The position numbers were made by a program, and so were the translations under genes. From positions 1 to 64,000 of the forward strand of contig VMGC01000005.1 of assembly GCA_007376385.1 (NCBI GenBank): a stretch of DNA of 64,000 bases, in the 5' to 3' direction. This document shows positions 1-64,000 of the stretch, piece by piece. This DNA is from Parcubacteria group bacterium Gr01-1014_8 (GTDB taxonomy: Bacteria; Patescibacteriota; Minisyncoccia; Phycocordibacterales; UBA2100). Each line of letters starts with the position of its first letter. Position 1 is the stretch's first letter. The notes beneath the pieces are model-generated. The model saw nothing but the letters and a program-made list of their open reading frames with translations, ran no database searches and had not been told where the DNA came from.

Positions 1-185
1 GCAGAACGTCCGCATGAGTCGCTCTCGCTGCGATCTCCGCTTCAATGTATCATTGCTGCATTACCGGCACGAGAGTGCCAAATGTACTGGACCCGTACAC
101 TTGCTTGACAATAATTGCGTTAGGGTGCATAAAGCCACATAAGGGAAACCAGCGCAATTACACTATAATAAATAATTGCCTGGAC

Positions 186-1565
186 ATGAAAGTTATGCAG
201 AATGTGTGCCTTGCAGCGGGTGCGAGCGTGATATTGCTCGCAGCTGTTTTTCTTGTATCGGTAACATTGCCGCTTGCAGTTTCGTATCATGATGGAGTCT
301 TTGCATTTAATTCTACACAAATAGCGGGAGCGAGTGGAGACGGCTCAGGAGATGGAAGCGGTGATGGTTCGGGTGACGGCAGTGGAGACGGCTCGGGAGA
401 CGGTTCCGGCGATTCAAGCGGCGACAGTGGTGGGGATTCAGGAGGAGACAGCGCAGGTGATTCTGGTGGGGATAGCGGTGGGGATAGCGGTGGGTGTTGC
501 GGTGATTCCGGGGGTGATTCAGGATGTTGTGGCGATTCCAGCGGCGACAGTTCAGGTGATTCAACCGGAGATTCTACAGGTGACAGTACAGGCGGCTGTT
601 GCGACGGGGGCGGCTACGAACAGGCTTCTTACTACGGACAGGCACAATACTATTCACAGCCGCACTACTACTCACAAGGAGACTACTATTCCGAGGCCGG
701 ATATTACTCACAAGGCGACTATTATTCTGAAAGTCACTACTACTCACAAGGAGACTACTATTCCGAATCGAGCTATTACGCCGAACCTTCGTACTACTCG
801 CAAGGTCACTACTACTCACAGGGGTCGTACTGCGACGATGACAGCAGTGGGGATTCTTCAGGTGGAGATGGAGGAGACGGATGCTACTCGCAATCAAGCT
901 ACTACACCCAGCCTGGATATTATGATCAGGGAAGCTATTACAATCAGGGCAACTATTACAACCAGGGTAGCTACCACTCGCAGTCCTACTATCAGAGCTA
1001 CTATGACCGTGACGAACCGACGTGTTGGATAGAAATTGATTCAGACAACTATTGGTACGATAACTACAACTACGATTACTATTACGACCAGAATTATGGA
1101 AATCAGTCAGCGTCGCTTCGCTGGGGCTCATCCTACGCGACGTCTGCGGATCTGACAGACGTAGGCTCAGTCCCAACGAGTGGATCTCGAACAGTGTATC
1201 CAAACGGACCACGAACATACACGCTGACCGTATATGGCTCAGGAGGTTCGGACACGTGCAGCGCGTATTTCACGCCGCATCACGCTTCTCCGCCAGTAGT
1301 TCACAACGCACCGTATGTTGCTCTCACACAGATCCCATACACTGGATTTGGACTCGGACCAGTAGGGGATACATTCGCTTGGTTCTCCTTGGTGAGCGCA
1401 GCGTTCGCAGGTGCGGTCGCAGTGATGCATCTTAAAGGGCCCGGCATGGCGTTCGCCATAGGCTCGCTTATTCCGCAGATCCCTTCATTTAAACTTCCGA
1501 GTTTCGGGGCAAAAACTAAGCCTAGAAAGCGTCTCGTGTTGCCTGGGCAGAGGGAGGAGGAATAG
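186..1565 (+). CDS. Secreted/cell-surface low-complexity repeat protein. Signal peptide MKVMQNVCLAAGASVILLAAVFLVSV, (SGDG)n repeats, CC-pairs, YYSQ-type Tyr-rich decapeptide repeats, a ~90-aa conserved Cys-containing domain, then IPYTG + hydrophobic segment + basic tail (sortase-like sorting signal).
   Basis: ORF 45..1565. Internal ATG at 186 precedes a signal-peptide-like segment. Repeats read directly from the translation. C-terminal domain shared with the ORF at 1739..2437. Confidence 0.6.
   Translation: MKVMQNVCLAAGASVILLAAVFLVSVTLPLAVSYHDGVFAFNSTQIAGASGDGSGDGSGDGSGDGSGDGSGDGSGDSSGDSGGDSGGDSAGDSGGDSGGDSGGCCGDSGGDSGCCGDSSGDSSGDSTGDSTGDSTGGCCDGGGYEQASYYGQAQYYSQPHYYSQGDYYSEAGYYSQGDYYSESHYYSQGDYYSESSYYAEPSYYSQGHYYSQGSYCDDDSSGDSSGGDGGDGCYSQSSYYTQPGYYDQGSYYNQGNYYNQGSYHSQSYYQSYYDRDEPTCWIEIDSDNYWYDNYNYDYYYDQNYGNQSASLRWGSSYATSADLTDVGSVPTSGSRTVYPNGPRTYTLTVYGSGGSDTCSAYFTPHHASPPVVHNAPYVALTQIPYTGFGLGPVGDTFAWFSLVSAAFAGAVAVMHLKGPGMAFAIGSLIPQIPSFKLPSFGAKTKPRKRLVLPGQREEE
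337..600 (+). repeat. Tandem 12-nt coding repeats (ggagacggctca-like) encoding (SGDG)n / (GGDS)n
   Basis: Direct reading of nucleotide and protein sequence. Likely length-variable. Confidence 0.7.
630..840 (+). repeat. Tandem ~30-nt coding repeats encoding YYSQ-x-x-YYSE decapeptides
   Basis: QAQYYSQPHYYSQGDYYSEAGYYSQGDYYSESHYYSQGDYYSESSYY... in translation. Confidence 0.6.
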
Positions 1566-1738
1566 AGGCCCTGGAACCGGCCTTTGCCTGCTTTTCTGAG
1601 CAAAAAGGGGCTAACCTCGTCAGCACTTGCATTTTTCTAGAATCGTTGTACTGTGCTCGGAGATGTTCAAATATGTGCCACCCCTATGGTGCTATTATTA
1701 AAAGTATTACTCGCTTGGAGGGAAACCAGCGAACACGT

Positions 1739-2437
1739 ATGAATAAAGAAAAACTAGTCTTGAGAGTACGGAATCGCTCGATAGAGGCGATGATGGCCGT
1801 CGCGCTTTTTTGCGCAGTGTTTGCCGTTACTCCTTTCGCATCTGCGAGCGGCTCCGATTATTATTACGACAATAATTACTATCAGGGCTCGTACAACGAT
1901 AATTACTACAATTACGGTAATTACAATTACAACAAGCCTACGTGCTCGATGACACTCACGTATGGTACTCCACGTACGTCGCAGAATTACAATTCGATCT
2001 ACGACGAACCTGCAACCTTGAGTTGGACCACGTCGTATGCGAATTCAGCATACATTTCTCCAGACGTTGGGTCTGTGGGAATCAGCGGTTCACGCATCGT
2101 ATATCCGCGAGGAAACCAAACCTACACGATGCGCGTGAACGGCTCATGGGGCGAAGGAAATTGTCAGGTAACTGCGGTTCATCCGTACGCGTCTGTCTAC
2201 AACAGCTTCTACCATTCGCAGCCCTACGTTCAGCCGTACAATTACGGATACACGTATCCTGCAGTGCCAGCGGTATCGTATGTAGCGCTCAAACAGATGC
2301 CATACACTGGCGTCGGCTTCGGACCTATGGGTACAGCGATGTTGTGGCTCTCAATCATTCTTCTTGGCGCAGTAGGCGCAGGAGCGATCGCAACACGAAA
2401 CGAAACCCTTCGAAAGCTCGTTTTCTTGCGCGGCTAA
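1739..2437 (+). CDS. Paralog of the upstream surface protein: signal peptide (…AVTPFASA), Tyr/Asn-rich region, the same conserved Cys domain (KPTC…SWTTSYANSA…DVGSV…SGSR.VYP.G.TYT), MPYTG + TM + basic tail.
   Basis: ORF 1646..2437. Start moved to ATG 1739, which has GGAGG 8 nt upstream. Domain alignment to gene 1 done by eye. Confidence 0.6.
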   Translation: MNKEKLVLRVRNRSIEAMMAVALFCAVFAVTPFASASGSDYYYDNNYYQGSYNDNYYNYGNYNYNKPTCSMTLTYGTPRTSQNYNSIYDEPATLSWTTSYANSAYISPDVGSVGISGSRIVYPRGNQTYTMRVNGSWGEGNCQVTAVHPYASVYNSFYHSQPYVQPYNYGYTYPAVPAVSYVALKQMPYTGVGFGPMGTAMLWLSIILLGAVGAGAIATRNETLRKLVFLRG

Positions 2438-3681
2438 ACGCTTCCACGCGAGCGAATTTCTTCCCTGATGCGTGATAGGAACTCCTCGCACTTTTGTGCG
2501 GGGAGTTTTCCTTTATCGCGGCTCTCCACGGTGATTGTCTGTGAATTCACTTCTTCGTCGCCAACGACGACAAGGTAGGGAATTTTCTCGACTTTTCCGG
2601 CACGAATGCGTTTGCCCAGAGTTTCTGCGGAATCGTCCATTTCGGCGCGGATCCTTTCATTCTTCAACATCGAGACTATTTCTTTTCCGTATGCAGCTTG
2701 TTTTTCTGAAACCGGAAGGACTCTAACCTGGATTGGAGAGAGCCAGAGAGGGAACGCTCCAGCATATTTCTCTATGAGGAATGCCATGATGCGCTCGATG
2801 GCGCCGATGGATGAGCGATGCACGACGAATGCGCGCTTCTTCGAACCGTCTGAGGCGACGTAGGTCAGGTCAAATCTGTCGGGCATGCAGAAGTCATATT
2901 GAACAGTGAACGCGGTATCTTCTTTGCCGTTGGCGTTCTTCATCTGCACGTCTATCTTTGGCCCATAGAATGCGGCCTCGTCCTTGGCTTCGATGTATTT
3001 TCCATCTCTTTTTTCCAATACCTCGCGCAGGAGTTTCTCGCTTTTTTCCCACGCAGCGTCGTTCTTGTAGTACTTTACTGTATTCGAAACGTCGCCCAAA
3101 GAAAGACGATAGCGATAGTCTTTTCCGTACGAAAGCCCGAAGACGCCCGCAATGTATTCGATGAGATTGAGGGCCTGACTCACTTCTTCTGCAGCCTGTT
3201 CTTCGCTGGCGCATACGATGTGAGCGTCAGCCAAGCAGAACGTGCGAACTCTCTGCAGTCCCATCAACTCGCCGGATTGTTCGTAACGGTACAATTGCGC
3301 AAGTTCGGCAATGCGCATCGGGAGTTCTCGATAACTTCGAGGTTTCGAGAGATAGAGTTCAAAGTGGTGCGGGCAGGTCATCGGGCGGAGCATGAATTCG
3401 TCGTCGTCAGTGACTATTGGGGGGTACATTGAGTCTTTGTAGTGAGGGTAGTGCCCAGACTTTTTGTAGAGGTCTAGTTTTGCGATATCAGGGGTTTTCA
3501 CGTGCATATAGCCGCGCTTTATTTCCTCATCAATGACGAATCTCTCGAGTTCGCGGTAGATTGCCGCTCCCTTTTCGGTGAAGAGGGGAAGTCCTTTCCC
3601 TACCGTGTCCGAAAATGTGAAAAGGTCCAGCTCGCGTCCAAGCTTTTTGTGATCTCTCTCGCTCATCTCGTTGTCTGCCAT
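2434..3681 (-). CDS. thrS: Threonyl-tRNA synthetase, short form (class II catalytic core + anticodon-binding domain; no N-terminal TGS/editing domain)
   Basis: Class II aaRS motifs and ThrRS-like core (…FMLRPMTCPHH…, …HRSSIGAIERIMAFLIE…). Start taken at MADNEMSER (ATG 3681). Confidence 0.8.
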   Translation of the reverse strand: MADNEMSERDHKKLGRELDLFTFSDTVGKGLPLFTEKGAAIYRELERFVIDEEIKRGYMHVKTPDIAKLDLYKKSGHYPHYKDSMYPPIVTDDDEFMLRPMTCPHHFELYLSKPRSYRELPMRIAELAQLYRYEQSGELMGLQRVRTFCLADAHIVCASEEQAAEEVSQALNLIEYIAGVFGLSYGKDYRYRLSLGDVSNTVKYYKNDAAWEKSEKLLREVLEKRDGKYIEAKDEAAFYGPKIDVQMKNANGKEDTAFTVQYDFCMPDRFDLTYVASDGSKKRAFVVHRSSIGAIERIMAFLIEKYAGAFPLWLSPIQVRVLPVSEKQAAYGKEIVSMLKNERIRAEMDDSAETLGKRIRAGKVEKIPYLVVVGDEEVNSQTITVESRDKGKLPAQKCEEFLSRIREEIRSRGSV

Positions 3682-3689
3682 ATATAAAA

Positions 3690-3905
3690 TGTATGTAACT
3701 AAAAATGCCCAAGCGAACGTACGATTTTTATCTCGTACACTCGCTAGGGCGATCTCGGACCGCGGTTCCACCTAGCTTTCCGCCGTTTGGCGGACACTTC
3801 TTCAACGGTCAGATTAGGCTTTCGCTCGCGCTCTCGCGCATTCCCGGTTGGTAGCCGAGACAATCTCTAACTCCACCATCGTAACGCGGCTTATCTTTGC
3901 GGTCA
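3690..3905 (-). promoter_or_regulatory. Putative T-box riboswitch leader (Thr specifier ACC) upstream of thrS
   Basis: Minus-strand AGGTGGAACCGCGG at 3759..3772 matches the T-box core (A)GGGUGGNACCGCGG. Upstream AGAGA (S-turn-like) and a candidate specifier ...GGCUACCAACCGG... Stem-loops follow. Confidence 0.45.
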
Positions 3906-3907
3906 AC

Positions 3908-3932
3908 ATGACCGACATCGTATGTCGGTCAT
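3908..3932. repeat. REP palindrome ATGACCGACATCGTATGTCGGTCAT
   Basis: Perfect hairpin-forming palindrome immediately 3' of the RAYT gene. Confidence 0.7.
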
Positions 3933-4582
3933 TCCAACGTGAAAGGGCGAACCTCTGCAATCTCTATATCTTTCAAGTATCGAGCAGTGTCGTTCTTGAT
4001 AGCGCCAGGTTTTTCCTGAAAAAAATCTGTCGTCAGAACAGATGGAAAATTCTTTTCCCCGGAATAATCCAAGTAACTACTCCAGCGGTATGTATCCAAA
4101 TGTTTCAGTGCGGCTGTCGTGCTACCTATGTTGCGGTTTCGCCAGTCTCGAGCAGTTTGCAGATAATCCAGTGGATTGAGATGGACATAGTGCAGAATGT
4201 GAAGGTAATGCGCATCAGATGTAATTCGAATTTTCTTAGTTCTTCCCTGAAACAAGTAACCGTTCCGTTTATAGCGTTGATTGAAGTATTTCGCGTAGCC
4301 TACATTAAGTTTTCGAACAAAAAGCGATAATCCTTTCTCGATCTGTTCTGTAAGCAGAAGGTGATAGTGATTCTTCATCAGGCACCAGCCGTGAATATCA
4401 ACAATTCGCTTTCTCGATGACGGACCTACGAAGTCTGCCGTTTCTTTGCGTCGCCTTGTATTTTCTGCTGGTTTCGTATCGTTAAATTCGTACATGTCAT
4501 GAACGAATCTGGCATAATCGAGTGTATCCAAAAAGATATTCTTTTTCTCAACCCCTCGATTAAGTACGTGATACAGCTCCAT
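3929..4582 (-). CDS. REP-associated tyrosine transposase (RAYT; IS200-like Y1 HUH family, COG1943-like)
   Basis: N-terminal YHVLNRG...IF.D..D...F, HUH motif GWCLMKNHYHLLL, Tyr motif YAKYFNQRYKRNGYLFQGRTK. Flanked by REP palindromes. Confidence 0.8.
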   Translation of the reverse strand: MELYHVLNRGVEKKNIFLDTLDYARFVHDMYEFNDTKPAENTRRRKETADFVGPSSRKRIVDIHGWCLMKNHYHLLLTEQIEKGLSLFVRKLNVGYAKYFNQRYKRNGYLFQGRTKKIRITSDAHYLHILHYVHLNPLDYLQTARDWRNRNIGSTTAALKHLDTYRWSSYLDYSGEKNFPSVLTTDFFQEKPGAIKNDTARYLKDIEIAEVRPFTLE

Positions 4583-4590
4583 GCTGCAAG

Positions 4591-4712
4591 TATGACCGAC
4601 ATACGATGTCGGTCATAGAGGGTTATCCACTCGGGGTTACTGCTCCCAATGATTCGACTTACAATGTTCGACTTACGATGTCGGTCACTAGATGTCGGTC
4701 ACTACTACATTT
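4591..4712. repeat. REP cluster: one full REP (TATGACCGACATACGATGTCGGTCATA, 4591..4617) plus degenerate REP units (…CGACTTACGATGTCGGTCACTAGATGTCGGTCAC…)
   Basis: Direct sequence comparison with the REP at 3908. Confidence 0.7.
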
Positions 4713-5232
4713 CTAAAACCCGCATGAGCGCGTCAATACGTGTAATGTATTGTGTCTGCAAATTGATGTCTTTGAAGACGTCCGGTGTGACAAGCTCACC
4801 ACGCTGCAGCTTTTGTAAATCGTTTTGCGCTTTTGTAAGCGTCGCGATTGTCTTTTCCTTGAGTTTAGAAAAGACAGCTTCTGACATAAGTGGTCGAGCC
4901 ATGTATGTGTCAAAAGCGTGAAGTATATTATCCCCCGCTATGTCCTCATTTCCTTTCCATTTCAACAATTCTTCAATGCCTGTTTCCACAACCTTTCTTG
5001 CCAAATCTCTATCGGTGCCATGCGTGTTCTCGTCGAGCAACATCTTTTTTGCTTTTTCAGTAAGGACAAGGAGTGTTTCGCCGCCTGGGTAATCTCCGCC
5101 ATAGGAGTCTCTCGCTTTTATCATTTGTTGTGCGAGTCGCTGTGCTCTTTCGTCCCGGAATCCTTCCCAGTCGTTGCTTCCGCGTCTCTCTATCTCCTGC
5201 ATGTCGCCATTATAACGCTTTGGCGCGGTCAA
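4705..5232 (-). CDS. Hypothetical protein (175 aa). Alternative start at MQEIERRG (5202), which is preceded by TATAAT.
   Basis: ORF only; no recognisable domain. Confidence 0.35.
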   Translation of the reverse strand: MTAPKRYNGDMQEIERRGSNDWEGFRDERAQRLAQQMIKARDSYGGDYPGGETLLVLTEKAKKMLLDENTHGTDRDLARKVVETGIEELLKWKGNEDIAGDNILHAFDTYMARPLMSEAVFSKLKEKTIATLTKAQNDLQKLQRGELVTPDVFKDINLQTQYITRIDALMRVLEM

Positions 5233-8200
5233 CCACGAAACTCGTCTCGCCGTTGCGGTTTGAGAATTTGCCTTTCAGCATGACGCAGGAGCCGGGGGTA
5301 AAGAGCGAGCTGTTTTCTTGGAGCGTGCGCGGAAATGCCACTATCTCAACGCCGCCGGAAAAATCGGCAAGTTTTGCGAACACCATCTTTTCGCCGTTCT
5401 TTGTGAGGATGGACTGCACAGTCTCGAAGAATCCCGCGATGACCGTTTCGACGCCGTGGGGCATCTTTTCCCGCGCTTCTTTAAGGTTCATCTTTTGCCT
5501 CGCAAGCTTCTCCTTGTGTTTATCCAAGGGGTGGCCGGACACATAAAAACCGAGGAGTTCCTTTTCCCATGCCAATTTTTCTTCAATGCTTGCCGCCTCC
5601 TTTGAAACGAGAGGAAGTTCCCGCGAAATCGTCGCCGACTCCGCGCCGAAGAGCGAGCCCTGGTCAACGGGCGCGCTCAGGCTTTCTCGATGATACAAAA
5701 GAAGCATGTCAATATTTCCAAGGAGCGTATTCCTCTCGCCGAACTCGTCCAGTGCTCCCGACATGATGAGCGATTCAAGTGATTTCTTATTCAAATTCCT
5801 GTCGGTTATGCGAATGAGAAAATCGCCGATGGAGACATAGCGGCCATTTTTCTCGCGTTCTGAAATAATGGAATCAGAGACACCCGTGCCGAAGTTTTTT
5901 ATGGAGTAGAGGCCAAAACGTATGGTCGAATGGTCCGTTACGGTAAATGTACCTCGACTTTCATTTACCGACGGCGGCTGTACCGCGAGCCCCATGCGGG
6001 AACATTCGACAACAACTTCGGCTATCTTTTCAACATCCCCAGCGTCCGCAGTGAGTACTGCTGCCATGTAATCGACCGGGTAGTTTGCTTTCATGTAGGC
6101 TGTCTTGTACGCAAGATTTCCGTACGAAGCGGCGTGTGCTCGTCCGAATCCATACGCCGCAAACGTCTCGATCTGTTCCCACAATTTTTGTGCGGCAGTC
6201 GGGGACATGCCATTTTTTATAGCTCCCTTTGTAAGGGTTTCTTTTTGCGCCGCCATTTCTTTGGGAATCTTCTTCCCCATCGCCTTTCGTAATTTGTCGG
6301 CCTCGAGCCACGTGTAGCCCGCAAGTTTTATGGCGATCTCGAGTACATCGTCCTGGTAGACGATAACGCCGTAACCGTTTTTGAGAATTGGCTCCATTCG
6401 TGGGTCGAGATATTTGACGAGCGTTGGATTGTGCTTTCGTTCAATGTACGCGGGAATGAAGGCCATCGGACCGGGGCGGTAGAGGGCGACCATCGCGTTT
6501 ATGTCGTGTATGGTCGAGGGTTTTAGCTCCATTAAATAGTTTGTCATACCACCGCCGGCGAGTTGGAATACGCCGAGTGTTTCACCACGCGAGAGCATTG
6601 AATAGGTTGCAGGGTCATCGAGGGGAATTCTATCGAGGTTGAGGAGTGTGCCGAAACGCTCCTTGACGCGCTGTACCGAGTCGGCAAGGACAGATAGGTT
6701 TGTGAGCCCGAGAAAGTCGAATTTTAAGAGGCCTGCGTCTTCGACGGCATACATGTCGTACTGAGTGATGGTTTTGCCTCCTTTTGGGTCAAGCTGGACT
6801 GGGACGAAATCAGTGACTTTACCGGGCGCAATAACAACGCCCGCCGCATGGACGCCAACGTGCCGCGCGTTGCCCTCGACTCTCTTTGCAAGATCGATGA
6901 TCTCGCGTGCATCCGCGTCTTTTTTGTATGCCTCTTTTAGTTCGGGGATGCTCCCTAGCGAACTGTCGATGGTAACGGGGAAGCCCTGCTTCCCGAAGGG
7001 TATCATCTTTGCGATCCTGTCCCCCGTTCCGTACGAATGGCCAAGCGCTCGCGCAACATCCCGCACTGCAGCGCGGGCGAGCATTGTGCCGAATGTTCCT
7101 ATCTGTGCGACGTGGTCCTCTCCGTATTTGTTGCGCACGTAGTCGATGAGTTCATCGCGTCTGTTATCCGCGAGGTCCATATCAATATCGGGAGCAGAAG
7201 GCCGTTCCGGATTCAAAAATCTCTCGAAGGGGAGTTGATACTCGATAGGATTTACCGTTGTTATGCCGCACAGGAAGGAGACCAATGAGCCCGCTGCCGA
7301 CCCCCTCGTGTTCGTATATATACCGACGTCGCGCGCGTGACGGAGGAGATCTGCAACAACGAGGAAATACGGCGAGTATCCCTTGCTGGCTATGACGGAA
7401 AGCTCATAGTCAACTCGTTCGACAAGTGCAGAGGTTTGCGCGATCCCTCGTTCGGTGAAACCCGCATATGCGAGGGCGCGAAGCTCCGTGTCGTGCGATG
7501 AATGAGGGGGGATGGGAAAATCGGGAAATACCCATCGGCCGAGCTCGAGTTCAACATTGCATGCATCAGCGATCTTTTTGGAATTTTCCAGCGCCTCAGG
7601 GATATCAGCGAATAGTTTTTGTGCGCGTGCTTTGGTGATGAACGAGAAATCATGTGCGTTCTCTTCGAACTCGCGGTTCAGCGTACGGCCAGTGCGGATG
7701 TTGTTCACGAGTTCGCGTGCTAAGGCGTCGTCTTTCTTGAGGTAGTAGCACTCATGGGCAGCAACTGGCGCGATACCAGCCACACGGACGAGCTCGAGAA
7801 TGGATTTCATCGCCGCGTCATGCCCCTCTATTTCCGGGTGCCTGGTTATCTCGGCAAAGCAATCTGAACCGAATATCCCGCGATACCAAGCGCACGTTTG
7901 CTTCGCCTTGTCTTTAGCCCCGTCTTTCATTGCGCGGGCGTGCTCGCCCGAGTACGCGGGGAGTATCGCGATGAGCCCCCCTTTGTAGGTTTGGAGCAGT
8001 TCGTGATCTATCCGCGGACGATAGTAAAAGCCCTCAAGATGGGCGAGCGAGACCAGCTGAATAAGGCTTTTGTAGCCGGCGGGGTCCTTCGCGAGAAGAA
8101 CAAGCCGTGAATGTCTGTCATCCACGCGATGTTCTTTGTCATGTCTCGTTCTCGGAGCGACAAAAAAATCCACGCCAATAATGGGCTTGATTCCCTGTTC

Positions 8201-8386
8201 CTTGCATTCTTTATAGAAGTCGATAGCTGCATATAAGTTGCCGTTGTCGGTGAGCGCGAGTGCTTCTTGGCCATCCGCTTTGGCTGCCCCTACAAGCTCT
8301 GGGATCTTCGGAAGGGCCTCCAAGAGCGAGTAGTGACTATGGGTATGGAGGTGTACGAAATCTGCTGTCTCTGCACGCGTAGACAT
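5210..8386 (-). CDS. dnaE: DNA polymerase III alpha subunit (PHP domain + polymerase core)
   Basis: N-terminal PHP motif HLHTHSHYSLLEA; length 1058 aa; typical DnaE architecture. Confidence 0.9.
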   Translation of the reverse strand: MSTRAETADFVHLHTHSHYSLLEALPKIPELVGAAKADGQEALALTDNGNLYAAIDFYKECKEQGIKPIIGVDFFVAPRTRHDKEHRVDDRHSRLVLLAKDPAGYKSLIQLVSLAHLEGFYYRPRIDHELLQTYKGGLIAILPAYSGEHARAMKDGAKDKAKQTCAWYRGIFGSDCFAEITRHPEIEGHDAAMKSILELVRVAGIAPVAAHECYYLKKDDALARELVNNIRTGRTLNREFEENAHDFSFITKARAQKLFADIPEALENSKKIADACNVELELGRWVFPDFPIPPHSSHDTELRALAYAGFTERGIAQTSALVERVDYELSVIASKGYSPYFLVVADLLRHARDVGIYTNTRGSAAGSLVSFLCGITTVNPIEYQLPFERFLNPERPSAPDIDMDLADNRRDELIDYVRNKYGEDHVAQIGTFGTMLARAAVRDVARALGHSYGTGDRIAKMIPFGKQGFPVTIDSSLGSIPELKEAYKKDADAREIIDLAKRVEGNARHVGVHAAGVVIAPGKVTDFVPVQLDPKGGKTITQYDMYAVEDAGLLKFDFLGLTNLSVLADSVQRVKERFGTLLNLDRIPLDDPATYSMLSRGETLGVFQLAGGGMTNYLMELKPSTIHDINAMVALYRPGPMAFIPAYIERKHNPTLVKYLDPRMEPILKNGYGVIVYQDDVLEIAIKLAGYTWLEADKLRKAMGKKIPKEMAAQKETLTKGAIKNGMSPTAAQKLWEQIETFAAYGFGRAHAASYGNLAYKTAYMKANYPVDYMAAVLTADAGDVEKIAEVVVECSRMGLAVQPPSVNESRGTFTVTDHSTIRFGLYSIKNFGTGVSDSIISEREKNGRYVSIGDFLIRITDRNLNKKSLESLIMSGALDEFGERNTLLGNIDMLLLYHRESLSAPVDQGSLFGAESATISRELPLVSKEAASIEEKLAWEKELLGFYVSGHPLDKHKEKLARQKMNLKEAREKMPHGVETVIAGFFETVQSILTKNGEKMVFAKLADFSGGVEIVAFPRTLQENSSLFTPGSCVMLKGKFSNRNGETSFVVDRAKAL

Positions 8387-8394
8387 AGGAGCAG

Positions 8395-8498
8395 TATACC
8401 CCGTGAGATAAAATTAAATTTCGTTTATTCGTGAATTATTCGCCATGTATTCAGCCTAGATATGCATAAACCTGCCGAGTTTTATCTCATGGGGTATA
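8395..8498. repeat. IR element copy A: TATACCCCGTGAGATAAAA …69 nt… TTTTATCTCATGGGGTATA
   Basis: 17–19-bp inverted arms with a single G/T (G·U-compatible) mismatch. Sits between divergent dnaE and rnhB starts; the right arm contains an ATG. Confidence 0.6.
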
Positions 8499-9136
8499 TC
8501 GCACGCTATAATCAGAGCGTGGGAATTCGGTATGTCGTAGGGATCGATGAAGCTGGGCGCGGTGCACTCGCGGGTCCCGTATGCGTGGGAGCAGTGCTGT
8601 ATCCGCTCGATTTCGACTGGCGAGAGGCATTTGCTCTTGTTACGAAGAAAGGAAAGCCGAAGCTGCGTGATTCAAAACAACTTTCCGCACAACAACGAGA
8701 CGTTTTGTATGAATATATTGCCGCTCATGGCCGCTTGAAACATGCAGCAGCTTTTGTCAGCGCAGAGATCATAGACGCAATAGGCATTGTGAATGCAGCG
8801 CACGAAGCTGCTGCAGTTGCGATGTCAAAACTCGGTGTTGAGCCGGGGCGCGTTGCAGTGTTGCTTGATTCCGGGCTTCGCGTGCCTCGGATCTGGGAGC
8901 AGGAATCATTTATTCGAGGCGACGAGACGATACCTGCCATATCATGTGCGTCCATTGTTGCGAAAGTCACGCGGGATAGGCATATGGAAGAAATGTCGGA
9001 ACGATACCGAGCGTACGGATTCGAGAGGCATAAAGGATATGGCACTCAGGAGCACCTAAAGAAGATACGATCTGACGGGCTTTCGTCATTTCACAGGGTA
9101 ACGTTCTGCACAAATTTTTCTTCAGTCCCAGACTGA
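8489..9136 (+). CDS. rnhB: Ribonuclease HII
   Basis: GIDEAGRGALAGPV motif. ORF begins at 8462, but the RNase HII core begins near MGYIARY (ATG 8489, inside the IR arm); start uncertain. Confidence 0.8.
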   Translation: MGYIARYNQSVGIRYVVGIDEAGRGALAGPVCVGAVLYPLDFDWREAFALVTKKGKPKLRDSKQLSAQQRDVLYEYIAAHGRLKHAAAFVSAEIIDAIGIVNAAHEAAAVAMSKLGVEPGRVAVLLDSGLRVPRIWEQESFIRGDETIPAISCASIVAKVTRDRHMEEMSERYRAYGFERHKGYGTQEHLKKIRSDGLSSFHRVTFCTNFSSVPD

Positions 9137-9173
9137 TCGAGAAAACCATCCGATTGCGAGAATGTAATACGGC

Positions 9174-9202
9174 TTGAATTTTAGCGCTTCCCGAGCTATA
9201 TT
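9174..9202 (+). promoter_or_regulatory. Sigma70-type promoter TTGAAT-N17-TATATT, giving a leaderless or near-leaderless rpmF transcript
   Basis: Hexamers at 9174..9179 and 9197..9202; ATG at 9210. Confidence 0.4.
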
Positions 9203-9209
9203 GCCCTCC

Positions 9210-9491
9210 ATGGTTGTACGAATGCGGGTAAACCGCTCCAAGACAGGTAAGCGCCGAAGTCATCATGCGCTTGCTGCTGCTCGTCCCGTCACATGCGATT
9301 GCGGCGCAGAGCGGCTTAGCCACCGGGCATGCCCGTCGTGCGGCAAATATAACGGCAAGGTCATCATTGATGTCGTGGCTCGCGCAAAGAGACAGTCCAG
9401 GCGCGACAAGAAACGACAGAAAGAATTGCGCGCAGCGGGCCAGGAGAAGGACACTACTAATAAAGAAACTAAGCAAGAAGTAACCACGTAA
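9210..9491 (+). CDS. rpmF: 50S ribosomal protein L32 with Lys/Glu-rich C-terminal extension
   Basis: MRVNRSKTGKRRSHHAL…C.CG…CPSCG zinc-ribbon signature. Start is 9210 (leaderless) or 9222. Confidence 0.75.
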   Translation: MVVRMRVNRSKTGKRRSHHALAAARPVTCDCGAERLSHRACPSCGKYNGKVIIDVVARAKRQSRRDKKRQKELRAAGQEKDTTNKETKQEVTT

Positions 9492-9574
9492 TATTCATTT
9501 TGTTCCGGTATTGTTGCTCTTTTGTATGAACCGCTCTTTCTTCCGCCCAAGGATACGAGGCTAGATGGTTCTCT

Positions 9575-10480
9575 ATGGCTAACCGACATCTTGCCCGCTC
9601 AGTTGTTCTCCAGGTACTTTTTGAAAAGGACCAATCTGGCAGTGCAATGACGGAAGCGGATATAGAAGCGCGCCTTGCGGACTATGGAAAGGAATTTGGT
9701 GCCCGAGAAAACGACATTCCGTTCATGCTCCAACTCCTTCGAACTGCGCTCGCAAAGCAGAAAGAAGTCGACGAGGTCATAGTGAGCGCGGCGCCAGAGT
9801 GGCCGCTTGAGAAAATAGCTGCTATAGATAGAAATATACTTCGCCTTGGACTTACGGAGCTTTTGTATTCGGACAGGGCGCAAGTTCCGGCAAAAGTTGC
9901 AATAAACGAAGCGATAGAGCTTGCAAAGACATTTGGCAGTGCTTCATCGGGCCGTTTTGTGAACGGCGTTCTCGGCGCAGTGTATGTCGAACTTGGCGAA
10001 CCTGGCAAAGAGGAAGGAGGACACAGAAAGAAAGAAGCCGACCCAAAAAAAATGCCCATGCAGCAGCTTGCCGGGGCAGTTGTCTACGCGAAGCATGAGG
10101 GCGATACGTATCTTGCGTTCGTTCACGATATTTTCGGCCATTGGACCATCTCGAAGGGAAAAATAGAAGAGGGAGAGAATGTGGAACAAGGCGCTATACG
10201 CGAAATACGAGAGGAACTTGGTGTTGATGTGGAGATAAAAGAAGAGCTCGGCGTGAATGAATACATCGCGAATGATCCAGAGGTTAAGGGTGGGAAAAAG
10301 CGCAAGCGTGTCACCTATTTTCTTGCCGAGACCGCTTTCACAGAGCTACGTCTCGGTACCTCGGGAGGTCTCGACGATGCACAATGGTTCCCGCTCTCAC
10401 AGGTGGGAAGTCTCAACTTTTACGATGACACGTTGAAAATAATCATACCGGCCATCAATTTGCTTGCGCAGAGAAAATAA
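9575..10480 (+). CDS. nusB: NusB (transcription antitermination) fused to a C-terminal NUDIX hydrolase domain
   Basis: N-terminal ~145 aa NusB-like; linker; Nudix box GHWTISKGKIEEGENVEQGAIREIREELG. Confidence 0.7.
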   Translation: MANRHLARSVVLQVLFEKDQSGSAMTEADIEARLADYGKEFGARENDIPFMLQLLRTALAKQKEVDEVIVSAAPEWPLEKIAAIDRNILRLGLTELLYSDRAQVPAKVAINEAIELAKTFGSASSGRFVNGVLGAVYVELGEPGKEEGGHRKKEADPKKMPMQQLAGAVVYAKHEGDTYLAFVHDIFGHWTISKGKIEEGENVEQGAIREIREELGVDVEIKEELGVNEYIANDPEVKGGKKRKRVTYFLAETAFTELRLGTSGGLDDAQWFPLSQVGSLNFYDDTLKIIIPAINLLAQRK

Positions 10481-10484
10481 CACC

Positions 10485-11171
10485 ATGGATTTCTCTCCTT
10501 TTGAAAAGAAAATAGGCTACACCTTCAAGAATCCCGCGTTTCTTGAGACTGCTTTTACGCACCGTTCTTTTTTGAACGAGAACAGAGCTGTCGGAAAAGA
10601 ACACAATGAGCGTCTTGAATTCTTAGGAGATGCAGTGCTTGAACTCGTCGTCACAGAATTTCTTTTTGCGAAATATCCCGATAAGCCTGAGGGGGAGTTG
10701 ACAGCGTTCCGTGCTGCCTTGGTGAATACGCAAAGCATATCGGACGCCGCCACAAAACTCGGCATGAATGAATTCCTTCTTCTTTCTCGAGGAGAGGCAA
10801 AAGACACGGGACGAGCACGTCAGATAATTCTCGCGAATGCGTTCGAAGCTCTTATCGGGGCTCTCCATCTCGATCGAGGTTACGATGTCGCCAAAGAATT
10901 CATTGCTTCGCAGCTATTTCACAAAACCGATGAGGTTGTTGAGAAACGTTTGTGGCAAGATGCAAAGAGCAAGTTCCAAGAGATCGCACAGGATGTCGCG
11001 GGTGTTACTCCGCGATATGAAGTCGTAAGTCAGTCTGGACCGGATCATGACAAAATGTTCGTGACAGGCGTATATTTGGCCTCTGACAGAGTTGCAACAG
11101 GTGAAGGTCGTTCAAAACAAGAAGCGGAGCAGGCAGCCGCCGAGAACGCGCTGAAAACCAAGGGTTGGTAA
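10485..11171 (+). CDS. rnc: Ribonuclease III
   Basis: ERLEFLGDAVL signature; dsRBD at C-terminus. Start taken at MDFSPFEKK. Confidence 0.85.
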   Translation: MDFSPFEKKIGYTFKNPAFLETAFTHRSFLNENRAVGKEHNERLEFLGDAVLELVVTEFLFAKYPDKPEGELTAFRAALVNTQSISDAATKLGMNEFLLLSRGEAKDTGRARQIILANAFEALIGALHLDRGYDVAKEFIASQLFHKTDEVVEKRLWQDAKSKFQEIAQDVAGVTPRYEVVSQSGPDHDKMFVTGVYLASDRVATGEGRSKQEAEQAAAENALKTKGW

Positions 11172-11196
11172 GCGTTTTGGTGTAAAATGAACGTCA

Positions 11197-13404
11197 ATGT
11201 ATTACCTGAAGTCAATCGAATTGACGGGATTTAAGTCGTTTGGCAAGAAAACCACGTTTGAATTCAACGCCGCAATTTCCGCCATCGTAGGTCCCAATGG
11301 TTCCGGAAAATCGAATGTTGCAGAGGCATTTCGATTCGTTCTGGGGGAACAATCGATGAAATCGCTGCGCTCAAAGCGGGGCGAGGACCTGATTTGGGGA
11401 GGTTCTCCTGCGCTGCCGCGCATGAACCGCGCAGGGGCGAAAGTAGTGTTTGACAATTCAAAGCGCCTTCTCGATATTGATTTTCCAGAGGTTTCTGTCG
11501 AGCGGGTTGTCTATCGCGACGGGCAGAATGAATATCTATTGAACGGGAGCATCGTCCGGCTTAAGGATGTCGTCCGGCTGCTTGCGGGTGCGAATATCGG
11601 CGGGTCAGGTTACCAAATAATCTCTCAAGGAGAGGCGGATCGCATACTCAACGCCTCGCCAAAAGAAAGGCGGGAGATGGTGGAAGATTCGCTTGGGCTC
11701 AAGCTCTATCAGCACAAAAAAGCAGAGAGCGAGAGAAAGCTTGAGGAAACGGGCGCGAATATCGAGAAGACAAAGTCGCTTCGGAGAGAGATAGCGCCGC
11801 ATCTGAAATTCTTGCAAACCCAGGTGGAAAAAATAGAAAAAGCACGTGAAATAAAAGAGGATTTGAAAGTGATTCTTGTGGATTATCTTGCGCGCGAGCA
11901 TGCGTGGCTTACCGCAGAACACACGCAACTCTTTGAGGAAGCAAAGGTGCTTGAAACAACGGTGCGTTCTCTGGAAGCAGAAATTAAGTCCGCGCGGAGC
12001 TTCGATACGAGTGGGAACGCTGGCGAGGGCGCGAAGCTTGAGCAGATGCTCCGTGAGACGGAAAAGATACTGACTGACACACGAAAGCAAAGAGAAGCGC
12101 TGGCGAGAGAACTTGGACGCGCGGAAGGCGCGGCGGAGGCCGCGCGAAGCGCGACTGAACACGCAATACCCGCAGCAAACGTTCGGCAATTCGCACGGGA
12201 AATAAGTGATTCCATTGATTCTGTCGCGAGTGTGAGCGAGGTAGAAGAAATGCGTTCCCTCCTCTCGCGTATTAAAGAGAGAATACATTCGTTCGTTGAA
12301 GGCCTCTCGGGAGCTGCGCCAGCATCAAAAAATGAAGCGAAGGAACATGTCTCGGTTCTTTCTGAGGAGTTGAAAAAGAAAGAGAGCGAAGAGGAGAAAT
12401 TGCGTGCACATGCGGAGGAGGTTAGAAAAAAGATGTCTGAAGCGCGCGAAGAACGATTCGTTGCAGAGAGAAAGACAGTAGAAATGGAGGGTTCCATACG
12501 AGAAGCGCAGGGAAAGCTCTCGACAGCTCGCGTGGGTCTTGATTCGATGAAGACTCTGCGCCAGCGTTTTGAAGAAGAGGTGCGGGAGGGCGTGGCTCTC
12601 ATCGGGGCTGATATTCGAGGATGGGAAAGCGCTGGAATACCTGATGGTGCACTGTCAGAAGATAGGAGTGAACAGGATAAGCGCCGCCGCTCGATCGAAC
12701 GTTTAAAGATAAAGATAGAAGAAGCGGGGATAGGAGAGGGAGAAGCAGTCGTCAAGGAATTCACTCAGACAAAAGAGCGAGATGAATTTCTTGCGCGAGA
12801 ACTTATCGACTTGGAAAAATCGGCCGCTTCGTTGAAGAATATTATTGCAGAACTCGAAAGGACCATCGACGTGCAATTTAACGAAGGCTTGAAGCACATC
12901 AATAAAGCGCTCGGCAATTTCTTCTCGAAATTATTCGGAGGAGGGATGGCGAAGCTGGAAGTTGAAGAGCCTCGCCGCACAAAGGCGAAAAAGGGCGAGG
13001 ATGGCGATGATGAGGACGAGATGGATATTCCGGAAGAAGAGGAGCTCTATGCAGGACTCTCGATTGACGTGCAGCTTCCCCGTAAGAAAGTCAGAGGTTT
13101 GGAAGTGCTCTCTGGCGGCGAGCGAGCCCTTACGTCAATCGCGCTCATTTTCTCGATGTCGCAAGTTAACCCCCCTCCATTCCTTATTCTTGATGAGACA
13201 GATGCCGCGCTCGACGAAGCGAATAGCAAGCGGTACGCGGACATGGTCGTGGAATTAGCTGATAAGAGCCAGCTCATCGTCATTACGCATAACCGTGCGT
13301 CTATGGCCGCAGCAGGAGAATTGTATGGAGTGACGATGGATTCGAGCGGGGTATCGAAAGTGTTGTCTGTGAAATTGGAAGAGGCGGCGAAAGTGGCCAA
13401 GTAG
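11197..13404 (+). CDS. SMC-like chromosome partition ATPase, short (735 aa; Walker A GPNGSGKSN, coiled coil, signature LSGGERALTSIAL, Walker B LILDETDAALD); no obvious hinge
   Basis: Motifs read from the translation. Confidence 0.7.
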   Translation: MYYLKSIELTGFKSFGKKTTFEFNAAISAIVGPNGSGKSNVAEAFRFVLGEQSMKSLRSKRGEDLIWGGSPALPRMNRAGAKVVFDNSKRLLDIDFPEVSVERVVYRDGQNEYLLNGSIVRLKDVVRLLAGANIGGSGYQIISQGEADRILNASPKERREMVEDSLGLKLYQHKKAESERKLEETGANIEKTKSLRREIAPHLKFLQTQVEKIEKAREIKEDLKVILVDYLAREHAWLTAEHTQLFEEAKVLETTVRSLEAEIKSARSFDTSGNAGEGAKLEQMLRETEKILTDTRKQREALARELGRAEGAAEAARSATEHAIPAANVRQFAREISDSIDSVASVSEVEEMRSLLSRIKERIHSFVEGLSGAAPASKNEAKEHVSVLSEELKKKESEEEKLRAHAEEVRKKMSEAREERFVAERKTVEMEGSIREAQGKLSTARVGLDSMKTLRQRFEEEVREGVALIGADIRGWESAGIPDGALSEDRSEQDKRRRSIERLKIKIEEAGIGEGEAVVKEFTQTKERDEFLARELIDLEKSAASLKNIIAELERTIDVQFNEGLKHINKALGNFFSKLFGGGMAKLEVEEPRRTKAKKGEDGDDEDEMDIPEEEELYAGLSIDVQLPRKKVRGLEVLSGGERALTSIALIFSMSQVNPPPFLILDETDAALDEANSKRYADMVVELADKSQLIVITHNRASMAAAGELYGVTMDSSGVSKVLSVKLEEAAKVAK

Positions 13405-13453
13405 TCGTTGTATACTTGAGTTTGGGGAATATTACCTTTTAACAAAGTTACTT

Positions 13454-13798
13454 ATGGGCAATCCAATGGGTGGTCTGGGAAATCAGTTACCGAATCAGCG
13501 AAAATCGGCGTTAGACAAGGGATCGTGGGATAAGGGACCGAAAGACATGAGCATTCAAGACATGCCAAGCATACTGTCGGAGTTGGTACCTAAGGGTGTA
13601 CAAGGAGGTACTTTTTTGGAAAAACTAAATCGGGATTTTGGCACCGATGAGAGAGGCAAAGCTCTTTATTGCCGAGAGCAACTGAGCAGGATTCCCGAAC
13701 TTGATTGGCTCAAGCTCGACGCAGGAGAGCAAGCAGAACTAGAAAAAATAAAAGGCGAATTGATTTCTCAAGGAACAATTCTTGGTTCGTTGCTATAA
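13454..13798 (+). CDS. Hypothetical protein (114 aa)
   Basis: ORF only. Confidence 0.3.
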   Translation: MGNPMGGLGNQLPNQRKSALDKGSWDKGPKDMSIQDMPSILSELVPKGVQGGTFLEKLNRDFGTDERGKALYCREQLSRIPELDWLKLDAGEQAELEKIKGELISQGTILGSLL

Positions 13799-13860
13799 GC
13801 GATTTTTGTGAATTCACGCTTGTTTGACCACATAATTATTTCCTGGTAGAGTGCCGCGAC

Positions 13861-14250
13861 ATGTTAAAGATCCGATTCCAGAGAACTGGCCGCACGAACG
13901 ACGCGTCGTTCAGGCTTATTGTTGTTGAGCACACAGAACCTGCTAAAACCGGGGATTTTTTGGAGCGAGTTGGTACATACGACCCAAAAAGCAAAGTAAA
14001 GAATTTGGATGCCGACCGCATCAAATACTGGCTCTCAAAGGGCGCAAAAGCATCCCCGACGGTCCACAACCTGCTCATCTCTGCGGGGATAATTTCTGGG
14101 AAAAAGATAAACGTTTTACCGAAGAAAAACCCTCCGAAGAAGGAGGAAGTAGCTGCAGCAGAAGGGGCAGCTCCCTCGAGTGAAGCTGCAGAGGCTTCGG
14201 CTGTGGCCGCGGCGGCAGAAACGGCAAATGGCGAAGCCATTGTTGCCTAG
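13861..14250 (+). CDS. rpsP: 30S ribosomal protein S16 with Ala/Glu-rich C-terminal extension
   Basis: MLKIRFQRTGRTNDASFRLIVVE…ERVGTYDP matches the S16 N-terminus. Confidence 0.85.
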   Translation: MLKIRFQRTGRTNDASFRLIVVEHTEPAKTGDFLERVGTYDPKSKVKNLDADRIKYWLSKGAKASPTVHNLLISAGIISGKKINVLPKKNPPKKEEVAAAEGAAPSSEAAEASAVAAAAETANGEAIVA

Positions 14251-14325
14251 CGTTGACTCCCGCTCGACTTCCTTGTACTCTTCAAAAAGCGGGATTTTCC
14301 GCATGCGCTTACCAGAAAAGATAGA

Positions 14326-14655
14326 TTGATTATGGAACAGGATCAGATATTCCTCGAATATGTAGTTAAAGCGCTCGTCGACAATCCGAACGACGTTAAG
14401 ATAAAACGAACAGTCGATGAGATGGGCGTGCTTCTTACGCTTTCCGTGCATAAGGACGACATGGGCAAAATAATCGGCCGCTCTGGCGCGACGGCAAAGG
14501 CTATCCGCACCATACTTCGCGTGGTCGGCATGAAGAACGAAGCGCGCGTTAATTTGAAGATAGAAGAACCGGAAGGCTCCGACAGAGGGTTCGCTCCGCG
14601 GGAACAGAACAAGGATAAATCTGTTGATGATGTTATCGCAGGTCTCGACGCGTAA
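14326..14655 (+). CDS. KH-domain RNA-binding protein (YlqC/UPF0109-like)
   Basis: GKIIGRSGATAKAIRTIL KH core; conserved position next to rpsP. Confidence 0.7.
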   Translation: MIMEQDQIFLEYVVKALVDNPNDVKIKRTVDEMGVLLTLSVHKDDMGKIIGRSGATAKAIRTILRVVGMKNEARVNLKIEEPEGSDRGFAPREQNKDKSVDDVIAGLDA

Positions 14656-14779
14656 AAGTGGCGCTCGGCGAGCGTGCTTCTTTCAGGTACGCATTTTTTC
14701 TGCTGAAAAAAAGCTCGGGCTTCGCGTCGTCACGCTGCAGAGCCCTTCCAGAAGCACGTTCGACCTCGCTTAAGAATGT

Positions 14780-15418
14780 ATGGTTCACTTTCATATAATT
14801 ACCCTGTTTCCAGAGTCAATTGATCCGTATCTTCGTAGCTCTATTTTGGGTCGTGCACGCGAAAAGAAACTCGTCAAAGTTTCCTACTATGATCCGAAAA
14901 AGTTTGCAGTTGGCAAGCATAAGCGCGTAGACCAGAGGCCATATGGAGGGGGTCCCGGAATGGTACTCGAACCGACGGCGATGCTGCGAGCGTCCGCAAA
15001 GGCAATAGGAAAAAGAAAGGGAGTAGAAAAAATATTCTTCGCAACGGACGGAGAGCAATTCGATGAGGCAATGGCGAAGAAACTTTCAAAGAAGAAAGAC
15101 ATTTTGCTCATCAGCGGGCGTTACGAAGGTGTTGACGCGCGTGTTCCAAAGATACTCAAAGCAAAACCAGTAACAGTAGGCCCGTATGTTCTGACCGGAG
15201 GGGAATTACCAGCCGCAGCGCTGGTTGATGCCGTCGCGCGATTTGTGCCAGGAGTTCTCGGCAAAATAGGATCGTTGGAACGCTCGCGGGTTTCGAGTCC
15301 GGAGGTCTATACGAGACCGGAAACATTGGCTTGGAAAAAGAAGAAATACAAGGTTCCAGAAGTGCTTCGTTCTGGCCATCACGCCAAGATAAACGAGTGG
15401 AAGACAAAAAAGAGCTAA
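14780..15418 (+). CDS. trmD: tRNA (guanine37-N1)-methyltransferase
   Basis: MVHFHIITLFPE N-terminus and TrmD-like length; rimM absent between the KH protein and trmD. Confidence 0.85.
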   Translation: MVHFHIITLFPESIDPYLRSSILGRAREKKLVKVSYYDPKKFAVGKHKRVDQRPYGGGPGMVLEPTAMLRASAKAIGKRKGVEKIFFATDGEQFDEAMAKKLSKKKDILLISGRYEGVDARVPKILKAKPVTVGPYVLTGGELPAAALVDAVARFVPGVLGKIGSLERSRVSSPEVYTRPETLAWKKKKYKVPEVLRSGHHAKINEWKTKKS

Positions 15419-16122
15419 CGTCTCAACCTCCGTTCGCTCTGTATTGTCGTCACATTGCTCATGGCGCGGAAGAACGCGAGTGAAGCCGCACGAGCCTGGA
15501 TGTCTGTCTTGCTCGCTTCTTGCAGCATCTCCGCGATACCCTCAAGTATTGAGAGGGAGTTCCTTTGAAGTTTTTCAATGGAGCCGGAAAATTGACGCGC
15601 AGTTGTCTTGAAAATAGCGAGTCTGCCGCATTTTCGAGGATCTCTCTGTGCGTCAGATATCATTGTGCTCATATATGCCATCAGAGCTTTATCGTCGGCA
15701 TATGTCTTTTTCGTGGGATCTGCGTATGCCCGCACTTCATCAAATAATCCGCGTGCCTGCACCGGCCAAGTTTCTGGAGGTTTTTTGGAAAGATACGTCC
15801 ATACCATTGCGATATCTTTTATAGAATCGTTCACCCATTCTGCGCTCGCGTTACAGAGTTCCGTAGCTTTGGTTGCATTACTCAATAGTGAGACGTCAGT
15901 CTTGTGCTTTGAGTGCTTTTCGCGCCCTTGTGTTATCTGAAATTTGAATTCAGCAAAGTTTGCGCTGATATCATTCCGGCATGCATCGGCTTGAATAGTC
16001 GAGCATGAAGCGAGAGGTTTCCCAAGCTCCTTGAGCCGTGCGGCTTCTTGTGCCTGCGCGGAGCCGGCGAGTAGAAGCGACGTTGCAAGACCGAGATTCC
16101 GGAAAAGCCCTTTTAGCTCCAT
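15415..16122 (-). CDS. Hypothetical exported protein (signal peptide MELKGLFRNLGLATSLLLAGSAQA)
   Basis: ORF 15415..16167; start moved to the signal-peptide Met. Confidence 0.4.
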   Translation of the reverse strand: MELKGLFRNLGLATSLLLAGSAQAQEAARLKELGKPLASCSTIQADACRNDISANFAEFKFQITQGREKHSKHKTDVSLLSNATKATELCNASAEWVNDSIKDIAMVWTYLSKKPPETWPVQARGLFDEVRAYADPTKKTYADDKALMAYMSTMISDAQRDPRKCGRLAIFKTTARQFSGSIEKLQRNSLSILEGIAEMLQEASKTDIQARAASLAFFRAMSNVTTIQSERRLRR

Positions 16123-16201
16123 CGCTGATTCGTTTGCCTGCTCTGTCATCCTCATGGCCATGCCCATAGCATATCAAAATAGTGACGGGGGCGAGAGGGT
16201 C

Positions 16202-16229
16202 TTGACATATAAATCGGCCCTGATACACT
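16202..16229 (+). promoter_or_regulatory. Candidate rpoB promoter TTGACA-N16-TACACT
   Basis: Hexamers at 16202..16207 and 16224..16229. Confidence 0.35.
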
Positions 16230-16432
16230 CCTCGGACATTTGCTGATTCTCTGGATGCGTTGCGGTTGGTTCTTGAATAAGCAAAAAAGAAGCCTGTAGT
16301 CAGGTACTTTTTATTGCCGAGGATAGTGAGAGAAATGAAAGTTGAGACTTTCATTTCCGAACGCCGCAGGCAACAAAAGCAACGCTTTTATACAACCGCT
16401 AACTAGTCCGCCTTTGGCGGACAGGAATACGC
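16230..16432 (+). promoter_or_regulatory. Long rpoB 5' leader with two hairpins: GAAATGAAAG-ttgagac-CTTTCATTTC (16331..16356) and TCCGCC-ttt-GGCGGA (16407..16421), the latter just before the RBS
   Basis: Perfect inverted repeats read from sequence. Confidence 0.35.
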
Positions 16433-19400
16433 ATGGCTAAAGCTAAGCACGTCAGGCCGCAAAAGTATTTCTCGCGCTTCAAGAAACCTCTCGTTGAATT
16501 GCCGAATCTTGTTGAGTCACAACTCGAATCGTTTCGCCAGTTCGTTGAAGGGGGAGCAGAGAAAGTGTTCAGGGAGTTCTCGCCGATCAGCGACCACTCT
16601 CAAAAGAAGTTCGAACTTAAACTGACGAAGTTCACTTTCGGCGCGGTTCGTTGGGACGAACACTATGCAAAGCGCACGATGCGCACGTATGAGGCGCCGC
16701 TCTCGATGGTTGCGAAGTTGAAGAACAAAACGACCGGGGAGGAACGAGAGCAGGAAATATTTCTCGCTGACTTTCCGTGGATGACCGTGCACGGCACGTT
16801 CATCATCAACGGCGTCGAACGTATCGTCGTTCCTCAGCTTGCGCGTTCGTACGGTGTCTTTTTTGAAAGCGTTCCCTACAAAGGAAAGAACTATTTTGCC
16901 GCGAAGATAATCCCTGCCCGCGGTGTATGGATAGAAATTGAATCAGACGCTGACGGCGGCATGTACGTAAAAATAGATAGAAAGCGCCGATTTCCCGTCA
17001 CCTCGCTTCTGCGAGTTCTTGGTCTTGCGTCCGACAAAGAGATGCTTGCACGATTCGACAGATCGCCGTCTGCAAAAGAAGCGGTAACGAACACGCTTGT
17101 ACACGACACCGCCAAGACCGTTGAGGAAGCGTGCGTCGAGATATATCGCAGACTTCGCGACGGTGATATCGCGACTCCAGATTCTGCACGGGAGCATGTC
17201 GCATCCATTCTCTCTCCAGAGCGATACGACCTTTCTCGCGTCGGCCGCTTTCATTTCAACCGCAGATTCGACCTTCCCGTTACTGAAAAGCATCTTGCAG
17301 AATCAGCGCTCACGCAGGACGACATTGTCCGTATTGTGTCGAACATCGCAGAGTTGAACGTTAATCCCGTCGCGCAGCCTGACGACATTGACCATCTCGG
17401 TTTCCGCCGAGTGCGCTTTGTTGGCGAGCTCCTTGAACAGCGCATGCGCATCGGCCTTTCTCGAATGAAGCGAAACATTCAGGACCGCATGGCCATGGTG
17501 GACGCTGAAACGGTTCTTCCGGTCCAATTTGTGAACCCGCGGCCGTTCCAAGCATCCATTAGAGAATTCTTCACGACCGACCAGCTCTCACAGCTGATGC
17601 AGCAATACAACACGCTTGATGAGATAGAACACCTTAGAACGCTTTCGACGCTTGGTCGCGGTGGTCTCACGTCCGAGCGCGCAGGCCTTGAAGTGCGTGA
17701 CGTTCACGCGTCGCATTATGGCCGCGTCTGTCCTATTCACACGCCTGAAGGCAAGAACATCGGGCTCGTTCTCCACATGTCGCTCTTCGCAAGACCGAAC
17801 GAGTTCGGCATCATCGAGACGCCGTATGCAAAAGTTGAGAAAGGAAAGGTCACCAAGGAGATCGTATACATCAACGCGATCGAAGAAGAGCGTTACGCTA
17901 TCGCGCACGCAGCAACGAAGCGCGATGAAGACGGGAAGATACTTGAAAAGCACGTCGAGGTTAGAAAGGGAGGCGAGCCGCTTCTTGTTGAGCGTACCGA
18001 TGTTGATTTCATGGAAGTTGCAACAAACCAGCCGTTTTCAGTTGCGACCTCGCTCATTCCGTTCGTCGAGAACGACGATGCGAACCGAGCGCTTATGGGC
18101 TCGAACATGCAGAAGCAGGCTGTGCCATTGGTAGTGCCCGAGGCTCCAGTCGTTGCAACGGGCATCGAAGCAGAAGCTGCGCGAGATTCCGGACGGTTGA
18201 CTCTTGCAGAAGATGCAGGCGAGGTTATCTACGCGGACGCTCGCCTTATCAAGGTCAAAAATTCCGACGGCAAAACAAAAGATTACGAGCTTGTGAATTT
18301 CTCGCGAACGAACGGTTTTACGACGTTCCACCAGCGTCCGGCAGTACACGTCGGCGATCCAGTGAAGCGCGGCGCTGTTCTTGCTGATGCCTCGACTTCT
18401 GTCGGCGGCCAGCTCGCGATCGGCCAAAATGTTCGTGTTGCATTCTTGCCATGGTTCGGGGCGAACTACGAAGACGCCATCGTCATTTCAGAAAGACTTG
18501 CAAAAGATGCGCGCTTTACCTCGATCCACATGGAGGAATTTATCTGCGTTGTTCGCGATACGAAACTCGGTCCAGAGGTTACGACGCACGACATTCCGAA
18601 CGTAAGCGAATTCAAACTCCGTAACTTGGACGAGGAAGGCATCATTCGCATTGGTGCAGAAGTCCGCCCCGGCGACATTTTGGTAGGAAAAGTGACACCG
18701 AAAGGCGAGACCCAGCTCACGCCGGAGGAAAGACTCTTGCATGCGATCTTCGGCGAGAAAGCTAAGGACGTGAAAGACACATCGCTTCGCATGGACGGCG
18801 GGAAACGCGGTCGTGTCGTCGGCGTGAAAGTATTTTCCCGCGAGACCGGCGACCAGCTCGAGAGCGGCGTCATCAAGCGTGTGCACGTAGAAGTTGCTCA
18901 GCTTCGAACAGTATCAGTCGGCGACAAGCTCGCAGGACGACACGGAAACAAAGGTGTTATTTCGCGCGTGCTTCCAGAGGAAGATATGCCGTACGACACG
19001 GATGGCAATCCAGTGGACATCATATTGACTCCGCTCGGTGTTCCATCTCGTATGAACTTGGGACAAATATTGGAACTTCACCTCGGACTCGCAGCGAACA
19101 CGCTTGGCTACCAGGCCATCGTGCCATCGTTCGCAGGCGCAACTGAAGAAGAAATCCGAGAGGAACTCAAAAAGGCAGGTTTCGACGAAACAGGAAAATT
19201 CACTCTTTTTGATGGACGCACGGGCGAAGCATTTGCGCAGCCTGTTTCCGTCGGCGTCATGTATATGCTGAAGCTGCACCACATGGTTGAAGACAAGATA
19301 CACATGCGTTCCATCGGTCCGTACTCGCTTACAACGCAGCAGCCGCTCGGCGGCAAAGCCCAGAACGGAGGGCAGCGGGTCGGAGAAATGGAAGTGTGGG

Positions 19401-19615
19401 CGTTCCTCGGATACGGTGCTGCGCACTCGCTCCGCGAAATTCTCACCATCAAATCAGACGACATCCTGGGAAGAAGCGCGGCATTCGATGCTATCGTCTC
19501 GGGAGAGCGAATATTGGAGACGAACACGCCAGCTACATTCAATGTTTTGGTCAGACATTTGCGGGGCCTCGGCATCGATATCGAATTCAGAGATGGCGAC
19601 AGCGTTGCCAGGTAA
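16433..19615 (+). CDS. rpoB: DNA-directed RNA polymerase subunit beta (short, 1060 aa)
   Basis: Conserved RpoB blocks throughout. Confidence 0.95.
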   Translation: MAKAKHVRPQKYFSRFKKPLVELPNLVESQLESFRQFVEGGAEKVFREFSPISDHSQKKFELKLTKFTFGAVRWDEHYAKRTMRTYEAPLSMVAKLKNKTTGEEREQEIFLADFPWMTVHGTFIINGVERIVVPQLARSYGVFFESVPYKGKNYFAAKIIPARGVWIEIESDADGGMYVKIDRKRRFPVTSLLRVLGLASDKEMLARFDRSPSAKEAVTNTLVHDTAKTVEEACVEIYRRLRDGDIATPDSAREHVASILSPERYDLSRVGRFHFNRRFDLPVTEKHLAESALTQDDIVRIVSNIAELNVNPVAQPDDIDHLGFRRVRFVGELLEQRMRIGLSRMKRNIQDRMAMVDAETVLPVQFVNPRPFQASIREFFTTDQLSQLMQQYNTLDEIEHLRTLSTLGRGGLTSERAGLEVRDVHASHYGRVCPIHTPEGKNIGLVLHMSLFARPNEFGIIETPYAKVEKGKVTKEIVYINAIEEERYAIAHAATKRDEDGKILEKHVEVRKGGEPLLVERTDVDFMEVATNQPFSVATSLIPFVENDDANRALMGSNMQKQAVPLVVPEAPVVATGIEAEAARDSGRLTLAEDAGEVIYADARLIKVKNSDGKTKDYELVNFSRTNGFTTFHQRPAVHVGDPVKRGAVLADASTSVGGQLAIGQNVRVAFLPWFGANYEDAIVISERLAKDARFTSIHMEEFICVVRDTKLGPEVTTHDIPNVSEFKLRNLDEEGIIRIGAEVRPGDILVGKVTPKGETQLTPEERLLHAIFGEKAKDVKDTSLRMDGGKRGRVVGVKVFSRETGDQLESGVIKRVHVEVAQLRTVSVGDKLAGRHGNKGVISRVLPEEDMPYDTDGNPVDIILTPLGVPSRMNLGQILELHLGLAANTLGYQAIVPSFAGATEEEIREELKKAGFDETGKFTLFDGRTGEAFAQPVSVGVMYMLKLHHMVEDKIHMRSIGPYSLTTQQPLGGKAQNGGQRVGEMEVWAFLGYGAAHSLREILTIKSDDILGRSAAFDAIVSGERILETNTPATFNVLVRHLRGLGIDIEFRDGDSVAR

Positions 19616-19639
19616 TTTACTCACGATACATAAAACACT

Positions 19640-22600
19640 ATGCAAAAGAAAAAAGACATGATCCCGCAGAACTTCGATTCCGTTGCGATGCGGCTCGCTT
19701 CGCCGGATAGGATGCTCGACTGGTCATATGGTGAGATAACGAAACCGGAGACCATCAACTACCGAACACAGCGTCCGGAAAAGAACGGACTCTTTGACGA
19801 AAGGGTATTCGGTCCGGAAAAAGACTACGAATGTTACTGCGGCAAGTATCGCGGCATCAGATTCCGCGGCATCGTGTGCGAAAAGTGCGGCGTCGAGATA
19901 ACTCGTGCTATCGTCCGCCGGGAACGGATGGGCCACATCGATCTTGCAACACCCATAGCACACATTTGGTTCCTTCGCGGTATTCCCTCGCGCATCGCGC
20001 TTATGCTCGGTCTCTCTGCCGCCGATGTCGAGAAAGTTGTCTATTTTGCCGGATACATAGTTACGCAAGTAGAAGAACAAGAACGCGCACGGCTCCTCAA
20101 GGACCTCGAACAAGAGTTCAAGGCAAAGACGGCATCCGCGAACGCGGAAGAGAAGACCCGTTTGAAGGACCTCGTTCTCAAGGCAAAGAAAGAGATCGAG
20201 TCCATCCAGCACGGCGTTGTCTTGGACGAGGCTGCGTACCACTTATATGCAGTTAAGTACGGCGCGATGTTCCGCGCTCAAATAGGCGCGGAAGCATTGT
20301 ACAATATTTTAAAAAAGATAGAGCTCTCGAAACTCATCAAAGAATTAAAAGGCCTCTATGAGAACTCTCCGGCAGCAGAACGAGACAAGCTCCGCAAGCG
20401 CCTTGCGCTTGCGGAAGCATTGGAGCGGGCGAATGTCCGGCCGGAGTGGATGTTCATGACGAGGCTTCCTGTAGTGCCTCCGGCGCTCCGACCCATGGTC
20501 GCGCTCGAAGGCGGCCGCCACGCGTCATCTGACCTCAACGACCTCTACAGACGCGTCATCAACAGAAACAACCGCTTGAAAAGACTCCAGGCGATCCACG
20601 CGCCGGAAGTCATCCTCCGCAACGAAAAGCGAATTCTGCAGGAAGCGGTGGACGCGCTCCTCGACAACTCCATGCGACGAGGCGCAGGCGTACTTGGTAT
20701 TCTTGGCGGCCGAAGGCGCGCGCTCAAATCTCTCGCAGATTACTTGAAGGGAAAGCATGGGTACCTCCGTCAGAACCTTCTCGGTAAACGCGTAGACTAC
20801 TCCGGCCGTTCCGTCATCGTGGTGGGCCCTGACTTGGCGCTCGATGAATGCGGCCTCCCCAAACACATGGTGCTCGAGTTGTTCCGTCCGTTTGTTATTG
20901 CCGGACTCCTCGCGCGCGAGCACGCATACAACATCCGCGGCGCGGGCCGTCTCATTGAAGACGAAGCGCCAGAAGTGTGGCCAATCCTCGAAGACGCTAT
21001 CAAAGGCAAGTACGTTCTCTTGAACCGAGCACCGACGCTTCATCGACAATCCATCCAAGCATTCAAGCCGGTTCTTATCGAAGGCAATGCTATTCAGGTC
21101 CATCCGCTCGTCTGTCCCGCGTACAACGCAGACTTCGACGGAGACGCGATGGCTGTCCACGTGCCGCTTTCTGAAGAGGCGCAGATGGAAGCTGCGCAGA
21201 TAATGTCGGCGAACAAGAACGTCTTGAAGCCGGGCTCTGGCGATGTTGTCGTTGCGTCAAAACTTCTCGACATCGTTCTCGGATGTTACTGGATGACGCG
21301 CGCAGTACCGAAGGCGAAGGGCGAGGGGAGTGCATTCCCTTCTACGAACGCCGCAATTACTGCATATGACTTCAAGGCAATTGACCTCCGCGCGCTTATC
21401 AAAGTTCTTCCATCCGACAGCAAGAAATATACGCAGTTCGGCAGAAAAGTATTCGAGACAACCGTCGGCCGGCTTCTCTTCAACTCGGTGCTTCCAAGCG
21501 ATTTTCCGTATATGAACGAAGAGATAACTAACAAGCGAATGTCGGCTCTCGTTCACAACCTCGTGAATCATTACTCGCTCGACGGTATTCCCGCTATTCT
21601 CGACAAAATAAAAGCATTCGGCTTCCGCTACGCGACCCACGCAGGTATCACGTGGTCGATCTCCGATGTGACAATTCCTGAAGCAAAAGAGCAGCTCGTC
21701 AAAGACGGCCTTGCGGCGGTCACAAAGGAGCGCGAGAACTATGAGAACGGACTCCTCACCGATGATGAGCGAAAGCGAATGACCATCGAGATATGGGGCA
21801 AGGTATCAACCGACCTGCGAAAGCACGTCTTGGAAACTCTTGACCCGCAAGGTCCGGTGCACAACATGATAACTTCCGGTGCCCGTGGTTCCGCGGTCCA
21901 GCTTCACCAGATGGTCGGTATGAAAGGGCTCATTACGAACCCGAGAGGAGAGATCATCGAGTTCCCTATCACTTCGTCTCTGAAAGAAGGGCTCACACCT
22001 ATCGAATACTTCATCTCAACACACGGCGCCAGAAAAGGTCTTGCCGACACCGCGCTCAACACTGCGCGAGCCGGGTATCTGACCCGCCGACTCTTCGATG
22101 TCGCTCATGACGTTGTTACTCTTGAAGACGACTGCGGCACCAAGGAAGGCGTGGTTATTCGACGACCAGGCAAGGAGAATATCGGCGGCTCGTTCGCAGA
22201 AAGGCTTACAGGACGCGTCCTTGCTGAAGAGATCTCTGCAGGAAAGACGACATTAAAACGCGGGCATCTTTTAAATCTTGACGACGCACAAACGATCGAA
22301 GCAGGCGATGCGAAAGAGGCCAATGTCCGCTCTCCGATGACATGCAAGGTCTATCGAGGAGTGTGTCAGAAATGCTACGGAACAGACCTTACAACCGGAG
22401 AAATGGTTGACCTTGGCGAGGCAGTCGGTGTTATCGCAGCTCAAGCTATCGGAGAACCGGGTACTCAGCTCACGATGCGTACCTTCCACACGGGAGGTGT
22501 CGCAACGGCAGGCGGAGACATCACCATGGGACTTCCACGAGTTGAAGAGGTCTTTGAGAGCCGCATGCCGAAACTTCCAGCGACCATTGCGCGAGTTGCC

Positions 22601-23326
22601 GGCGTTGTTGGTGACATCATCCGCGATGGTTCTGAATATGTTGTAACGATTCTTCCTTCAGAAGTGTCCTCGAAATCAGGAAAAGCTGCAAAGAAGGAAA
22701 CGGAATACAGAATTCATCCTGCTCGAACACTCCTCGTAAAACAAGGCGCGGCAGTCGAGAAGGGAGACTTCCTCACGGACGGCTCAGCTGATATCGAAGA
22801 GTTGTTCTTGCTCGCAGGCAAGGAAACTACGCAGCAGTACATCATCAACGAAATTACGCGCATCTATGAATTGCAGGGTGTTTCCACGGCGCGAAAGCAC
22901 TTGGAGATCATCGTCAAGCAGATGTTCTCTCGAATGTCCGTCATTTCGACAGGCGACACGCGAGTGTCCGCAGGCGACATAATCGCAGACTTCGAATTCG
23001 ATCGCATGAACCGCGAGATGAAGGCGGCAGATAAGGAGCCGGCGAAGGGCAAGCAACTCCTTCTTGGTATTACGGAAGTATCTCTCACCCGTGCATCCTT
23101 CCTCTCGGCTATCTCATTCCAAAACACGCCGAGGAAGCTCGCAGAAGCCGCTGTTTCAGGTGCAGTGGACCGGCTTGTCGGCCTTAAGGAGAACGTCATC
23201 ATCGGCAGACTCATCCCTGCAGGCACCGGATTCAAAGGCAGCAAGAAACACGCGATGATAACCGACTTGCAGAACAAACTCGCATCGCAAATACCGGAAG
23301 AGGGCGTACCGGAGGCGAAGGCATAA
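19640..23326 (+). CDS. rpoC: DNA-directed RNA polymerase subunit beta'
   Basis: Zn-finger CGKYRGIRFRGIVCEKCGVE; NADFDGD catalytic motif. Confidence 0.95.
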   Translation: MQKKKDMIPQNFDSVAMRLASPDRMLDWSYGEITKPETINYRTQRPEKNGLFDERVFGPEKDYECYCGKYRGIRFRGIVCEKCGVEITRAIVRRERMGHIDLATPIAHIWFLRGIPSRIALMLGLSAADVEKVVYFAGYIVTQVEEQERARLLKDLEQEFKAKTASANAEEKTRLKDLVLKAKKEIESIQHGVVLDEAAYHLYAVKYGAMFRAQIGAEALYNILKKIELSKLIKELKGLYENSPAAERDKLRKRLALAEALERANVRPEWMFMTRLPVVPPALRPMVALEGGRHASSDLNDLYRRVINRNNRLKRLQAIHAPEVILRNEKRILQEAVDALLDNSMRRGAGVLGILGGRRRALKSLADYLKGKHGYLRQNLLGKRVDYSGRSVIVVGPDLALDECGLPKHMVLELFRPFVIAGLLAREHAYNIRGAGRLIEDEAPEVWPILEDAIKGKYVLLNRAPTLHRQSIQAFKPVLIEGNAIQVHPLVCPAYNADFDGDAMAVHVPLSEEAQMEAAQIMSANKNVLKPGSGDVVVASKLLDIVLGCYWMTRAVPKAKGEGSAFPSTNAAITAYDFKAIDLRALIKVLPSDSKKYTQFGRKVFETTVGRLLFNSVLPSDFPYMNEEITNKRMSALVHNLVNHYSLDGIPAILDKIKAFGFRYATHAGITWSISDVTIPEAKEQLVKDGLAAVTKERENYENGLLTDDERKRMTIEIWGKVSTDLRKHVLETLDPQGPVHNMITSGARGSAVQLHQMVGMKGLITNPRGEIIEFPITSSLKEGLTPIEYFISTHGARKGLADTALNTARAGYLTRRLFDVAHDVVTLEDDCGTKEGVVIRRPGKENIGGSFAERLTGRVLAEEISAGKTTLKRGHLLNLDDAQTIEAGDAKEANVRSPMTCKVYRGVCQKCYGTDLTTGEMVDLGEAVGVIAAQAIGEPGTQLTMRTFHTGGVATAGGDITMGLPRVEEVFESRMPKLPATIARVAGVVGDIIRDGSEYVVTILPSEVSSKSGKAAKKETEYRIHPARTLLVKQGAAVEKGDFLTDGSADIEELFLLAGKETTQQYIINEITRIYELQGVSTARKHLEIIVKQMFSRMSVISTGDTRVSAGDIIADFEFDRMNREMKAADKEPAKGKQLLLGITEVSLTRASFLSAISFQNTPRKLAEAAVSGAVDRLVGLKENVIIGRLIPAGTGFKGSKKHAMITDLQNKLASQIPEEGVPEAKA

Positions 23327-23329
23327 CGA

Positions 23330-23373
23330 AAATAAACTACCGCTCGGCAAGCTGGCGCGGTAGTTTATTTTTG
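23330..23373 (+). terminator. Rho-independent terminator after rpoC (14-bp stem AAATAAACTACCGC/GCGGTAGTTTATTT + T-run)
   Basis: Perfect stem followed by TTTATTTTT. Confidence 0.65.
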
Positions 23374-23557
23374 AGAACCGTCGGTTCTCAACGCTCGCTA
23401 GGGCTCGCTGCTCTCCTCCACGGGGAACCGGGCGCGGTTCCCCGACCCCCTCCACGCTTTGCGCATTCATCCCCGCAGCAAGCTGGCGGGGAATTCTGCG
23501 CAAAGATTAAAAAGGAATAGATTGGGATGTGTAATCATCTTCGCGTATGATTACGGC

Positions 23558-25264
23558 ATGGCTGATACGGTACAACAGATCAAGGATAGGCTTTCAATAC
23601 AAGATGTAGTTTCTGGATATGTGAAGCTTGAGCGTGCAGGTTCGTCAATGCGCGCGCGATGCCCCTTTCATGCCGAGCGCACGCCGTCATTTCATGTGTC
23701 GCCGGAGCGGGGGACGTACCATTGTTTTGGATGCGGCGTCGGCGGGGACATTTTCTCATTTGTTCAGGCTATCGAAGGTGTTGATTTCAAAGGCGCGCTG
23801 AGAATTCTCGCAGAACGCGCTGGCGTGAAAATAGAATATCGGGGGGGCAGGAAGGAAGACAGAGATGACAAAGACAGATTATTTGAAGTGTTAGATGCGG
23901 CGACTATTTTTTACCAGTCACAGTTGAATGATACGGCTCGCGAGTATCTGAAGAAGCGGGGCGTCAATGATGAGACCATAAGATCATTCAGGCTCGGCTG
24001 GGCGGGAGATGCGTGGAGCGACGCATCTGACTTTTTAAAACAGAAGAAATTTACCGAGCGGGAGATCCTGGATGCGGGACTTGCGAAGAAAAATGAGAAG
24101 GGAAATCTGACCGACAAATTCCGGAATCGTATCGTGTTTCCTATCGCAGACAGCGCGGGGCGCATCATTGGATTCTCCGGACGGACATTCGGCGAGAAAG
24201 CGTCGCCGGAAGCGCCGAAGTATTTGAATTCGCCAGAGACGCCGCTCTTTCAGAAATCGAAGGTTCTCTATGGATTCGACCGAGCAAAGCAGTCTATCCG
24301 AAAGCACAATTTTGCTGTGCTTGTGGAAGGGCAGATGGACCTGCTTTTAAGCCATCAAGCGGGATGGGGGAATACGGTGGCTGTATCCGGCACCGCATTC
24401 ACGTCGCAGCACGCAACGCTTGTTCACCGCATGGCTGAGAACCTCGTTATTGCACTCGATTCTGACCAGGCAGGCATTAAGGCGGCGGGAAAGGCGGCGC
24501 GGGCGGCGCTCGCGGCGGGTCTCAACGTGAAAGTAGCTGCGCTTCCGTCGGATACCGACCCTGCGGACCTTATCCTCAAGGAAGGGGCCGAAGCGTGGAA
24601 AACCGCAATTCGTGAAGCGAAAGATATCATCACGTTCCTGCTTGATGTGCTGCAAAAACACGCGCCAATGCGGGATAAATTCAGACGCGCGGTTGAGACG
24701 ATAGTCTTGCCGTTTCTCTCTGATGTGCAAAGTCCAATCGCTCGCGAACAATATCTACGCGAGATAGCACAGCGGCTCGGAGTGTCCGAGTCGGCAGTGT
24801 CAGAAGCGCTTGCGAAAGTGCCAGTCTCACCGGAGTTTTCACCAGGCGGGGCGAATATAGAAACGCAGCCGAAAAAGAATGCGAACATTTCCGACAGAGC
24901 GCGAAATGCGTTCGCTCTCTTGTTGTGGCAGGCATCTCTCCCAAAGCCTGTTTTAGATGTTGATGCATACGAGAATGAGTTGATACATTCGATAGGAAAA
25001 GAAGAATTAAAGAAATTACAGACGCTCTCGACGGAAGAACAGGAATCTCTGCGTTTTCTTGCGGGAGAGCGATTCGGTAAAAGTCTGAGCGTGAAGCGCG
25101 AAGCAAAAACACTGCTGGACGTGTTGTTGAAAGAACGGCTCTCCAATGAGCTTCGCGAAGTGACGGAAGCATTGAAGGAGGCGGAAGCAGCAGGCAACGA
25201 GGAAGCGATGGAAGATTTTATAGAACGTTGCAGAATATTGACGTCAGAAATTGCAAAGCTCTAG
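23558..25264 (+). CDS. dnaG: DNA primase
   Basis: CHC2 zinc finger CPFHAERTPSFHV…CFGCG; TOPRIM region. Start at MADTVQQ. Confidence 0.85.
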   Translation: MADTVQQIKDRLSIQDVVSGYVKLERAGSSMRARCPFHAERTPSFHVSPERGTYHCFGCGVGGDIFSFVQAIEGVDFKGALRILAERAGVKIEYRGGRKEDRDDKDRLFEVLDAATIFYQSQLNDTAREYLKKRGVNDETIRSFRLGWAGDAWSDASDFLKQKKFTEREILDAGLAKKNEKGNLTDKFRNRIVFPIADSAGRIIGFSGRTFGEKASPEAPKYLNSPETPLFQKSKVLYGFDRAKQSIRKHNFAVLVEGQMDLLLSHQAGWGNTVAVSGTAFTSQHATLVHRMAENLVIALDSDQAGIKAAGKAARAALAAGLNVKVAALPSDTDPADLILKEGAEAWKTAIREAKDIITFLLDVLQKHAPMRDKFRRAVETIVLPFLSDVQSPIAREQYLREIAQRLGVSESAVSEALAKVPVSPEFSPGGANIETQPKKNANISDRARNAFALLLWQASLPKPVLDVDAYENELIHSIGKEELKKLQTLSTEEQESLRFLAGERFGKSLSVKREAKTLLDVLLKERLSNELREVTEALKEAEAAGNEEAMEDFIERCRILTSEIAKL

Positions 25265-25441
25265 GAAAGAGGAGTTGATGAGGCGCGACTTGTGCACATT
25301 TTATCCTCACGATATCCCCGAAAACCGTTCACAGAAAAATTTGCCAACATCTTCGACTCGGTGTAAAGTGCCTAGTTCGCTCCGCTTTAGGGCGGAGTTT
25401 GTGCTGTCGTCTCGATTTTTCATACAAAATACATACAAAAT

Positions 25442-26665
25442 ATGGCAAAATATAGCAAAAAAAAGAAGAGTCCGCCGAAGCGCAAAAAGGCGCAAAAGGC
25501 TAGACATAAGAAAGTGGCCCCTCCAAAACTCCCGGCAAAGAGGATAAAGACTCCTCCGCACAATCTGAGAAACATGAAGAAAGTGGCGGGCAAGCACGGC
25601 AACAAAGTCGAAGCGCTTATCGTGCTTGGGCGTGAACGCGGTTACATTACATTTGACGAGATCCTACGCGAATTTCCGACAATAGAGGACAACGTTGTTC
25701 TTCTTGAAGAGATGTACGAGCGATTCGGCACAGCCGGCATTGATGTCTTGGAAAGCGGCAATATGCTCGAAGAGGGGCAGGGCGAAGATGTGTTGGAGAA
25801 GAAAAAACTTCAGCACCGCCGCTCGGACAGTTCGTACGATTCTGTGCAGATGTACCTTCGCGAAATCGGCCAGTACCCGCTGTTGAATGCTCTCCAGGAA
25901 AGAGAGCTGGCGAAACGCATCATCGCGGAAGACGATGAAGCGCGAAGCATTCTCGCTCGCTCGAACCTCCGGCTTGTCGTTTCTATCGCAAAGAAGTACG
26001 TGAACCGCTCTCCGGACCTGACGCTTCTCGACTTGATCCAAGAAGGAAACCTCGGTCTCTTTAAGGCCGTGGACAAATTCGATCACACAAAAGGATACAA
26101 ATTCTCGACGTATGCGACTTGGTGGATTCGCCAAGCTATCACTCGAGCCCTCGCCGACCAGAGCCGCACTATCCGTATTCCAGTGCACATGGTGGAAACT
26201 ATCGCGAAGTACAAGCAAAAAGTGCGCGAACTCTCCCAGCACCTCGGCCGCGACCCGCTTCCGGAAGAAATCGCCGCAGAAATGGGTACAGAAGTAGATA
26301 AGATCTATACAATACAGAAAATCTCGCAGGACACGGTCTCTCTTGAGAGCCCAGTTGGTGAGGACGACGACGAGCGTTCCACGCTTGGCAGTTTTATCGC
26401 AGACGAAACAATCGCAACGCCAGACCAAGACTCTTCGCGACGTATCCTTTCTGAACAAATGGGAGCGATTTTGGAAGAACTTTCACCCAAGGAGAGAAAA
26501 ATCCTTGAGATGCGCAATGGACTTGTTGAAGACGGCGTGTGCTACACACTCGAGGAAGTCGGAAGGGAATTCGGCGTTACTCGTGAGCGTATTCGACAAA
26601 TTGAGGCAAAAGCATTAGAGCGCATTCGTCTCCACGAACGTGCCAAGCAACTCCGTAGTTATTAG
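25442..26665 (+). CDS. rpoD: RNA polymerase primary sigma factor (sigma-70) with Lys-rich N-terminal extension
   Basis: Regions 1.2, 2 ([18 protein letters not shown]), 3 and 4 ([20 protein letters not shown]). Confidence 0.9.
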
Positions 26666-26684
26666 CGCCTCCGGCGGGAGAGAT

Positions 26685-26803
26685 ATTAGGCGTGCCGAGG
26701 GATTGCCTTTTTCGGGTCGCTGTCTGCGCGTGCTCGCGCAGCGCTCACTCTCGCGCCGTCGCGCTGCGAGAGACCCTCACAAGGCAATCCCTCTCGGCCT
26801 AAT
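26685..26803. terminator. Long imperfect inverted repeat (ATTAGGCGTGCCGAGGGATTGCCTT … AAGGCAATCCCTCTCGGCCTAAT) enclosing a GC-rich, internally palindromic 70 nt between convergent rpoD and a membrane-protein gene. Putative bidirectional terminator or structured element.
   Basis: Read from sequence. Confidence 0.4.
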
Positions 26804-26828
26804 GGGAAAGAGAGAAAAATAAAAGTAG

Positions 26829-27572
26829 TTATATAAGTTCTAGCTGCGCTAGAGAGAGAAGAAGAATAATCAACGTCAAGGCATACGTGATGGAGTAATT
26901 ACGAAGTGCAATCCAGTTTTCTGCCGGAGATACTACAAGTTTTTGTTTAAGTAGGTTGTCGGGCATGGGGCCACCGTAATGCGTTGGGTCGGCAATTCTC
27001 TCGAATAGGAATGTCGGGATGTACTCTCCAGAAAAATTAAACATTATGGTCTTTTCTTCATGCATTTTTTGGTGACTCAGCTCTATGTCCCCTGCTCCTG
27101 GTTCACCTCCAAGGAAGCAACCTTCGTCAATGGGAATTTCAATAGAATTAAAAAAGACGACGCTAAACTTTGAATAATATTCTCTGAATTCTTGCTCGGA
27201 GTTTCTGTCGTTCTGTAAGGGGATAATTCGTACTGAGAGGACAATTTTTCTTCCGGCAATGAAACCACCTCTTGCTGTAGGTCCAATTCGAAGTGGAATA
27301 CCGGGTTGTCGATTACCAGTAATGCTCACAACCCAACTTTGTTGAACGCGAGGCACAAAAAAACCGGTCATCGCGAGCAATGCCCAAAAAATCAGCAGAA
27401 AAACTATATAAATGCCCGTATCGATTCCAAGGGAATCTTGAGAATTAGCATAAATGAGCAACCCAGCTGATGCTGCAAAGATGAATTCGAAACCAGCAGT
27501 ACGCGACAAGTCATATCTGAAAAAAGTCTTTATCTGACGTGATAGGTTATCTTTGATTTCCCAACCGGTCAT
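26829..27572 (-). CDS. Hypothetical membrane protein (247 aa)
   Basis: Two or more predicted TM segments; no recognisable domain. Confidence 0.4.
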   Translation of the reverse strand: MTGWEIKDNLSRQIKTFFRYDLSRTAGFEFIFAASAGLLIYANSQDSLGIDTGIYIVFLLIFWALLAMTGFFVPRVQQSWVVSITGNRQPGIPLRIGPTARGGFIAGRKIVLSVRIIPLQNDRNSEQEFREYYSKFSVVFFNSIEIPIDEGCFLGGEPGAGDIELSHQKMHEEKTIMFNFSGEYIPTFLFERIADPTHYGGPMPDNLLKQKLVVSPAENWIALRNYSITYALTLIILLLSLAQLELI

Positions 27573-27597
27573 ATGCGCAGCAATCCTACACTTCGAA

Positions 27598-27611
27598 CAA
27601 GGGGAGTCAAC
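27598..27611 (-). promoter_or_regulatory. GTTGACTCCCCTTG motif copy 1 (-35 TTGACT, 16 nt, TAGGAT; ATG ~7 nt after the -10, so leaderless)
   Basis: Plus strand reads CAAGGGGAGTCAAC. Confidence 0.45.
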
Positions 27612-27628
27612 TTGCGATAAATACCGCT

Positions 27629-28564
27629 CTAATTAACCACATTCGCGGGAGACCCTTCCAAAAAACTCATCATATTGCCGACAAACATTCCTTGTTTCTT
27701 TTTTCTGGCCTCTTTCGAAATATATGCCATCGGCGGGTAGATGATGCAGTTTTCGTACGGGGAAAGTTTTGCTAGGTTTTCTTTTGTCATTTCATCGGAA
27801 TGATCAAGAATAAATGTAACATCATCCTGTTTTAACCTCTCCGTCAGCGCATCAATATCAATGAGTTCCATTGGTGCTGTATTAACCACAACTGATTCCT
27901 TTTTAAGTTTTTGTAGCCTTTCTGTGCCAAAGAAACCTTCTGTCTCTGGGGTCTGCGCCAGGTTGATAGATAGGAAGTCGGCTTCGTTGATGAGCGTGTC
28001 AATGTCTTGATACTCAAAGGCCGTATCTTTCTTTTCCCGTGACCAATATTTGACCTTTGCCCCAAAGCCGCTTGCTAGCTCTGCAACTCTGCTTCCGATG
28101 CTTCCGAAACCTATGACGCCGAAAATCGAGCCTCTAATCTCTCGTGCGGCTAGACCTGCTTCAGAATAGTTGCCGGTTCTTCCTCGTTGTTTGCCTGTTT
28201 CGAGATTGCGGATATGTTCCAGAATAACGGCGATTATAAACTCTGCCACAGATTCCGTGCTATATCCGGCAAGATTGGAAACAGGAATGCCTCTCTCTTT
28301 CGCATGTGCGATGTCAACTTTTCCGTATGCTGTCGCAAGTACGCCGATGTATTTCAAGTTTGGCGCGGCGTCCATCATTTCTTTTGTTATTGAAATGCCA
28401 AAATTCACGAGAAGACAATCGGCATCAGAGAGTTCTTTTAAGATGTCAGAACTGTCTTTGGGGAGGCTGATTTTTCGTTCAGTAAGCTCATCGAGCTGTT
28501 TCCAATACAAAGAGTCCAATGCGGATTCAGAGATATTGACGAGAAGCGTTTTCTGAAACTTCAT
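27629..28564 (-). CDS. D-isomer-specific 2-hydroxyacid dehydrogenase family (NAD-binding GVIGFGSIGSRVA)
   Basis: Rossmann GxGxxG and the catalytic-domain layout of D-2-hydroxyacid dehydrogenases. Confidence 0.75.
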   Translation of the reverse strand: MKFQKTLLVNISESALDSLYWKQLDELTERKISLPKDSSDILKELSDADCLLVNFGISITKEMMDAAPNLKYIGVLATAYGKVDIAHAKERGIPVSNLAGYSTESVAEFIIAVILEHIRNLETGKQRGRTGNYSEAGLAAREIRGSIFGVIGFGSIGSRVAELASGFGAKVKYWSREKKDTAFEYQDIDTLINEADFLSINLAQTPETEGFFGTERLQKLKKESVVVNTAPMELIDIDALTERLKQDDVTFILDHSDEMTKENLAKLSPYENCIIYPPMAYISKEARKKKQGMFVGNMMSFLEGSPANVVN

Positions 28565-28579
28565 GCGTAAATGTCATGC

Positions 28580-28623
28580 TATACCCCGCGAGATAAACGG
28601 TCTAGCCGTATCTCACGGGCATA
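28580..28623. repeat. IR element copy D (short hairpin form): TATACCCCGCGAGATAAACGG-tctag-CCGTATCTCACGGGCATA
   Basis: Same arm sequence as copies A/B/C/E but with a 5-nt loop instead of the ~70-nt interior; 15 nt upstream of the dehydrogenase ATG. Confidence 0.5.
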
Positions 28624-28630
28624 CCCCCGC

Positions 28631-28644
28631 CAAGGGGAGTCAAC
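28631..28644 (-). promoter_or_regulatory. GTTGACTCCCCTTG motif copy 2
   Basis: Plus strand CAAGGGGAGTCAAC; between divergent genes. Confidence 0.4.
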
Positions 28645-28672
28645 AGCGAGCTTGTAGGCTACACTTAAGCTC

Positions 28673-29665
28673 ATGGTTGAACAGTCGCGGCCAACGGGTG
28701 AGATCATAAAGGATCCCGGTAACGTCATTGAGGCGCCGGACAAAGTCATTCCGAACATAACCAATAGGTTGATTCTCGAGGAGCACGACGATCCGGTCAC
28801 GGAGCAGCAAATTGGTGACGATGTGCTCTCGTTCTCTGCGGAGAGCATAAGTCCTCTGTATTCAGATGCCCCGCGTTCGTCGATGGTTGTCATGGTGGAT
28901 CGGGGGCAGAGAAAAATCCATGAACATATGAATCGTCATGGAACGTCTCTTTATTTCGCGGACATGCATATGAGTCCGGAAACTCGCGCATTTGAACAGC
29001 GGCGAATGTTCTTGAAGATATTTTTAGGCGGAGGCAGCTCGATTGCCGCGATGAGTTCATCGTCGTTGACAAAAACTGCTCGTTATGCGGCAGGCGTGGC
29101 GATGTTCTGGTTGATGGGTCCGCGGGTGGCGCGTAATGTGATGGCATATACGTCCAGCGGCAAGCATAATGATTTTAGGACTCTGCGCGGGAAAGCGTGG
29201 AAGGCGGTCAGTAATACGCAAGAGGCACTAAATCCGGATGAGCACCGATTTACCGTGGGGCTTAGAAATTCTCTGATTTCGTATAAACATCGGGCCGCAA
29301 CTCGGCTTGCATTGGAGCGTGCCGGGAGTGACACGGCTTCGCGAAACGCTGTGCTTTCGGTTGGAGATGGCCACAATCAGATAAGCGGCATGCTGCACAC
29401 GAAAACAGACGAAGAGCTACTCGAGACGATTCGAAGGGAGTTGCAGCGACTGGTTAAGGTTGATCCGAATGACGATGAAATGTGGGCCAGTATCTCAAAT
29501 ATCCCTGAAGTCTGGTTTACCGACGGTAAAGACCCAAGAGCCCAAGCGACAATCCCGTTGATGGGAGAGCTGAAAGTGGCCGGCGGCAAAGATTTTCTTT
29601 GTTCGAAAATTCATGAGGATTCGCGGCTCTCGGCGCTGGTTCGAGAGGTCAGAAACAAGCAATAA
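28673..29665 (+). CDS. Hypothetical protein (330 aa)
   Basis: ORF only. Confidence 0.4.
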   Translation: MVEQSRPTGEIIKDPGNVIEAPDKVIPNITNRLILEEHDDPVTEQQIGDDVLSFSAESISPLYSDAPRSSMVVMVDRGQRKIHEHMNRHGTSLYFADMHMSPETRAFEQRRMFLKIFLGGGSSIAAMSSSSLTKTARYAAGVAMFWLMGPRVARNVMAYTSSGKHNDFRTLRGKAWKAVSNTQEALNPDEHRFTVGLRNSLISYKHRAATRLALERAGSDTASRNAVLSVGDGHNQISGMLHTKTDEELLETIRRELQRLVKVDPNDDEMWASISNIPEVWFTDGKDPRAQATIPLMGELKVAGGKDFLCSKIHEDSRLSALVREVRNKQ

Positions 29666-29731
29666 AAGACCACACGATAAACGCTCAAGGCGCATATAAC
29701 GGACCAGTTTTGAATTGCTATAGTTAAGCCT

Positions 29732-30058
29732 ATGGAACAGGGAAAAGGTAATCCAGACAATAAACCGAGCGATTCACAGCGGCGAACTGAACGAATTCGA
29801 GAAGCTGCTTTGGAATACAACGGCGAGAGATTTACGGGGCACACGCACACAAATGCGATAGTTGAATTAATGAAGGCCTATCCGGATATCTTTAAAGATG
29901 CGTCTGGAGATGAGGTCGCGTATGGATTTGTCACGACAAATAATAGATTTGTAAGTAGCGACGAGGCGGTGGAAATTGCTCGCGAAAATGACCAGCTTCT
30001 GCCAAATGCGGAAGGCGAGACCTCTTTACGCTCTGAGCATCTAAAAGGAGGCGAGTAA
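29732..30058 (+). CDS. Hypothetical protein (108 aa)
   Basis: ORF only. Confidence 0.3.
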   Translation: MEQGKGNPDNKPSDSQRRTERIREAALEYNGERFTGHTHTNAIVELMKAYPDIFKDASGDEVAYGFVTTNNRFVSSDEAVEIARENDQLLPNAEGETSLRSEHLKGGE

Positions 30059-30084
30059 CACTCAAGTTGCGTCTTTTTTGTCTG

Positions 30085-30098
30085 CACGGGGAGTCAAC
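30085..30098 (-). promoter_or_regulatory. GTTGACTCCCCGTG motif copy 3, overlapping the stop codon of the 306-aa gene, with no obvious downstream gene
   Basis: Plus strand CACGGGGAGTCAAC. Confidence 0.3.
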
Positions 30099-31014
30099 TC
30101 TCGCGGGTTTCAGTTCGTGCCGTATCAAACTTGAGGAATTCTTGCTGGGCGCGGATTAAGAGTCTGCCCTCGCGGTTTATTAGATCATGTTGGCGGTATT
30201 CTGGATATAGAGCTGGGCACCCGCCATGTCGGGAGTGCCTGTTGCTTTTTGTCGGCGGGATTTCACGTGTGACAAAATAGATGAACATCGGATCTATGGG
30301 TCGTTCGGTGTCGTGCGGACGAATAATTGTGCGACCGAGGTACGTTTCAGGTGGTCGAGTTCGTACATCGGCCCAAAAACTGAATGGCGCTAGAGCAAAT
30401 AGTTCGAGGTAGGTGTATCCATGAGGATTAACTTTGTAAACCTTATCATCACCGATTGTCACCTCATCATTTGGACATACTTGTAAGAGTCGCTCGAAGA
30501 GTGCCATATATTCTTGTGGCGTATGCGCAGAGCGCGACACCAGCGATACTACGTCGAGAATTGTCTGGACATTGTCGAGCGTTACGCCCCGTGGCGAACG
30601 CATGTCCAAAGAAGTATTCGCGTATTTGTCGGGGTCATACGGAAGGTCTGACATAACATCTCCCAGAACCTTTTTTAACAGAGTGGAAGAACCAAGCACG
30701 AACCGCTGTAAGTTCGGCGCTACATTAAGGGTTAAATCGAGTACGGGAAGGTAACTTAGGCGCGCACGTGGAAATTGTTCCTGAAAGGCCCGCAATTGCG
30801 GGAAAAGTTGTTCCGTCGTCGTAGGGCCGAAGCTCGGGACAGCTTGTGCTATTGTGAAATTGTGCGACTCTCTGTCTCGTTCATCAAATGCGTGCCTCCA
30901 ATCGTTTTCATTAAGCTTTTCTGACCGTGCGTACACAGTGTCGGTAAAACTTGCCAATCCGCCACCTTCATCGCTCATGACGTGAGCCCAATCTTCGGCA
31001 GATTTTCTTATCAC
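30094..31014 (-). CDS. Hypothetical protein (306 aa; GTG start at 31014 or ATG at 30978)
   Basis: ORF only. Confidence 0.4.
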   Translation of the reverse strand: MIRKSAEDWAHVMSDEGGGLASFTDTVYARSEKLNENDWRHAFDERDRESHNFTIAQAVPSFGPTTTEQLFPQLRAFQEQFPRARLSYLPVLDLTLNVAPNLQRFVLGSSTLLKKVLGDVMSDLPYDPDKYANTSLDMRSPRGVTLDNVQTILDVVSLVSRSAHTPQEYMALFERLLQVCPNDEVTIGDDKVYKVNPHGYTYLELFALAPFSFWADVRTRPPETYLGRTIIRPHDTERPIDPMFIYFVTREIPPTKSNRHSRHGGCPALYPEYRQHDLINREGRLLIRAQQEFLKFDTARTETRES

Positions 31015-31033
31015 AGATTCAGTATACCTCGGG

Positions 31034-31047
31034 CAAGGGGAGTCAAA
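31034..31047 (-). promoter_or_regulatory. TTTGACTCCCCTTG motif copy 4 (-35 TTGACT, -10 TATACT, start codon immediately downstream)
   Basis: Plus strand CAAGGGGAGTCAAA. Confidence 0.45.
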
Positions 31048-31052
31048 TGGAT

Positions 31053-31340
31053 TTAGAGTCCGTGCTCCGCGTGGCTCATGGCAACGACTGCTTTCAGTTC
31101 CTCCGGCGTCATTATGTTATCGAGGATCATCTGTCTGGTCGCAGAATCGAGCGCCTTGTCCGCATCGTCGTCTTCGTCAGTCGTATCTGCCGCGAGAAGA
31201 TCATTCCAGATGGGCATTGCTAACTGGGAGCGTGATATGTCTACTCCTACCCAGTCTTGCAAGCATTCTCTCAGCTTGAGCGAAACGGATACGCGCACAT
31301 CAGGCGTTAACTTCTTTTGCGGAGTTTCGATAGACTCCAT
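31053..31340 (-). CDS. Hypothetical acidic protein (95 aa)
   Basis: ORF only. Confidence 0.3.
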   Translation of the reverse strand: MESIETPQKKLTPDVRVSVSLKLRECLQDWVGVDISRSQLAMPIWNDLLAADTTDEDDDADKALDSATRQMILDNIMTPEELKAVVAMSHAEHGL

Positions 31341-31364
31341 ACGGATACAATGTTACCGCTCGAC

Positions 31365-31378
31365 CAAGGGGAGTCAAC
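31365..31378 (-). promoter_or_regulatory. GTTGACTCCCCTTG motif copy 5
   Basis: Plus strand CAAGGGGAGTCAAC; 25 nt upstream of the 95-aa gene start. Confidence 0.4.
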
Positions 31379-31799
31379 CGCTTTGCGATTTTTTGTAAAT
31401 TGCGAAGCCAATCAGTAATATGGCAGCACCAAAGACATTCGAGAACACATCGGAAGCGGCTTCGACAAGGGACGGAGAGTAGAGTTTCAGATAAAGCGCG
31501 TAATTGGGGAAAAGAGTAAAGAAGATATATTCGAATAGTTCCCATGCTGTTGCTGCAATAAGAACAAAATGCAGAGTCGTTATAGCAGTGAATGTTTGCG
31601 ACAACATAGTGTTCTTTTTACCGAGCCACCGAAGCAATCCGAGAGCGAGCGTTGCGCCCACGAGCGCGTGGAGCACGTTATCGAACCACACGAAGCCATT
31701 CTGAATCTGCGTGTCGTAGATGCCGAGTGCATTATCGCCGAAATGCAGTGCGGCAATGGCGAGAAGAAAACCAACGATATGATATGCAGAAATTTTCAT
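31374..31799 (-). CDS. Hypothetical membrane protein (141 aa, 4 TM)
   Basis: Hydrophobicity pattern. Confidence 0.4.
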   Translation of the reverse strand: MKISAYHIVGFLLAIAALHFGDNALGIYDTQIQNGFVWFDNVLHALVGATLALGLLRWLGKKNTMLSQTFTAITTLHFVLIAATAWELFEYIFFTLFPNYALYLKLYSPSLVEAASDVFSNVFGAAILLIGFAIYKKSQSG

Positions 31800-31801
31800 A
31801 T

Positions 31802-32092
31802 TTACACGATTTTACACTCGACCTTGACGAGGTCGCCATCATCAATGCCCTCTTTTTTCCGAACCTCTGCTTTAATAGCCAAAAGGTATGGACCTTCCTT
31901 TGATGGGAACAGGGAAGTGTTCCACATTGTTTTTCCTATCTTTGCGCGGACCTTTATTGAATTAAAACCTGCCTTTTTGGGACGGGGCATTGCTTTCAAG
32001 GCTTTTGACTCTTTATCGGGCACATACACAAAATGCCACCCCCCATCTCCCGGATATTTCCAGAGTTTTCCTCTGAATATGCATCTTTTCAT
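31802..32092 (-). CDS. DUF1905-family protein
   Basis: GGWHFVYVP…TSLFPSKEGPYLLAIKAEVRKKEGI..GD.V.V matches the DUF1905 consensus. Confidence 0.6.
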   Translation of the reverse strand: MKRCIFRGKLWKYPGDGGWHFVYVPDKESKALKAMPRPKKAGFNSIKVRAKIGKTMWNTSLFPSKEGPYLLAIKAEVRKKEGIDDGDLVKVECKIV

Positions 32093-32388
32093 CAGTCGAG
32101 TACTCGGACAAGTCTGGATCGCATAACGTTGTAATATGTATTGTCCGGGTACCGTTTATCTCTCGCCTTGACGAGTTCAGGTTTGAAGTCACGTATATCC
32201 TCTTCGGACATGGTCTTGGGGCCTACCCAAGCTGTTTCGGTGTTGCCAACTTTATCGAGCTTTAAAACACGGAGTACAGTACCAGCGCGAATATTCCCAC
32301 TGAAGAATCGAGCATGAGATGCATACTTAAGCATCGCAAAACATTCTTCCTCTATGGGTAAAGAAAGCCCTTCGTGCTGTTCTCCCAT
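32092..32388 (-). CDS. Hypothetical protein (99 aa). The ORF-track N-terminal extension to 32826 is rejected.
   Basis: The Arg/Ser/Cys-rich N-terminal 146 aa overlap the structured element and the nuoB-like gene; start taken at MGEQHEG. Confidence 0.4.
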   Translation of the reverse strand: MGEQHEGLSLPIEEECFAMLKYASHARFFSGNIRAGTVLRVLKLDKVGNTETAWVGPKTMSEEDIRDFKPELVKARDKRYPDNTYYNVMRSRLVRVLD

Positions 32389-32416
32389 GTAAGGCGCATT
32401 GTACCGTTTGTCTAGC

Positions 32417-32563
32417 TTATTTGCGAGCGTTGCGAGTAAAATGCAAAAGAGCACTTTTGCATTCCCGAGCCGAGGAGCAAACACAGGTTCAATACCTCGG
32501 AGCAAGCTCCGAGGAACCTTTATTTGTGAAGCGGGCAAATTCTCCCTGGACTTGAGACAGGGA
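32417..32563 (+). ncRNA. Structured RNA element, copy 1: TTATTTGCGAGCGTTGCGAGTAAAATG + hairpin 1 (AATGCAAAAG/TTTTGCATT) + CCGAGCCGAGGAGC + hairpin 2 (CTCGGAG-caag-CTCCGAG) + hairpin 3 (CCCTG…CAGGG). Directly upstream of the Ehr-like operon.
   Basis: Paralogous to 47594..47759 with compensatory substitutions in all three stems. Strand assignment is tentative. Confidence 0.5.
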
Positions 32564-32594
32564 CAGGAGTAGAGTTGTCCGCATTTAGACTCGT

Positions 32595-33110
32595 ATGTTA
32601 CGCCTTTTGACGCAGATGATCCGGACTGGCAAGAAGACCGAACCGGCTCCAATACTGGAGCCAATTGACGAGGTCGGGGAGAACCTCCGCAATGCCATTC
32701 ATACGCTCTACGGAGGGCGTATGCTCCGTATCCGCCACGTGGATGCCGGCTCGACAAACGGAGAGGAATTCGAGATGACGGCGCTTGGCAACGCCTACTA
32801 CGACATGGAGCGATTCGGACTTTCATTTGTTGCCTCTCCCCGGCACGCTGACATTTTGACCGTATCCGGGCCAGTAACGCGCAATATGGAACACGCGCTC
32901 AAGACTGCGTATGAAATGACGCCGAAGCCTCGCATTGTCATCGCAGTCGGAGACGGCGCAATTGACGGAGGAATCTGGAAAGATTCGTACGCAATTGTGG
33001 GAGGGGTGAAGGATGTTATTCCGGTTGACGCCGAAATTCCCGGAGATCCACCGTCTCCGCTTGATCTGCTAAAAGGATTTCTAAATGTGTTGCAAGGCGC
33101 AAGAAAATAG
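32595..33110 (+). CDS. NuoB/HycG-family subunit (complex I 20-kDa / hydrogenase small-subunit fold) lacking all four [4Fe-4S] cluster cysteines
   Basis: Aligns well to NuoB (ERFGLSFVASPRHADILTVSGPVTRNMEHAL…IVIAVGDGAIDGG…IPVDAEIPGDPP). CCxxE becomes ST/EE, GxCA becomes GDGA, PGCPP becomes PGDPP. Confidence 0.75.
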   Translation: MLRLLTQMIRTGKKTEPAPILEPIDEVGENLRNAIHTLYGGRMLRIRHVDAGSTNGEEFEMTALGNAYYDMERFGLSFVASPRHADILTVSGPVTRNMEHALKTAYEMTPKPRIVIAVGDGAIDGGIWKDSYAIVGGVKDVIPVDAEIPGDPPSPLDLLKGFLNVLQGARK

Positions 33111-33115
33111 TTTTT

Positions 33116-35080
33116 ATGGTTGCGTCTTTTTTTGTTGCCTCGCTGATTTTGCCGCTTGTAGCAGGAGTTGCTGCGCTTCTTCTCCTGCGTACAAAAGCGG
33201 GTCACATGCTCACGCAATTGGTTTTTGCTCTCGGCGGCCTAAGCGGTGTCGTTGGCGCAACGTTGTTCTATGCGAGCGATGGAGCGAGCACCGTCGTTTT
33301 TCATACGGCACTCTTTAGTCTTGTTGTCGGGACGCTTTCAGTATTCTTTTTGGGAATTATATCCGTCGGTGTTCTTCTCACATCGTTGTATGCGCTTGAG
33401 GGTCTGCGCAGATACAAAAGCGTCTATTCACTCCCGTGGCTTGCCGTTGCGTCTGCTTTTTTCATATTCGGCATGCAGGCAACGGTCATGGCCTCCTCTG
33501 TTGCGGGTTTTCTCGTTGCGTGGGAGTTGATGTCCGTCGCCGCATATTTCCTCGTTATAGCGGATGGCACTGAAGAATCACTGCATGCAGGCTTCTCGTT
33601 TTTTATCATGGCGCACATCGGGTTCGCGAGTCTTGTCGCAGGATTTCTACTTCTTTCTGCGGGCAATCCCTTTGCAGAGTGGCCGGAAGTAGCGCTCGCC
33701 GCAAAAACCATGACGCCGGCGACGCTCTCCGTCGCGTTCTCGCTTTTATTCATCGGCTTCGGCTCAAAAGCGGGTCTTGCCCCGCTCCATCAGTGGCTGC
33801 CCATGGCGCATCCGCAAGCGCCGAGCCACGCTTCGGCGTTGCTATCCGGCGTCATGTTGAAAGTCGCGCTTTTTGGGTTCATTCAATCGCTGTTCTTGTT
33901 TCCATCGGTTCCCCTATCATGGGGCGTTGTTGTCCTTGTGGTAGGACTCGTGTCGGCTTTCTTCGGCGTTCTGCACGCAGTCGTCGAGAGCGACATGAAA
34001 CGAGTACTCGCATGGAGCAGCATCGAGAACATGGGCCTTATTTTCTCTGGCGTAGGCGCAGCAATGATATTGCGCACGTTGCCGTACGAGGCAGGACCCG
34101 TACTCGCATCATCTATCGCCATTTTCGTTGCGCTCCATATCATCAATCACTTTCTCTTCAAGAGCGGGCTCTTCATGGCTGCGGGCGTTATCGTATCGGA
34201 AGTGCATTCTCGTGACATGGATATCATGGGGGGTTTAGCGCAAAAGTGGCCCATCTTCTCCGGCGTTTTTCTAGCTCTCGCGCTCGCAGCGGCAGCGTTG
34301 CCTCCGTTCGGTACATTCTTTGGCGAGTGGATGTATCTGCAATCTCTCGCACTTGCGCTTGTCGGTCTGCCTTTGCCGCTTTCCGTCGTTGCGGGACTCG
34401 TCCTCGCAGCCGTCGCATTGGTGAGCGGCCTTGCTATCGTTGCGTTCGTAAAAATGTTCTCAAGCGTCTTTTTAGGGAGAGCTCGAAATGAACATGCGGA
34501 ACATGTGGGGATGATGCCAATGTCTCTTATGTGGCCGCCAATGGTGTGCGCGATTCTTTCGATTGTTGCCGGGGTGCTTGCATTTCCTTTTTTTTCATCG
34601 CATTTTATGGATGGCGCGAGCATCATGCAAGATGTCGTTATCGTACAAGGCGCCTCCATGAACGCTTGGATCCTGTGGGCGCTTATCGCGGGTCTTGCGA
34701 TCATAGCGCTTCTTCTCGCGCGTTTTCTTCGCGTGCCGGTTCGCATTACGGATACGTGGGATTGCGGGCAGCCGCTCACGTCGCGAATGGAATATACGGC
34801 AACTGGATTCTCGGCACCGTTCCGCTTTTTCTTCCGTGCGTTCTTAGTATCGCGAAAAGAAATGATCGTTACGCCTATCTCTTCAGAGAATCCGTGGATA
34901 GCGAACCGGCGTCTCGAGTGGAGCATTACCTCAACATGGGAGCGGCTCTTTTATCGCCCCGTCGGGCAGGCATTGCTTCGTTTTGCTGAATACGCGCGCA
35001 AGTTCCAAAGCGGCGTCGTCCAGATGTACCTTTTGTTTGTTGTTATCGCTCTTGTCGGAGCATTCATTTTTGCGCTATGA
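33116..35080 (+). CDS. NuoL/HyfB/MnhA-like antiporter-type membrane subunit (654 aa)
   Basis: Multi-TM proton-pumping-subunit signature (…WLPMAHPQAPSHASALLSGVMLK…). Confidence 0.8.
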   Translation: MVASFFVASLILPLVAGVAALLLLRTKAGHMLTQLVFALGGLSGVVGATLFYASDGASTVVFHTALFSLVVGTLSVFFLGIISVGVLLTSLYALEGLRRYKSVYSLPWLAVASAFFIFGMQATVMASSVAGFLVAWELMSVAAYFLVIADGTEESLHAGFSFFIMAHIGFASLVAGFLLLSAGNPFAEWPEVALAAKTMTPATLSVAFSLLFIGFGSKAGLAPLHQWLPMAHPQAPSHASALLSGVMLKVALFGFIQSLFLFPSVPLSWGVVVLVVGLVSAFFGVLHAVVESDMKRVLAWSSIENMGLIFSGVGAAMILRTLPYEAGPVLASSIAIFVALHIINHFLFKSGLFMAAGVIVSEVHSRDMDIMGGLAQKWPIFSGVFLALALAAAALPPFGTFFGEWMYLQSLALALVGLPLPLSVVAGLVLAAVALVSGLAIVAFVKMFSSVFLGRARNEHAEHVGMMPMSLMWPPMVCAILSIVAGVLAFPFFSSHFMDGASIMQDVVIVQGASMNAWILWALIAGLAIIALLLARFLRVPVRITDTWDCGQPLTSRMEYTATGFSAPFRFFFRAFLVSRKEMIVTPISSENPWIANRRLEWSITSTWERLFYRPVGQALLRFAEYARKFQSGVVQMYLLFVVIALVGAFIFAL

Positions 35081-35180
35081 CCCCATGAGAGAAACGATCT
35101 AAATTCTTATGAATCACACCAATTGTAACGAGATGCAGTGCTTCGCTCAGGATCATATCTATTTTTCTCACGGGGTATGA
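35078..35180. repeat. IR element copy E: TGACCCCATGAGAGAAA …69 nt… TTTCTCACGGGGTATGA. Spans the stop codon of the upstream gene and the ATG of the downstream gene.
   Basis: Same arm consensus and ~70-nt spacing as copies A–C. Confidence 0.5.
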
Positions 35181-36124
35181 CCGTCACGATACTCATTTTG
35201 CAGTTCTTCTTAGTGCTCGCGGCAGCGCCCGCGACGGTGGGGATCGTGCGTAAAATAAAAGCGCGCTTTCAGAACAGGCGCGGCGCACGCATCACGCTTC
35301 CATACTGGTCGCTCCTTTCGTTGCTTCGAAAAGAAATGACCATCACGCGGCACAGTTCGTGGGTGTTTCGCATCGTTCCGTTCGTGGTCTTTGGAAGCGC
35401 ACTCGCGCTAGCAGCGCTTATTCCTTCTTTTGCTGTAGGAATTCTGGCCGCGAGCATGAGCAACATTTTTCTTGTCGGCGCCGTCGCCGCGCTCGGCTCC
35501 GCGTTCCTTGTTTTTGGCGGCATGGATACCGGAAGCACGTTCGGCAACATGGGCTCCAGCCGCGAGATGACGATAGCCTCATTGATAGAGCCTGCCGTAT
35601 ACGTATCGCTCGCTTCTCTTGCAACGCTCTCCGGTTCGTGGAGTTTGGATGGCATCGCACTATTTTTTGCCGCAAGTAAATGGGTGGAGATAATACTTCC
35701 GGCCTCACTTACGTTAGTGGCCCTCGTCTTTGTGCTGCTCGCAGAAAATGCGCGCTATCCGGTGGATAATCCTGCAACGCACCTTGAGCTCACAATGGTG
35801 CATGAGGCGATGGTCTTAGAATATTCCGGCCCATACCTCGCAATGCTCGAATACGCGTCGTGGATAAAATTGACTGCGATGCTGATGCTCGTGATGAATC
35901 TCGTAGCGCCGTGGGGTATTCTGACTTCTCCATTTGCTCTTGGGGCCACTCTCATCGCGCTCGTTGCATTTGCCATTAAGCTCGGCGTCGGTGCATTCGT
36001 CATTGCGTTCATCGAATCAACGATCGTAAAAATGCGCTTCTATCGAATGCAGGAATACATGTCTCTTGCGCTCATCGTTGCGCTCGGCGGTCTTGCTATT
36101 TCGCTTGTCTCAATTGCCGTATGA
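35177..36124 (+). CDS. NuoH/HycD-like membrane subunit
   Basis: 8-TM NuoH-like pattern. Start at MTVTILIL (the ORF begins at 35138). Confidence 0.7.
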   Translation: MTVTILILQFFLVLAAAPATVGIVRKIKARFQNRRGARITLPYWSLLSLLRKEMTITRHSSWVFRIVPFVVFGSALALAALIPSFAVGILAASMSNIFLVGAVAALGSAFLVFGGMDTGSTFGNMGSSREMTIASLIEPAVYVSLASLATLSGSWSLDGIALFFAASKWVEIILPASLTLVALVFVLLAENARYPVDNPATHLELTMVHEAMVLEYSGPYLAMLEYASWIKLTAMLMLVMNLVAPWGILTSPFALGATLIALVAFAIKLGVGAFVIAFIESTIVKMRFYRMQEYMSLALIVALGGLAISLVSIAV

Positions 36125-36774
36125 GTGCGCAGCTTACATTCGACCTCCCGACATTATTTGCATGCGGCATGCTGCTTCTATCGTTGATAATGGTAAGCCG
36201 CATGCGTCTTTCGTCGCTTGTCGGTATTTTCCGTTACCAGAGCGCGCTTCTTGCCATCTATGCGGTCATCCTTGCGATCTCTCATGATGAACCAGAATTG
36301 CTCGCGGTCGCCCTTTTTATTGCACTTGTGAAAGTGGTCCTCATACCAGCGTTTCTCATTCGCGTCGCAAAGCAAAATGGCGTGTCAGAGAGGCTTGATT
36401 CGTATTTGCGTCCGACGACGTCCACATCAGTAGGTTTGGTTGCCATCCTTCTCGCGTTTGCCGGAGCAGAGGCGACATTTGCTACGAGCGCGGGGCTCAT
36501 CATAGTTGCGTGCGTTTTTGCTCTCATTCTGACGGGGCTTATTCTTCTCATTACGCGCAAAGACATGTTCGGGCAGGGAATCGGATTTCTCGTGATGGAG
36601 AACGGCATCTATGCATTCGGGCTCGCTCTTGCTGGCGGAATGCCCATCTTTGTCGAGCTTGCAGTTCTGTTTAACCTTCTTGCGCTCACCGTTCTGATGG
36701 TTCTGTTGTTCCGAGTCGCGCAAAAGGTCCACTCTTCTGTTTCAACCGAGCATTTTAAGCGACTCATCGATTGA
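36121..36774 (+). CDS. HyfE-like small membrane subunit (NuoK-like C-terminal part)
   Basis: Hydrophobic 217 aa with GFLVMENGIYAFGLAL motif. Confidence 0.6.
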   Translation: MSAQLTFDLPTLFACGMLLLSLIMVSRMRLSSLVGIFRYQSALLAIYAVILAISHDEPELLAVALFIALVKVVLIPAFLIRVAKQNGVSERLDSYLRPTTSTSVGLVAILLAFAGAEATFATSAGLIIVACVFALILTGLILLITRKDMFGQGIGFLVMENGIYAFGLALAGGMPIFVELAVLFNLLALTVLMVLLFRVAQKVHSSVSTEHFKRLID

Positions 36775-36775
36775 T

Positions 36776-38227
36776 ATGACTGTATCTCTGCTCCTCATGG
36801 TTATTCTTGTCGCTGCTGCGATGCCGTATCTCTGTGCCACAACGAAACAGGTGCGTTCGCTCGCGATGATAGGAAGTACGAGTATTTTCCTGCTTTCTCT
36901 CTTTGTCGGGATTCCGGCGCTGTTTGCTCCAGCCGCTGTTACCGGCGCGGGTTTGTGGTACATCGATGCTCTGGGCGGGTTCTTTGTTCTCTTGATCGGA
37001 TTCGTTCAGTGGACAGGGACGCTCGTAAGCATGACGTACATGAAGGAAGAAGAGGCGCACGGGACGGTAACCGCGGCTAAGGTCAAACGATACTTCGTAC
37101 TCTTGCATCTTTTCGTCCTCGCGATGATGCTTGCTGTCGTCTCGAATAACACAGGCATCGTGTGGGTTGCGCTCGAGGGCACGACGCTGGTGACGACACT
37201 CTTGGTCGGTTTTTACGAACGAAAAGAATCTCTTGAGGCTGCCTGGAAATATCTCATTCTGTGCTCATCGGGCATTGCGTTCGGATTCTTGGGAATTCTT
37301 GTCATGTTCTATGCGGCTTCGACGACGGGGGCGGAAGGCGTTATCGGCATGACGTGGTCAGGGTCGGCACTTCTTGAAGCGGCGCTTCCCGTAAGCGTCG
37401 TAAAGATAGCGTTTGTGCTCTTGCTGATAGGGTTTGGCACCAAGGTTGGTCTTGTCCCGATGCACGCCTGGCTCCCGGACGCCCATTCAAGCGCGCCATC
37501 GCCAATTTCTGGCATGCTCTCGGGGGTGCTTCTCAACGCCGCGTTATTGCCGATACTTCGTTTCAAAAATATTGTTGACGGCGTTGCCGCGCCTGGTTGG
37601 ACCGATCAGCTTCTCATCGTATTCGGGGTTCTCTCTATCGCGCTTCCTGCAGCGTTCGTACTTGTTCAGCGCGATTACAAAAGGTTGCTCGCATATTCGA
37701 GCATTGAACACATGGGGCTCATTACGCTGTCGGCAGGACTCGGCGCGATTGGTTCCGTCGCCGCGACAATTCACATTGCGGGTCACGCTCTCGCGAAATC
37801 TGCGCTCTTCTTTGCGGCGGGAAACATCCTCTTGAAATATCACAGCACTAAATTCGAGAATGTCTCGGGGGTTACACGCATATTGCCTTACACAGGAGGG
37901 CTCTTTCTCGTTGCATTTTTGGCGCTTCTCGGCGTTCCGCCTTCACCCTTGTTTGCGAGCGAATACTTTATGGCGGCTGCTGCGATAGGCACGCATCCCT
38001 ACGCCACCGGCGCCGTCTTTCTCGCCCTCACTATCGTATTTGCCGGATTTGTGCGGCTCTTGATGCCGATGTTGTTTGGGGAGAGTCCTGACAGAGGTGG
38101 GCGGGAGAGATGGAACATATCGCACACCGCTATCACGTTGAATATCGTTTTACTTATCGGACTTGGTATTGCTCTCTGGATTGCTCCTGGAGAGGCGATC
38201 ATCCAACGCATTGCAGAAATTATTTAG
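36776..38227 (+). CDS. NuoN/NuoM/HyfF-like antiporter-type membrane subunit
   Basis: …MHAWLPDAHSSAPSPISGMLSGVLLNAA… signature. Confidence 0.75.
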   Translation: MTVSLLLMVILVAAAMPYLCATTKQVRSLAMIGSTSIFLLSLFVGIPALFAPAAVTGAGLWYIDALGGFFVLLIGFVQWTGTLVSMTYMKEEEAHGTVTAAKVKRYFVLLHLFVLAMMLAVVSNNTGIVWVALEGTTLVTTLLVGFYERKESLEAAWKYLILCSSGIAFGFLGILVMFYAASTTGAEGVIGMTWSGSALLEAALPVSVVKIAFVLLLIGFGTKVGLVPMHAWLPDAHSSAPSPISGMLSGVLLNAALLPILRFKNIVDGVAAPGWTDQLLIVFGVLSIALPAAFVLVQRDYKRLLAYSSIEHMGLITLSAGLGAIGSVAATIHIAGHALAKSALFFAAGNILLKYHSTKFENVSGVTRILPYTGGLFLVAFLALLGVPPSPLFASEYFMAAAAIGTHPYATGAVFLALTIVFAGFVRLLMPMLFGESPDRGGRERWNISHTAITLNIVLLIGLGIALWIAPGEAIIQRIAEII

Positions 38228-38231
38228 AAAT

Positions 38232-39752
38232 ATGACCATTCAATCACTCACACAAAGGATCGGGATCGCGGGAAAAGACTTCGTACTAGTTCCTCGTGAT
38301 GACCTGCACCGGCATGCAGAAGTTTGCGTTGAGGCAGGCGCTCCTCTCATGTTCATGTACGCAACAGAAGAGGCGAACGGATTTGTGGTACATGTAGTAT
38401 TTTCCGCAGAAGACGGCTTTCTGACATTGAAGGCGGAGCTGCCGCGCGATGATCCGACGTATCCGTCGCTCACTCGCAGTATCATGGCAGCGCATTGGTA
38501 TGAGCGATTGATGCATGACCAGTTCGGCATAGTTGCAGAGGGGCACCCCGACTGGCGACGACTCATACACCACGAGAATATCCCTGAAGGCACGCATCCG
38601 CTCCGTAAAGATTTTGCGTGGAATACGAAGCTTCCGCATGCGAATGTTCCGTACCCGATGCACGCAGTCACTGGAAAGGGAATTTATGAAGTTCCGGTCG
38701 GGCCGATACACGCAGGAATAATTGAGCCGGGCCACTTTCGTTTCAACGTTCGCGGAGAGAGAATTCTGACGCTCGAAGGAAAACTGTTCTTCAAGCATAA
38801 GGGCGTCGAGAAATTGGTTGAGGGAAAGACACCGGAGGAGGCTTTTCCCTTCATCGAAAGAATTTCTGGCGACATGGTCGCCGGGCATGCACTCGCGTTT
38901 GCGGAAGCTGTTGAAGCTGCATCTGGAGTCGCCATATCAGCGCGTGCGAAACATCTGCGTGTCCTGTGGAGCGAATTGGAGCGAGCAACGGCGCATGTTT
39001 TTGATATGGGGAATATGGGAGGCAACGGCACAGGATTTACATTCATGGCGGCACAAGGCTTTCGCATGGTCGAAGATATGCGTCGTTTGTATCAATCGCT
39101 CGTAGGGCACCGATTCTTGCGAGGCGCTATTGTGCTTGGCGGCGCGCATGATATTTCTGAGGGTGATGTTGAGAAGATCCGTGCCGTGATAGATGATATT
39201 GAGCGAGACATGAAAAAAGTTCTCGCAATTGCGTATGGAAGCGACGGGCTTATGGAGCGGTTTGAAACGACGGGAATTCTTTCACTTGAGGCCGCGAAAG
39301 CATACGGGGCGCGGGGAACGCCAGCGCGGGCGTCAGGGGTTACTCTCGATATACGAACGGGTCATCCCTATGCCGCGTACAAAGAGTTAGGAGTGAGCGT
39401 GGTGACTGAAAAAGGCGGCGATGTCGCGGCACGCTTCAAGGTCCGCGACAGGGAACTCACGGAGTCGTTCCGTCTTATCCGCGAAGTATTGAGAACTCTT
39501 CCGAAAGGCGAGGCGAAAACGAATTCCAATTTCAAACAGGGGAGTGCGCTCGGCGCAGTTGAATCATGGCGCGGCGCTATCATTGACTGGGTGAGGCTTG
39601 ATGCGGAAGGAAGAATTGACCGCTGTGCAATTTCAGACCCATCGTTCTGTAACTGGTCTCTTTTTGGCGAACTTGCGCCTGGCAACATTGTCCCGGACTT
39701 TCCTTTGTGTAATAAGAGTTTGAACCTTTCGTATTCAGGGACGGACCTCTAA
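38232..39752 (+). CDS. Fused NuoC-NuoD / HycE-like large-subunit homologue lacking the NiFe-binding cysteine motifs
   Basis: NuoC-like N-terminal region plus NuoD/HycE-like core. RxCGxC position reads RISGDM; C-terminal DPCxxC reads DPSFCN. Confidence 0.75.
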   Translation: MTIQSLTQRIGIAGKDFVLVPRDDLHRHAEVCVEAGAPLMFMYATEEANGFVVHVVFSAEDGFLTLKAELPRDDPTYPSLTRSIMAAHWYERLMHDQFGIVAEGHPDWRRLIHHENIPEGTHPLRKDFAWNTKLPHANVPYPMHAVTGKGIYEVPVGPIHAGIIEPGHFRFNVRGERILTLEGKLFFKHKGVEKLVEGKTPEEAFPFIERISGDMVAGHALAFAEAVEAASGVAISARAKHLRVLWSELERATAHVFDMGNMGGNGTGFTFMAAQGFRMVEDMRRLYQSLVGHRFLRGAIVLGGAHDISEGDVEKIRAVIDDIERDMKKVLAIAYGSDGLMERFETTGILSLEAAKAYGARGTPARASGVTLDIRTGHPYAAYKELGVSVVTEKGGDVAARFKVRDRELTESFRLIREVLRTLPKGEAKTNSNFKQGSALGAVESWRGAIIDWVRLDAEGRIDRCAISDPSFCNWSLFGELAPGNIVPDFPLCNKSLNLSYSGTDL

Positions 39753-39803
39753 CGATGCAACATATAGCGCACACCAAATCTTCAAAGTGTTACACTCTTT
39801 GTC

Positions 39804-40721
39804 ATGTATTGGGGAGAAGACCTGGATGAGCGCCTGTATGAGGGGATAGAGGAGACGCAGATAGAGGGTGTCGAGCCAATTCGAGCGGGACTACCCATAA
39901 CTCACTGGAGTTATTCGTCTCTCATGTGTTTTCTTAGGAATCCGCTGGCCTGGTATAAACGTTATGTCGAGAAGGTGTATGACACACCCTCGTCCCCCGC
40001 AGGTATTATCGGGCGCGCCGCGCACGTTGCGTTGCAGCATTTTTATGGTCTGCCTGTGCGTGACCGCACGCAGACAGGCGGCATCGCGAAAGGGGGAGCA
40101 ATAGATCTAGGTCTGGAATATTTGAGGAATGTGCCGGATTTTGAGGTGAATTTTGGGAAAGCGAAGACAAAAAGGGAAAAAAAGGAGAAACGAGCCAGCA
40201 TGGAGCGCGAATATCTGCAGGCGATCGGTTTTTATCTTGAAAAGCCGCCGAAGTATAATGTTGTTGCGATAGAGGAAAAATCAACGATAAAGGTAGATGG
40301 CCTCAAACTTCCCATACGCGCTATCTCTGACCTTGTGGTTCGTTCCGCCGTCGATAAAAAAGCACTCGACATCGTGGACCATAAATTCGTCGATTCGTTC
40401 AGTTCTCTTGGGGGACAAAAAACACTCTTTATCATACAAGCGATATTCAACTACTACACAGTCCAGAATACACACGGGAAGCCTGTGCGGCGTTTTATTT
40501 TGCAAGAGTGCAGAAAAAGAAGGAACGCGGATGGTAAAAGCCAGATGCGACGCTACATCATCGAATATGCCAAGTGCAAAGAAGAGTTCGCCATCTTTCA
40601 CCGTCTTATACGCGATGCGACTGCCGAAATAGCTAGAGAGCGGCTGTATCTTCCAAATCCATCCGACATGTTCGAAGGCGAGAATTCCTTCGACATCTAT
40701 AAACTTGGACTTGCTGGTTAA
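39804..40721 (+). CDS. PD-(D/E)XK nuclease-family protein (RecB/Cas4-like fold, 305 aa)
   Basis: ISDLVVRSAVDKKALDIVDHKFVD core motif. Weak assignment. Confidence 0.45.
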   Translation: MYWGEDLDERLYEGIEETQIEGVEPIRAGLPITHWSYSSLMCFLRNPLAWYKRYVEKVYDTPSSPAGIIGRAAHVALQHFYGLPVRDRTQTGGIAKGGAIDLGLEYLRNVPDFEVNFGKAKTKREKKEKRASMEREYLQAIGFYLEKPPKYNVVAIEEKSTIKVDGLKLPIRAISDLVVRSAVDKKALDIVDHKFVDSFSSLGGQKTLFIIQAIFNYYTVQNTHGKPVRRFILQECRKRRNADGKSQMRRYIIEYAKCKEEFAIFHRLIRDATAEIARERLYLPNPSDMFEGENSFDIYKLGLAG

Positions 40722-41491
40722 TTGAGAAGGGTATCAATGAGCCCTTTGACGACATTGTACGGTTGCGCTCCTTCGACTGGCGTTTGTTCGCCGTCAGAGA
40801 TGAGGATCGAGTGAGGTGTACCTGCGCCGCCTGCCGCCGCTACTTCATCGTAATCTTTCTTAATGCGTGGGGCATTTTTTCCGCTGATAAGACAGTTTTC
40901 AAAGGCGGCCACATCGAGTCCGAGTCCTTTGGCTATATCGCTAAGTTGGCCCGCATCGGTGTTTGAGCGAGGCGGCTTTTGCGTATAGTACGGCTGTCCA
41001 TCCGGCCCGACAGGCGCGTCTTTTGGAGAGTTGTGGATGCCTATGTCCAGCGAGTTGTTGGAGGTCGTTGTTTCGTACACCTTGTCGGTGAATTTCCAGA
41101 ACATTTCATTTCCCCCCTGCTCCGCAGCGCATTCAAGCGCCTCCGCTTCCTTTTGAGCCTTAGGATGAAGCTGTTCTATAGGGAAGTGCCGATATACCCA
41201 CGCGACTTTGCCGCTTGAGCCGTATTCGGTCACGATTTGATGCATCGTTTCGTGGAATTGCTTGCAGAACGGGCATTCAGGGTCGGAAAATTCGACGATA
41301 ACTACTTCTGCATCCGGGTTCCCGAGAATATGGTCATCTGCTTGGACCTCTCGTATTTCAGTCAGAACTTGTCCCTGACCTTGCTGGGCTGGGCCTGCGG
41401 GCCGGCTATTAACAAAAAATAGTGCGCCTGCGATGAGGGCACCAGCGATGACAATTGATATCGGAATTGCTAATTTCTGAACTGTTTCCAT
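40718..41491 (-). CDS. Membrane-anchored DsbA-like thiol:disulfide oxidoreductase (CPFC active site)
   Basis: N-terminal TM anchor + thioredoxin fold with CPFC. Confidence 0.7.
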   Translation of the reverse strand: METVQKLAIPISIVIAGALIAGALFFVNSRPAGPAQQGQGQVLTEIREVQADDHILGNPDAEVVIVEFSDPECPFCKQFHETMHQIVTEYGSSGKVAWVYRHFPIEQLHPKAQKEAEALECAAEQGGNEMFWKFTDKVYETTTSNNSLDIGIHNSPKDAPVGPDGQPYYTQKPPRSNTDAGQLSDIAKGLGLDVAAFENCLISGKNAPRIKKDYDEVAAAGGAGTPHSILISDGEQTPVEGAQPYNVVKGLIDTLLN

Positions 41492-41553
41492 AGGAATGGT
41501 TATAAGAGTAACTGGAGGAGTATACCACGCACACCGGGGAGGAACTCAGCAAA

Positions 41554-42126
41554 CTAGAAACCGAGGGTCTGTGTCAAGGCCCTCCCTTCCCCTAGAAGCC
41601 ATTTTGTGGTGTCGAGCTTCACATCCTTGACCCTGCCCAGTTCTTTATATTTTAATGAGTTGTTTTTGAGGGCGTAATCGAAGATCTTCTTCGTTATTTC
41701 TACATCTTTCAGGCAGTATTCGCGAAGTTTCTTGATGTTGCCCTCGCGCCACCAGCGCATGGCATCGAGCCCGCTTCCGCTTTTTTTCGTGCCCAGCGTG
41801 CCCGCTGCGATAGAATCAAGCTTTACGCGTCGGCCAAGCGACGCCGAGACCTCGCTGAGGAGGTCAATCGAGCGCATCTTCGTAAGGTCGCCGGGGTAGT
41901 ATTTGTTCAAGACGGGAATATCGAAATGGTCTGAATTAAAGCCGACGAGGACATCGGTGCGCTCGAGAAGTTTCCAAAGGCGCGGCAGGTCATCCTTTAG
42001 GAATGAATCGTATTCATCGGTCGCAGAATCATGCGTGCAGCAGATCGTCATCTCAAGATCGCTTATGTTCCATACGCCGCGGGTGAATCCGCCGATGGTT
42101 TCGATATCGAATGTAACGATTCGCAT
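41554..42126 (-). CDS. DEDD-family 3'-5' exonuclease (RNase H-like fold)
   Basis: MRIVTFDIETIG exo motif I. Start moved to that Met. Confidence 0.55.
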   Translation of the reverse strand: MRIVTFDIETIGGFTRGVWNISDLEMTICCTHDSATDEYDSFLKDDLPRLWKLLERTDVLVGFNSDHFDIPVLNKYYPGDLTKMRSIDLLSEVSASLGRRVKLDSIAAGTLGTKKSGSGLDAMRWWREGNIKKLREYCLKDVEITKKIFDYALKNNSLKYKELGRVKDVKLDTTKWLLGEGRALTQTLGF

Positions 42127-42176
42127 CGGTAACGAGTATACCAAACGACAGCAGCTTCTCACTAACCTAGACTTGC

Positions 42177-43319
42177 TTAACTGCTCATTCCGCCTGCTAT
42201 TCCGTCTAGCTCTTTCTTGAGTGAGATAACGTTCGCTCTAATTTTTCTATATTCTCTCTCCGTGTTGTCGTCCCACGAGCTTTTTGTAGCGGCGTCTTGT
42301 AAATCTAGGAGCGCATTATCCTGCTGCACAATACGGTTTTCCAAATCATTAATTGCAGTCGGCGCTTCGCCTAGTTGCGCCCATTCGCGACTTCTTATTG
42401 TTGGAAAGCGCTCAAGCATCTCCTCGATATCGTCAGCGAGCGCTTTCATGAGGTCTTGAGGAGTTTTTTCCACTCTCCATTCTTTGGGTCTATCCGATTC
42501 AGCCGCTTCCGGTTCCGGTGCAGAAGCCGGTATCGCTATAACTGGTTTTTCGGCCGGCGGAGTTGGCACAATAACTTCGGGTTCGACTGCAGCCACAAAT
42601 TCCCTCGGTTCCTGATGCTCAACTACGGCTAGACCGTCCCAAGCAGGTTCTCCGGGAGTGTCTGCGTCTCCAGCGGCAGTGGGATATTTCAGGGGAGGTT
42701 CTGAATCCGGCTCGTCTGGCGGAGAGGGGGGATTCGGGACATCGGGAGGAGGAGCGGCTTTAAGCTTTGCGGCCTTCACCTCATCATATGCGGTATCGTA
42801 CGCATTTCGCTGACGAATTGTTTCCGGAAGTCGGGATGAAAATCGAAGACGCTGATAGAGTGAGTGGCCCAATTTCGCACCACCCTCTTGCTCATTACCG
42901 ATATGCTGGCAGACCGCACTCAATGTTGGTTCTATGTTATCACCCGCAAGTGCAAAAACTGCGGCGCGTATCGTTTTCTCCGTTACTGAATTAAGTCTCT
43001 CGGTGCCTTCCCTTTTTCGTCGAGAACCTTCCGTCATGGCCATAGCAGCAGATTGTTTTAAGCTTCTAGCTGGCGTATTGATGGCATTCGGGGCTACTTC
43101 CAGAAGAATTCTCATCTCATCAGCTGTCAGACCGTGTCTTGTTTTCAGATCATTCAAAAAAGATTGCTCCGTTTGCCTTTCAGGATTCTTAATAATTTGT
43201 ATTAACTGGCGAACTTCTGCGGGAGAAAGTCTCTGCTCGCCTAGAGCTTGAGAGATCTCCTGTTGCATTTGCTTTTGTTCTGATTGGGGGGCGCTGTCTT
43301 CGTTGCCGAAATCAGTCAT
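42177..43319 (-). CDS. Hypothetical Pro-rich protein (380 aa)
   Basis: ORF only; PPPDVPNPPSPPDEP low-complexity segment. Confidence 0.35.
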   Translation of the reverse strand: MTDFGNEDSAPQSEQKQMQQEISQALGEQRLSPAEVRQLIQIIKNPERQTEQSFLNDLKTRHGLTADEMRILLEVAPNAINTPARSLKQSAAMAMTEGSRRKREGTERLNSVTEKTIRAAVFALAGDNIEPTLSAVCQHIGNEQEGGAKLGHSLYQRLRFSSRLPETIRQRNAYDTAYDEVKAAKLKAAPPPDVPNPPSPPDEPDSEPPLKYPTAAGDADTPGEPAWDGLAVVEHQEPREFVAAVEPEVIVPTPPAEKPVIAIPASAPEPEAAESDRPKEWRVEKTPQDLMKALADDIEEMLERFPTIRSREWAQLGEAPTAINDLENRIVQQDNALLDLQDAATKSSWDDNTEREYRKIRANVISLKKELDGIAGGMSS

Positions 43320-43322
43320 AGG

Positions 43323-44585
43323 TTATCCCAATGAACTGAAGAGGTGTTCGGCAATTCTATCTGCTTGGAGCGTCATTTCGCTACCGTTTGCAAGGTTTTT
43401 AATCGTGTATTTACCGGAGTCGCGTTCTTTTTCGCCAACTGCGATAACGAATGGAACTTTCATTTTATCCGCCTGCCTCACTTGGTCGCCGATACGTTTG
43501 CCTGAGAAATTCACTGCGACCGTGACATCTTCTCGCCTGAGATCCTGAGCGAGTTTGTTGGCGTGTACCAATGCAGATGGTTCGACGACGCAGAGCATGA
43601 GCTCTGTAGCCGGAGCATATTTTGGGAGAAGATTGTGCGTTTCAAGAAAGTCGCGTGCGGTTACGTCTCCCATGGCAAAGCCAACTGCAGGAACCGATTC
43701 GCCTCCAAAAAGCGAAAGCAGATCGTCGTAGCGGCCGCCTCCGAACATGGAGCGTTTGTTCTCGCCTGATGTATCAAAGACCTCGAAAACCATGCCCGTG
43801 TAATAGTCGAATCCGCGGGTTACTGAGGTATCAACGACAGCATTGTTCACGCCGAGAGATTTGAGGGAAGCCATCAATTGCTCTAAATATGCCGTAGACG
43901 TCGTGCGAGCCAAGTGGTCTATCAGCTTCCCGCTGCGCTCTTTGCCCACTAGTTTTTGCAGCAGTTCTTTGAAATCGTCAATTTTGTCGCGGCGATCCAA
44001 GAGGCGGGTAGCCGCAGGACGGAGGTCTTTCTCGATACCGCACTCATTGAACGCGGCGTCGAGGAATCGCCGGTCTGATACGCGTATCTCAAAGTTGCGT
44101 TCGTCCGTTCCGAATGAGCGCATGATGGCATGCGCAAGGGCAATGACCTCCGCATCGGCTTCAATTCCCGCAGCTCCTACGATGTCTGCGTTGAGCTGCC
44201 AGTGTTCTCGGAGGCGTCCTTTTTGCGGACGTTCATATCGAAAGACGTTGGGGACCGAATACCACCTTGCGGGGAGGGAAAGCTCGCGCTTTTTTGCTGC
44301 AACCATGCGTGCGAACGTGGGAGTCATTTCGGGCCGCAAGGTAACTTCTCTATCGCCTCGGTCGGTGAATGTGTATGTCTGCTCATTCACAATTTCTTCC
44401 GATGTTTTGTTCCGGTAGAGCTCCGCCGGCTCTAGAACGGAGGCGTTGTACTCTTCATAGCCGAAAAGTTCGCACATGCGCTCCCAATGCTCAAAAATGT
44501 AGCGCTGGATGAACATGTCCTCGGGGTAGAAATCCCTGACCCCCTTATATGATTCCGTTGAAAGTTTCTTTTTGTCGTCGGCCAT
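43323..44585 (-). CDS. hisS: Histidyl-tRNA synthetase
   Basis: Class II motifs and the HisRS-specific pattern (…YERPQKGRLREHWQ…, GGGRYD). Confidence 0.9.
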   Translation of the reverse strand: MADDKKKLSTESYKGVRDFYPEDMFIQRYIFEHWERMCELFGYEEYNASVLEPAELYRNKTSEEIVNEQTYTFTDRGDREVTLRPEMTPTFARMVAAKKRELSLPARWYSVPNVFRYERPQKGRLREHWQLNADIVGAAGIEADAEVIALAHAIMRSFGTDERNFEIRVSDRRFLDAAFNECGIEKDLRPAATRLLDRRDKIDDFKELLQKLVGKERSGKLIDHLARTTSTAYLEQLMASLKSLGVNNAVVDTSVTRGFDYYTGMVFEVFDTSGENKRSMFGGGRYDDLLSLFGGESVPAVGFAMGDVTARDFLETHNLLPKYAPATELMLCVVEPSALVHANKLAQDLRREDVTVAVNFSGKRIGDQVRQADKMKVPFVIAVGEKERDSGKYTIKNLANGSEMTLQADRIAEHLFSSLG

Positions 44586-44600
44586 ACGGGCTACTCTATC

Positions 44601-45824
44601 CTATGCAGCAGGAAGTTCAACGAAGAATTGGGCCCCCTTTCCATACCCTTCCGACGTAGCGCCAATCTTTCCGTCGTGGGCTTCAACTATCGATTTTGCC
44701 ACATAAAGACCATAACCCGTACTTTCAGGGTTCACTGATGATGAGTTTTTGCCTTTGCCGCCCTCGGTGAAAAGGATTTTCATGTCTTCTGGCGTGATAC
44801 CGACTCCCGTGTCTCTGACGGAAAAAACGATATTCGAACTGGTGTGAGTCAATAGGACGCGAATTGTGCCGCGTGCTGTGTAGTGGATCGCGTTATCGAT
44901 GAGATTGCGAAATACATGCCGGCGCAGTTTTGCCTCGTCGCCACTGCATGCGTACGAACCGCCCGCGATATCAACTTCGAATTTCAAACCTTTTTTTTCT
45001 GCAGAAGGGCGGATCTCGCTCGCTATCTCCTCGACTGACTTTCGCACGTCGAACGATTTTTTTTCAAGCTGCATCGTTCCTGTTTTGAAATTCGATGCAT
45101 CAAGAATGTCAGTGACCGTATCAACTCCCCTGCGGGTTTCCGATAGGGCAGAGTCTGCCATATTCTTGACTTTTGCCGGTACGGCGCCCAGGTCTCCTTC
45201 TGAAATAGTAGCGAGCGCTGCTTCGTTTTTCGTGAGATAGCTTTTTACCTCGTGCGTGATGACATGCAAGAGACTTTCTTGTTTCTTGTTTGTTATCTCG
45301 AGTTCTTCGGTGCGGCCGAGCTGTCTCAATATCGCATTTCGCGCTTTCTCAGGATTCGGAATTCCCTCGGCTTTTGCGTATTCGTCGGTGGGGCCCGCTG
45401 TCTGTATTTCGATGGAGCCGTAGCCGAAGAAGTGTTGGACAATGTTCTCGGTTTTTACCGTTATCTCTTGCACCTTGTCCAACCCCCACGTCGCTATCTG
45501 CCGATTGAAGAGCCCGACTTGGTCGATGTTCACGATGCGCTTATTCGTTACTATCCAAAGGTCGAGGTAGTAATCCGTCCATAAGACGAACAGAGCCATC
45601 CACACGATGAGAAACCACAACGCGCTCCCAAAACTTGCTATCGAGCCGTATCCGATGGTATCCAGATACATCGAAGGAATGGTGGCGAGGATAAGCGGGA
45701 CAACAATGACCGGGAGAAGCCCGAGGACGAGGGTGCCGGCAGTATCTCGAAGCAGGATCATCCAGTGCTTGCGAAGTTTAATGACGATGTTCTCTCCGGG
45801 CTCTATTTTGATGTTCGGGATCAT
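44601..45824 (-). CDS. Sensor histidine kinase (2 TM + HATPase_c)
   Basis: NLIDNAIHYT, DTGVGI, G-box GYGLYVAKSIVEAHDGKI. Confidence 0.75.
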   Translation of the reverse strand: MIPNIKIEPGENIVIKLRKHWMILLRDTAGTLVLGLLPVIVVPLILATIPSMYLDTIGYGSIASFGSALWFLIVWMALFVLWTDYYLDLWIVTNKRIVNIDQVGLFNRQIATWGLDKVQEITVKTENIVQHFFGYGSIEIQTAGPTDEYAKAEGIPNPEKARNAILRQLGRTEELEITNKKQESLLHVITHEVKSYLTKNEAALATISEGDLGAVPAKVKNMADSALSETRRGVDTVTDILDASNFKTGTMQLEKKSFDVRKSVEEIASEIRPSAEKKGLKFEVDIAGGSYACSGDEAKLRRHVFRNLIDNAIHYTARGTIRVLLTHTSSNIVFSVRDTGVGITPEDMKILFTEGGKGKNSSSVNPESTGYGLYVAKSIVEAHDGKIGATSEGYGKGAQFFVELPAA

Positions 45825-45827
45825 GAA

Positions 45828-46049
45828 CTAGGAGAGGGCGATTATCGCGGCGAACATGGTCGAAAGAAAAAGAAAACAGCCTCCTGCGTATATCACCACA
45901 GCAAAGGTCGCTACGAAGGCATTCATCGAAAAGCGCACCCAGTGGTAGGAAAGGATGATGCCTAAGATGATTGAGAGCGCTGCGGTTGCAACAAACATGA
46001 CCCACATCAGCGTTGTGACGAACTGGCCGGAGAGTACTCCTTCAGGCAT
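45828..46049 (-). CDS. Small hypothetical membrane protein (start at MPEGVLSG)
   Basis: Two TM helices. Confidence 0.3.
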   Translation of the reverse strand: MPEGVLSGQFVTTLMWVMFVATAALSIILGIILSYHWVRFSMNAFVATFAVVIYAGGCFLFLSTMFAAIIALS

Positions 46050-46112
46050 GCCGGTATTATGCCATTTTGGAGGACTGTGCGGACCTCCTCGACGTGAATA
46101 GCGAGGGGGTGG

Positions 46113-46215
46113 TATACCCCGTGAGATAACTGTTTTCGAGCTACACAAGATGTTAGGACACAGTAAAATATTTAATTCGTCAACAAGCTATACACGTCTT
46201 ATCTCATGGGGTATA
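46113..46215. repeat. IR element copy B: TATACCCCGTGAGATAA …68 nt… CTTATCTCATGGGGTATA
   Basis: Arms identical to copy A, including the G/T mismatch. Confidence 0.6.
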
Positions 46216-46227
46216 GTCTCTCCCTCT

Positions 46228-46656
46228 ATGCGTGCGCAAATACTGCAGACGCGGTTTGCTATTCGACGCTCCAAGCCGGGCCTGGGCTATGGGTTATTTG
46301 CCACGAACGCGATACCTGCAGGAGAGTTCGTGCTCGAATACAAAGGGCGTCACGTACCGACGGAAACGGCGGACAAGCTCAAAACTAAGTACCTTTTTGA
46401 GATAGACAGCTCATGGACCATCGACGGTTCAACAAGGGCGAATACTGCGCGATACGTGAATCACTCCTGCGCCCCGAATTGCGAGGCAGACGTACGAGAT
46501 GGGAAAGTGCTTATTTTTGCCAACCGGGAGATCGAGGCGGGGGAGGAGCTGACAATCGATTACGGAGAAGAATATTTCAAAGAGTTCATTGAGCCGCACG
46601 GCTGCAAGTGCGACCGCTGCAAGCACCCTCGGCTCGCATTCTGGCGCCGCTCGTGA
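46228..46656 (+). CDS. SET-domain protein (lysine methyltransferase-like)
   Basis: NHSCAPNCEA and ELTIDYG motifs. Start at MRAQ just after the IR arm. Confidence 0.7.
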   Translation: MRAQILQTRFAIRRSKPGLGYGLFATNAIPAGEFVLEYKGRHVPTETADKLKTKYLFEIDSSWTIDGSTRANTARYVNHSCAPNCEADVRDGKVLIFANREIEAGEELTIDYGEEYFKEFIEPHGCKCDRCKHPRLAFWRRS

Positions 46657-46669
46657 TAGGATTTTTGCC

Positions 46670-47044
46670 ATGAATAAAACAACAATGTTCTGGGCTATCG
46701 TTGTGCTGCTCATCATCGGCGGTCTCGGCGCATCGTGGTATATGAAAACCCTGCCGGGCCAGTACGACGCGCTCGCACAGTGTTTAAAGGACAAGGGCGC
46801 TCTTTTTTACGGCGCGTTCTGGTGCCCTCACTGCCAAGAACAAAAAAAGATGTTCGGCAATTCTGCTAAGCTTTTGCCGTACGTCGAGTGTTCGCTCGCT
46901 GACCAAAAAACACAAACTCCTATCTGTATTGAGAAAGAGATAAAGTCATATCCGACCTGGATATTTGCCGATGGAAGCAAATTGACCGGCGAACAGCAGC
47001 CGAAAGTATTGGCGGAGAAGACCGGTTGTTCAATGCCGGAATAA
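46670..47044 (+). CDS. Membrane-anchored thioredoxin-like protein (WCPHC)
   Basis: TM anchor + CxxC thioredoxin motif. Start at MNKTTMFW. Confidence 0.6.
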   Translation: MNKTTMFWAIVVLLIIGGLGASWYMKTLPGQYDALAQCLKDKGALFYGAFWCPHCQEQKKMFGNSAKLLPYVECSLADQKTQTPICIEKEIKSYPTWIFADGSKLTGEQQPKVLAEKTGCSMPE

Positions 47045-47045
47045 C

Positions 47046-47582
47046 ATGTCGGTGGGAGATCTTAATTCACTTCTCGCCCTTGGCACGCTCGCCATTCAGA
47101 TAGCCAGTGCGGTTTTGTTGGCGGTGTATTTTTTACCGAATCTTATTCCCGGTGCGTATGAAATACGTGCGTATGTGGGAAAGTGGGGAATTGCATTGGG
47201 ACTCGTTCTCATTCTGACAACAGCAGCGGCGAATCTTTACTACGAATCGTTTGGATTTGAGCCATGCTATTGGTGTTATTGGCAGAGGATTTTTCTGTAC
47301 CCGCAAGCTGTTTTGTTCGGAGTTGCTCTTTGGAAACGTGACATGCAAATTGCCGATCATTCTATTGCGTTATCGATTTTTGGAGCGGGCGTTGCTCTCT
47401 ATCACCACGCACTTCAAATGCTTCCCGGTAGCGGTCTTCCATGCCCGTCTGTAGGTGTCTCCTGCGCCACGCGCATCCTGTTCGAATTCGGCTACATTAC
47501 GTACCCTCTGATGGCGTTTTCGCTGTTTGCGTTTCTTATCGTGTTGATGTTGTTCGTGCGGTCTTCCTATCAGGCAAAATAA
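47046..47582 (+). CDS. DsbB/BdbC-family disulfide bond formation protein
   Basis: PCYWCYWQRIF (CxxC-xx-QR) and a second Cys pair LPCPSVGVSC in a 4-TM protein. Confidence 0.65.
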   Translation: MSVGDLNSLLALGTLAIQIASAVLLAVYFLPNLIPGAYEIRAYVGKWGIALGLVLILTTAAANLYYESFGFEPCYWCYWQRIFLYPQAVLFGVALWKRDMQIADHSIALSIFGAGVALYHHALQMLPGSGLPCPSVGVSCATRILFEFGYITYPLMAFSLFAFLIVLMLFVRSSYQAK

Positions 47583-47593
47583 TCTCTGCGAAA

Positions 47594-47759
47594 TTATTGG
47601 CGAGCGTTGCGAGTGAAATGAACGTGTACTCATGTTCATTTCCGAGCCGAGGAGCCAAAATACGGTTAATACCGCGCAGCAAGCTGCGCACGTGTGCGAG
47701 CGAAGCGAGCTCATCAGCAGGTCCAGGGCTTTGCCCTGGGGTTTAATACCGTTTATTTT
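47594..47759 (+). ncRNA. Structured RNA element, copy 2: the same three hairpins with covarying stems, ending in a hairpin + T-rich tract (terminator-like), in a convergent intergenic region
   Basis: See copy 1; here followed by GGTTTAATACCGTTTATTTT. Confidence 0.5.
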
Positions 47760-48241
47760 CAGCAACCGATCATGAGGCTGCCTCCCGTTTGAATGCGTAT
47801 CATGCCGGGATCTTGTCGTATTGGGGGGCCGGCCTCCAGATACGCACACACTTTCCAGTTGTGGCTTGTTGCGGGGTATACGTTGCCCGTTTCTGTGAAT
47901 ACTGTGTATTCGCACGGGGCAGATGACGATGAAGTGCAGATTGCCGTCGGTCTCGTGGGGTCTTTGTATGCGCTAAGGTCGGGTCCGCTTCCAGCACATG
48001 TATAGGCTGCGTCGCCGGCCGCTGTGCAGCCTGTGAACACTATTGGGCGGCTGTTATCTTCTCTGAGAGCTACGGCATTCGCTATCTGGCGAAGGTCCTG
48101 GATCCGGCGTGAATCGCGACTCTTGATGCGAGCAGAACTCAATGCGACAAACGCGATAGATGCGAGGATCGCAATGATACTCACAACGACAAGAAGTTCG
48201 ATGAGACTGAAGCCGGATTCTTTGGGAGAAGTTCCTCTCAT
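47759..48241 (-). CDS. Type IV pilin (prepilin N-terminal methylation domain GFSLIELLVVVSIIAILA; Cys-rich C-terminus)
   Basis: Class III signal peptide read from the translation. Confidence 0.8.
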   Translation of the reverse strand: MRGTSPKESGFSLIELLVVVSIIAILASIAFVALSSARIKSRDSRRIQDLRQIANAVALREDNSRPIVFTGCTAAGDAAYTCAGSGPDLSAYKDPTRPTAICTSSSSAPCEYTVFTETGNVYPATSHNWKVCAYLEAGPPIRQDPGMIRIQTGGSLMIGC

Positions 48242-48300
48242 GATGCATTGAGTACGATTATTGTAGCCTTGTTTAGGTTCGGTACGGCCTGTTTTGTGGA

Positions 48301-48855
48301 CTAGTGCGATTGGTTTTGCGATGCGAATTCCATGAACGTTGCCAGGAATTTCTTCAGCGACGCGATTGTTCTCTCGTCTGTAAGTTCCAAGTTCTCATCG
48401 AATTTCTCCTTTGCTGCCCCAAGATAGAATTCCGGCTGGCCCATGACCTTTGCGTCGAAATAGCCAAGGACGCGGCGTACATCGTATTGCGCAAACGATG
48501 CTCCACGAGGACCAGAGGAAGCACCGAGTATGCCGACGGGTTTTTTATCCCACGACAGCGGGTCGCTCTCCGGCCTCGAACTCCAGTCGAGGAAGTTTTT
48601 TATAGGGCCCGATGGTGTGCGATTAAATTCTGGTACGGCAAGCAAAACTCCATCTGCGGCCTTTATTTTTTCACGAAGCTCAGCAGCCAAAACAGGGAAA
48701 TTCGAGGCTTCAAGGTCTTGATCAAAGACAGGGAGTCCATCAATAGAAACAATTTCAATGTTCACGCCTTCGGGAGCGAGTTTTTTTGCTGCTCGTAGAA
48801 GTGCCGAGTTGTACGAGGCTTTTCGAAGACTGCCGGAAAATGCGACGATGTTCAT
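48301..48855 (-). CDS. NAD(P)H-dependent FMN reductase family oxidoreductase
   Basis: MNIVAFSGSLRKASYNSALL flavodoxin-like N-terminus. Confidence 0.7.
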   Translation of the reverse strand: MNIVAFSGSLRKASYNSALLRAAKKLAPEGVNIEIVSIDGLPVFDQDLEASNFPVLAAELREKIKAADGVLLAVPEFNRTPSGPIKNFLDWSSRPESDPLSWDKKPVGILGASSGPRGASFAQYDVRRVLGYFDAKVMGQPEFYLGAAKEKFDENLELTDERTIASLKKFLATFMEFASQNQSH

Positions 48856-48982
48856 ACTAGTGGGAGTATACACGTATCGTGGGCAGTCTGCTCAATGTTC
48901 CTGAAATATGAACATACCATCTTGTAGCCGGTCGGCACCATTAAGGTATGCTGAGTCTTTCGAAAAGTCGTGATACGAAAGG

Positions 48983-50635
48983 TTAAACACTCGTTTTCAC
49001 CATGTATTTTTCAATATCTGCTACGGTGCCTACGACTTTCTTACCGGGATTGAAAACGTTGTGAGGATCGAAGATGTGTTTCGTCTGCGAAAAGAGCTCG
49101 AGCATCTTTGGAGAGAACATTTCACTCAAAAAGGGCGTACGGATGATGCCGTCGTTATGTTCACCCGTCGTCGAGCCGTGATATTTTTTCACCAGTTCAT
49201 ACACCTTTGGGGCGAGTTCCAGGATCGTTCCGTGTACGTCTGGTTTTGAGAGATCCACGAGCGGGAATATATGAAAATTACCGTTGCCGATGTGTCCCGT
49301 GACGGCGTATATAAATTTCTCTTTATCAAGGAGGGCAAATAGTTGCGGAAGAAATTCAGGGTATGTTTGCGGAGGCACCACGAAATCATCAATAAACGCA
49401 GCAGCCGTAAGTCCGGGGAGTTTTTTTCTCAGGATAGCGAATGCTTCTCGTCTAACGACCCAGTATTTCTCCGCGGCTTTTTTATTTCTGGCGATGCGCG
49501 CTTCAACAGCGAGTCCCTCGAGGGCTCTCTCGGCTGCGAGCGCTCTGTGGAGCGCTTTTACCTGCGTATCTTCAGAAAATTCTGCCATCAATACAAGTTT
49601 TGGTATGCCGCCGCGCAATACGAGACCTACTTCCGGCAGGAAAGAGAAACCGAGGCGTATTGCTCTTGAGAGTCCCATTTGTGCTAAGAGTTGCGGAAGC
49701 AACCTTATCGCAAGTTTGAACGTATGGTCATCATAGGATTCGAATGATTCCGGATCGTTTTCAAGGATACGACGAACAACTTCCGGCAGTATCGCGAGGT
49801 CAGACAAAAATATGACAAGCATAGAACGATGCCGTCTTAACGTCACAAGTCCCAGCTTCATACGCGTCACGAGTCCCAGCGTTCCCTGCGAGCCAGTGAT
49901 GAGTTTCGTGAGGTCGAACACGTCGCTTTCCCGATCGTACACATTCCAAAGCGCATACCCAGCGGAGTTTTTTGATACGCGAGGCGTTGCAGCTCTTATT
50001 TCCTGCCAATTATTTTGGATGAGCTCATGCATGCGGCGGTAGACTTCACCCTCGAAATTCTGCTCCTCTTTTTTTGATTCGAGGTCATTTCGGGAGAGCG
50101 GGCGGATGGTTGCTTTTGAACCGTCGGAGAGAATAACGTCCAGCTCGCGAACATAGCGGTCCGTTTTGCCATAGCGAAGAGTGAGTTCGCCTGCAGAGTT
50201 ATTGGAGACAATGCCGCCGAGCGCGCATAACTCGCGCGAGGCTGGGTACGAGGGGAGCAGCATGCCCGTTTTTTCCAGTGTTTGTTTCTCGAAATCACGG
50301 TAGTACATGCCGGGCTCTGCGACGGCATAGTCCGAACCGACGTCAAACATACGGTTCATGTATTTAGTGAACGAAACGACTATCGAGTCCGTGAGAGGTC
50401 CGCCAGACATGTCGGTTCCCGCACAGCGGCCAGTTACCGAGATATGTTGGCCTTTCTTCTTCTCTTGCGCGACAAATTTCACCACGGCAGCGACATCGTC
50501 GGCGTTTTTGGGGTACACGACGAGCGAAGGCTTCCGTTCAAAAATACTGGTATCGCGGCTGAAATCGTGCAGAGTTTTTATGTCGTCAGCGACGTCTCCT
50601 TTTATGAGAGCGGCGACCTTCTCGCGAAGCATCAT
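48983..50635 (-). CDS. FAD-linked oxidase (GlcD/D-lactate dehydrogenase family)
   Basis: FAD-binding PCMH-type domain + C-terminal oxidase domain. Confidence 0.75.
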   Translation of the reverse strand: MMLREKVAALIKGDVADDIKTLHDFSRDTSIFERKPSLVVYPKNADDVAAVVKFVAQEKKKGQHISVTGRCAGTDMSGGPLTDSIVVSFTKYMNRMFDVGSDYAVAEPGMYYRDFEKQTLEKTGMLLPSYPASRELCALGGIVSNNSAGELTLRYGKTDRYVRELDVILSDGSKATIRPLSRNDLESKKEEQNFEGEVYRRMHELIQNNWQEIRAATPRVSKNSAGYALWNVYDRESDVFDLTKLITGSQGTLGLVTRMKLGLVTLRRHRSMLVIFLSDLAILPEVVRRILENDPESFESYDDHTFKLAIRLLPQLLAQMGLSRAIRLGFSFLPEVGLVLRGGIPKLVLMAEFSEDTQVKALHRALAAERALEGLAVEARIARNKKAAEKYWVVRREAFAILRKKLPGLTAAAFIDDFVVPPQTYPEFLPQLFALLDKEKFIYAVTGHIGNGNFHIFPLVDLSKPDVHGTILELAPKVYELVKKYHGSTTGEHNDGIIRTPFLSEMFSPKMLELFSQTKHIFDPHNVFNPGKKVVGTVADIEKYMVKTSV

Positions 50636-50737
50636 CGGAAAATTATAGCCCGACGAAGCGAGTGAAGCGAGAGCTTTGTTCTCGTTTCCGAGTAAGCGCA
50701 GATCAAACGAAAACGGCGACTATCTTATGGAGAGTCT

Positions 50738-52096
50738 CTATTTTTTCTTCTCCAGGGTTTCGAGGAGTTTATCAATCAGTAATTCCGTCTCAGCAGGGTT
50801 TTGTACTTGTCGGGTATCCACGCCAGCTTCCATTACGGTATAATCGTTGCCGCCCGGGTAGATGGCGTCTCCGATAAAAAGCATTTCTTTCGGCTGCACA
50901 CCTAAATTTTTTGCTAGCCAGAGAGCGCCGTAGGCTTTATTGATGCCTTTTGGAGTGATATCGATGGTCGTTGTTCCGCCGATGCCAAGTTCAAATTCCG
51001 GCAATCGTTTGTGAAGTGCCTCTTTCAGTTTTTTGCGTTTCGTCATATCGGGGTCCCATGCTCTTTTTTCTGCTTGGGTCGCTTCGAGTCCGCATGCCGT
51101 GAATACTATCTTCGAATCTCTCTCGAGTATCTCGGGTCGATATTTCGGGTTTTCATCAATTATTTTTACCTCACCGAGCGCTTCCTTGACGGCAGCTACC
51201 ACTTTTGTCCGCTCCTCTCCGGTAAATTTCATATGGTATTGGCTTTTCCACGAGCCATCTTCGAGCATGTGTGCTTCCGCAGAGGCGTTTGAGAATACAT
51301 AGAGCCTTTTCGCATGAGGATGTTTCTCAAGGGCTGGGAGAAACGCTTTTTCAATACGGGTGAACCCCGCCGATGAAAGGATGGCGACGGGAACGTGTTC
51401 AAGAAGGCGAGAAAGTTTGTCCACCATGTCAGGCGTTGGCGGTTGCCAGCTCTCGGCGAGCGTGTCGTCTAGGTCAAAGAGCACTGCCCGCGGAGATTTG
51501 AGATGGCTGTATCGATGTTTCCAAAACTCTCGCGCTAGGGGAAGGGTAGTGACGAAAATAATAGCGAGGACGACAAATTCGATATAATCGGCGGTTTGCG
51601 GTAGTACTTCTCCGAGCGTGTAGCCGAGGTACGATATACCGCTGGCCCAGAGCGCGCCTCCAAGCATGTTGTAGAACATGAATGTGCGATAATCCATGTT
51701 CGCAACGCCTGCGAGAATGGGTGCGAACGTGCGGACAATGGGGACAAAACGTGCGAAAAAAATTGTACGCGTGCCATATTTCGCATAGAAACGTTTGGTG
51801 CGCTCCAGGTATTCTTGCTTAAAAAAACGTGAATTAGGTTTCTCGAAAAAACGAACTCCGACTTTTGCTCCGAACCAGTATCCAACGTTGTCTCCAAGTA
51901 TTGCGGCGATGGCGACCAAGGGCACGATGATACGGATATCAAGAAATCCCTGGGACGCCAAAAAGCCCGCGGTAAAGAGGAGGCTCGCACCGGGAAGAAA
52001 GAAACCTATGATAAGACCGGATTCGGCGAAAATGATGGCGAACAGGCCTGGATAGCCGATGAGCTGTATCAGCTGGCCCAAATCATAAGGGAGCAT
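50738..52096 (-). CDS. DedA/SNARE-associated membrane domain fused to a HAD-superfamily hydrolase domain
   Basis: N-terminal DedA TM region; C-terminal DxDxT (VLFDLDDTL) and GDAIYPGGNDY HAD motifs. Confidence 0.7.
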   Translation of the reverse strand: MLPYDLGQLIQLIGYPGLFAIIFAESGLIIGFFLPGASLLFTAGFLASQGFLDIRIIVPLVAIAAILGDNVGYWFGAKVGVRFFEKPNSRFFKQEYLERTKRFYAKYGTRTIFFARFVPIVRTFAPILAGVANMDYRTFMFYNMLGGALWASGISYLGYTLGEVLPQTADYIEFVVLAIIFVTTLPLAREFWKHRYSHLKSPRAVLFDLDDTLAESWQPPTPDMVDKLSRLLEHVPVAILSSAGFTRIEKAFLPALEKHPHAKRLYVFSNASAEAHMLEDGSWKSQYHMKFTGEERTKVVAAVKEALGEVKIIDENPKYRPEILERDSKIVFTACGLEATQAEKRAWDPDMTKRKKLKEALHKRLPEFELGIGGTTTIDITPKGINKAYGALWLAKNLGVQPKEMLFIGDAIYPGGNDYTVMEAGVDTRQVQNPAETELLIDKLLETLEKKK

Positions 52097-52105
52097 GGGC
52101 TGATA

Positions 52106-53380
52106 CTACACGAAAGAGTCAGGAATGGGGAATTTCTTGCACATCTTTCGGATGTCTTCGCGTACCCGTCTGTGGATTTTTTTATCACTTTTGTTTTCAA
52201 GTGTCTCTATCATGAGTTCCGCCACTTTTGCGCACTCTTTTTCTTTGAAGCCGCGCGTCGTGATGGCGGGCGTGCCAAAGCGGATACCTGACGGGTCCAT
52301 GGGGCCGCGCGTGTCGTCTGCGATCGAATTCTTGTTGAGCGTGATGCCGACTTCGTCGAGAAGCGTCTCTGCTTCTTTTCCGGGGATGCCAAGCGAACCG
52401 TAGACGTCGGCGAGAATGAGGTGGCTGTCCGTACCGCCCGTTATCATTCGAATATTACTTATCTTGAACACCTTTTCCATCGCCTTTGCGTTTTTTAAGA
52501 TTTGTTTGGCATACGTGCGGTACGCAGGTTTCAATGCTTCGCCGAAACAAACTGCCTTTGCAGCGATGGTATTCATCAGGGGTCCTCCCTGAAGTCCGGG
52601 AAAGATGGATTTATCTATCTTCTTCGCGATTGTTTCGTCTTCACGTGTGAGGATCATACCGCCGCGAGGCCCCCGCAGCGTCTTGTGCGTCGTTGTGGTC
52701 ATGATGTCGAAGCCATCGTCAAACGGATTTCTCATCGCTTTGCCCGCGATAAGTCCTGCGATGTGTGCGATGTCCATAACAGCGAGAGCGCCGACTTCCC
52801 GTGCGATCTCGACAAATTTTTTGTAGTTGAGTTCGCGCGGATATGCAGAGTAGCCGGCAAGGACTATTTTTGGCTTCTCGCGCTTTGCGACGTGCAGCAT
52901 CTCGTCGTAGTCTATCTCACCCGTATCGACATTTTTCATTTTGTAACGTACGAATTTGTATATCTTTGTGAGATATGTGACGGGGTGTCCATGCGTAAGG
53001 TGACCGCCATGCGAGAGGTCCATGCCGAGGATAGTGTCTCCCGGTTCGAGGAGCGCAAAATACATACCAACGTTTGCCGGTGCCCCGGCATGCGGCTGGA
53101 CGTTGACGAATGTGCAGTTGAAGAGTTTCTTGGCTCGGTCCCGTGCAATGTCCTCGACAATGTCGGTGTATTTCTGACCGCCATAATAGCGCCTGCCGGG
53201 GTAGCCTTCTGAATATTTATTCGTGAGGTTCGAGCTGTTTGCTTCGCGAACTGCCTGAGAGACGTAGTTTTCGGAGGGAATCAATTCGAGGCCTTCTGCT
53301 TGTCGCTCTTCCTCGCCCATAAGCGCTTTGTATACGATCGGGTCTTGTTTTTTGACGTGTGGATATAATTTCTTGTTCAT
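52106..53380 (-). CDS. glyA: Serine hydroxymethyltransferase
   Basis: ELIPSENYVS, TTTHKTLRGPRGG (PLP Lys). Start at MNKKLYP. Confidence 0.9.
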   Translation of the reverse strand: MNKKLYPHVKKQDPIVYKALMGEEERQAEGLELIPSENYVSQAVREANSSNLTNKYSEGYPGRRYYGGQKYTDIVEDIARDRAKKLFNCTFVNVQPHAGAPANVGMYFALLEPGDTILGMDLSHGGHLTHGHPVTYLTKIYKFVRYKMKNVDTGEIDYDEMLHVAKREKPKIVLAGYSAYPRELNYKKFVEIAREVGALAVMDIAHIAGLIAGKAMRNPFDDGFDIMTTTTHKTLRGPRGGMILTREDETIAKKIDKSIFPGLQGGPLMNTIAAKAVCFGEALKPAYRTYAKQILKNAKAMEKVFKISNIRMITGGTDSHLILADVYGSLGIPGKEAETLLDEVGITLNKNSIADDTRGPMDPSGIRFGTPAITTRGFKEKECAKVAELMIETLENKSDKKIHRRVREDIRKMCKKFPIPDSFV

Positions 53381-53421
53381 AAGAAAATGTTGGCGGCTAA
53401 AAGTTATGTAAGGCACCTAAA

Positions 53422-54447
53422 TCATATGCGAATTATATTTTCTTTTTTCTGTTCCTCAAAACCTCCGATCGTCGCGATATCAGCCTTGAGGGATGGATGT
53501 GATCTGTAGTTCTCGAGTGTAATGTCGGCTTGGGTAAATGTATCAATATCCTTCACGCCGGGATTCAGGCGAACCGTTGGGAAAGGGTATGGGTCGCGCT
53601 CCACTTGTTCTTTCATTTGGTCGAAGTGGTTCGAGTAGATATGTACATCGCCGAATGTATGTACAAACTCTCCCGGCGGGATGTTCGTCACTTGAGATAC
53701 TAAGAGAAGCAGCAACGAGTAGCTTGCGATATTGAACGGGACACCAAGAAAAAGATCTGCGGAGCGCTGGTACAAGCCCAAATTGAGCTTGCCGTTTGCG
53801 ACCTGGAACTGGAACATCGTGTGGCAGAACGGCGGAACATGCGATTTTTGTCCTTCCGAGGCCATTTCGTAAATGAAATCGGGATTCCAAGCGCTTACGA
53901 CGTACGATTTGCGGTCCGGCTTTGACTTCAGCCCGGAAATAACCCAACTTAATTGATCTATCTCACGCCCATCTTTTGCAGGCCAGCGGCGCCACATGCG
54001 GCCGTAAATTGTAATAAGGTCTGCCCATTTTACGACGAATGGGTCGCTCGCGGGCGTCTCTGTAAGCTTCGCAATGAATTCCTGCTGGGTCGCGTACTTC
54101 TGTTTCTCCGTATTCCACATCTGATAGTGCTTCCATGCCCACTCATCCCAGATATGAATATTCTGGTCGAGGAGCGGCTTGATGTTCGAGTTTCCTGAAA
54201 GGAACCACAGTAGTTCGACGACGATGCCGCGCCAGAACGTCTTTTTTGTCGTCAGGAGGGGAAAGTCTTTGCTGACATCGAAACGAATTTGCCGTCCAAA
54301 AACGGACCTGATGAACGGCGGCTTTTCACCCTTCTGTGTGTATCCTTCCAGAACGACGTTATTAAAGAAAAGTTCTTTGTCCGCGCCGTTCTTTAGTATA
54401 TCCCGGCAAAGATCTAGGTATTGAAATTCTGGATGGCGCACGCTCAT
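53422..54447 (-). CDS. thyA: Thymidylate synthase (ThyA type, long form)
   Basis: PPFCHTMFQFQV…LYQRSADLFLGVPFNIASYSLL active-site region. Confidence 0.85.
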   Translation of the reverse strand: MSVRHPEFQYLDLCRDILKNGADKELFFNNVVLEGYTQKGEKPPFIRSVFGRQIRFDVSKDFPLLTTKKTFWRGIVVELLWFLSGNSNIKPLLDQNIHIWDEWAWKHYQMWNTEKQKYATQQEFIAKLTETPASDPFVVKWADLITIYGRMWRRWPAKDGREIDQLSWVISGLKSKPDRKSYVVSAWNPDFIYEMASEGQKSHVPPFCHTMFQFQVANGKLNLGLYQRSADLFLGVPFNIASYSLLLLLVSQVTNIPPGEFVHTFGDVHIYSNHFDQMKEQVERDPYPFPTVRLNPGVKDIDTFTQADITLENYRSHPSLKADIATIGGFEEQKKENIIRI

Positions 54448-54459
54448 GTTTGGAGGATA

Positions 54460-55023
54460 TCACAATTTCTTCCGCCTGTTTTTACGTTTAGCGGGGGCAA
54501 AATGCTTCCAGTTGTCCTTGGCGAAACGACCAACCTCCTTATAGCTTTGTTCTGGCGGAGAGGTGAGTTCGGAAAAGGTCAGCTGTGCAATGTCCATGCC
54601 GGGGCGCAAGATGATGGGTACCGTGTTTTGATTAGTGAGCTCAAGGGTGATGTTGAGGAAGTGACCGGGATTTATGATGCCGGCGGTGTTGTGAACCATA
54701 AGACCGATGCGTGCAAGAGATGATTTACCGCTGAGTTGGATGAGGTAATCATTCGAACCAAAGAACTCTTTCGACGCTGCGAGCACCGATATTCCGGGGC
54801 GGAGGATGAATTCATGACCGTCTTTCACTTTAACTTCGCGGGTTTTTCCATACATTCGTTTTTGAGGGTCGATGAAGTCCGTCGCGTAGATGTCACTCAG
54901 CTGGAAAGCATTTCCAAGGCGGATGTCGTAGGTTGCTGGCTGAAGTCTTTTGCGGTCAAATGGCTTGATAGTGATCGTGCCTGCTTTCACGGCTTTCTCG
55001 ATATCGGTGTCGGAGAGATACAT
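54460..55023 (-). CDS. dcd: dCTP deaminase
   Basis: MYLSDTDIEK…LQPATYDIRLG. The ORF-track N-terminal 92-aa extension is rejected. Confidence 0.8.
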   Translation of the reverse strand: MYLSDTDIEKAVKAGTITIKPFDRKRLQPATYDIRLGNAFQLSDIYATDFIDPQKRMYGKTREVKVKDGHEFILRPGISVLAASKEFFGSNDYLIQLSGKSSLARIGLMVHNTAGIINPGHFLNITLELTNQNTVPIILRPGMDIAQLTFSELTSPPEQSYKEVGRFAKDNWKHFAPAKRKNRRKKL

Positions 55024-55034
55024 AGTCGGATGGG

Positions 55035-55709
55035 CTATTCTATAACAAAAATCTTTTCCGTGCCGTAGTATTCCGGCCAATGTTGATTGTAATAGGCGAA
55101 CATGCGGGCGAGGCGGTCTTGTTTTAATTCGTCGACATGTAGTTCCTGCATGAGGTTTCGTATCTCTCCCTCGACCTGTTTTGTCTCTGTGCCGGTGTCG
55201 ACGACACGTTCGAATTCGGCCAGCCATCCATATCCAGCATTTTTGTCGAGCGTAACGTTCGTCCCCTTGCATACATACTCTTCGCGCTCTCGTGACCACT
55301 TAGCTTCGTATTCAAAACCCGACGATATGACAAGTTTATCGAGCTCATTCAGCGTGAGCGGCACCTTCTCCTCAAACTCCTGGCGAGAAATACCGTTTGC
55401 GCTCGTTGTATCGTCCACTGATGCTTTTACAACCAAGAGTACAGTTCCGTCCTTATCGCGGGTACGTACAGAAAATTCCTTTGCGTGCTCAGCTAGGTCG
55501 TTTAGCCGCGTTTGCGCATCTTTTGATAGGAAGGGTGCTGCAGCTTCGCTGAGCTTAGCTAAGGTCCCACTCTTGAAATAGTGGTTGAGTTGTTTATTTC
55601 TTGATCGCAGTTTAACGCTTGAGTCTGCCGCCCTCATCGCTGCGCGCACCTCGTTTGCTCTCTCAGATGACCCGAGAAGCGATTTTATCTCAACTTCGAT
55701 GGAATGCAT
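55035..55709 (-). CDS. CYTH-domain protein (class IV adenylyl cyclase / triphosphate tunnel metalloenzyme-like)
   Basis: N-terminal ExExK (IEVEIK) and overall CYTH-like size and charge pattern. Confidence 0.5.
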   Translation of the reverse strand: MHSIEVEIKSLLGSSERANEVRAAMRAADSSVKLRSRNKQLNHYFKSGTLAKLSEAAAPFLSKDAQTRLNDLAEHAKEFSVRTRDKDGTVLLVVKASVDDTTSANGISRQEFEEKVPLTLNELDKLVISSGFEYEAKWSREREEYVCKGTNVTLDKNAGYGWLAEFERVVDTGTETKQVEGEIRNLMQELHVDELKQDRLARMFAYYNQHWPEYYGTEKIFVIE

Positions 55710-55721
55710 TGTCAGAGTATA

Positions 55722-56252
55722 TCAATTCGAGACCTTATACCGAAGAAGAAGGGTCCCGCTTTTGTTCAGCTTTTTGAAACCGATGAATCGCAGCTGTATT
55801 TGTTTGAATGTGCCGTCGAGTATTGGAAGTCCTGCGCCAAATGCCTTCGGCTCAACGGTAACGTGGATCTCTGAGACGAGCTTAGCCTTAAGGAACGCCG
55901 CGTTCAGCCGCGGACCTCCTGCAAGCACTGCCTGTCGGTATCCTGCTTTTTCGAGCGCAGCGATCAGGCGGACAGGCGAGAGCGAAGTGAATTCGAGTTG
56001 TCCCTTAACCTCATCTTTTTTAAGTTTCCAGGGTTGACTGGTCATCACGAGCCGGCGAATTTTTGATACAAGTTTCAATTGCCTGCGGTGCGCAAGGTAT
56101 GTATTGCGCCCAATGATAACAACGCCAAGTTTTCGGATGAGACTCCGAAAATATTTCTGGTCCTCTGCGGATGCCCAGACATGGGGCTGTTCTCCGCGCG
56201 GACCCGTGATCCTTCCATCTGCGGACGCGACGACAGCGAGGATAGTTTTCAT
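55722..56252 (-). CDS. RibD C-terminal domain / dihydrofolate-reductase-like reductase
   Basis: DHFR-like fold signature …VVIIGRNTY…LAGGPRL…. Confidence 0.6.
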   Translation of the reverse strand: MKTILAVVASADGRITGPRGEQPHVWASAEDQKYFRSLIRKLGVVIIGRNTYLAHRRQLKLVSKIRRLVMTSQPWKLKKDEVKGQLEFTSLSPVRLIAALEKAGYRQAVLAGGPRLNAAFLKAKLVSEIHVTVEPKAFGAGLPILDGTFKQIQLRFIGFKKLNKSGTLLLRYKVSN

Positions 56253-56258
56253 GGGTTT

Positions 56259-56900
56259 TTAGGCAGGATCACGCTTGAGCCAGTGAACGCCTGCGTACAC
56301 AAGCGGTGTTACAAGTGCGGACATGACGTTTTTCAACATCCAATACGGAAGGATGATGCTCCAAAGAAACGCGGCATTATCACCGAACGATGTACCGAAC
56401 GAATAGAACGCGAGAACAATGAATACGACCGTGTCGACGAATTGCGCCAGAATATTCGAGACATTGTTGCGGAGCCACAATTTTGAAGCTCCGAGCGCTT
56501 GCCGTATACGCGAGAACAGATAGACGTCGAAGAATTGCGAAATGGCGAACGCTGCAAGCGAGGCGAGGGACATGCGGATAGAGAACGTGAAGATGGTGTC
56601 ATACGCGGCTTCTGATGAAGCGAATCGTGTGGAAGGCGGAAGCGCGGTAACTAAGAGCGCATAGAGGAGAAGGAGCACTATGGCAAAAAGACCGGAGCGA
56701 ACGACGCTGCGGGCGCGTGCGGGCCCGAATACTTCCGTGATGATGTCGTTGATGGAAAATATGAGCGGGACCGTGAAAATCGCAACTGATGCGTTAAGTC
56801 GGAACGGCCACTCCAAAAGCGGAAACGTTTTCGCGCCCATTAACTCGGCTGCGGCAACGCAGAAAATGTAGACAGCGATGAGCAGGTCCATCCTTCTCAT
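56259..56900 (-). CDS. YhhQ/VUT-family membrane transporter (queuosine-precursor transporter-like)
   Basis: LIAVYIFCVAAAELMGAKTFPLL…PLIFSINDIITEVFG matches the YhhQ family. Start at MRRMDLL. Confidence 0.6.
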   Translation of the reverse strand: MRRMDLLIAVYIFCVAAAELMGAKTFPLLEWPFRLNASVAIFTVPLIFSINDIITEVFGPARARSVVRSGLFAIVLLLLYALLVTALPPSTRFASSEAAYDTIFTFSIRMSLASLAAFAISQFFDVYLFSRIRQALGASKLWLRNNVSNILAQFVDTVVFIVLAFYSFGTSFGDNAAFLWSIILPYWMLKNVMSALVTPLVYAGVHWLKRDPA

Positions 56901-56957
56901 CCCAAAGAACGTCGCTGAGGGACCTTGCACGCTTTGTGCGGGAGGCATGGCGGGCAG

Positions 56958-57060
56958 TATACCCCATGAGATAGGCACGTTCTACCATCTCGAGTGGCGG
57001 AATGTTGCGACGCCTGTTCAGATCTTCAAATAGAGAACTCATTTATCTCACGGGGTATAA
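56958..57060. repeat. IR element copy C (inverted orientation): GTATACCCCATGAGATA …68 nt… TTATCTCACGGGGTATAA
   Basis: Reverse complement matches copies A/B, including the G/T position. Confidence 0.6.
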
Positions 57061-57069
57061 CGTGCAAAT

Positions 57070-57699
57070 GTGCGACTGCAACAAGCGGGTATACTGAGAT
57101 GCATGGAGAAGGCGGAACGTTGTGCAATTCATAATCAGCGTCAGCCTTGTGGAATATGCCGGGTGCTGCGGAATCAAAGGATTGGCCCTGAAAAGGGCAC
57201 AGGAATAGTTTCCGCTATCGCGGCAATCGGAAAGAATAGAGAACTTGGAAAAGGAAATGAATTGTTGTGGCGCATACCTGATGATATGAAGCGGTTCAAG
57301 AAGCTCTCGATGGGGCATCCAATAATTCTCGGGCGAAAAACATTTGGATCCATCGTCAGGGCTATCGGGAAACCACTGCCTGGACGCACAAATATCGTGG
57401 TGACGCGTGATGCGAAGTGGTCGTACGACGAAGTAATTGTTGCAAAATCTCTTGAAGAAGCGCTAGAAAAGGCCAAAGGTGCACCTGGTTCGGAAGAGAT
57501 CATTATCGGCGGGGGCGCGCAGATATACAAACAAGCACTTCCGTACACAACCAGGCTCTATTTGACATTGATAGATGATGAGGGCGAGGCGGATTCTTTT
57601 TTTCCGGAGTATGAGGATGAGTTTACGATCAAGCTCAACGAGGAAAGGCACGAGTGGAACGGCTTGAAATACGTGTGGGTCGACCTCGAGAGAACTTGA
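57070..57699 (+). CDS. folA: Dihydrofolate reductase (true start probably near 57170; non-ATG start possible)
   Basis: IVSAIAAIGKNRELGKGNELLWRIPDDMKRFKKLSMGHPIILGRKTF DHFR core. Confidence 0.75.
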   Translation: MRLQQAGILRCMEKAERCAIHNQRQPCGICRVLRNQRIGPEKGTGIVSAIAAIGKNRELGKGNELLWRIPDDMKRFKKLSMGHPIILGRKTFGSIVRAIGKPLPGRTNIVVTRDAKWSYDEVIVAKSLEEALEKAKGAPGSEEIIIGGGAQIYKQALPYTTRLYLTLIDDEGEADSFFPEYEDEFTIKLNEERHEWNGLKYVWVDLERT

Positions 57700-57729
57700 A
57701 AACGAGGGGAAAATGGTGTACTCTCTGGC

Positions 57730-60729
57730 ATGATAACGCGGGTTACGGTACGGGCGAAGAGAGAAGATGCTCGGGCCGATGGATACCTGCGAACTCTCAA
57801 AAATAGGTTTCCCAAGGTCAAACTGAAGGGCGTGGCTGTAACGGAGGCCTATACCATTGATGCCAAACTTTTGCCGAAGGAACTTGAAAAAATCGCGAAG
57901 GGTCTCGCAAATCCGATAATAGAAGAATATGCTACAAAGGGCGTATTAGCCCCCGAAACTTTTTCTGTAGCAGTAGAGATAGGATTCTTGCCGGGTGTTA
58001 CTGATAATGTCGGACACACGGTGAGGGAAATGATAGAGGATACGACAGGACGCAAATTTAAAGACGCCGCCGCCGTCTATACTTCGAGATTTTTGTTTCT
58101 TACGGGTTCGACAGCGACTGATGAAGCCGCAAGAATGGCGCGGGAATTTTATAACCCGCTTATCCAGCGCGCGTCGGTGCTTTCGTATTCTGAGTTTAAG
58201 AAAGGTGTACCGATCATAGTACCCAAGGTTGAACTGCACAGCACAGTAAAAACGGATGAGGTGAATTTAGAAGTCGATGACGATGAGTTGATGAGAATAG
58301 GCAAGGAGGGAATTGTGAACAAGGACAACACAAGACAAGGACCGCTCGCCCTCTCTCTTCGCGCGATGCACATCATTCGCGATTATTTTCGTACGATTGG
58401 CAGGGATCCAACTGACGTTGAACTCGAGGCACTCGCGCAGACATGGTCCGAACACTGCAAACACACGATCTTCGCCGACCCCCTGGATGAGATAGAGGAG
58501 GGAATTTACCGGCGATATATCAAAGGTGCAACGCAAAAGATACGGAAAGACAAGGGTAAGAAAGATTTCTGCGTGTCGGTATTCACCGATAACTCTGGCG
58601 GGATCGCTTTCGACGATAAATATCTCGTCACACACAAAGTCGAGACGCATAATTCGCCATCAGCTCTGGATCCATTCGGCGGCGCGATAACGGATATCGT
58701 TGGTGTGAATCGCGATTGTCTTGGGTTCGGATTAGGTGCAAAACCAATTGCAAACGTGTACGGATTTTGCGTTGCTGATCCGACTGACGAGACGCCTTAT
58801 TTTCGCGACAAAGAAAAAACACAACCGCTTCTCTCCAACCGACGAATTCTTGAAGGGATCGTTCAGGGCATCAATGCAGGTGGAAACCAGAGTGGTATTC
58901 CCACTCCTCTTGGTTTTGTTGCTGTTGACCCAAGCTTTCGCTCAAAACCTCTGGTGTATGGCGGAACGGTCGGACTTATTCCAAGAAAATCTCACGGGCG
59001 AAAGCTTCACGAAAAAGAAGCGCGCGCTGGCGATTACGTAGTGATGATAGGCGGGAAGGTTGGTCTCGACGGCATACACGGTGCCACATTTTCCTCGGAG
59101 GCCTTGGCGAAGGGTTCGCCTGCGACGGCCGTGCAGATAGGCGACCCCATTACGCAAAAGAAATTCTCCGACGCTATCGTACGAGAAGCGCGGGATGCAG
59201 GTCTTTTCAACAGCATTACCGATAACGGCGCAGGCGGACTCTCGTCGTCGGTGGGTGAGATGGCGAAAGACTCCGGTGGGTTTGTCGTCGACTTGGAAAA
59301 AGTCCCACTCAAATACCCAGGACTCTCTCCGTGGCAGATATGGATATCAGAATCGCAAGAGCGCATGACGCTCTCGGTACCGAAGTCGAAATGGAATGCG
59401 CTGAAGAAAATATTTGATAGGCACGGAGTGGACGCGTGGCGAATAGGCGAGTTCACAAAATCAGGTAAAGCAATTGTGAGGTGGAGGGGGACGAAGGTGA
59501 TGGATATGGATATGAAATTCCTTCATGACGGCCGTCCCATCGAGGAGCAGAAAAGCCAGCCAGTCTTGAGGACATTCGCGGAGCCGCTTCCTGAGGAGCG
59601 GCCGAAAGATCTAGGAAAGACGCTTGTCGAAATGCTCGCTCGGCCGTCTATTGGCAGTATCTCGTTTATCTCACAACAGTACGACCACGAAGTTCTCGCG
59701 ATGGCTGTTACAAAACCATTGCAAGGACGGGGGAGAGTGAATGCGGATTCGGGAGTAATCCAGCCGTTGCCTCACTCCAATCGCGGCGTGGTGCTCGCGC
59801 ATGGATATGCACCGTGGTATTCGAACATTGATACATATGCGATGGCAGCAGCTTCCATTGATGCGGCGATTCGAAATGCGGTTGCTGCAGGCGCATCGCT
59901 CGACCATTTGGCGATACTCGACAACTTTTGCTGGTCGAGTTCGAACGAGCCGGGGCGCTTATACGAATTGAAACGTGCAGCCGAGGCTTGCTACGACATT
60001 GCGGTTGCCTACGGCACGCCATATATATCAGGCAAGGATTCAATGTTCAATGATTTTCGAGGATATACGGAGAGTGACGTGCAGATCCACATCGCGGCGC
60101 TCCCGACGCTTCTTATTTCCGCTATCGGCGTGATTCCCGACGTCCGTAAGGCCGTCACGCTCGACGCAAAACAGCCGGGCGACCTTGTCTATCTTATCGG
60201 CGATACTAATGACGAACTCGGTGCATCCGAATATTTCACAATGCTCTCTGAACGTACATCGACCTACGAAGTCGATAGGGATGACCGACATACGATGTCG
60301 AACATTGGAAGCAATGTCCCGCGCGTGGACACGACGAAAAATATGAAAACATATAAAGCTCTTGAAAAAGCGATACAGAAAGGCCTTGTCGCATCAGCAA
60401 TCTCTGTTGGGCGCGGAGGACTTGCCGTCGCGCTCGCGAAAACTGCAATAGCAGGGAAGTTGGGAATAAACGCGGACCTGACGAAGTTGCTTGGCACTGC
60501 AGGAACGGATGACTCAAGACTGTTCTCGGAAAGCCAAGGGCGTGTTCTCGTGAGCGTAAACTCAAAGCTGAAGCGGGAATTCGAGAAATCATGTCAAGGT
60601 TCAACCTTGACATTAGTGGGCGAGGTGATGAAAAGGAATTCGCTCGAAGTAGACCTTTCGGAGAAGCGGCTGAATATTCCGCTCAAAATGCTCTCGGCAG
60701 CATATCAGAAGCCGTTCAAAAATTGGTGA
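57730..60729 (+). CDS. purL: Phosphoribosylformylglycinamidine synthase subunit PurL with fused N-terminal PurS-like region
   Basis: 999 aa. AIR-synthase-related domains ×2. A separate purQ lies downstream. Confidence 0.9.
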   Translation: MITRVTVRAKREDARADGYLRTLKNRFPKVKLKGVAVTEAYTIDAKLLPKELEKIAKGLANPIIEEYATKGVLAPETFSVAVEIGFLPGVTDNVGHTVREMIEDTTGRKFKDAAAVYTSRFLFLTGSTATDEAARMAREFYNPLIQRASVLSYSEFKKGVPIIVPKVELHSTVKTDEVNLEVDDDELMRIGKEGIVNKDNTRQGPLALSLRAMHIIRDYFRTIGRDPTDVELEALAQTWSEHCKHTIFADPLDEIEEGIYRRYIKGATQKIRKDKGKKDFCVSVFTDNSGGIAFDDKYLVTHKVETHNSPSALDPFGGAITDIVGVNRDCLGFGLGAKPIANVYGFCVADPTDETPYFRDKEKTQPLLSNRRILEGIVQGINAGGNQSGIPTPLGFVAVDPSFRSKPLVYGGTVGLIPRKSHGRKLHEKEARAGDYVVMIGGKVGLDGIHGATFSSEALAKGSPATAVQIGDPITQKKFSDAIVREARDAGLFNSITDNGAGGLSSSVGEMAKDSGGFVVDLEKVPLKYPGLSPWQIWISESQERMTLSVPKSKWNALKKIFDRHGVDAWRIGEFTKSGKAIVRWRGTKVMDMDMKFLHDGRPIEEQKSQPVLRTFAEPLPEERPKDLGKTLVEMLARPSIGSISFISQQYDHEVLAMAVTKPLQGRGRVNADSGVIQPLPHSNRGVVLAHGYAPWYSNIDTYAMAAASIDAAIRNAVAAGASLDHLAILDNFCWSSSNEPGRLYELKRAAEACYDIAVAYGTPYISGKDSMFNDFRGYTESDVQIHIAALPTLLISAIGVIPDVRKAVTLDAKQPGDLVYLIGDTNDELGASEYFTMLSERTSTYEVDRDDRHTMSNIGSNVPRVDTTKNMKTYKALEKAIQKGLVASAISVGRGGLAVALAKTAIAGKLGINADLTKLLGTAGTDDSRLFSESQGRVLVSVNSKLKREFEKSCQGSTLTLVGEVMKRNSLEVDLSEKRLNIPLKMLSAAYQKPFKNW
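60281..60300. repeat. REP-derived sequence ATGACCGACATACGATGTCG embedded in-frame in purL (encodes …DRDDRHTMS…)
   Basis: 19/23 identity to the REPs flanking the RAYT gene; lies in a segment that looks like an insertion relative to the PurL core. Confidence 0.5.
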
Positions 60730-60730
60730 T

Positions 60731-61039
60731 ATGACTGACCATCAACGCACACCTCAGGATATCGGAAAATCAATTCGCAAGGCCCGCGAGGAACTAGAAC
60801 AGGTCTTGCAAAAGGAGGGAAATGCGCACGGAGGCCTTTTCATTGACCAGAAGGTTACAAAATGGCTAGAGAATATGAGGACAAAGCACGCAAACTTTGA
60901 GAAGGTAAAAGCGTACCACATCATGGACCGTAGAGGACCACCTCCGGACGCACTAATTGATGATTTTTCCGGCGAAGATTCGGTACTTAAGTTTTTTGAC
61001 AAAATTCTGGAAGATGATCGTTCCAGCAGAAAACCATGA
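60731..61039 (+). CDS. Hypothetical protein (102 aa) between purL and purQ
   Basis: ORF only; not PurS-like. Confidence 0.35.
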   Translation: MTDHQRTPQDIGKSIRKAREELEQVLQKEGNAHGGLFIDQKVTKWLENMRTKHANFEKVKAYHIMDRRGPPPDALIDDFSGEDSVLKFFDKILEDDRSSRKP

Positions 61040-61040
61040 T

Positions 61041-61811
61041 ATGAAAAAACCTAACGTACTTGTATTTTCAGGATATGGGCTCAATTGCGAGGAGGAGACG
61101 AAAGTTGCTTTTGAGATGGCGGGGGCAAAGGCTGACATTGTTCACATCAACGACCTCATCGCGAAGCCGTCAATTCTAAAGAATTATCAGATTGCGTCGA
61201 TTCCGGGCGGATTTGCATATGGTGATGATACGGGTGCAGGGAAAGCGTACGGAAACAGAGTAAAACAGCATTTGAGCAAAGAGCTTGAGGCCTTTCTTTC
61301 CCGCGACACGTTGATGATAGCAATTTGCAACGGGTTTCAAGTTGCAACCAGTGCAGGTATTTTGCCAGGAGCTCTGATCGCGAATGATTCTGCGCGGTAT
61401 ATCTGCCGGTGGGTTGATTTAGAGGTCAAAAGTAGTAGTCCATGGCTAAAAGGGATCTCACGACTCTCCGTTCCGATCGCGCATGGGGAAGGGAAATACT
61501 TTGCAGACAAGAAAACACTTGAAAGTTTGAAGAAAAACGGCGCGCTTGCGCTTCGATATACAAAAGGAGAAATATCGAAGCATTTTGATTTGCCGGCGAA
61601 TCCAAATGGTGCACTCATGGATATAGCCGGAGTAACGGCGCGCGATGGGCGAGTTCTCGGCCTCATGCCGCATCCAGAGCGAGGAGTTAGATTTACGCAA
61701 CTTCCGCACTGGACGTACCTAAAAGAGCAATATGTTCGCGCTGGTAAGAAATTGCCCGCAGATGGTCCAGGGATTCAGATATTCAAGAATGCCGTGAAAT
61801 ATTTTAGATAA
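61041..61811 (+). CDS. purQ: Phosphoribosylformylglycinamidine synthase glutaminase subunit
   Basis: Class I GATase: IAICNGFQV (Cys) and GLMPHPER (His). Confidence 0.85.
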   Translation: MKKPNVLVFSGYGLNCEEETKVAFEMAGAKADIVHINDLIAKPSILKNYQIASIPGGFAYGDDTGAGKAYGNRVKQHLSKELEAFLSRDTLMIAICNGFQVATSAGILPGALIANDSARYICRWVDLEVKSSSPWLKGISRLSVPIAHGEGKYFADKKTLESLKKNGALALRYTKGEISKHFDLPANPNGALMDIAGVTARDGRVLGLMPHPERGVRFTQLPHWTYLKEQYVRAGKKLPADGPGIQIFKNAVKYFR

Positions 61812-61828
61812 GTTATGATGCTATCCAT

Positions 61829-62179
61829 ATGACGGACGGTAAACAAACACCTAACGCCGATCGTCGCAGTCTATCGCAACGACTCACTTTCGGGTTCTCG
61901 GATCTAAAGTTCTCAAGAACAATGTCTCATGAAAAAATGTGTGATCTCATCCGCTCGGAGTCGGAGAAAATACATGATGAACGAGCGAAATATCTGTACA
62001 TTGTTCGTTCTCTATTTGAGATCGGAGATGAACGGGGCAGAACGTTAAGCAATGAAGAACTTGCAATACTTGATAAAAGTATTAGAGGGGAACGCTTTAC
62101 AAAAGAAGAGGAAGACGTATTGTCTAAAAATGAGGCGGAATATATGAGCGATGCATTCGCAAGAACTAATACAATATGA
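61829..62179 (+). CDS. Hypothetical protein (116 aa)
   Basis: ORF only. N-terminus MTDGKQTP resembles the 102-aa ORF (MTDHQRTP). Confidence 0.3.
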   Translation: MTDGKQTPNADRRSLSQRLTFGFSDLKFSRTMSHEKMCDLIRSESEKIHDERAKYLYIVRSLFEIGDERGRTLSNEELAILDKSIRGERFTKEEEDVLSKNEAEYMSDAFARTNTI

Positions 62180-62709
62180 CTAAAATGTTTGTCGGTATTC
62201 TCATGGGTTCGGATTCGGATCTGCCGGTCATGAAAGATGCGGCGGAGGTGCTGGAACAGCTGGGTGTTGCGTCTGAAGTGCACACGCTTTCGGCCCATCG
62301 AACACCAGAATCGGTTGTTGAATATGTTCAAAAGAGCGAAGCGGCAGGGTACAAAGTATTTATATGCGGCGCCGGAGGCGCCGCTCACCTTGCCGGCGTG
62401 GTTGCGGCTCACACCGCTTTGCCGGTCATCGGTGTTCCACTTATGAGTGCAAAAATGGGCGCGGCCGGCCTCGACGCGCTGTTCGCGACCGTTCAGATGC
62501 CTCCCGGAATTCCAGTAGCCACCGTAGGCATAAATGGGGCAAAAAATGCAGGTATCCTTGCGGCGCAGATAATCGGCGCGGGGGATGAGACCATTCGAAA
62601 GAATGTCATCGCGTATAAAGAAAAAATGGCGAAGGATATTGTCGCAAAGGACGAGAAACTTCAAGAGATGGGGTTCAAAAAATATCTTGAAGATGCCGGT
62701 CTCATATGA
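62176..62709 (+). CDS. purE: N5-carboxyaminoimidazole ribonucleotide mutase
   Basis: VGILMGSDSDLPVM…GAGGAAHLAGVVAA…PVIGVP. Confidence 0.9.
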   Translation: MTKMFVGILMGSDSDLPVMKDAAEVLEQLGVASEVHTLSAHRTPESVVEYVQKSEAAGYKVFICGAGGAAHLAGVVAAHTALPVIGVPLMSAKMGAAGLDALFATVQMPPGIPVATVGINGAKNAGILAAQIIGAGDETIRKNVIAYKEKMAKDIVAKDEKLQEMGFKKYLEDAGLI

Positions 62710-63749
62710 GTGATCCAAGGTCATCATACTTAAGCGCGGGCGTAAACAGAGACACAGAGAATGAGACAAAAGAGGAGATGGCTTCCGCGCTCGAGACCAG
62801 CGACAAACGAGTGCTCAATAAGATAGGCGCATTCGCGAGTCTTTACGACGGGTCGTTTCCTGAATACAAACATCCAGTTTTGGTGCTGAAAACTGAAGAA
62901 CCCGGCACGAAACAGCTGCTCGCATTCAAGCATGGCAGCGTTGAATCTATCTGTCACGATCTGGTTAATCATCTCGTCAACGATTGCATCGTGATGGGCG
63001 CAAAGCCGCTCTCAATTCAAGATTGCATAGTGTGCGGCAAGGTTGAGAAACCCATCGTTCTACGCATGGTGAACGCGTTCGCAGAAGCCGCGAAAAACAA
63101 TGAATGTACATTAACGGGAGGTGAGACATCGTGGCAGCCAAAGGTGATCCCAGAAGGCACATACATTCTGACGGCGAGCATTGTTGGCGTTGTCGAGAAA
63201 GAACGCATCATCGATGGCTCAAAAATACAAGAGGGCGATACAGTATTAGCGCTCGCATCAAGCGGAGTGCATACCAATGGAATTTCGCTTGTGCGAAAAA
63301 TTCTGGAAGATTCGCCGGATATTTTGAACGAACAAGTTAACGGCAAGCCTTTCATCGATGCGGTGCTTACTCCTCATCGAGCCTACTACACGGCTCTTAA
63401 GGGTCTATTCCCGCGAGATGAACTCGTCGGATTGGCGCACATTACGGGCGGCGGGATTCAAGAGAATTTGAACAGGATACTTCCCGATGGGCTCAGTGCT
63501 CAAATTGAGCTTCCCAACATCCGTATTCTTCCAATATTTAAGACGTTGAAGAAATTTGGCACGCTCGAAGAGAGCGATATGCTTCGCACATTCAATATGG
63601 GAGTTGGCGTTACGGCAGTAGTAAGACCGGAGTTCGTATCCGACGCAATCGCACATTTGAAACGATCAGGAATCAGCGCCTACGAGATAGGCACGATAAA
63701 GGCGGGAAATGGGCATGTCGAATTTACAGGTGCTCTCAATTGGAGTTGA
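62706..63749 (+). CDS. purM: Phosphoribosylformylglycinamidine cyclo-ligase (AIR synthetase)
   Basis: PurM N- and C-domains (…GIGGFASL…, …HITGGG…). Confidence 0.9.
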   Translation: MSDPRSSYLSAGVNRDTENETKEEMASALETSDKRVLNKIGAFASLYDGSFPEYKHPVLVLKTEEPGTKQLLAFKHGSVESICHDLVNHLVNDCIVMGAKPLSIQDCIVCGKVEKPIVLRMVNAFAEAAKNNECTLTGGETSWQPKVIPEGTYILTASIVGVVEKERIIDGSKIQEGDTVLALASSGVHTNGISLVRKILEDSPDILNEQVNGKPFIDAVLTPHRAYYTALKGLFPRDELVGLAHITGGGIQENLNRILPDGLSAQIELPNIRILPIFKTLKKFGTLEESDMLRTFNMGVGVTAVVRPEFVSDAIAHLKRSGISAYEIGTIKAGNGHVEFTGALNWS

Positions 63750-63750
63750 T

Positions 63751-64000
63751 ATGGCCGACGTGCTCAAAGAGACAAATTTTACATGGCTTGGAAAGAAAAA
63801 GGCCGGAAAGGTGCGCGATATTTATGACCAAGGAGACAAACTTATTTTAATAACGACGGACAGGCATTCATCCTTTGACCGCATCATCGCGCACATACCG
63901 TGGAAGGGACAGGTATTGAATCAGATAAGTGCGTGGTGGTTCGAGAAAACGAAAGACATCATATCGAACCACGTCATCAGCATTCCAGACCCGAATGTGA
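63751..64000 (+). CDS. purC: SAICAR synthetase, 5' fragment (runs off the window end)
   Basis: GKVRDIY…LILITTDRHSSFD matches the PurC N-terminus. Confidence 0.8.
   Translation, partial: MADVLKETNFTWLGKKKAGKVRDIYDQGDKLILITTDRHSSFDRIIAHIPWKGQVLNQISAWWFEKTKDIISNHVISIPDPNV

What the first reader, a model, noticed from the sequence alone, without database searches (positions are those of the whole stretch)
27598..31378. Five identical GTTGACTCCCCTTG promoter-like motifs driving a block of hypothetical genes with leaderless starts
The 14-mer, read on the minus strand, occurs at 27598, 28631, 30085, 31034 and 31365. Four copies lie 20–70 nt upstream of minus-strand gene starts: a membrane protein, a 2-hydroxyacid dehydrogenase, a 306-aa hypothetical and a 95-aa acidic protein. 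Where a -10 can be seen (TAGGAT, TATACT), the start codon follows within ~7 nt, implying leaderless mRNAs. The conservation beyond the TTGACT hexamer (CCCCTTG) suggests an extended -35 or an activator or alternative-sigma site defining a small regulon of uncharacterised genes. The fifth copy overlaps a stop codon and has no obvious target.
Basis: seen in the sequence. Interest (0 to 1): 0.5.

Follow-up and report, generated by a model that had tools for sequence, protein, structure and literature searches.

The report
Repeated promoter box in accessory genes
A 14-base sequence repeated five times in a 3.8-kb block of accessory genes next to the main sigma-factor gene of an uncultured Parcubacteria (CPR) bacterium is most likely the upstream half of a copied promoter that gives each gene its own transcript starting almost at the start codon; it is a real, local regulatory motif, not a new kind of system.

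Summary
The motif is real. There are three exact copies of GTTGACTCCCCTTG and two one-mismatch copies, all on the minus strand and all at gene boundaries. About 0.2 copies are expected by chance. No further copy lies in about 74 kb of this genome or in 1.47 Mb from relatives.

Three copies (27598, 31034, 31365) sit 7-9 nt upstream of a TAnnnT -10 hexamer, with a start codon 6-10 nt after that hexamer. These are credible leaderless, RpoD-type promoters. The copy at 28631 has only a poor -10 of its own. It lies about 47 nt upstream of a different promoter-like box that is closer to the dehydrogenase gene. The copy at 30085 has no -10 and faces the 3' end of a convergent gene, so it is probably a relic.

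Leaderless starts and missing Shine-Dalgarno sites occur across the whole window, so they are not special to this block. The block is a variable insertion convergent on rpoD.

Related Kaiserbacteria-like genomes carry a different, 33-nt conserved promoter at the same place and in the same orientation. It sits in front of more than 25 unrelated genes.

What recognises the invariant CCCCTTG is unknown. This is a new member of a known kind and of moderate interest.

The parts
27598..27611 (-). Box copy c1 (exact GTTGACTCCCCTTG). TTGACT is the -35-like hexamer.
27583..27588 (-). -10 hexamer TAGGAT of c1. It lies 16 nt after TTGACT and 10 nt before the ATG at 27572.
26829..27572 (-). 247-aa hydrophobic protein with no family match; the target of c1.
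28631..28644 (-). Box copy c2 (exact), in the divergent intergenic region. Its own -10 is poor (TATGCC, 28618-28623, 14-nt spacer). On the + strand the box covers the -35 region of the hyp330 promoter.
28578..28596 (-). Genome-wide 'class A' box TTATCTCGCGGGGTATAGC, 13 nt before the dehydrogenase ATG. It is the more likely promoter of that gene.
27629..28564 (-). D-2-hydroxyacid dehydrogenase family gene (311 aa).
28673..30058 (+). Oppositely oriented two-gene module: a 330-aa hypothetical and a 108-aa T4_Y16D-domain protein. Each has a -10 exactly 7 nt before its ATG (TACACT at 28660-28665, TATAGT at 29719-29724). The module is flanked by box copies c2 and c3.
30085..30098 (-). Box copy c3 (GTTGACTCCCCGTG). 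It contains the TGA stop of the 306-aa gene, has no -10 downstream, and faces the 3' end of the convergent Y16D gene. Probably an orphan or relic.
30094..31014 (-). 306-aa hypothetical protein. The true start is the GTG at 31014, not the caller's ATG at 30978.
31034..31047 (-). Box copy c4 (TTTGACTCCCCTTG).
31021..31026 (-). -10 hexamer TATACT of c4. It lies 14 nt after TTGACT and 6 nt before the GTG at 31014. The same TATACT-6 nt-start arrangement occurs in homologues.
31053..31340 (-). 95-aa acidic protein with no family match; the target of c5.
31365..31378 (-). Box copy c5 (exact). It contains the TGA stop of the upstream DUF2238 gene.
31350..31355 (-). -10 hexamer TAACAT of c5. It lies 16 nt after TTGACT and 9 nt before the ATG at 31340.
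31374..31799 (-). DUF2238-like membrane protein, the upstream neighbour of c5. It has no box of its own.
25442..26665 (+). rpoD (group-1 sigma factor). The box-carrying block is convergent on it.
26697..26793 (.). Inverted repeat with 34-nt arms between the convergent rpoD and 247-aa genes. Probably a bidirectional terminator that closes the block.
   Evidence: I1

Best explanation
**What it is.** The 14-mer is the upstream half of a small family of related RpoD (sigma-70-type) promoters. These promoters have been copied in front of unrelated genes in a variable accessory-gene block that runs convergent to rpoD.

**How it is built.** TTGACT serves as the -35 element. The invariant CCCCTTG that follows is an added determinant. 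It may be a contact for a still unknown factor, or a part of the copied module kept by selection. A -10 of the form G-n-TAnnnT follows 7-9 nt after the box.

**How it works.** Transcription would start at or within a few bases of the start codon. Each gene would therefore get its own leaderless mRNA. This organism has almost no Shine-Dalgarno sites. A gene that is not tightly packed against its upstream neighbour therefore probably needs its own transcription start to be translated. That would explain one promoter per gene inside spacers of only 33-56 nt.

**Status of the five copies.**
- c1, c4 and c5 look like full promoters.
- c2 is a weak or purely regulatory copy in a divergent promoter region.
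- c3 is a relic.

**Shown and inferred.** Shown: the sequences, positions, spacings, conservation pattern and comparative context. Inferred: transcription initiation, the role of RpoD, co-regulation, and the reason for the invariant CCCCTTG.
For: - **Above chance and sharply bounded.** Five copies against 0.21 expected. All are at gene boundaries and on the strand of the flanking genes. Identity is 94% in the box and 26-30% in the flanks.
- **Promoter architecture.** c1 and c5 are TTGACT-16 nt-TAGGAT and TTGACT-16 nt-TAACAT, and the sigma-70 scan picked both. Start codons lie 10, 9 and 6 nt after the -10 of c1, c5 and c4.
- **Longer shared unit.** The four copies that have a -10-like hexamer share a 31-nt unit at 62-81% identity (family D1).
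- **Leaderless start of the 306-aa gene.** Residues K4, S5 and W9, upstream of the caller's ATG, are invariant in 8 homologues. The homologues in L083 and L086 have TATACT-6 nt-ATG.
- **Matching sigma factor.** RpoD has all sigma-70 regions. Its region 4.2 helix [14 protein letters not shown] equals the E. coli segment as I recall it.
- **Genome-wide context.** SD-like motifs occur before 3 of 39 genes. A TAnnnT hexamer lies 4-13 nt before the start in 12 of 22 genes with a spacer over 25 nt or a divergent neighbour, against 4 of 19 tightly packed genes. A subgroup of Parcubacteria lacks the anti-SD motif in 16S rRNA (PMC9297842).
- **Comparable arrays in relatives.**
  - Ten related genomes carry ATTTGGACAAA(C/G)CCGAGGCGGGGGTATAGGATT, which has a -35, a spacer and a -10.
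  - It always lies on the strand opposite rpoD, 0.4-5.3 kb past the end of rpoD.
  - It is often preceded by a hairpin and T-run terminator.
  - The downstream genes are unrelated: 25 predicted ORFs share only one homologous pair.
- **Variable block.** The block's genes, apart from Y16D, are missing from all 80 relatives' rpoD loci searched. In L003 only about 700 nt separate rpoD from the DUF1905 gene that borders the block here. GC is 47.8% in the block and 50.8% elsewhere.
Against: - c4 and c2 have 14-nt spacers, too short for standard -35/-10 co-recognition.
- c2's hexamer TATGCC lacks the conserved final T, and a better promoter-like box lies closer to the gene.
- c3 has no -10 at all.
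- Ordinary sigma-70 recognition does not explain invariance of the 7 nt after the hexamer.
- The profile built from the relatives' motif does not score our boxes. The link to the relatives is one of position and architecture, not demonstrable sequence homology.
- There are no transcript data.
- Only about 74 kb of the genome could be examined.
Confidence: 0.6

Rival explanations
1. The box is mainly an operator or activator site for a dedicated DNA-binding regulator, for example an OmpR/PhoB-type response regulator reading TTGAC-N5-TTGnn direct repeats, or a repressor. The promoters themselves would be driven by the -10, and the resemblance to a -35 would be secondary.
For: - The sequence is invariant for 7 nt beyond the hexamer.
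- The distance to the -10 varies between 7 and 9 nt, and two copies (c2, c3) lack a usable -10.
- The 306-aa gene's homologues keep the -10 and the leaderless start but not the -35. This suggests promoters in this lineage are dominated by the -10.
- Other promoter-like boxes in this genome and its relatives conserve the spacer plus the -10 rather than the -35.
- An OmpR-type regulator and a histidine kinase lie about 10 kb beyond the window.
Against: - No regulator gene lies in or beside the block.
- The box is not palindromic, and its second 'half-site' conserves only TTG.
- TTGACT lies 16 nt from a good -10 in c1 and c5, which is what RpoD itself needs.
Confidence: 0.2
2. The box is recognised by an alternative sigma factor encoded elsewhere in the genome, and it defines that factor's small regulon.
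For: - A 13-14-nt extended upstream element that is local to one gene block is typical of a specialised regulon.
- The rest of the genome could not be examined.
Against: - The hexamers are TTGACT and TAnnnT, which is the group-1 consensus, not an ECF-type GGAAC/CGTC or a sigma-54 type.
- The only sigma factor gene in about 74 kb is rpoD.
Confidence: 0.08
3. The box is a recombination or junction site at which genes or gene modules were inserted, giving an integron-like cassette array. The promoter function would then be a by-product of each junction.
For: - Every gene or module in the block is bounded by a box.
- The one inverted module (28673-30058) is flanked by direct copies c2 and c3, and c3 lost its -10, as expected after insertion next to the box.
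- Two boxes supply the stop codon of the upstream gene.
- GTTGACT matches 6 of 7 positions of the integron core GTTRRRY (consensus from my own knowledge).
- The corresponding arrays in relatives hold unrelated genes.
Against: - No integrase or recombinase lies near the block. The only transposase-like gene in the window is an IS200-like gene 23 kb away.
- No attC-like inverted repeats flank the boxes.
- The two available assemblies have the same gene order, so no mobility is seen.
- The block has no DNA match in phage or plasmid collections.
Confidence: 0.07
4. The copies are non-functional leftovers of local duplication and have no present role.
For: - c3 looks decayed: it has one substitution and no -10.
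- There are no expression data.
Against: Flanks are at random-level identity while the box is 94% identical. All copies are at gene boundaries in one orientation. Three copies have a correctly placed -10 and start codon.
Confidence: 0.05

Closest known systems
Sigma-70 (RpoD) promoters with a near-consensus -35 (TTGACA) and a -10 (TAnnnT)
   Same: - TTGACT matches 5 of 6 positions in all five copies.
- c1 and c5 have a 16-nt spacer and a TAnnnT hexamer.
- The cognate sigma factor has an E. coli-like region 4.2.
   Different: - A further 7 nt (CCCCTTG) are invariant.
- Two copies have a 14-nt spacer and one has no -10.
- The copies are confined to one 3.8-kb block.
Leaderless-gene promoters as described in Actinobacteria and Deinococcus, where the -10 lies 6-8 nt before the start codon (from my own knowledge of those systems)
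   Same: - The -10 hexamer lies 6-10 nt before the ATG or GTG, with no Shine-Dalgarno site.
- A GTG leaderless start is supported for the 306-aa gene.
   Different: - The organism is a Parcubacteria-group (CPR) bacterium.
- No transcription start data exist.
- The 9-10 nt distances of c1 and c5 would leave a 2-4 nt leader.
Putative mobile promoters (Matus-Garcia, Nijveen and van Passel 2012, PMC3488235)
   Same: Highly similar upstream sequence sits in front of non-homologous genes within one genome. Most of the downstream genes are hypothetical.
   Different: That class is defined as 50-100 nt at 80% identity or more. Here only 14 nt are conserved, with a 31-nt unit at 62-81% identity, so the formal definition is not met.
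Integron attC / cassette arrays
   Same: A short repeated site bounds each gene of a variable array, and the core is GTTRRRY-like.
   Different: - There is no integrase.
- There are no attC inverted repeats.
- The genes carry their own -10 elements.
- One module is inverted.
The 33-nt box ATTTGGACAAA(C/G)CCGAGGCGGGGGTATAGGATT of related Kaiserbacteria-like genomes
   Same: - It lies just past rpoD on the opposite strand.
- There is one copy per gene, in front of unrelated and often small genes.
- It has -35, spacer and -10 logic, and several copies have leaderless starts.
   Different: - The sequence differs, and the relatives' profile does not score our boxes.
- In the relatives the spacer and -10 are the most conserved part and terminators precede the box.
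- Here only the -35 side is conserved and there are no terminators.

Membership tests
RpoD/sigma-70-type promoter | -35 hexamer close to TTGACA | tested here: met
   TTGACT (5 of 6 positions) in all five copies.
RpoD/sigma-70-type promoter | -10 hexamer TAnnnT placed 16-18 nt after the -35 | tested here: inconclusive
   - Met for c1 (TAGGAT, 16 nt) and c5 (TAACAT, 16 nt).
- c4 has TATACT at 14 nt.
- c2 has TATGCC at 14 nt.
- c3 has none.
RpoD/sigma-70-type promoter | A cognate group-1 sigma factor with a -35-reading region 4.2 | tested here: met
   rpoD at 25442-26665 has regions 1.1 to 4.
RpoD/sigma-70-type promoter | Transcription starts about 7 nt after the -10 | not testable with these tools
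   No transcript data are available for this uncultured organism.
Leaderless mRNA genes | Start codon at or within a few nt of the predicted transcript 5' end, with no Shine-Dalgarno site | tested here: met
   - c4 has 6 nt from the -10 to the GTG, c5 has 9 nt and c1 has 10 nt, with no SD.
- The N-terminal alignment supports the GTG start.
- Not met for c2's own hexamer, which lies 53 nt from the ATG.
Putative mobile promoters (PMC3488235) | Downstream genes are non-homologous | tested here: met
   There were no BLASTP hits among the four downstream proteins.
Putative mobile promoters (PMC3488235) | At least 50 nt of upstream sequence at 80% identity or more | tested here: not met
   There are 14 conserved nt. 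The longest unit is 31 nt at 62-81% identity.
Integron cassette array | An integron integrase next to the array | tested here: not met
   No integrase or recombinase domain appeared in any called gene or larger ORF of the window or of the 10 kb beyond it.
Integron cassette array | attC sites with paired inverted core sites | tested here: not met
   No inverted repeats are associated with the boxes.
Alternative-sigma (ECF-type) promoter | A non-group-1 -35/-10 pair and a cognate sigma factor gene | tested here: not met
   The hexamers are of the group-1 type. No second sigma factor gene lies in about 74 kb. The rest of the genome was not seen.
OmpR/PhoB-type response-regulator box | Two direct-repeat half-sites about 10-11 bp apart that overlap the -35 | tested here: inconclusive
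   The pattern is TTGACtccccTTGnn. The second half conserves only TTG, in 4 of 5 copies. A regulator gene exists about 10 kb past the window, but no link could be tested.
Kaiserbacteria 33-nt rpoD-adjacent promoter box (defined here) | Sequence match to the profile of the relatives' box | tested here: not met
   nhmmer gave only non-significant partial hits at -10 regions in the window: best E = 3.6, with c1 at E = 15 and c2 at E = 130.
Kaiserbacteria 33-nt rpoD-adjacent promoter box (defined here) | Position just past rpoD, on the opposite strand, with one copy per unrelated gene | tested here: met
   Window. Relatives.

The most novel reading that the evidence does not exclude
Kaiserbacteria-like Parcubacteria may keep a hypervariable gene array just past rpoD and convergent on it. 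Newly acquired genes would be fitted there with a portable, lineage-specific promoter module bound by an unknown CPR transcription factor. That module is the 14-mer in this genome and a 33-nt box in the relatives. The boxes would also serve as junctions where genes are inserted or swapped. This would be a gene-capture and expression platform without an integron integrase.
Probability: 0.12. Interest if true: 0.7.

Novelty: new member of a known kind. Interest (0 to 1): 0.4.

Why it matters
My three literature searches found no description of promoters or translation start signals in CPR/Patescibacteria. This block offers a compact, testable example. Each gene has a near-consensus RpoD-type promoter and a transcript that starts at the start codon, in an organism that seems to lack Shine-Dalgarno sites.

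If confirmed, it would help in three ways:
- It would improve gene-start calls. The caller's start for the 306-aa gene is 12 codons too far downstream.
- It would explain how accessory genes get expressed in these reduced genomes.
- It would point to a conserved variable array next to rpoD in a whole lineage.

The motif alone is not a new mechanism.

Tried and rejected
- **Phage or plasmid origin.** The block's proteins had no informative PHROG or PADLOC hits. The block had no DNA match in phage or plasmid collections. The 14-mer gave only 32 single hits in IMG/VR, with no multi-copy contig.
- **Wider occurrence of the 14-mer.**
The one locus with two copies is a duplicated peroxiredoxin coding stretch.
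  - Relatives (1.47 Mb) have no copy at 1 mismatch or fewer.
- **Known RNA or tRNA.** The window has no Rfam match at gathering score and no tRNA gene.
- **RNA structure at c2.** The fold is only marginally better than shuffles (z = -2.1). The hairpin is simply two inverted promoter-like boxes.
- **Uptake sequence, Chi, parS or iteron readings.** Rejected because the motif is local, not palindromic, not tandem, and absent from the other ~70 kb.
- **Homology to the relatives' 33-nt box.** Tested with a profile and not supported.
- **Function of the hypothetical proteins.** NCBIfam and PDB sequence searches gave nothing useful.
- **More genome sequence.** Only 10 kb beyond one end of the window could be fetched. 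The look-up for the other end failed.
- **Literature on CPR promoters or leaderless genes.** Nothing was found.

Full report
**Observation**

Three are exact (27598, 28631, 31365). Two have one mismatch each: 30085 reads ...CCGTG and 31034 begins with T.
- Dinucleotide-preserving shuffles give 0.21 such sites per window, and none of 100 shuffles reached five.
- Allowing three mismatches adds two weak sites inside genes, which is not above chance.
- The same copies are present in two independent assemblies of this population, one from ENA and one from Logan.

An alignment of the five sites with 30 nt of flank on each side shows that conservation stops sharply at the edges of the box. Mean pairwise identity is 94% in the box and 26-30% in either flank. 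Only 9.8% of the block is non-coding. Yet every copy lies in a spacer or overlaps just the last 5 nt of the upstream gene, and all are on the strand of the flanking genes. In two copies (30085 and 31365) the TGA inside GTTGAC is the stop codon of the upstream gene.

**Source and neighbourhood**

The window is part of a 189.8-kb metagenome contig. NCBI names the organism Parcubacteria group bacterium Gr01-1014_8. Its RpoD is 64-89% identical over the best-matching segment to that of Kaiserbacteria-like and Paceibacterota MAGs.

The boxes lie in a roughly 5-kb block between rpoD (25442-26665, plus strand) and a DUF1905 gene. On the minus strand the block holds:
- a DUF2238-like protein;
- a 95-aa acidic protein;
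- a 306-aa hypothetical protein;
- a D-2-hydroxyacid dehydrogenase;
- a 247-aa hydrophobic protein.

A two-gene plus-strand module interrupts this run. It encodes a 330-aa hypothetical protein and a T4_Y16D-domain protein.

Apart from Y16D, none of the block's genes was found in the 80 relatives' rpoD loci. In the relative L003 only about 700 nt separate rpoD from its DUF1905 gene. GC is 47.8% in the block and 50.8% elsewhere. The block is therefore a variable accessory region. It shows no phage, plasmid or defence signature.

**Anatomy of each copy**

| Copy | Layout | Reading |
|---|---|---|
| c5 (31365) | TTGACT, 16 nt, TAACAT, 9 nt, ATG of the 95-aa gene | full promoter |
| c1 (27598) | TTGACT, 16 nt, TAGGAT, 10 nt, ATG of the 247-aa gene | full promoter |
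| c4 (31034) | TTGACT, 14 nt, TATACT, 6 nt, GTG at 31014 | promoter with a short spacer |
| c2 (28631) | TTGACT, 14 nt, TATGCC, ATG 53 nt further on | weak, or regulatory only |
| c3 (30085) | no -10, faces the 3' end of the Y16D gene | relic |

- The simple sigma-70 scan picks up both c5 and c1.
- For c4, the gene caller placed the start of the 306-aa gene at an ATG 36 nt downstream of the GTG. In an alignment of eight homologues, residues K4, S5 and W9 upstream of that ATG are invariant. The homologues in L083 and L086 also show TATACT-6 nt-ATG. The GTG is therefore the real, leaderless start.
- For c2, a different box (TTATCTCGCGGGGTATAGC, 28578-28596) lies 13 nt before the dehydrogenase ATG and is the likelier promoter. 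Read on the plus strand, c2 covers the -35 region of the 330-aa gene's own promoter (TACACT, then 7 nt, then ATG). One bound factor at c2 could therefore affect both directions.
- In L083, a copy of the relatives' box likewise faces the 3' end of that genome's Y16D gene with no gene behind it. I read both that copy and c3 as relics of rearrangement.
- The four copies with a -10-like hexamer share a 31-nt unit at 62-81% identity. c1, c4 and c5 share TTGACTCCCCTTGnyCGArG (D1).

**Leaderless starts are a property of the genome, not of the block**
- Across the gene calls available for this contig, SD-like motifs occur before only 3 of 39 genes, all at an implausible 15-16 nt.
- A TAnnnT hexamer lies 4-13 nt before the start in 12 of 22 genes with a spacer over 25 nt or a divergent neighbour. 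The figure is 4 of 19 for tightly packed genes.
- Many starts elsewhere in the window have a -10 exactly 6-7 nt upstream.
- A published survey found the anti-SD motif in only 48% of Parcubacteria (PMC9297842).

Together these give a mechanistic reason for one promoter per gene. Without SD-led initiation, a gene that is not translationally coupled to its neighbour needs a transcript that begins at its start codon. This reasoning is an inference.

**Is the box a -35 element?**

In favour:
- TTGACT matches the consensus at 5 of 6 positions.
- c1 and c5 have proper spacing.
- RpoD has all the usual regions.
- Its region 4.2 helix is identical to the E. coli sigma-70 segment as I recall it.

Against a plain -35:
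- c2 and c4 have 14-nt spacers.
- c3 has no -10.
- Sigma contacts do not explain the invariant CCCCTTG.

No regulator, second sigma factor or recombinase is encoded in the window or in the 10 kb beyond it. The only mobile-element gene is an IS200-like transposase 23 kb away. My best reading (confidence 0.6) is therefore a copied RpoD-type promoter module whose conserved upstream half also carries an unidentified determinant. The main rival (0.2) is that the box is chiefly a regulator site on promoters driven by the -10.

**Relatives**

Inspection of loci holding homologues of the 306-aa protein showed a repeated box, and a search for repeated 11-mers in the rpoD loci showed the same one. A profile search found ATTTGGACAAA(C/G)CCGAGGCGGGGGTATAGGATT at E < 0.01 in ten different genomes.
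- It is always on the strand opposite rpoD, 0.4-5.3 kb beyond the end of rpoD. None lies in the 10 kb upstream.
- L028 has seven copies in 3.6 kb. Each follows a hairpin and T-run, and each precedes a separate gene. Some starts lie 6 nt after the -10.
- The 25 downstream ORFs predicted in the relatives form 24 unrelated groups.

Promoter arrays convergent on rpoD are therefore a lineage feature, and the window's 14-mer occupies the same niche. However, the relatives' profile does not score the window's boxes. The link rests on position and architecture, not on proven sequence homology.

**Distribution**

No other copy exists in the 64-kb window or in 10 kb beyond it. Relatives, viral contigs and metagenome contigs gave only chance-level hits. 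On present data the motif is local to this block and to this species. The rest of the genome could not be fetched.

**Comparison with known kinds**
- The closest mechanism is an ordinary sigma-70-type promoter that drives leaderless genes.
- The closest evolutionary concept is promoter propagation ('putative mobile promoters', PMC3488235). The formal criterion of 50 nt at 80% identity is not met.
- An integron-like cassette reading is not excluded. It lacks an integrase and attC structure.

**Verdict**

The promoter and leaderless reading is sound for three copies, doubtful for one and wrong for one. The regulon idea is plausible but untested. This is a new member of a known kind, of moderate interest (0.4). 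The lineage-wide array next to rpoD is the part most worth following up.

Noticed in passing
window 8395-8408(-)/8485-8498(+), 28580-28593(-), 35166-35179(+), 46113-46126(-)/46202-46215(+), 56958-56971(-)/57046-57059(+); also L119 ~13090-13300: A second, more widespread box, TTATCTCAYGGGGTATA, has 8 copies in the window against about 0.3 expected. It ends in a -10-like TATAnn, and where the downstream gene is clear the start codon follows 6-13 nt after that hexamer. Six copies form three outward-facing pairs in divergent intergenic regions, with a constant 75-77 nt between the boxes. It is almost absent from the relatives' loci. It may be this genome's general promoter or regulator box.
   Followed up: partly
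L028 2012-5572(-), L083 7904-9319(+), L086 5937-7965(+), L024 7718-10467(-), L021 12242-14279(-), L020, L015, L026, L007, L005: A 33-nt box, ATTTGGACAAA(C/G)CCGAGGCGGGGGTATAGGATT, is nearly invariant across ten Kaiserbacteria-like genomes. It always lies just past rpoD on the opposite strand, in front of more than 20 unrelated and mostly small genes. The spacer and -10 are more conserved than the -35.
   Followed up: partly
L028 ~1990(-), L020 ~11978(-), L024 ~8662(-), L086 ~8500(+), L083 9320-9345(+): A second conserved promoter-like unit occurs in the relatives: TAGACAAATATTCATGrrGGAGTAGCATT, followed by 6-8 nt and then ATG. In several genomes (L028, L020, L024, L083) it is fused directly behind a truncated copy of the 33-nt box. 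In L083 it is itself truncated against the Y16D gene.
   Followed up: partly
window 26697-26793: An inverted repeat with 34-nt arms (79% complementary, 29-nt loop) lies between the convergent rpoD and 247-aa genes. It is probably a bidirectional terminator.
   Followed up: no
window 30978-31014: The public gene call for the 306-aa protein (294 aa, ATG at 30978) probably starts 12 codons too late. Residues conserved in homologues lie upstream of it, and the GTG at 31014 lies 6 nt after a TATACT.
   Followed up: yes
whole window, L001, L119: Shine-Dalgarno-like motifs are almost absent before genes (3 of 39, all at the wrong distance). Operon genes overlap or abut, and many first genes have a -10 placed 5-7 nt before the start. 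This fits reports that some Parcubacteria lack the anti-SD motif.
   Followed up: partly
L030 959-1210, L015 3196-3396, L013 3994-4218 and 4568-4861, L024 6468-6713; window 29732-30058: In several relatives the small T4_Y16D-domain gene lies downstream of rpoD on the same strand, directly after it in L030, L015 and L013. There it may be co-transcribed with rpoD. In the window it is separated from rpoD by two box-driven genes and the 330-aa gene.
   Followed up: partly
window 3929-4582(-), repeats at 3908-3932, 4592-4616, 4687-4701: An IS200-like (Y1 transposase) gene is flanked by palindromic ATGACCGACAT...ATGTCGGTCAT repeats. One more copy of the 11-mer lies at 60281.
   Followed up: no
window 32595-39752(+): An operon resembling a membrane-bound NiFe hydrogenase or complex I lies between the accessory block and a PD-(D/E)XK nuclease gene. 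It includes Oxidored_q6, Proton_antipo_M, NADHdh and a fused 30-kDa/49-kDa subunit. In the relatives L083 and L086 a PD-(D/E)XK nuclease gene borders the array directly.
   Followed up: no
window 9575-10480(+), 46150-46656(+): The window encodes a NusB-NUDIX fusion protein and a SET-domain protein.
   Followed up: no

What the first reader, a model, noticed from the sequence alone, without database searches (positions are those of the whole stretch)
32417..32563. Candidate novel structured RNA, copy 1, directly upstream of the Ehr-like operon
A ~100-nt sequence recurs at 47594..47700 with ~70% identity. The differences are concentrated in three hairpin stems and are compensatory. Hairpin 1 is AATGCAAAAG-agcac-TTTTGCATT here and AATGAACGTG-tact-CATGTTCATT there, with a G·U in the second. 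Hairpin 2 is CTCGGAG-caag-CTCCGAG here and GCGCAG-caag-CTGCGC there, with an identical loop. Hairpin 3 is CCCTG…CAGGG here and CCAGGGC…GCCCTGG there. Conserved single-stranded blocks are TTATTKGCGAGCGTTGCGAGTRAAATG, CCGAGCCGAGGAGC and GGTTNAATACC. This copy ends ~30 nt before the nuoB-like ATG, suggesting a cis-regulatory leader. Copy 2 ends with a terminator-like hairpin plus T-tract. The element does not match motifs I know for tmRNA, SRP, RNase P, 6S, T-box or common riboswitch classes.
Basis: seen in the sequence. Interest (0 to 1): 0.7.

Follow-up and report, generated by a model that had tools for sequence, protein, structure and literature searches.

The report
Mobile structured intergenic repeat in a CPR bacterium
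The two look-alike sequences are real, but they are copies of a short hairpin-rich repeat scattered between genes of this small uncultured bacterium, and they behave like a small mobile element rather than a regulatory leader of the hydrogenase-like operon.

Summary
Window 32417-32514 and 47594-47691 align without gaps at about 77% identity, and the differences in two hairpins are compensatory. Rfam has no match.

The interpretation as a leader of the nuoB/Ehr-like operon fails.
- There are at least six copies in about 85 kb of this Kaiserbacteria-like CPR genome. Four lie in the window (16311, 32417, 47594, 50643) and two on fetched flanks.
- One more copy lies in a distant relative (YidC 62% identical).
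- The copies sit in every kind of intergenic context.
- The orthologous sites in relatives are empty: nuoB upstream, the rpoB leader and the yidC-jag spacer.
- Copy 1 and a copy 38 kb away are 105/108 identical, with unrelated flanks. This defines a discrete 108-nt unit, TTATT...CCTTTATT.

The unit has no terminal inverted repeats and no promoter. It carries a long 5' hairpin with an invariant tandem G.A motif and a 3' terminator-like hairpin. All seven copies point the same way relative to replication.

Best reading: a non-autonomous mobile structured repeat. It possibly moves as single-stranded DNA in the IS200/IS605 manner, and it donates terminator-like hairpins wherever it lands. A transcribed small-RNA role is not excluded. 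This is a new variant of a known kind, of moderate interest.

The parts
32417..32524 (+). Copy c1, short form of the repeat unit (108 nt): TTATT, 5' long hairpin, spacer, 3' hairpin, AACCTTTATT
   Evidence: 105/108 identical to copy c6 (L076 18184-18291, which is window coordinate 70889-70996, outside the window). Flanks are unrelated at 37/120. R1 118 bits, R2 76 bits.
32420..32481 (+). c1 long irregular 5' helix (unit positions 4-65). It contains hairpin 1 (32440-32463) and the invariant tandem G.A pairs G18.A52 and A19.G51.
   Evidence: RNAalifold predicts the same helix on the long forms. 15 pairs, 93% paired, 8 pairs with changes on both sides over 7 copies. G18, A19, G51 and A52 are invariant in 7/7 copies.
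32495..32514 (+). c1 3' hairpin CCTCGGAG-CAAG-CTCCGAGG followed by AACCTTTATT (terminator-like; right end of the unit)
   Evidence: Flagged by the terminator scan. The same 10-nt tail follows the last hairpin of the L042 copy.
47594..47759 (+). Copy c2, long form (166 nt). 5' helix with hairpin 1 at 47617-47640, hairpin 2 at 47674-47689, second GCGAG-N4-GCGAG block at 47703-47716, hairpin 3 at 47723-47739, tail ...CCGTTTATTTT.
   Evidence: R1 115.6 bits, R2 84.9 bits. 80% identical over 119 nt to L042 12134-12252. Starts 12 nt after the DsbB-like stop codon. Its last base is the first base of the stop codon of the convergent pilin-like gene.
16311..16392 (+). Copy c3, diverged short copy inserted in the rpoB 5' untranslated region
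   Evidence: R1 30.9 bits (E 1e-7), R2 64.9 bits. It is an ~80-nt block absent from the otherwise alignable rpoB leaders of relatives L063, L060 and L061. It keeps the helix through GUGAG/CGAAC, where C-G becomes U-A.
50643..50701 (+). Copy c4, diverged copy keeping the 5' module only. It lies between two minus-strand genes, 8 nt from the ATG of the FAD-oxidase-like gene.
   Evidence: R1 18.6 bits, R2 59.1 bits. Hairpin 1 is kept with a different sequence and two G.T pairs.

Best explanation
The finding is two members of a lineage-restricted family of short (about 80-170 nt) non-autonomous mobile repeats that populate the intergenic DNA of this Kaiserbacteria-like CPR genome.

SHOWN: anatomy of the unit. 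Each unit is bounded by TTATT-like pentamers on both sides. It carries, on one strand only:
- A long irregular 5' hairpin. Its stem sequence drifts but stays paired. Its core is an invariant G-Y-G-A-G / C-G-A-R-Y segment that can form tandem sheared G.A pairs.
- One or two internal G+C hairpins.
- A final hairpin followed by AACCTTTATT.

SHOWN: behaviour.
- The family is multi-copy.
- The unit has discrete boundaries.
- Orthologous sites in relatives are empty.
- There are no terminal inverted repeats, no promoter and no coding signal.
- All copies share one orientation.

INFERRED: how it moves. The unit most likely moves as single-stranded DNA through an HUH/Y1-type 'peel and paste' reaction, as IS200/IS605 elements and their palindrome-associated derivatives do.
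- It would insert 3' of a TTATT target exposed on the lagging-strand template.
- That would explain the absence of inverted repeats, the subterminal hairpins at IS608-like distances from the ends, and the uniform orientation.

INFERRED: what it does where it lands. It is transcribed passively with its neighbours.
- In the sense orientation its last hairpin plus U-run acts as an intrinsic terminator or insulator, for example after the DsbB-like gene, dnaN and yidC.
- It is not a dedicated regulator of the nuoB/Ehr-like operon.
For: Copy number and spread:
- Six copies lie in 85 kb of the same genome, four in the window plus L064 6629-6687(-) and L076 18184-18291(+).
- One further copy lies in a JGI contig whose YidC is only 62% identical to this genome's.

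Discrete unit: c1 and c6 are 105/108 identical while 120 nt of flanks are 31% identical.

Empty orthologous sites:
- nuoB upstream in L003, L009 and L011.
- rpoB leader in L063, L060 and L061.
- yidC-jag spacer in L066 (YidC 92% identical to L042's) and in the window genome itself, L064.

Assembly behaviour: two independent assemblies break their contigs inside the element, L002 and L040.

Ends: no terminal inverted repeats in c1, c6 or L042 (197-266 of 500 shuffles reach the observed score). c2 scores marginally high, with 12 of 500 shuffles reaching it. TTATT occurs at both ends of c1 and c6.

Geometry: TTATT lies 17-18 nt before the foot of hairpin 1, and the unit ends 10 nt after the foot of the last hairpin. 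IS608 has 19 nt and 10 nt (PMC3201880).

Orientation:
- All four window copies and c6 are on the + strand, where cumulative GC skew rises throughout.
- c5 and the L042 copy are on the leading-strand side of dnaA. That makes 7/7.
- Long ORFs and Pfam-supported genes occur on both strands throughout the window.
- IS200/IS605 elements insert into the lagging-strand template.

Transcription signals: no sigma-70-like promoter in or before the copies, although canonical promoter-like sites precede rpoB and jag. A terminator-like 3' hairpin is flagged on the + strand for c1 and L042.

Y1 gene: a Y1_Tnp/RAYT-like gene is present in the window, so this chemistry exists in the genome.
Against: - No autonomous partner with matching ends was found. 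The one Y1 gene in the window is single-copy and is flanked by its own, different palindromes. Its flanks show no similarity to the element beyond chance (z<2).
- In IS200/IS605 the left and right hairpins resemble each other and are conserved between copies. Here hairpin 1 (A+T-rich) and the 3' hairpins (G+C-rich) are unrelated, and both drift between copies.
- Unpaired or non-canonically paired blocks are 100% identical between genomes whose YidC is 62% identical, while the stems vary with compensation. That is the classic signature of a functional RNA or of a protein-recognised single strand.
- TTATT is the same in all copies, so it cannot be told apart as target, duplication or element end.
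- Replication direction is inferred only from GC skew and from the position of dnaA.
- The relatives used as 'empty sites' are 86-92% identical in protein, so loss rather than gain is not formally excluded at each site.
- G.T pairs outnumber A.C pairs only 8 to 4, and both strands fold equally well.
Confidence: 0.55

Rival explanations
1. A multi-copy family of small RNAs, either trans-acting or acting as a protein-binding decoy. The invariant tandem-G.A helix and the repeated (G/C)CGAG motifs would form the functional surface, and the last hairpin would be the terminator. The copies would be paralogous genes rather than selfish DNA.
For: - Compensatory changes keep the helices while sequence drifts.
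- G18, A19, G51 and A52 are invariant in 7/7 copies.
- The blocks are identical between genomes with 62% YidC identity.
- A terminator-like 3' end lies on the same strand.
- Folding z-scores are about -3.7 to -4.8.
- There is no Rfam family for it.
Against: - The duplicated unit contains no recognisable promoter, and none lies upstream, although this clade shows canonical TTGACA-N17-TAnAnT sites.
- Copies begin 4-12 nt after stop codons or 8 nt from a start codon, which leaves no room for a promoter.
- Copies are not syntenic in relatives.
- The 3' halves are not conserved in c3, c4 and c5.
- The orientation bias is not expected for genes in a region where genes are split evenly between strands.
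Confidence: 0.22
2. A host-serving cis element, such as a portable terminator, an insulator or an mRNA-stabilising 3' structure. It would be spread and homogenised by recombination or gene conversion and retained because compact CPR intergenic regions need such signals.
For: - c2, c5 and the L042 copy start 12, 6 and 4 nt after the stop codon of a co-oriented gene and end with a hairpin, which c2 and L042 follow with a T-run.
- c1 sits between divergent genes, upstream of the nuoB-like promoter-like site, where it could block read-through.
Against: - c4 and c6 are antisense to both neighbours.
- c3 sits inside the rpoB leader with only a weak hairpin.
- The long, conserved 5' module is unnecessary for termination.
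- Close relatives manage without the element at the same sites.
Confidence: 0.12
3. One reading: a riboswitch-like or attenuator leader that controls the nuoB/Ehr-like operon.
For: Copy 1 lies upstream of the nuoB-like gene and contains a hairpin plus T-run, as an attenuator would.
Against: - The element is absent upstream of orthologous genes at 76-83% protein identity.
- It ends 22 nt upstream of the -35-like hexamer (32547) of the promoter-like site, whose -10 TAGAGT is shared with L003.
- Five other copies are next to unrelated genes or to no downstream gene.
Confidence: 0.03
4. A small protein gene. One reading frame stays open through c1, c2, c3, c5 and the L042 copy, and four of these have an ATG in the 5' arm of hairpin 1.
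For: Open frames of 31-80 codons run in the same register (read directly).
Against: - Variable columns fall 12/9/12 on codon positions 1/2/3.
- The conserved blocks are identical at the nucleotide level across distant genomes.
- The predicted peptides share no C-terminal similarity.
- c4 has a stop at codon 2, and the L042 copy lacks the ATG.
- The other two frames are closed by stops inside the conserved block, so only this one frame could ever be open.
Confidence: 0.03

Closest known systems
IS200/IS605-family ends and their non-autonomous palindrome-associated derivatives (IS608 paradigm)
   Same: - No terminal inverted repeats.
- Strand-specific subterminal hairpins.
- A conserved short motif abutting the left end and closing the right end.
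- Left motif 17-18 nt before the first hairpin and right end 10 nt after the last one, against 19 and 10 nt in IS608.
- Uniform orientation relative to replication.
   Different: - Left and right hairpins are unrelated to each other and vary between copies.
- There are long conserved blocks and a tandem-G.A helix not known from IS608 ends.
- No cognate TnpA with these ends was found.
- The end motif is TTATT at both ends rather than two different tetranucleotides.
REP/REPIN elements mobilised by RAYT (REP-associated tyrosine transposases)
   Same: - Short intergenic hairpin repeats.
- High copy number.
- Lineage-specific.
- A single-copy Y1 gene is present in the genome (window 3929-4582).
   Different: - REPs are 20-40-nt imperfect palindromes and the same sequence flanks the RAYT gene. 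Here the RAYT-like gene is flanked by a different palindrome, ATGACCGACAT-nnn-ATGTCGGTCAT.
- The element is a 108-166-nt composite with non-palindromic conserved blocks.
Transcribed structured intergenic repeats such as Correia elements (Neisseria), ERIC/IRU (enterobacteria) and BOX/RUP (pneumococcus) - recalled from general knowledge, not tested here
   Same: - 100-200-nt dispersed intergenic units.
- They fold into stable hairpins in mRNA.
- They lie next to starts and stops of genes and can change termination or stability of neighbouring transcripts.
   Different: Those elements have terminal inverted repeats and occur in both orientations. This one has neither.
Multi-copy small-RNA families with repeated protein-binding motifs (CsrB/RsmZ type) - recalled from general knowledge
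   Same: - Several repeats of a short motif, here (G/C)CGAG.
- A variable number of modules between copies (short and long forms).
- A terminator at the 3' end.
   Different: - No promoter.
- No synteny between species.
- The motifs are paired with each other rather than displayed in loops.
- No partner protein is known.

Membership tests
Any Rfam 15 family | Match to a curated covariance model | tested here: not met
   No hit at the gathering threshold in the whole window. At E<=10 there are only sR40 (14.4 bits) and His_leader (13.7 bits), both far below their thresholds, on copy 1. There is nothing on copy 2.
Cis-regulatory leader / riboswitch of the nuoB (Ehr-like) operon | Conserved upstream of orthologous genes in related genomes | tested here: not met
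   L003-L013 (NuoB-like protein 76-83% identical) lack it, by motif search and by both covariance models.
Cis-regulatory leader / riboswitch of the nuoB (Ehr-like) operon | Lies inside the 5' UTR, between promoter and start codon | tested here: inconclusive
   The unit ends at 32524. A promoter-like TGGACT-N17-TAGAGT (32547-32575), whose -10 is shared with L003, lies downstream of it. This promoter scores 8/12 and is below the scan's threshold. No transcript data are available.
Independent small-RNA gene | Own promoter | tested here: not met
   No sigma-70-like site in or upstream of c1, c2 or the L042 copy. The duplicated unit starts at TTATT, 4-12 nt after upstream stop codons.
Independent small-RNA gene | Intrinsic terminator at the 3' end | tested here: met
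   c1 32495-32514 plus AACCTTTATT, and L042 12261-12281 plus AACCTTTATT, are flagged. c2 has a hairpin at 47723-47739 with the T-run 11 nt after the stem, which the scan does not flag.
Independent small-RNA gene | Base pairs maintained by compensatory change | tested here: met
   The helix at alignment columns 16-33/38-54 has 15 pairs, 93% paired, and 8 pairs changed on both sides. For the whole 17-pair structure, 0 of 500 shuffles reach the observed score and the slid controls give 31-59% paired. Hairpin 2 has 3 pairs changed on both sides.
DDE-type MITE | Terminal inverted repeats | tested here: not met
   The first 35 nt were compared with the reverse complement of the last 35 nt. c1, c6 and L042 score at the level of shuffles. 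c2 scores marginally high, with 12 of 500 shuffles reaching it.
DDE-type MITE | Copy-specific target-site duplication | tested here: inconclusive
   TTATT-like sequence flanks every copy on both sides, for example TTATTTG at both ends of c1. Because it is the same in all copies, duplication cannot be told apart from an element end.
IS200/IS605-type non-autonomous element | Subterminal hairpins on one strand with cleavage motifs about 19 nt 5' of the left hairpin and about 10 nt 3' of the right hairpin | tested here: met
   TTATT, then 17-18 nt, then the foot of hairpin 1. The foot of the last hairpin is followed by the 10 nt AACCTTTATT in c1, c6 and L042, and by 18 nt in c2. Reference geometry comes from PMC3201880. 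Cleavage itself was not tested.
IS200/IS605-type non-autonomous element | Left and right hairpins alike and conserved among copies (recognised by one TnpA) | tested here: not met
   Hairpin 1 and the 3' hairpins share no sequence. Both vary between copies.
IS200/IS605-type non-autonomous element | Orientation tied to the direction of replication | tested here: met
   7/7 copies have the structured strand on the G-rich strand or on the leading side of dnaA. Replication direction is inferred, not measured.
IS200/IS605-type non-autonomous element | A Y1 transposase gene bounded by the same ends somewhere in the genome | tested here: not met
   The only Y1 gene seen (window 3929-4582) has different flanking palindromes and no similarity beyond chance. 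It is single-copy. Most of the genome could not be searched.
REP/REPIN | 20-40-nt imperfect palindrome identical to those flanking the RAYT gene | tested here: not met
   The palindromes flanking the RAYT-like gene are a separate low-copy family at 3908-3932, 4592-4616 and 60281-60305.
Small protein-coding gene | Substitutions concentrated at third codon positions | tested here: not met
   Variable columns number 12/9/12 by codon position.

The most novel reading that the evidence does not exclude
The element is a new kind of mobile structured nucleic-acid module. Its invariant tandem-G.A helix (G-Y-G-A-G / C-G-A-R-Y with a bulged base) and the repeated CGAG blocks would be the recognition surface for one of two things:
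- An undescribed single-strand transposition or homing system whose ends do not follow the IS200/IS605 rule of matching hairpins.
- A CPR-specific RNA-binding protein, in which case the copies would act as a dispersed regulon or decoy RNA family that also spreads between distant Kaiserbacteria.
Probability: 0.2. Interest if true: 0.7.

Novelty: new variant of a known kind. Interest (0 to 1): 0.45.

Why it matters
CPR/Patescibacteria genomes are small and compact, and (from general knowledge, not tested here) they are usually described as poor in mobile DNA and in known regulatory RNAs.

- Here a structured repeat occurs about once per 14 kb.
- It abuts start and stop codons and has entered the rpoB leader.
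- It breaks metagenome assemblies.
- It is shared, with identical core blocks, by genomes that are only 62% identical in YidC.

If it moves as single-stranded DNA, it would be a tractable non-autonomous HUH-type element in an uncultured lineage. If it acts as RNA, it is an unclassified motif with an invariant tandem-G.A core.

Either way it is a useful marker for annotation and assembly of these genomes. It also shows that 'compensatory hairpins next to an operon' need not mean a riboswitch.

Tried and rejected
- **Rfam.** Searched at gathering and permissive thresholds; nothing.
- **tRNA, tmRNA or tRNA-like origin of the GGTTCAATACC block.** ARAGORN finds nothing in the window.
- **Genome-collection scan for both blocks.** The 24 hits are all chance matches in high-GC genomes. 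This was checked by reading L014 and by running the model over all of them. The source genome itself is not in that collection.
- **Viral contigs, phage records and plasmid records.** No member.
- **Leader conservation upstream of nuoB-like, rpoB and jag orthologues.** Absent.
- **Homology between the element and the flanks of the Y1/RAYT-like gene.** By eye both show TTAT, a linker, an ATGA..TCAT hairpin and TCC.A. Local alignment against shuffles gives z<2 for every pair, so this was dropped.
- **Kink-turn reading of the tandem G.A.** The bulge is 1 nt and is not adjacent to the G.A pairs, so it is not a canonical k-turn (read).
- **Hammerhead-like reading.** CUGAUGA occurs on the minus strand of c2 only, is not conserved in L042 and has no helix II. 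Rejected.
- **Sigma-54 reading of TGGCGAGCGTTGC.** The GG-GC spacing is 8, not 10, and c1 lacks the GG. Rejected.
- **Internal sigma-70 promoter (TTATTG-N14-TGAAAT, either strand).** The spacing is wrong and the scan does not flag it.
- **Small ORF.** Rejected on the codon-position pattern.
- **Strand choice from wobble pairs.** Only 8 G.T against 4 A.C, and folding energy is equal for both strands, so this is not decisive.

Full report
**1. The observation**

Window 32417-32514 and 47594-47691 align over 98 nt without any gap, at about 77% identity. The blocks GCGAGCGTTGCGAGT and CCGAGCCGAGGAGC occur nowhere else in the window, and no shuffle reproduces the pair. Both stretches fold better than all 200 shuffles, with z about -3.7. 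Rfam 15 has no match at the gathering threshold. At E<=10 only two meaningless sub-threshold hits appear. The repeated, hairpin-bearing sequence is therefore real and is not a known RNA family.

**2. Source and setting**

The neighbouring proteins identify the source as a CPR bacterium. The records name it 'Parcubacteria group bacterium Gr01-1014_8', and its closest relatives are Kaiserbacteria.

- Copy 1 (c1) lies between a minus-strand ORF that starts at 32388 and the nuoB-like gene (Oxidored_q6) that starts at 32595.
- Copy 2 (c2) begins 12 nt after the stop codon of a DsbB-like gene. It ends at the stop codon of a convergent pilin-like gene.

**3. More members**

One metagenome scan recovered a third strong member, L042 12134-12293. 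It sits between yidC and jag, next to dnaA and rnpA. Covariance models built from the copies then found further members:

| Copy | Position | Setting |
|---|---|---|
| c3 | window 16311-16392 (+) | upstream of rpoB |
| c4 | window 50643-50701 (+) | between two minus-strand genes |
| c5 | L064 6687-6629 (-) | same genome, another contig; 6 nt after the dnaN stop codon |
| c6 | L076 18184-18291 (+) | same contig, 38 kb beyond c1 (window coordinate 70889-70996) |

That is six copies in about 85 kb of one genome. No member was found in:
- 185,579 species-representative genomes, using the two-block pattern;
- viral contigs, phage records or plasmid records.

**4. Structure**

- *Hairpins in the three strong copies.* Hairpin 1 and hairpin 2 show 7 pairs changed on both sides, 92.6% of cells paired, and 0 of 500 shuffles as good.
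The segment G16-Y17-G18-A19-G20 faces C50-G51-A52-R53-Y54.
  - The flanking pairs are kept or compensated: C-G in five copies, U-A in c3, U.G in c5.
  - G18.A52 and A19.G51 are invariant in 7/7 copies. That arrangement is the standard context for tandem sheared G.A pairs.
  - This helix has 15 pairs, 93% of cells paired, and 8 pairs with changes on both sides. Slid controls for the whole structure give 31-59% paired.
- *Independent prediction.* RNAalifold on the two long forms predicts the same helix, including an outer stem 4-8/61-65. In that stem, position 6 pairs with 63 as U-A in c1 and c6 and as G-C in c2 and L042.
- *Which strand.* On the opposite strand the G.A pairs would be pyrimidine mismatches, so the structure belongs to the + strand. 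Wobble counts (8 G.T against 4 A.C) and folding energies do not separate the strands further. The data cannot separate RNA from single-stranded DNA.

**5. It is not a leader of the nuoB/Ehr-like operon**

- Genomes whose NuoB-like protein is 76-83% identical have short, unrelated upstream regions with no match to either model.
- What the window shares with the closest of them is only the last ~35 nt before the ATG. That stretch includes a -10-like TAGAGT.
- With TGGACT 17 nt upstream, this gives a weak promoter-like site at 32547-32575. It lies downstream of the element. This promoter is an inference.

**6. It behaves as a discrete, mobile unit**

- *Discrete unit.* c1 and c6 are identical at 105 of 108 positions, from TTATTTGCGAG to GGAACCTTTATT. 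The 120 nt around them are 31% identical.
- *c3 as an insertion.* c3 is an ~80-nt block inside an rpoB leader that otherwise aligns with relatives at 86-89% RpoB identity. It lies downstream of a shared TTGACA-N17-TAYACT promoter-like site.
- *Empty yidC-jag sites.* The yidC-jag spacer lacks the element in L066, a relative of L042 with 92% identical YidC. It also lacks it in the window genome itself.
- *Conserved blocks across distant genomes.* The window genome's YidC is only 62% identical to L042's. Yet c2 and the L042 copy are 80% identical, with 100% identical blocks.
- *Assembly breaks.* Two independent assemblies end contigs inside the element.
- *What the unit lacks.* It has no terminal inverted repeats and no promoter-like site. 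It has no coding signature: variable columns fall 12/9/12 by codon position.
- *Forms.* There is a short form (c1 and c6, 108 nt) and a long form (c2 and L042, about 160-166 nt). The long form has a second GCGAG-N4-GCGAG block and an extra hairpin. The short form's last hairpin and 10-nt tail match the long form's last hairpin and tail in L042.

**7. How it most likely works**

*Shown.* All seven copies have the structured strand on the strand inferred to be leading. The five copies on the window contig are all on the + strand, where cumulative GC skew rises throughout. c5 and the L042 copy are on the matching side of dnaA. Yet long ORFs and Pfam-supported genes lie on both strands of the window, and the copies have neighbours in all four orientation combinations.

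*Shown.* TTATT lies 17-18 nt before the foot of the 5' hairpin. In c1, c6 and L042 the unit ends 10 nt after the foot of the last hairpin.

*From the literature.* In IS608 the left cleavage site lies 19 nt 5' of the left hairpin and the right one 10 nt 3' of the right hairpin. There are no inverted repeats. [quoted passage not shown]

*Inferred.* The element is a non-autonomous HUH/Y1-type single-strand transposon derivative that inserts 3' of TTATT. When transcribed with its neighbours, its last hairpin plus U-run would terminate or insulate transcription. That role fits c2, c5 and L042, which begin 12, 6 and 4 nt after the stop codons of co-oriented genes.

*Against this mechanism.*
- The left and right hairpins are unlike each other and drift between copies.
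- No transposase with these ends was found.
- The one Y1/RAYT-like gene in the window (3929-4582) is single-copy. It carries its own, different palindromes and has no significant similarity to the element.
- The strict conservation of the blocks, against compensated drift of the stems, would suit a functional RNA or a protein-bound single strand equally well.

**8. Comparison with known systems**

- The element shares its logic with IS200/IS605-derived palindrome-associated elements and with REP/REPIN. It fails the defining tests of both: matching hairpins, and identity with the repeats flanking the transposase gene.
- It resembles transcribed structured repeats such as Correia, ERIC and BOX in size, location and likely effect on neighbouring transcripts. 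This is recalled from general knowledge. It differs in having no inverted repeats and a single orientation.
- It is not a member of any Rfam family.

**9. Verdict**

- The sequence observation is right apart from the boundaries and the copy number.
- The 'leader of the Ehr-like operon' part does not.
- I rate it a new variant of a known kind, a short structured interspersed repeat. Confidence is 0.55 for the mobile-repeat explanation as a whole, and lower for the specific single-strand mechanism.
- Interest is 0.45. No enzyme, transcript or phenotype is attached to it yet.

Noticed in passing
window 3908-4702 and 60281-60305: A single-copy 217-aa Y1_Tnp/RAYT-like gene (3929-4582, minus strand; Pfam 29.8 bits; NCBIfam REP_Tyr_transpos 39.9 bits, below its cut-off). 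It is flanked by perfect palindromes ATGACCGACAT-nnn-ATGTCGGTCAT at 3908-3932 and 4592-4616, with partial copies at 4664-4702. A solitary copy lies at 60281-60305, inside the 999-aa FGAM-synthase-like ORF. This is a separate REP-like family.
   Followed up: partly
window 26685-26803; L042 10526-10576: A very stable ~118-nt Y-shaped fold (MFE -65.8 kcal/mol, z -5.85) in the spacer after the sigma-70 gene. 51 nt of it are 84% identical to a spacer between dnaA and rnpA in the distant L042 genome. There is no Rfam match.
   Followed up: partly
window 8391-8410/8479-8498, 46109-46128/46196-46215, 56954-56973/57040-57059, 35161-35181: A 16-20-nt motif TATCTCAYGGGGTATA recurs as inverted pairs about 70-90 nt apart in three divergent intergenic regions, with one single copy. 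It may be a shared promoter or operator signal.
   Followed up: no
window 27588-27610, 28621-28643, 31024-31046, 31355-31377: Four copies of ...CAAGGGGAGTCAA within 4 kb, close to gene ends. The meaning is unknown.
   Followed up: no
window 16193-16221; L060, L061, L063 upstream of rpoB: A canonical promoter-like TTGACA-N17-TAYACT and the first ~60 nt of a long rpoB 5' UTR are shared by the window and three relatives. A hairpin just before the start codon (window TCCGCC-TTTG-GCGGA) is shared with L061. In relatives trmD precedes rpoB, but in the window a divergent HAD-like gene does.
   Followed up: partly
window 343-823 (ORF 45-1565): The first ORF contains 18-nt-period and 24-60-nt-period tandem repeats that encode Tyr/Ser/Gln/Gly-rich and Gly/Asp/Ser-rich runs. 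It has no Pfam match.
   Followed up: no
L040 2376-3190 versus L042 11408-12222: Two JGI contigs share yidC plus the element at 88% nucleotide identity overall, while their dnaA regions are only 69% identical. The last ~117 nt, including the element, are identical. This suggests recombination, transfer of the segment, or a chimeric assembly at the repeat.
   Followed up: partly

What the first reader, a model, noticed from the sequence alone, without database searches (positions are those of the whole stretch)
32595..39752. Complex-I / group-4-hydrogenase-like six-gene module with every redox-cofactor ligand mutated (Ehr-like, apparently redox-dead)
Six co-oriented genes. They encode a NuoB/HycG-like small subunit, NuoL/HyfB-like, NuoH/HycD-like, HyfE-like and NuoN/HyfF-like membrane subunits, and a fused NuoC-NuoD/HycE-like large subunit. 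The NuoB-like protein aligns residue-for-residue with the NuoB core. All four Cys that ligate the N2/proximal [4Fe-4S] cluster are replaced: ACCxxE becomes a Cys-free GSTNGEEFEM, GSCA becomes GDGA, PGCPP becomes PGDPP. The large subunit has RISGDM where hydrogenases have RxCGxC, and DPSFCN where they have DPCxxC, so a NiFe site cannot form. No HycF/NuoI ferredoxin subunit is present. Known Ehr complexes lack the NiFe ligands; as far as I know, loss of the small-subunit cluster as well, in a CPR-like genome, is not well described. That would imply a purely ion-translocating or scaffolding role rather than redox chemistry.
Basis: partly seen in the sequence, partly recalled or inferred. Interest (0 to 1): 0.75.

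Follow-up and report, generated by a model that had tools for sequence, protein, structure and literature searches.

The report
Cofactor-free complex-I-like membrane complex (Ehr)
A Parcubacteria genome carries a strongly conserved six-gene relative of respiratory complex I and membrane hydrogenases that has lost every cysteine needed to hold its metal centres, so this type of ion-pumping machine seems to work here without electron transfer.

Summary
Window 32595-39752 (+) encodes six tightly packed genes: NuoB/HycG-like, HyfB/NuoL-like, HycD/NuoH-like, HyfE-like, HyfF/NuoN-like and a fused NuoC-NuoD/HycE-like subunit. Alignment to solved MbhJ, HycG and HycE shows all four [4Fe-4S] cysteines replaced (T54, E57, G121, D151) and all four NiFe cysteines replaced (S212, M215, S500, G503). 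That motif is the C-terminal 'NLSYSGTD'.

This is an Ehr-type complex. Loss of the NiFe ligands in CPR Ehr was already published (Jaffe 2020). I found no description of the small-subunit cluster loss.

It is not decay. The replacements are near-invariant in 121 Patescibacteria homologues. The two cofactor-less cytoplasmic subunits are the best conserved of the six. All canonical ion-path residues and the coupling loop are invariant. The operon always has exactly six genes, with no partner nearby.

Cluster loss recurs in Chloroflexota, methanogens and others, mostly through acidic substitutions.

Most likely this is a redox-independent ion translocator gated at the former active-site pocket. 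The mechanism is inferred, not shown. Verdict: new variant of a known kind.

The parts
32547..32575 (+). Promoter-like element: TGGACT, 17-nt spacer, TAGAGT. It ends 19 nt before the first start codon.
   Evidence: The pattern TGGACA-N17-TAnAGT is kept at the same place upstream of the small-subunit gene in 7 of 8 CPR operons, although synonymous sites are saturated. Function is inferred.
32595..33110 (+). NuoB/HycG/MbhJ-like small subunit, 171 aa, with no cysteine.
   Evidence: PF01058 3.5e-25. phmmer to MbhJ 4.4e-27 and HycG 2.6e-26. AF2 model has pLDDT 80; Foldseek to MbhJ gives TM 0.80.
32754..32765 (+). Codons T54-N55-G56-E57, replacing the C-x-x-C of the proximal [4Fe-4S] motif.
   Evidence: Alignment to MbhJ/HycG GSCNGC. 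In 121 homologues position 54 is T109/N9/S3 and position 57 is E121/121.
32955..32957 (+). Codon G121, replacing the third cluster cysteine.
   Evidence: GDCA in Cys-containing relatives against GDGA here. G in 117 of 121.
33045..33047 (+). Codon D151, replacing the fourth cluster cysteine (PGCPP becomes PGDPP).
   Evidence: D in 120 of 121.
33116..35080 (+). HyfB/HycC/NuoL-like antiporter-type subunit, 654 aa.
   Evidence: PF00361 1.3e-46. NCBIfam HyfB 435.8 bits, below the 667 cut-off. HycC 7z0s_C 2.1e-47. E137, K218, H341, H345, K349 and E404 are invariant; K249 is kept in 11 of 13 CPR and all 50 other sequences.
35177..36124 (+). HycD/NuoH-like subunit, 315 aa (the ORF opens at GTG 35138).
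   Evidence: PF00146 5.4e-34. HycD 7z0s_D 9.6e-33, aligned from residue 2. E143, E151, E203, D210, E217, E223 and E228 are invariant.
36121..36774 (+). HyfE-like small membrane subunit, 217 aa; its start overlaps the preceding stop (ATGA).
   Evidence: NCBIfam PRK11492 3.7e-12, below cut-off. No Pfam or PDB relative by sequence. K71, E160 and E179 are invariant.
36776..38227 (+). HyfF/NuoN-like antiporter-type subunit, 483 aa.
   Evidence: PF00361 1.6e-48. NCBIfam HyfF 398 bits, below the 610 cut-off. MbhH 3.1e-35. E134, K223, H333, H337, K341 and E396 are invariant. The TM8 Lys position is Asn family-wide.
38232..39752 (+). Fused NuoC-NuoD/HycE-like large subunit, 506 aa (the ORF opens at TTG 38163).
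   Evidence: PF00329 5.6e-19, PF00346 1.7e-38, PF00374 6.3e-07. HycE 7z0s_E 1.8e-60.
38694..38744 (+). Beta1-beta2 loop PVGPIHAGIIEPGHFRF (residues 155-171), the coupling loop of the NuoD/HycE fold.
   Evidence: 14 of its 17 positions are invariant or changed in at most two of the 80 large subunits compared (13 CPR, 67 others). The three exceptions are conservative: P/A at 155, I/V at 159, F/I at 171.
38865..38876 (+). Codons S212-G213-D214-M215, replacing the NiFe L1 motif C-G-x-C.
   Evidence: Alignment to HycE RVCGIC and MbhL RMCGIC. S-G-D is kept in essentially all 80 Ehr sequences.
39636..39653 (+).
   Evidence: It aligns to HycE AATYAN. C473 is Cys in 16 of 16 cluster-less operons and in 0 of 64 others.
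39729..39740 (+). Codons S500-Y501-S502-G503, replacing the true NiFe L2 motif C-x-x-C at the C terminus.
   Evidence: HycE DPCYSCTD against NLSYSGTD. NKSxNxSYSGxDL is conserved in all 80 sequences.

Best explanation
The six genes encode one assembled membrane complex of the Ehr branch (energy-converting-hydrogenase-related) of the complex I / group 4 hydrogenase superfamily. Judged from the sequence, the complex has no redox cofactor: no NiFe site, no proximal [4Fe-4S] cluster and no ferredoxin-like subunit.

Shown here:
- the subunit identities;
- the loss of all eight cofactor cysteines;
- strong purifying selection, strongest on the two cytoplasmic subunits;
- invariance of the lysine/glutamate/histidine ion-path residues in both antiporter-like subunits, of the acidic chain in the NuoH-like and HyfE-like subunits, and of the beta1-beta2 loop and the polar S-G-D / S-Y-S-G pocket that replace the NiFe site.

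Inferred:
- The complex still moves protons or Na+ across the membrane, and electron transfer does not drive or gate that movement. The trigger would be protonation or binding of a small ligand or ion in the former active-site pocket. The signal would then pass through the coupling loop and the NuoH-like acidic channel to the antiporter-like subunits.
- In a fermentative cell without a respiratory chain, this would most simply act as a gradient-driven cation/proton exchanger or a regulated proton path.
- The carboxylates that replace the cluster ligands (E57 and D151, next to the pre-existing E58, E60 and D120) preserve the negative charge that a (Cys)4[4Fe-4S] centre contributes. They may instead hold a hard cation. 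Either way the interface between the small and large subunits stays intact.
For: - Identity.
- Cofactor ligands absent, with no alternative conserved Cys set.
- No ferredoxin motif, Fdh, NuoEFG or Hyp genes in the parts of the 64 kb that I scanned: the Pfam scans covered 46 of the roughly 58 larger ORFs, and the ferredoxin motif scan covered every frame.
- Thirteen CPR operons, including one in a complete 859-kb genome, always have the same six genes with abutting or overlapping junctions. They share no seventh gene.
- Selection: non-synonymous difference pN is 0.17-0.24 for the small and large subunits against L001 and L002, while synonymous sites are saturated (pS 0.77-0.94).
- Amino-acid identity to the window protein: small subunit 58-74%, large subunit 53-74%, against 27-65% for the membrane subunits.
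- Replacement residues are fixed: E57 in 121/121, D151 in 120/121, G121 in 117/121, T/N/S at position 54 in 121/121.
- Ion-path residues and the coupling loop are identical in cluster-less and cluster-containing relatives.
- Cluster-containing proteobacterial relatives also lack any input module. Their only conserved neighbour is an HTH regulator.
- The cluster has been lost repeatedly while everything else stayed fixed. This suggests the family's core function does not need it.
- In 28 cluster-less sequences, 46% of ex-ligand positions are Asp or Glu against an 11.9% background, and none is Lys or Arg.
Against: - No ion-transport or assembly data exist for any member, so the mechanism is inference from conservation.
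- A plain Mrp-like exchanger would not need a peripheral arm, yet that arm is the most conserved part. The driving or gating event is therefore unidentified.
- Sequence cannot exclude a metal bound by carboxylates.
- The AF2 model is of low confidence for residues 56-69, next to the former cluster site, and the tool gave no coordinates to measure geometry.
- Only 64 kb of this genome was inspected, so a partner encoded elsewhere remains possible.
- The neighbour-joining tree behind the recurrent-loss claim has no support values.
Confidence: 0.5

Rival explanations
1. It is a primary pump driven by non-redox chemistry. The invariant polar pocket that replaced the NiFe site would bind and convert a cytoplasmic substrate, for example CO2/bicarbonate interconversion, a decarboxylation or a hydrolysis. 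The reaction energy would be coupled to ion translocation, as quinone chemistry is in complex I.
For: The pocket and its loop are conserved at active-site level across phyla: PVGPIHAGIIEPGHFRF, S-G-D and NKSxNxSYSGxDL. The cytoplasmic subunits are the most conserved ones. Precedent from general knowledge: cyanobacterial NDH-1 with CupA/B and the DabAB systems couple CO2 hydration to complex-I-type membrane subunits.
Against: No candidate substrate-handling enzyme or accessory gene is linked to the operon in 13 CPR loci, or in about 60 proteobacterial loci. The pocket has no recognisable catalytic metal ligands. No chemistry is known for any Ehr.
Confidence: 0.2
2. It is still a redox enzyme. 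A metal or cofactor would be bound by the new carboxylate and hydroxyl ligands, or by a partner protein docking in trans, so electron transfer would still drive ion pumping.
For: E57, D151 and T54, together with E58, E60 and D120, form a conserved acidic cluster that could bind Fe, Mn or another metal. Only 64 kb of the genome was inspected. The window also encodes soluble flavoenzymes: an FMN reductase at 48301-48873 and an FAD-linked oxidase at 48983-50635.
Against: Every known member of the superfamily passes electrons through the Cys-ligated proximal cluster to the large-subunit site, and both ends of that path are gone. The quinone-binding Tyr position of NuoD is Gly here. No ferredoxin-like subunit or motif is present. 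Independent lineages use different replacement patterns (TEGD, DxDN, DAAD, SAES), which fits charge retention better than one specific metal site.
Confidence: 0.12
3. It is a non-transporting relic or structural membrane scaffold. The genes would be retained for a role unrelated to ion movement, or would be on the way to being lost.
For: CPR genomes are reduced and carry many degenerate pathways. Ehr distribution in CPR is patchy (Jaffe 2020, PMC7304191).
Against: All six ORFs are intact and keep their length in 13 operons. Synonymous sites are saturated while pN is only 0.17-0.33 against L001 and L002. More than 120 clusters share 64-89% identity. Every buried charged residue needed for ion transfer is invariant, which a scaffold would not require.
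Confidence: 0.05

Closest known systems
Ehr complexes (energy-converting-hydrogenase-related; Coppi / Marreiros nomenclature), for example the hyfBCEFGI-like clusters of Bradyrhizobium, Mesorhizobium, Rhodopseudomonas and Methylococcaceae found here
   Same: The same six subunit families. The large subunit has the same Cys-free signature (RxSGD and NxSYSGxDL). The coupling loop and the ion-path residues are the same. No electron-input module is encoded in the operon.
   Different: Those relatives keep all four cysteines of the small-subunit [4Fe-4S] cluster and place the small-subunit gene last. The CPR form has T/E/G/D at those positions and places the gene first. Small-subunit identity is only about 50-55%.
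CPR Ehr clade reported by Jaffe et al. 2020 (BMC Biol 18:69, PMC7304191)
   Same: Probably the same clade. That paper reports monophyletic CPR large subunits within Ehr that lack the metal-binding cysteines, and infers that they cannot interact with H2.
   Different: That paper analysed only the L1 and L2 regions of the large subunit (its Fig. S6b). It does not report the small-subunit cluster loss, the operon composition or the conservation pattern.
E. coli formate hydrogenlyase / hydrogenase-3 and hydrogenase-4 (Hyc, Hyf; PDB 7Z0S)
   Same: The closest solved structure for four of the six subunits: HycE 1.8e-60, HycC 2.1e-47, HycD 9.6e-33, HycG 2.6e-26. For the small subunit MbhJ scores marginally better (4.4e-27). 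The gene order of the relatives follows hyfB-C-E-F-G-I.
   Different: There is no NiFe site, no Fe-S cluster, and no HycB/HycF/HyfA/HyfH ferredoxin subunit. There is no formate dehydrogenase and no Hyp maturation genes nearby. NCBIfam Hyf equivalog scores are all below their cut-offs.
Mrp-type cation/proton antiporters
   Same: Both are complex-I-related membrane machines without redox cofactors, built around two antiporter-like subunits with the same Lys/Glu/His pathway. This is the closest functional analogy.
   Different: Mrp has no NuoH-like subunit and no NuoB/NuoC/NuoD-like cytoplasmic cap. Here that cap is present and is the most conserved part. The small Mrp subunits B, E, F and G are absent.
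Respiratory complex I (Nuo) and the membrane-bound hydrogenase/sulfane reductase complexes Mbh and Mbs
   Same: The fold and arrangement of the NuoB, C, D, H, L/M/N-type subunits.
   Different: There is no cluster N2, no NuoI/EFG, no separate NuoA/J/K genes, and no quinone-binding Tyr (a Gly aligns there). No Mbh/Mbs Na+ module is present.

Membership tests
Group 4 [NiFe] hydrogenase | L1 (RxCGxC) and L2 (DPCxxC) cysteine motifs in the large subunit that bind NiFe | tested here: not met
   RISGDM and NLSYSGTD align to HycE RVCGIC and DPCYSCTD. The same holds in all 13 CPR operons.
Group 4 [NiFe] hydrogenase | Four-Cys proximal [4Fe-4S] cluster in the small subunit | tested here: not met
   T54, E57, G121 and D151 occupy those positions, and the protein has zero Cys.
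Group 4 [NiFe] hydrogenase | Ferredoxin-like electron-transfer subunit (HycF/EchF/MbhN type) and Hyp maturation genes | tested here: not met
   None in the operon. No CxxCxxCxxxC motif in any frame of the 64 kb. No Hyp family among the 46 window ORFs scanned against Pfam, out of about 58 larger ORFs. The rest of the genome was not seen.
Ehr (energy-converting-hydrogenase-related) complex | Homologues of the group 4 large and small subunits with the NiFe cysteines missing, encoded together with NuoH-like and antiporter-like membrane subunits | tested here: met
   The large subunit shares the RxSGD and NxSYSGxDL signature with about 65 proteobacterial and archaeal Ehr-type loci.
Ehr (energy-converting-hydrogenase-related) complex | Small subunit retaining the [4Fe-4S] ligands. 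This is typical of the relatives sampled here; I could not check whether the family definition requires it. | tested here: not met
   Nearly all of the proteobacterial loci have GSCNGC / GDCA / PGCPP; the CPR loci do not. The defining paper, Marreiros 2013, could not be read.
Respiratory complex I (NADH:quinone oxidoreductase) | Cluster N2 in NuoB; quinone-site Tyr/His in NuoD; NuoI; NuoA/J/K; with or without NuoEFG | tested here: not met
   No N2 ligands. Gly aligns with the E. coli NuoCD Tyr of the DRIEY motif. No NuoI, NuoA, NuoJ, NuoK or NuoEFG genes. All NCBIfam Nuo equivalog scores are far below their cut-offs.
E. coli-type hydrogenase-4 (Hyf) | Equivalog-level similarity to HyfB, C, E, F, G and I, plus HyfA, D and H | tested here: not met
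   Best NCBIfam hits are HyfB 435.8 (cut-off 667), HyfF 398 (cut-off 610) and HyfE 46.6 (cut-off 136). No HyfA, HyfD or HyfH genes.
Mrp cation/proton antiporter | Seven-subunit MrpA-G set without a peripheral arm; demonstrated Na+/H+ exchange | tested here: not met
   Only the MrpA/D-type fold is shared. NuoB, NuoCD and NuoH homologues are present. Transport activity cannot be tested with these tools.
NuoB/PSST/HycG fold (Oxidored_q6) | Sequence and fold similarity over the whole domain | tested here: met
   PF01058 at 88.6 bits against a cut-off of 27. AF2 model pLDDT 80. Foldseek probability 1.00 to MbhJ (TM 0.80, rmsd 3.5 Å), HycG and NDUFS7.

The most novel reading that the evidence does not exclude
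This would be a natural complex-I-type energy converter that works with no redox cofactor at all. The N2/proximal cluster has been swapped, repeatedly and in unrelated lineages, for a small group of carboxylates that mimic its negative charge. The coupling loop, the former active-site pocket and the whole ion-transfer chain remain invariant. If so, the conformational and electrostatic coupling machinery of complex I can be driven or gated by protonation or ligand binding alone. The cluster in the wider Ehr family would then be an accessory, not the engine.
Probability: 0.3. Interest if true: 0.85.

Novelty: new variant of a known kind. Interest (0 to 1): 0.62.

Why it matters
How chemistry at the cytoplasmic site of complex I is coupled to proton pumping some 200 Å away is still debated. 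Until now every member of the superfamily with a peripheral arm has been a redox enzyme. A stable, widespread six-subunit version that keeps the arm, the coupling loop and the ion path but has no metal centres offers a minimal natural system. It could separate ion-translocation mechanics from electron transfer.

It also matters for annotation. These genes are labelled 'NADH ubiquinone oxidoreductase 20 kDa subunit', 'hydrogenase' or 'Ni,Fe-hydrogenase III small subunit' in public records. Such labels would wrongly credit Patescibacteria, some Chloroflexota and some methanogens with H2 metabolism or respiration.

For CPR biology, this may be one of the few dedicated devices for managing membrane ion gradients in cells that lack an electron transport chain.

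Tried and rejected
- Pseudogene or decay: rejected. The ORFs are intact, synonymous sites are saturated while non-synonymous change is low, and the replacement residues are fixed.
- Eye-alignment artefact: rejected for the conclusion. phmmer alignments to solved MbhJ, HycG, HycE and MbhL place non-Cys residues at all eight ligand positions.
- Alternative Cys ligands elsewhere in the small or large subunit: none are conserved as a set. Only large-subunit C473 is invariant.
- Adjacent partner module: none found. Flanks in the window and in 12 other CPR loci are housekeeping genes. The only recurrent context is rpoBC-dnaG-rpoD upstream and a PD-(D/E)XK gene downstream.
- Conserved neighbours of the cluster-containing proteobacterial relatives: only an Xre-type HTH gene emerged, with weaker hits to a methyltransferase-like gene and an unknown gene.
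- RNA elements: no tRNA and no Rfam family in the window.
- HyfE-like subunit: no relative among solved structures, by single sequence or by profile.
- Complex prediction of the interface between the small and large subunits is not possible with the tools: monomers only, and no coordinates are returned.
- Literature: five full-text searches found no description of a cluster-less Ehr small subunit. The founding Ehr paper, Marreiros et al. 2013, is not held, so prior mention there cannot be excluded.

Full report
**1. What is there**

Window 32595-39752 carries six co-oriented ORFs on the + strand.
- Profile searches assign them as follows: NuoB/Oxidored_q6 (3.5e-25); two Proton_antipo_M subunits (1.3e-46 and 1.6e-48); NADHdh/NuoH (5.4e-34); and a fused Complex1_30kDa + Complex1_49kDa protein (5.6e-19 and 1.7e-38, with a weak NiFeSe_Hases hit).
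- The fourth gene matches only the NCBIfam HyfE model, at 3.7e-12.
- The best NCBIfam models are HyfB, HyfF, HyfE and NuoB/NuoD. All score well below their curated cut-offs.
- Among solved structures the closest relatives are the E. coli formate hydrogenlyase subunits: HycE 1.8e-60, HycC 2.1e-47, HycD 9.6e-33, HycG 2.6e-26. P. furiosus MbhJ is also close, at 4.4e-27.
- The junctions are tight: a 5-nt gap, a 96-nt gap, an ATGA overlap, a 1-nt gap and a 4-nt gap.
- Alignments and homologous operons put the real starts of the NuoH-like and large-subunit genes at ATG 35177 and ATG 38232.
- A promoter-like TGGACT-N17-TAGAGT lies at 32547-32575. The same pattern recurs upstream of 7 of 8 related operons.

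**2. The cofactor ligands**

Residue-by-residue phmmer alignments to MbhJ and HycG place T54, E57, G121 and D151 at the four cysteines of the proximal [4Fe-4S] cluster. The window protein has no cysteine at all.

Against HycE and MbhL, the L1 motif RxCGxC reads RISGDM. The true L2 motif, DPCYSCTD at the C terminus, reads NLSYSGTD.

That detail was wrong, but the conclusion stands.

The Tyr of the complex I quinone site (E. coli NuoCD, motif DRIEY) aligns with a Gly. No ferredoxin-type CxxCxxCxxxC motif occurs in any frame of the 64 kb.

**3. Source and context**

The small subunit is 100% identical to a protein of 'Parcubacteria group bacterium Gr01-1014_8', over the 164-aa annotated protein that covers 96% of the ORF.

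The rest of the window is chromosomal housekeeping: dnaE, rpoB, rpoC, dnaG, rpoD, tRNA synthetases, SHMT and thyA. It contains no hydrogenase maturation, formate dehydrogenase, NuoEFG or ferredoxin genes among the ORFs scanned.

I collected twelve further CPR-type operons. One comes from a complete 859-kb Kaiserbacteria genome, CP066682.1. All have exactly the same six genes in the same order. They share no seventh gene. Several sit in the same rpoC-dnaG-rpoD ... PD-(D/E)XK neighbourhood.

**4. It is maintained, not decaying**
- More than 120 clusters (at 90% identity) of Patescibacteria small subunits share 64-89% identity with the window protein.
- Across 121 sequences the replacements are fixed: T/N/S at 54, E57 in 121/121, G121 in 117/121, D151 in 120/121.
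- Synonymous sites between the window and the related operons L001 and L002 are saturated (pS 0.76-0.94). Non-synonymous differences are 0.17-0.24 for the small and large subunits.
- The two cofactor-less cytoplasmic subunits are the most conserved of the six: 58-74% and 53-74% identity, against 27-65% for the membrane subunits.

**5. The ion-transfer machinery is intact**

I compared 13 CPR sequences with 43-63 non-CPR sequences per subunit.
- The HyfB-like subunit keeps E137, K218, H341, H345, K349 and E404. K249 is kept in 11 of 13 CPR sequences and in all others.
- The HyfF-like subunit keeps E134, K223, H333, H337, K341 and E396. Asn occupies the TM8 lysine position family-wide.
- The NuoH-like subunit keeps a chain of acidic residues: E143, E151, E203, D210, E217, E223 and E228.
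- The HyfE-like subunit keeps K71, E160 and E179.
- In the large subunit, 14 of the 17 positions of the beta1-beta2 loop PVGPIHAGIIEPGHFRF are invariant or changed in at most two of the 80 sequences compared. The other three vary only conservatively (P/A, I/V, F/I).
- The S-G-D motif and the C-terminal NKSxNxSYSGxDL motif are similarly conserved across those sequences.

**6. Family picture**

A scan of species-representative genomes found at least 597 loci encoding relatives. The 80 best were kept.
- The proteobacterial loci (Bradyrhizobium, Mesorhizobium, Rhizobium, Ensifer, Rhodopseudomonas, Methylococcaceae, Thioalkalivibrio and others) have the order hyfB-C-E-F-G-I.
- Their large subunits are Cys-free, so they are classic Ehr. 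Their small subunits keep all four cluster cysteines.
- Their only conserved neighbour is an Xre-type HTH gene, so they also lack an input module.
- The CPR form moves the small-subunit gene to the front and has lost the cluster.
- A second cluster-less type (GSDNxx / GDDA / PGNPP) occurs in Methanoregula, Methanosarcinales and Moduliflexus loci.
- Among the 150 closest representatives at 50% identity, 92 have all four cysteines. Well over a dozen full-length ones have lost three or four, with patterns such as TEGD, NEGD, SEGD, DAAD, DADN, DVDD, SAES and TDES.
- Two of these patterns map to Chloroflexota and Dehalococcoidia.
- I built a neighbour-joining tree with the ligand columns masked. 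It groups the CPR clade with several other cluster-less lineages. It also shows at least five further cluster-less tips beside Cys-containing sisters. This suggests recurrent loss, although the tree has no support values.
- In a combined set of 150 sequences (the full-length representatives plus selected locus and solved-structure sequences), 28 retain at most one of the four cysteines. In those 28, 46% of the former ligand positions are Asp or Glu, against 11.9% background. None is Lys or Arg, and 15 of 20 distinct patterns have at least two acidic residues.

**7. Interpretation**

Everything except the cluster ligands is held constant between cluster-containing and cluster-less relatives. 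No member of this subfamily encodes an electron input or an electron sink. The conserved function of the subfamily therefore probably does not depend on electron transfer.

The acidic replacements fit retention of the negative charge of a (Cys)4[4Fe-4S] centre, which is -2 or -3 (established chemistry). They could alternatively bind a hard cation.

The extreme conservation of the former active-site pocket and the coupling loop argues that the cytoplasmic cap is functional. It is more likely a gate or trigger than a scaffold.

My best reading is a redox-independent proton/cation translocator. It would be gated by protonation or ligand binding in that pocket (confidence about 0.5).

The rivals are:
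- a primary pump driven by unknown non-redox chemistry (0.2);
- residual redox function through a carboxylate-bound metal or a partner acting in trans (0.12);
- a non-transporting relic (0.05).

**8. Structure check**

An AF2 model of the small subunit (32-sequence alignment) has mean pLDDT 80 and pTM 0.73. Foldseek matches it to NuoB/PSST, HycG and MbhJ (TM 0.80, rmsd 3.5 Å to 6cfw_J). Residues 56-69, directly after the first two ex-ligand positions, fall below pLDDT 50.

**9. Novelty**

Jaffe et al. 2020 already reported a monophyletic CPR clade within Ehr whose large subunits lack the metal-binding cysteines. They inferred no interaction with H2. Their supplement shows only the L1 and L2 regions of the large subunit.

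Matheus Carnevali et al. 2019 and others describe Ehr as presumed redox-coupled ion translocators that need a partner oxidoreductase.

Five full-text searches found no report that the small-subunit cluster is also lost, that the replacements are conserved and acidic, or that the loss recurs across phyla. The founding Ehr paper could not be read.

I therefore rate this as a new variant of a known kind, of real interest to complex I and hydrogenase specialists. The mechanism remains inferred.

Noticed in passing
L038, L059, L076 (small subunit at 10001-10510, 1617-2006 and 10001-10510): A second type of cluster-less small subunit (GSDN[SA]x / GDDAC / PGNPP). It occurs in Moduliflexus, Methanosarcinales and Methanoregula loci and is paired with Cys-free large subunits (EAVSGDETVAN, NLSYAGxDL). 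Further patterns (DAAD, SAES) map to Chloroflexota and Dehalococcoidia proteins.
   Followed up: partly
L007 (CAWAMP010000016.1), 9995-17192: A 70% GC contig of 403 kb, labelled Acidobacteriota, carries the CPR-type operon: small subunit first, T/E/G/D at the ligand positions. The NuoN-like and large-subunit genes lie in one 1016-aa ORF. This suggests lateral transfer and a possible gene fusion.
   Followed up: partly
L004 12634-14241; L005 4224-5618; L006 12404-14032: In the three Moranbacteria loci the ORF that covers the NuoH-like gene is 465-543 aa long. In L004 it also spans the HyfE-like region. This may be a fusion of the two genes, or just an in-frame read-through of my stop-to-stop ORF extraction.
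   Followed up: no
window 39648-39650 (large-subunit C473): A single cysteine in the 'SFCNW' stretch is present in 16 of 16 operons with a cluster-less small subunit and in 0 of 64 operons with a Cys-containing one. The otherwise similar Thermoproteota locus L077 has Val there. The reason is unknown.
   Followed up: partly
window 32760-32801 (small-subunit residues 56-69): The stretch right after the first two ex-ligand positions is the only internal segment of the AF2 model below pLDDT 50. It may need its partner subunits, or a bound ion, to become ordered.
   Followed up: no
window 3929-4582 (-): An ORF with a weak IS200-like Y1 transposase domain (PF01797, 7.1e-07) sits between a class II tRNA synthetase gene and dnaE.
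   Followed up: no
window 48301-50635 (-) and 27629-28564 (-): Soluble redox enzymes in an otherwise minimal genome: an NADPH-dependent FMN reductase, an FAD-linked oxidase (D-lactate/glycolate-oxidase type) and a D-2-hydroxyacid dehydrogenase. None is linked to the operon in other loci.
   Followed up: no
window 52106-57699: A compact thymidylate/folate cluster: SHMT, thymidylate synthase, a dCTP-deaminase-like gene, a RibD_C/DHFR-like gene, a Vut_1 vitamin-uptake transporter and a second, canonical DHFR.
   Followed up: no
window 45-1565, 1646-2437, 26829-27572, 28673-29665, 30094-31014, 42177-43319: Six sizeable ORFs (247-506 aa) have no Pfam match. The one at 42177-43319 is rich in Pro, Glu and Ala and is probably low-complexity.
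   Followed up: no
L009 3044-3421 and equivalents in 19 proteobacterial loci: A roughly 125-aa Xre-type HTH gene directly precedes the cluster-containing Ehr operons of Alpha- and Gammaproteobacteria. It is the only conserved neighbour and a likely dedicated regulator. The CPR operons lack it.
   Followed up: partly
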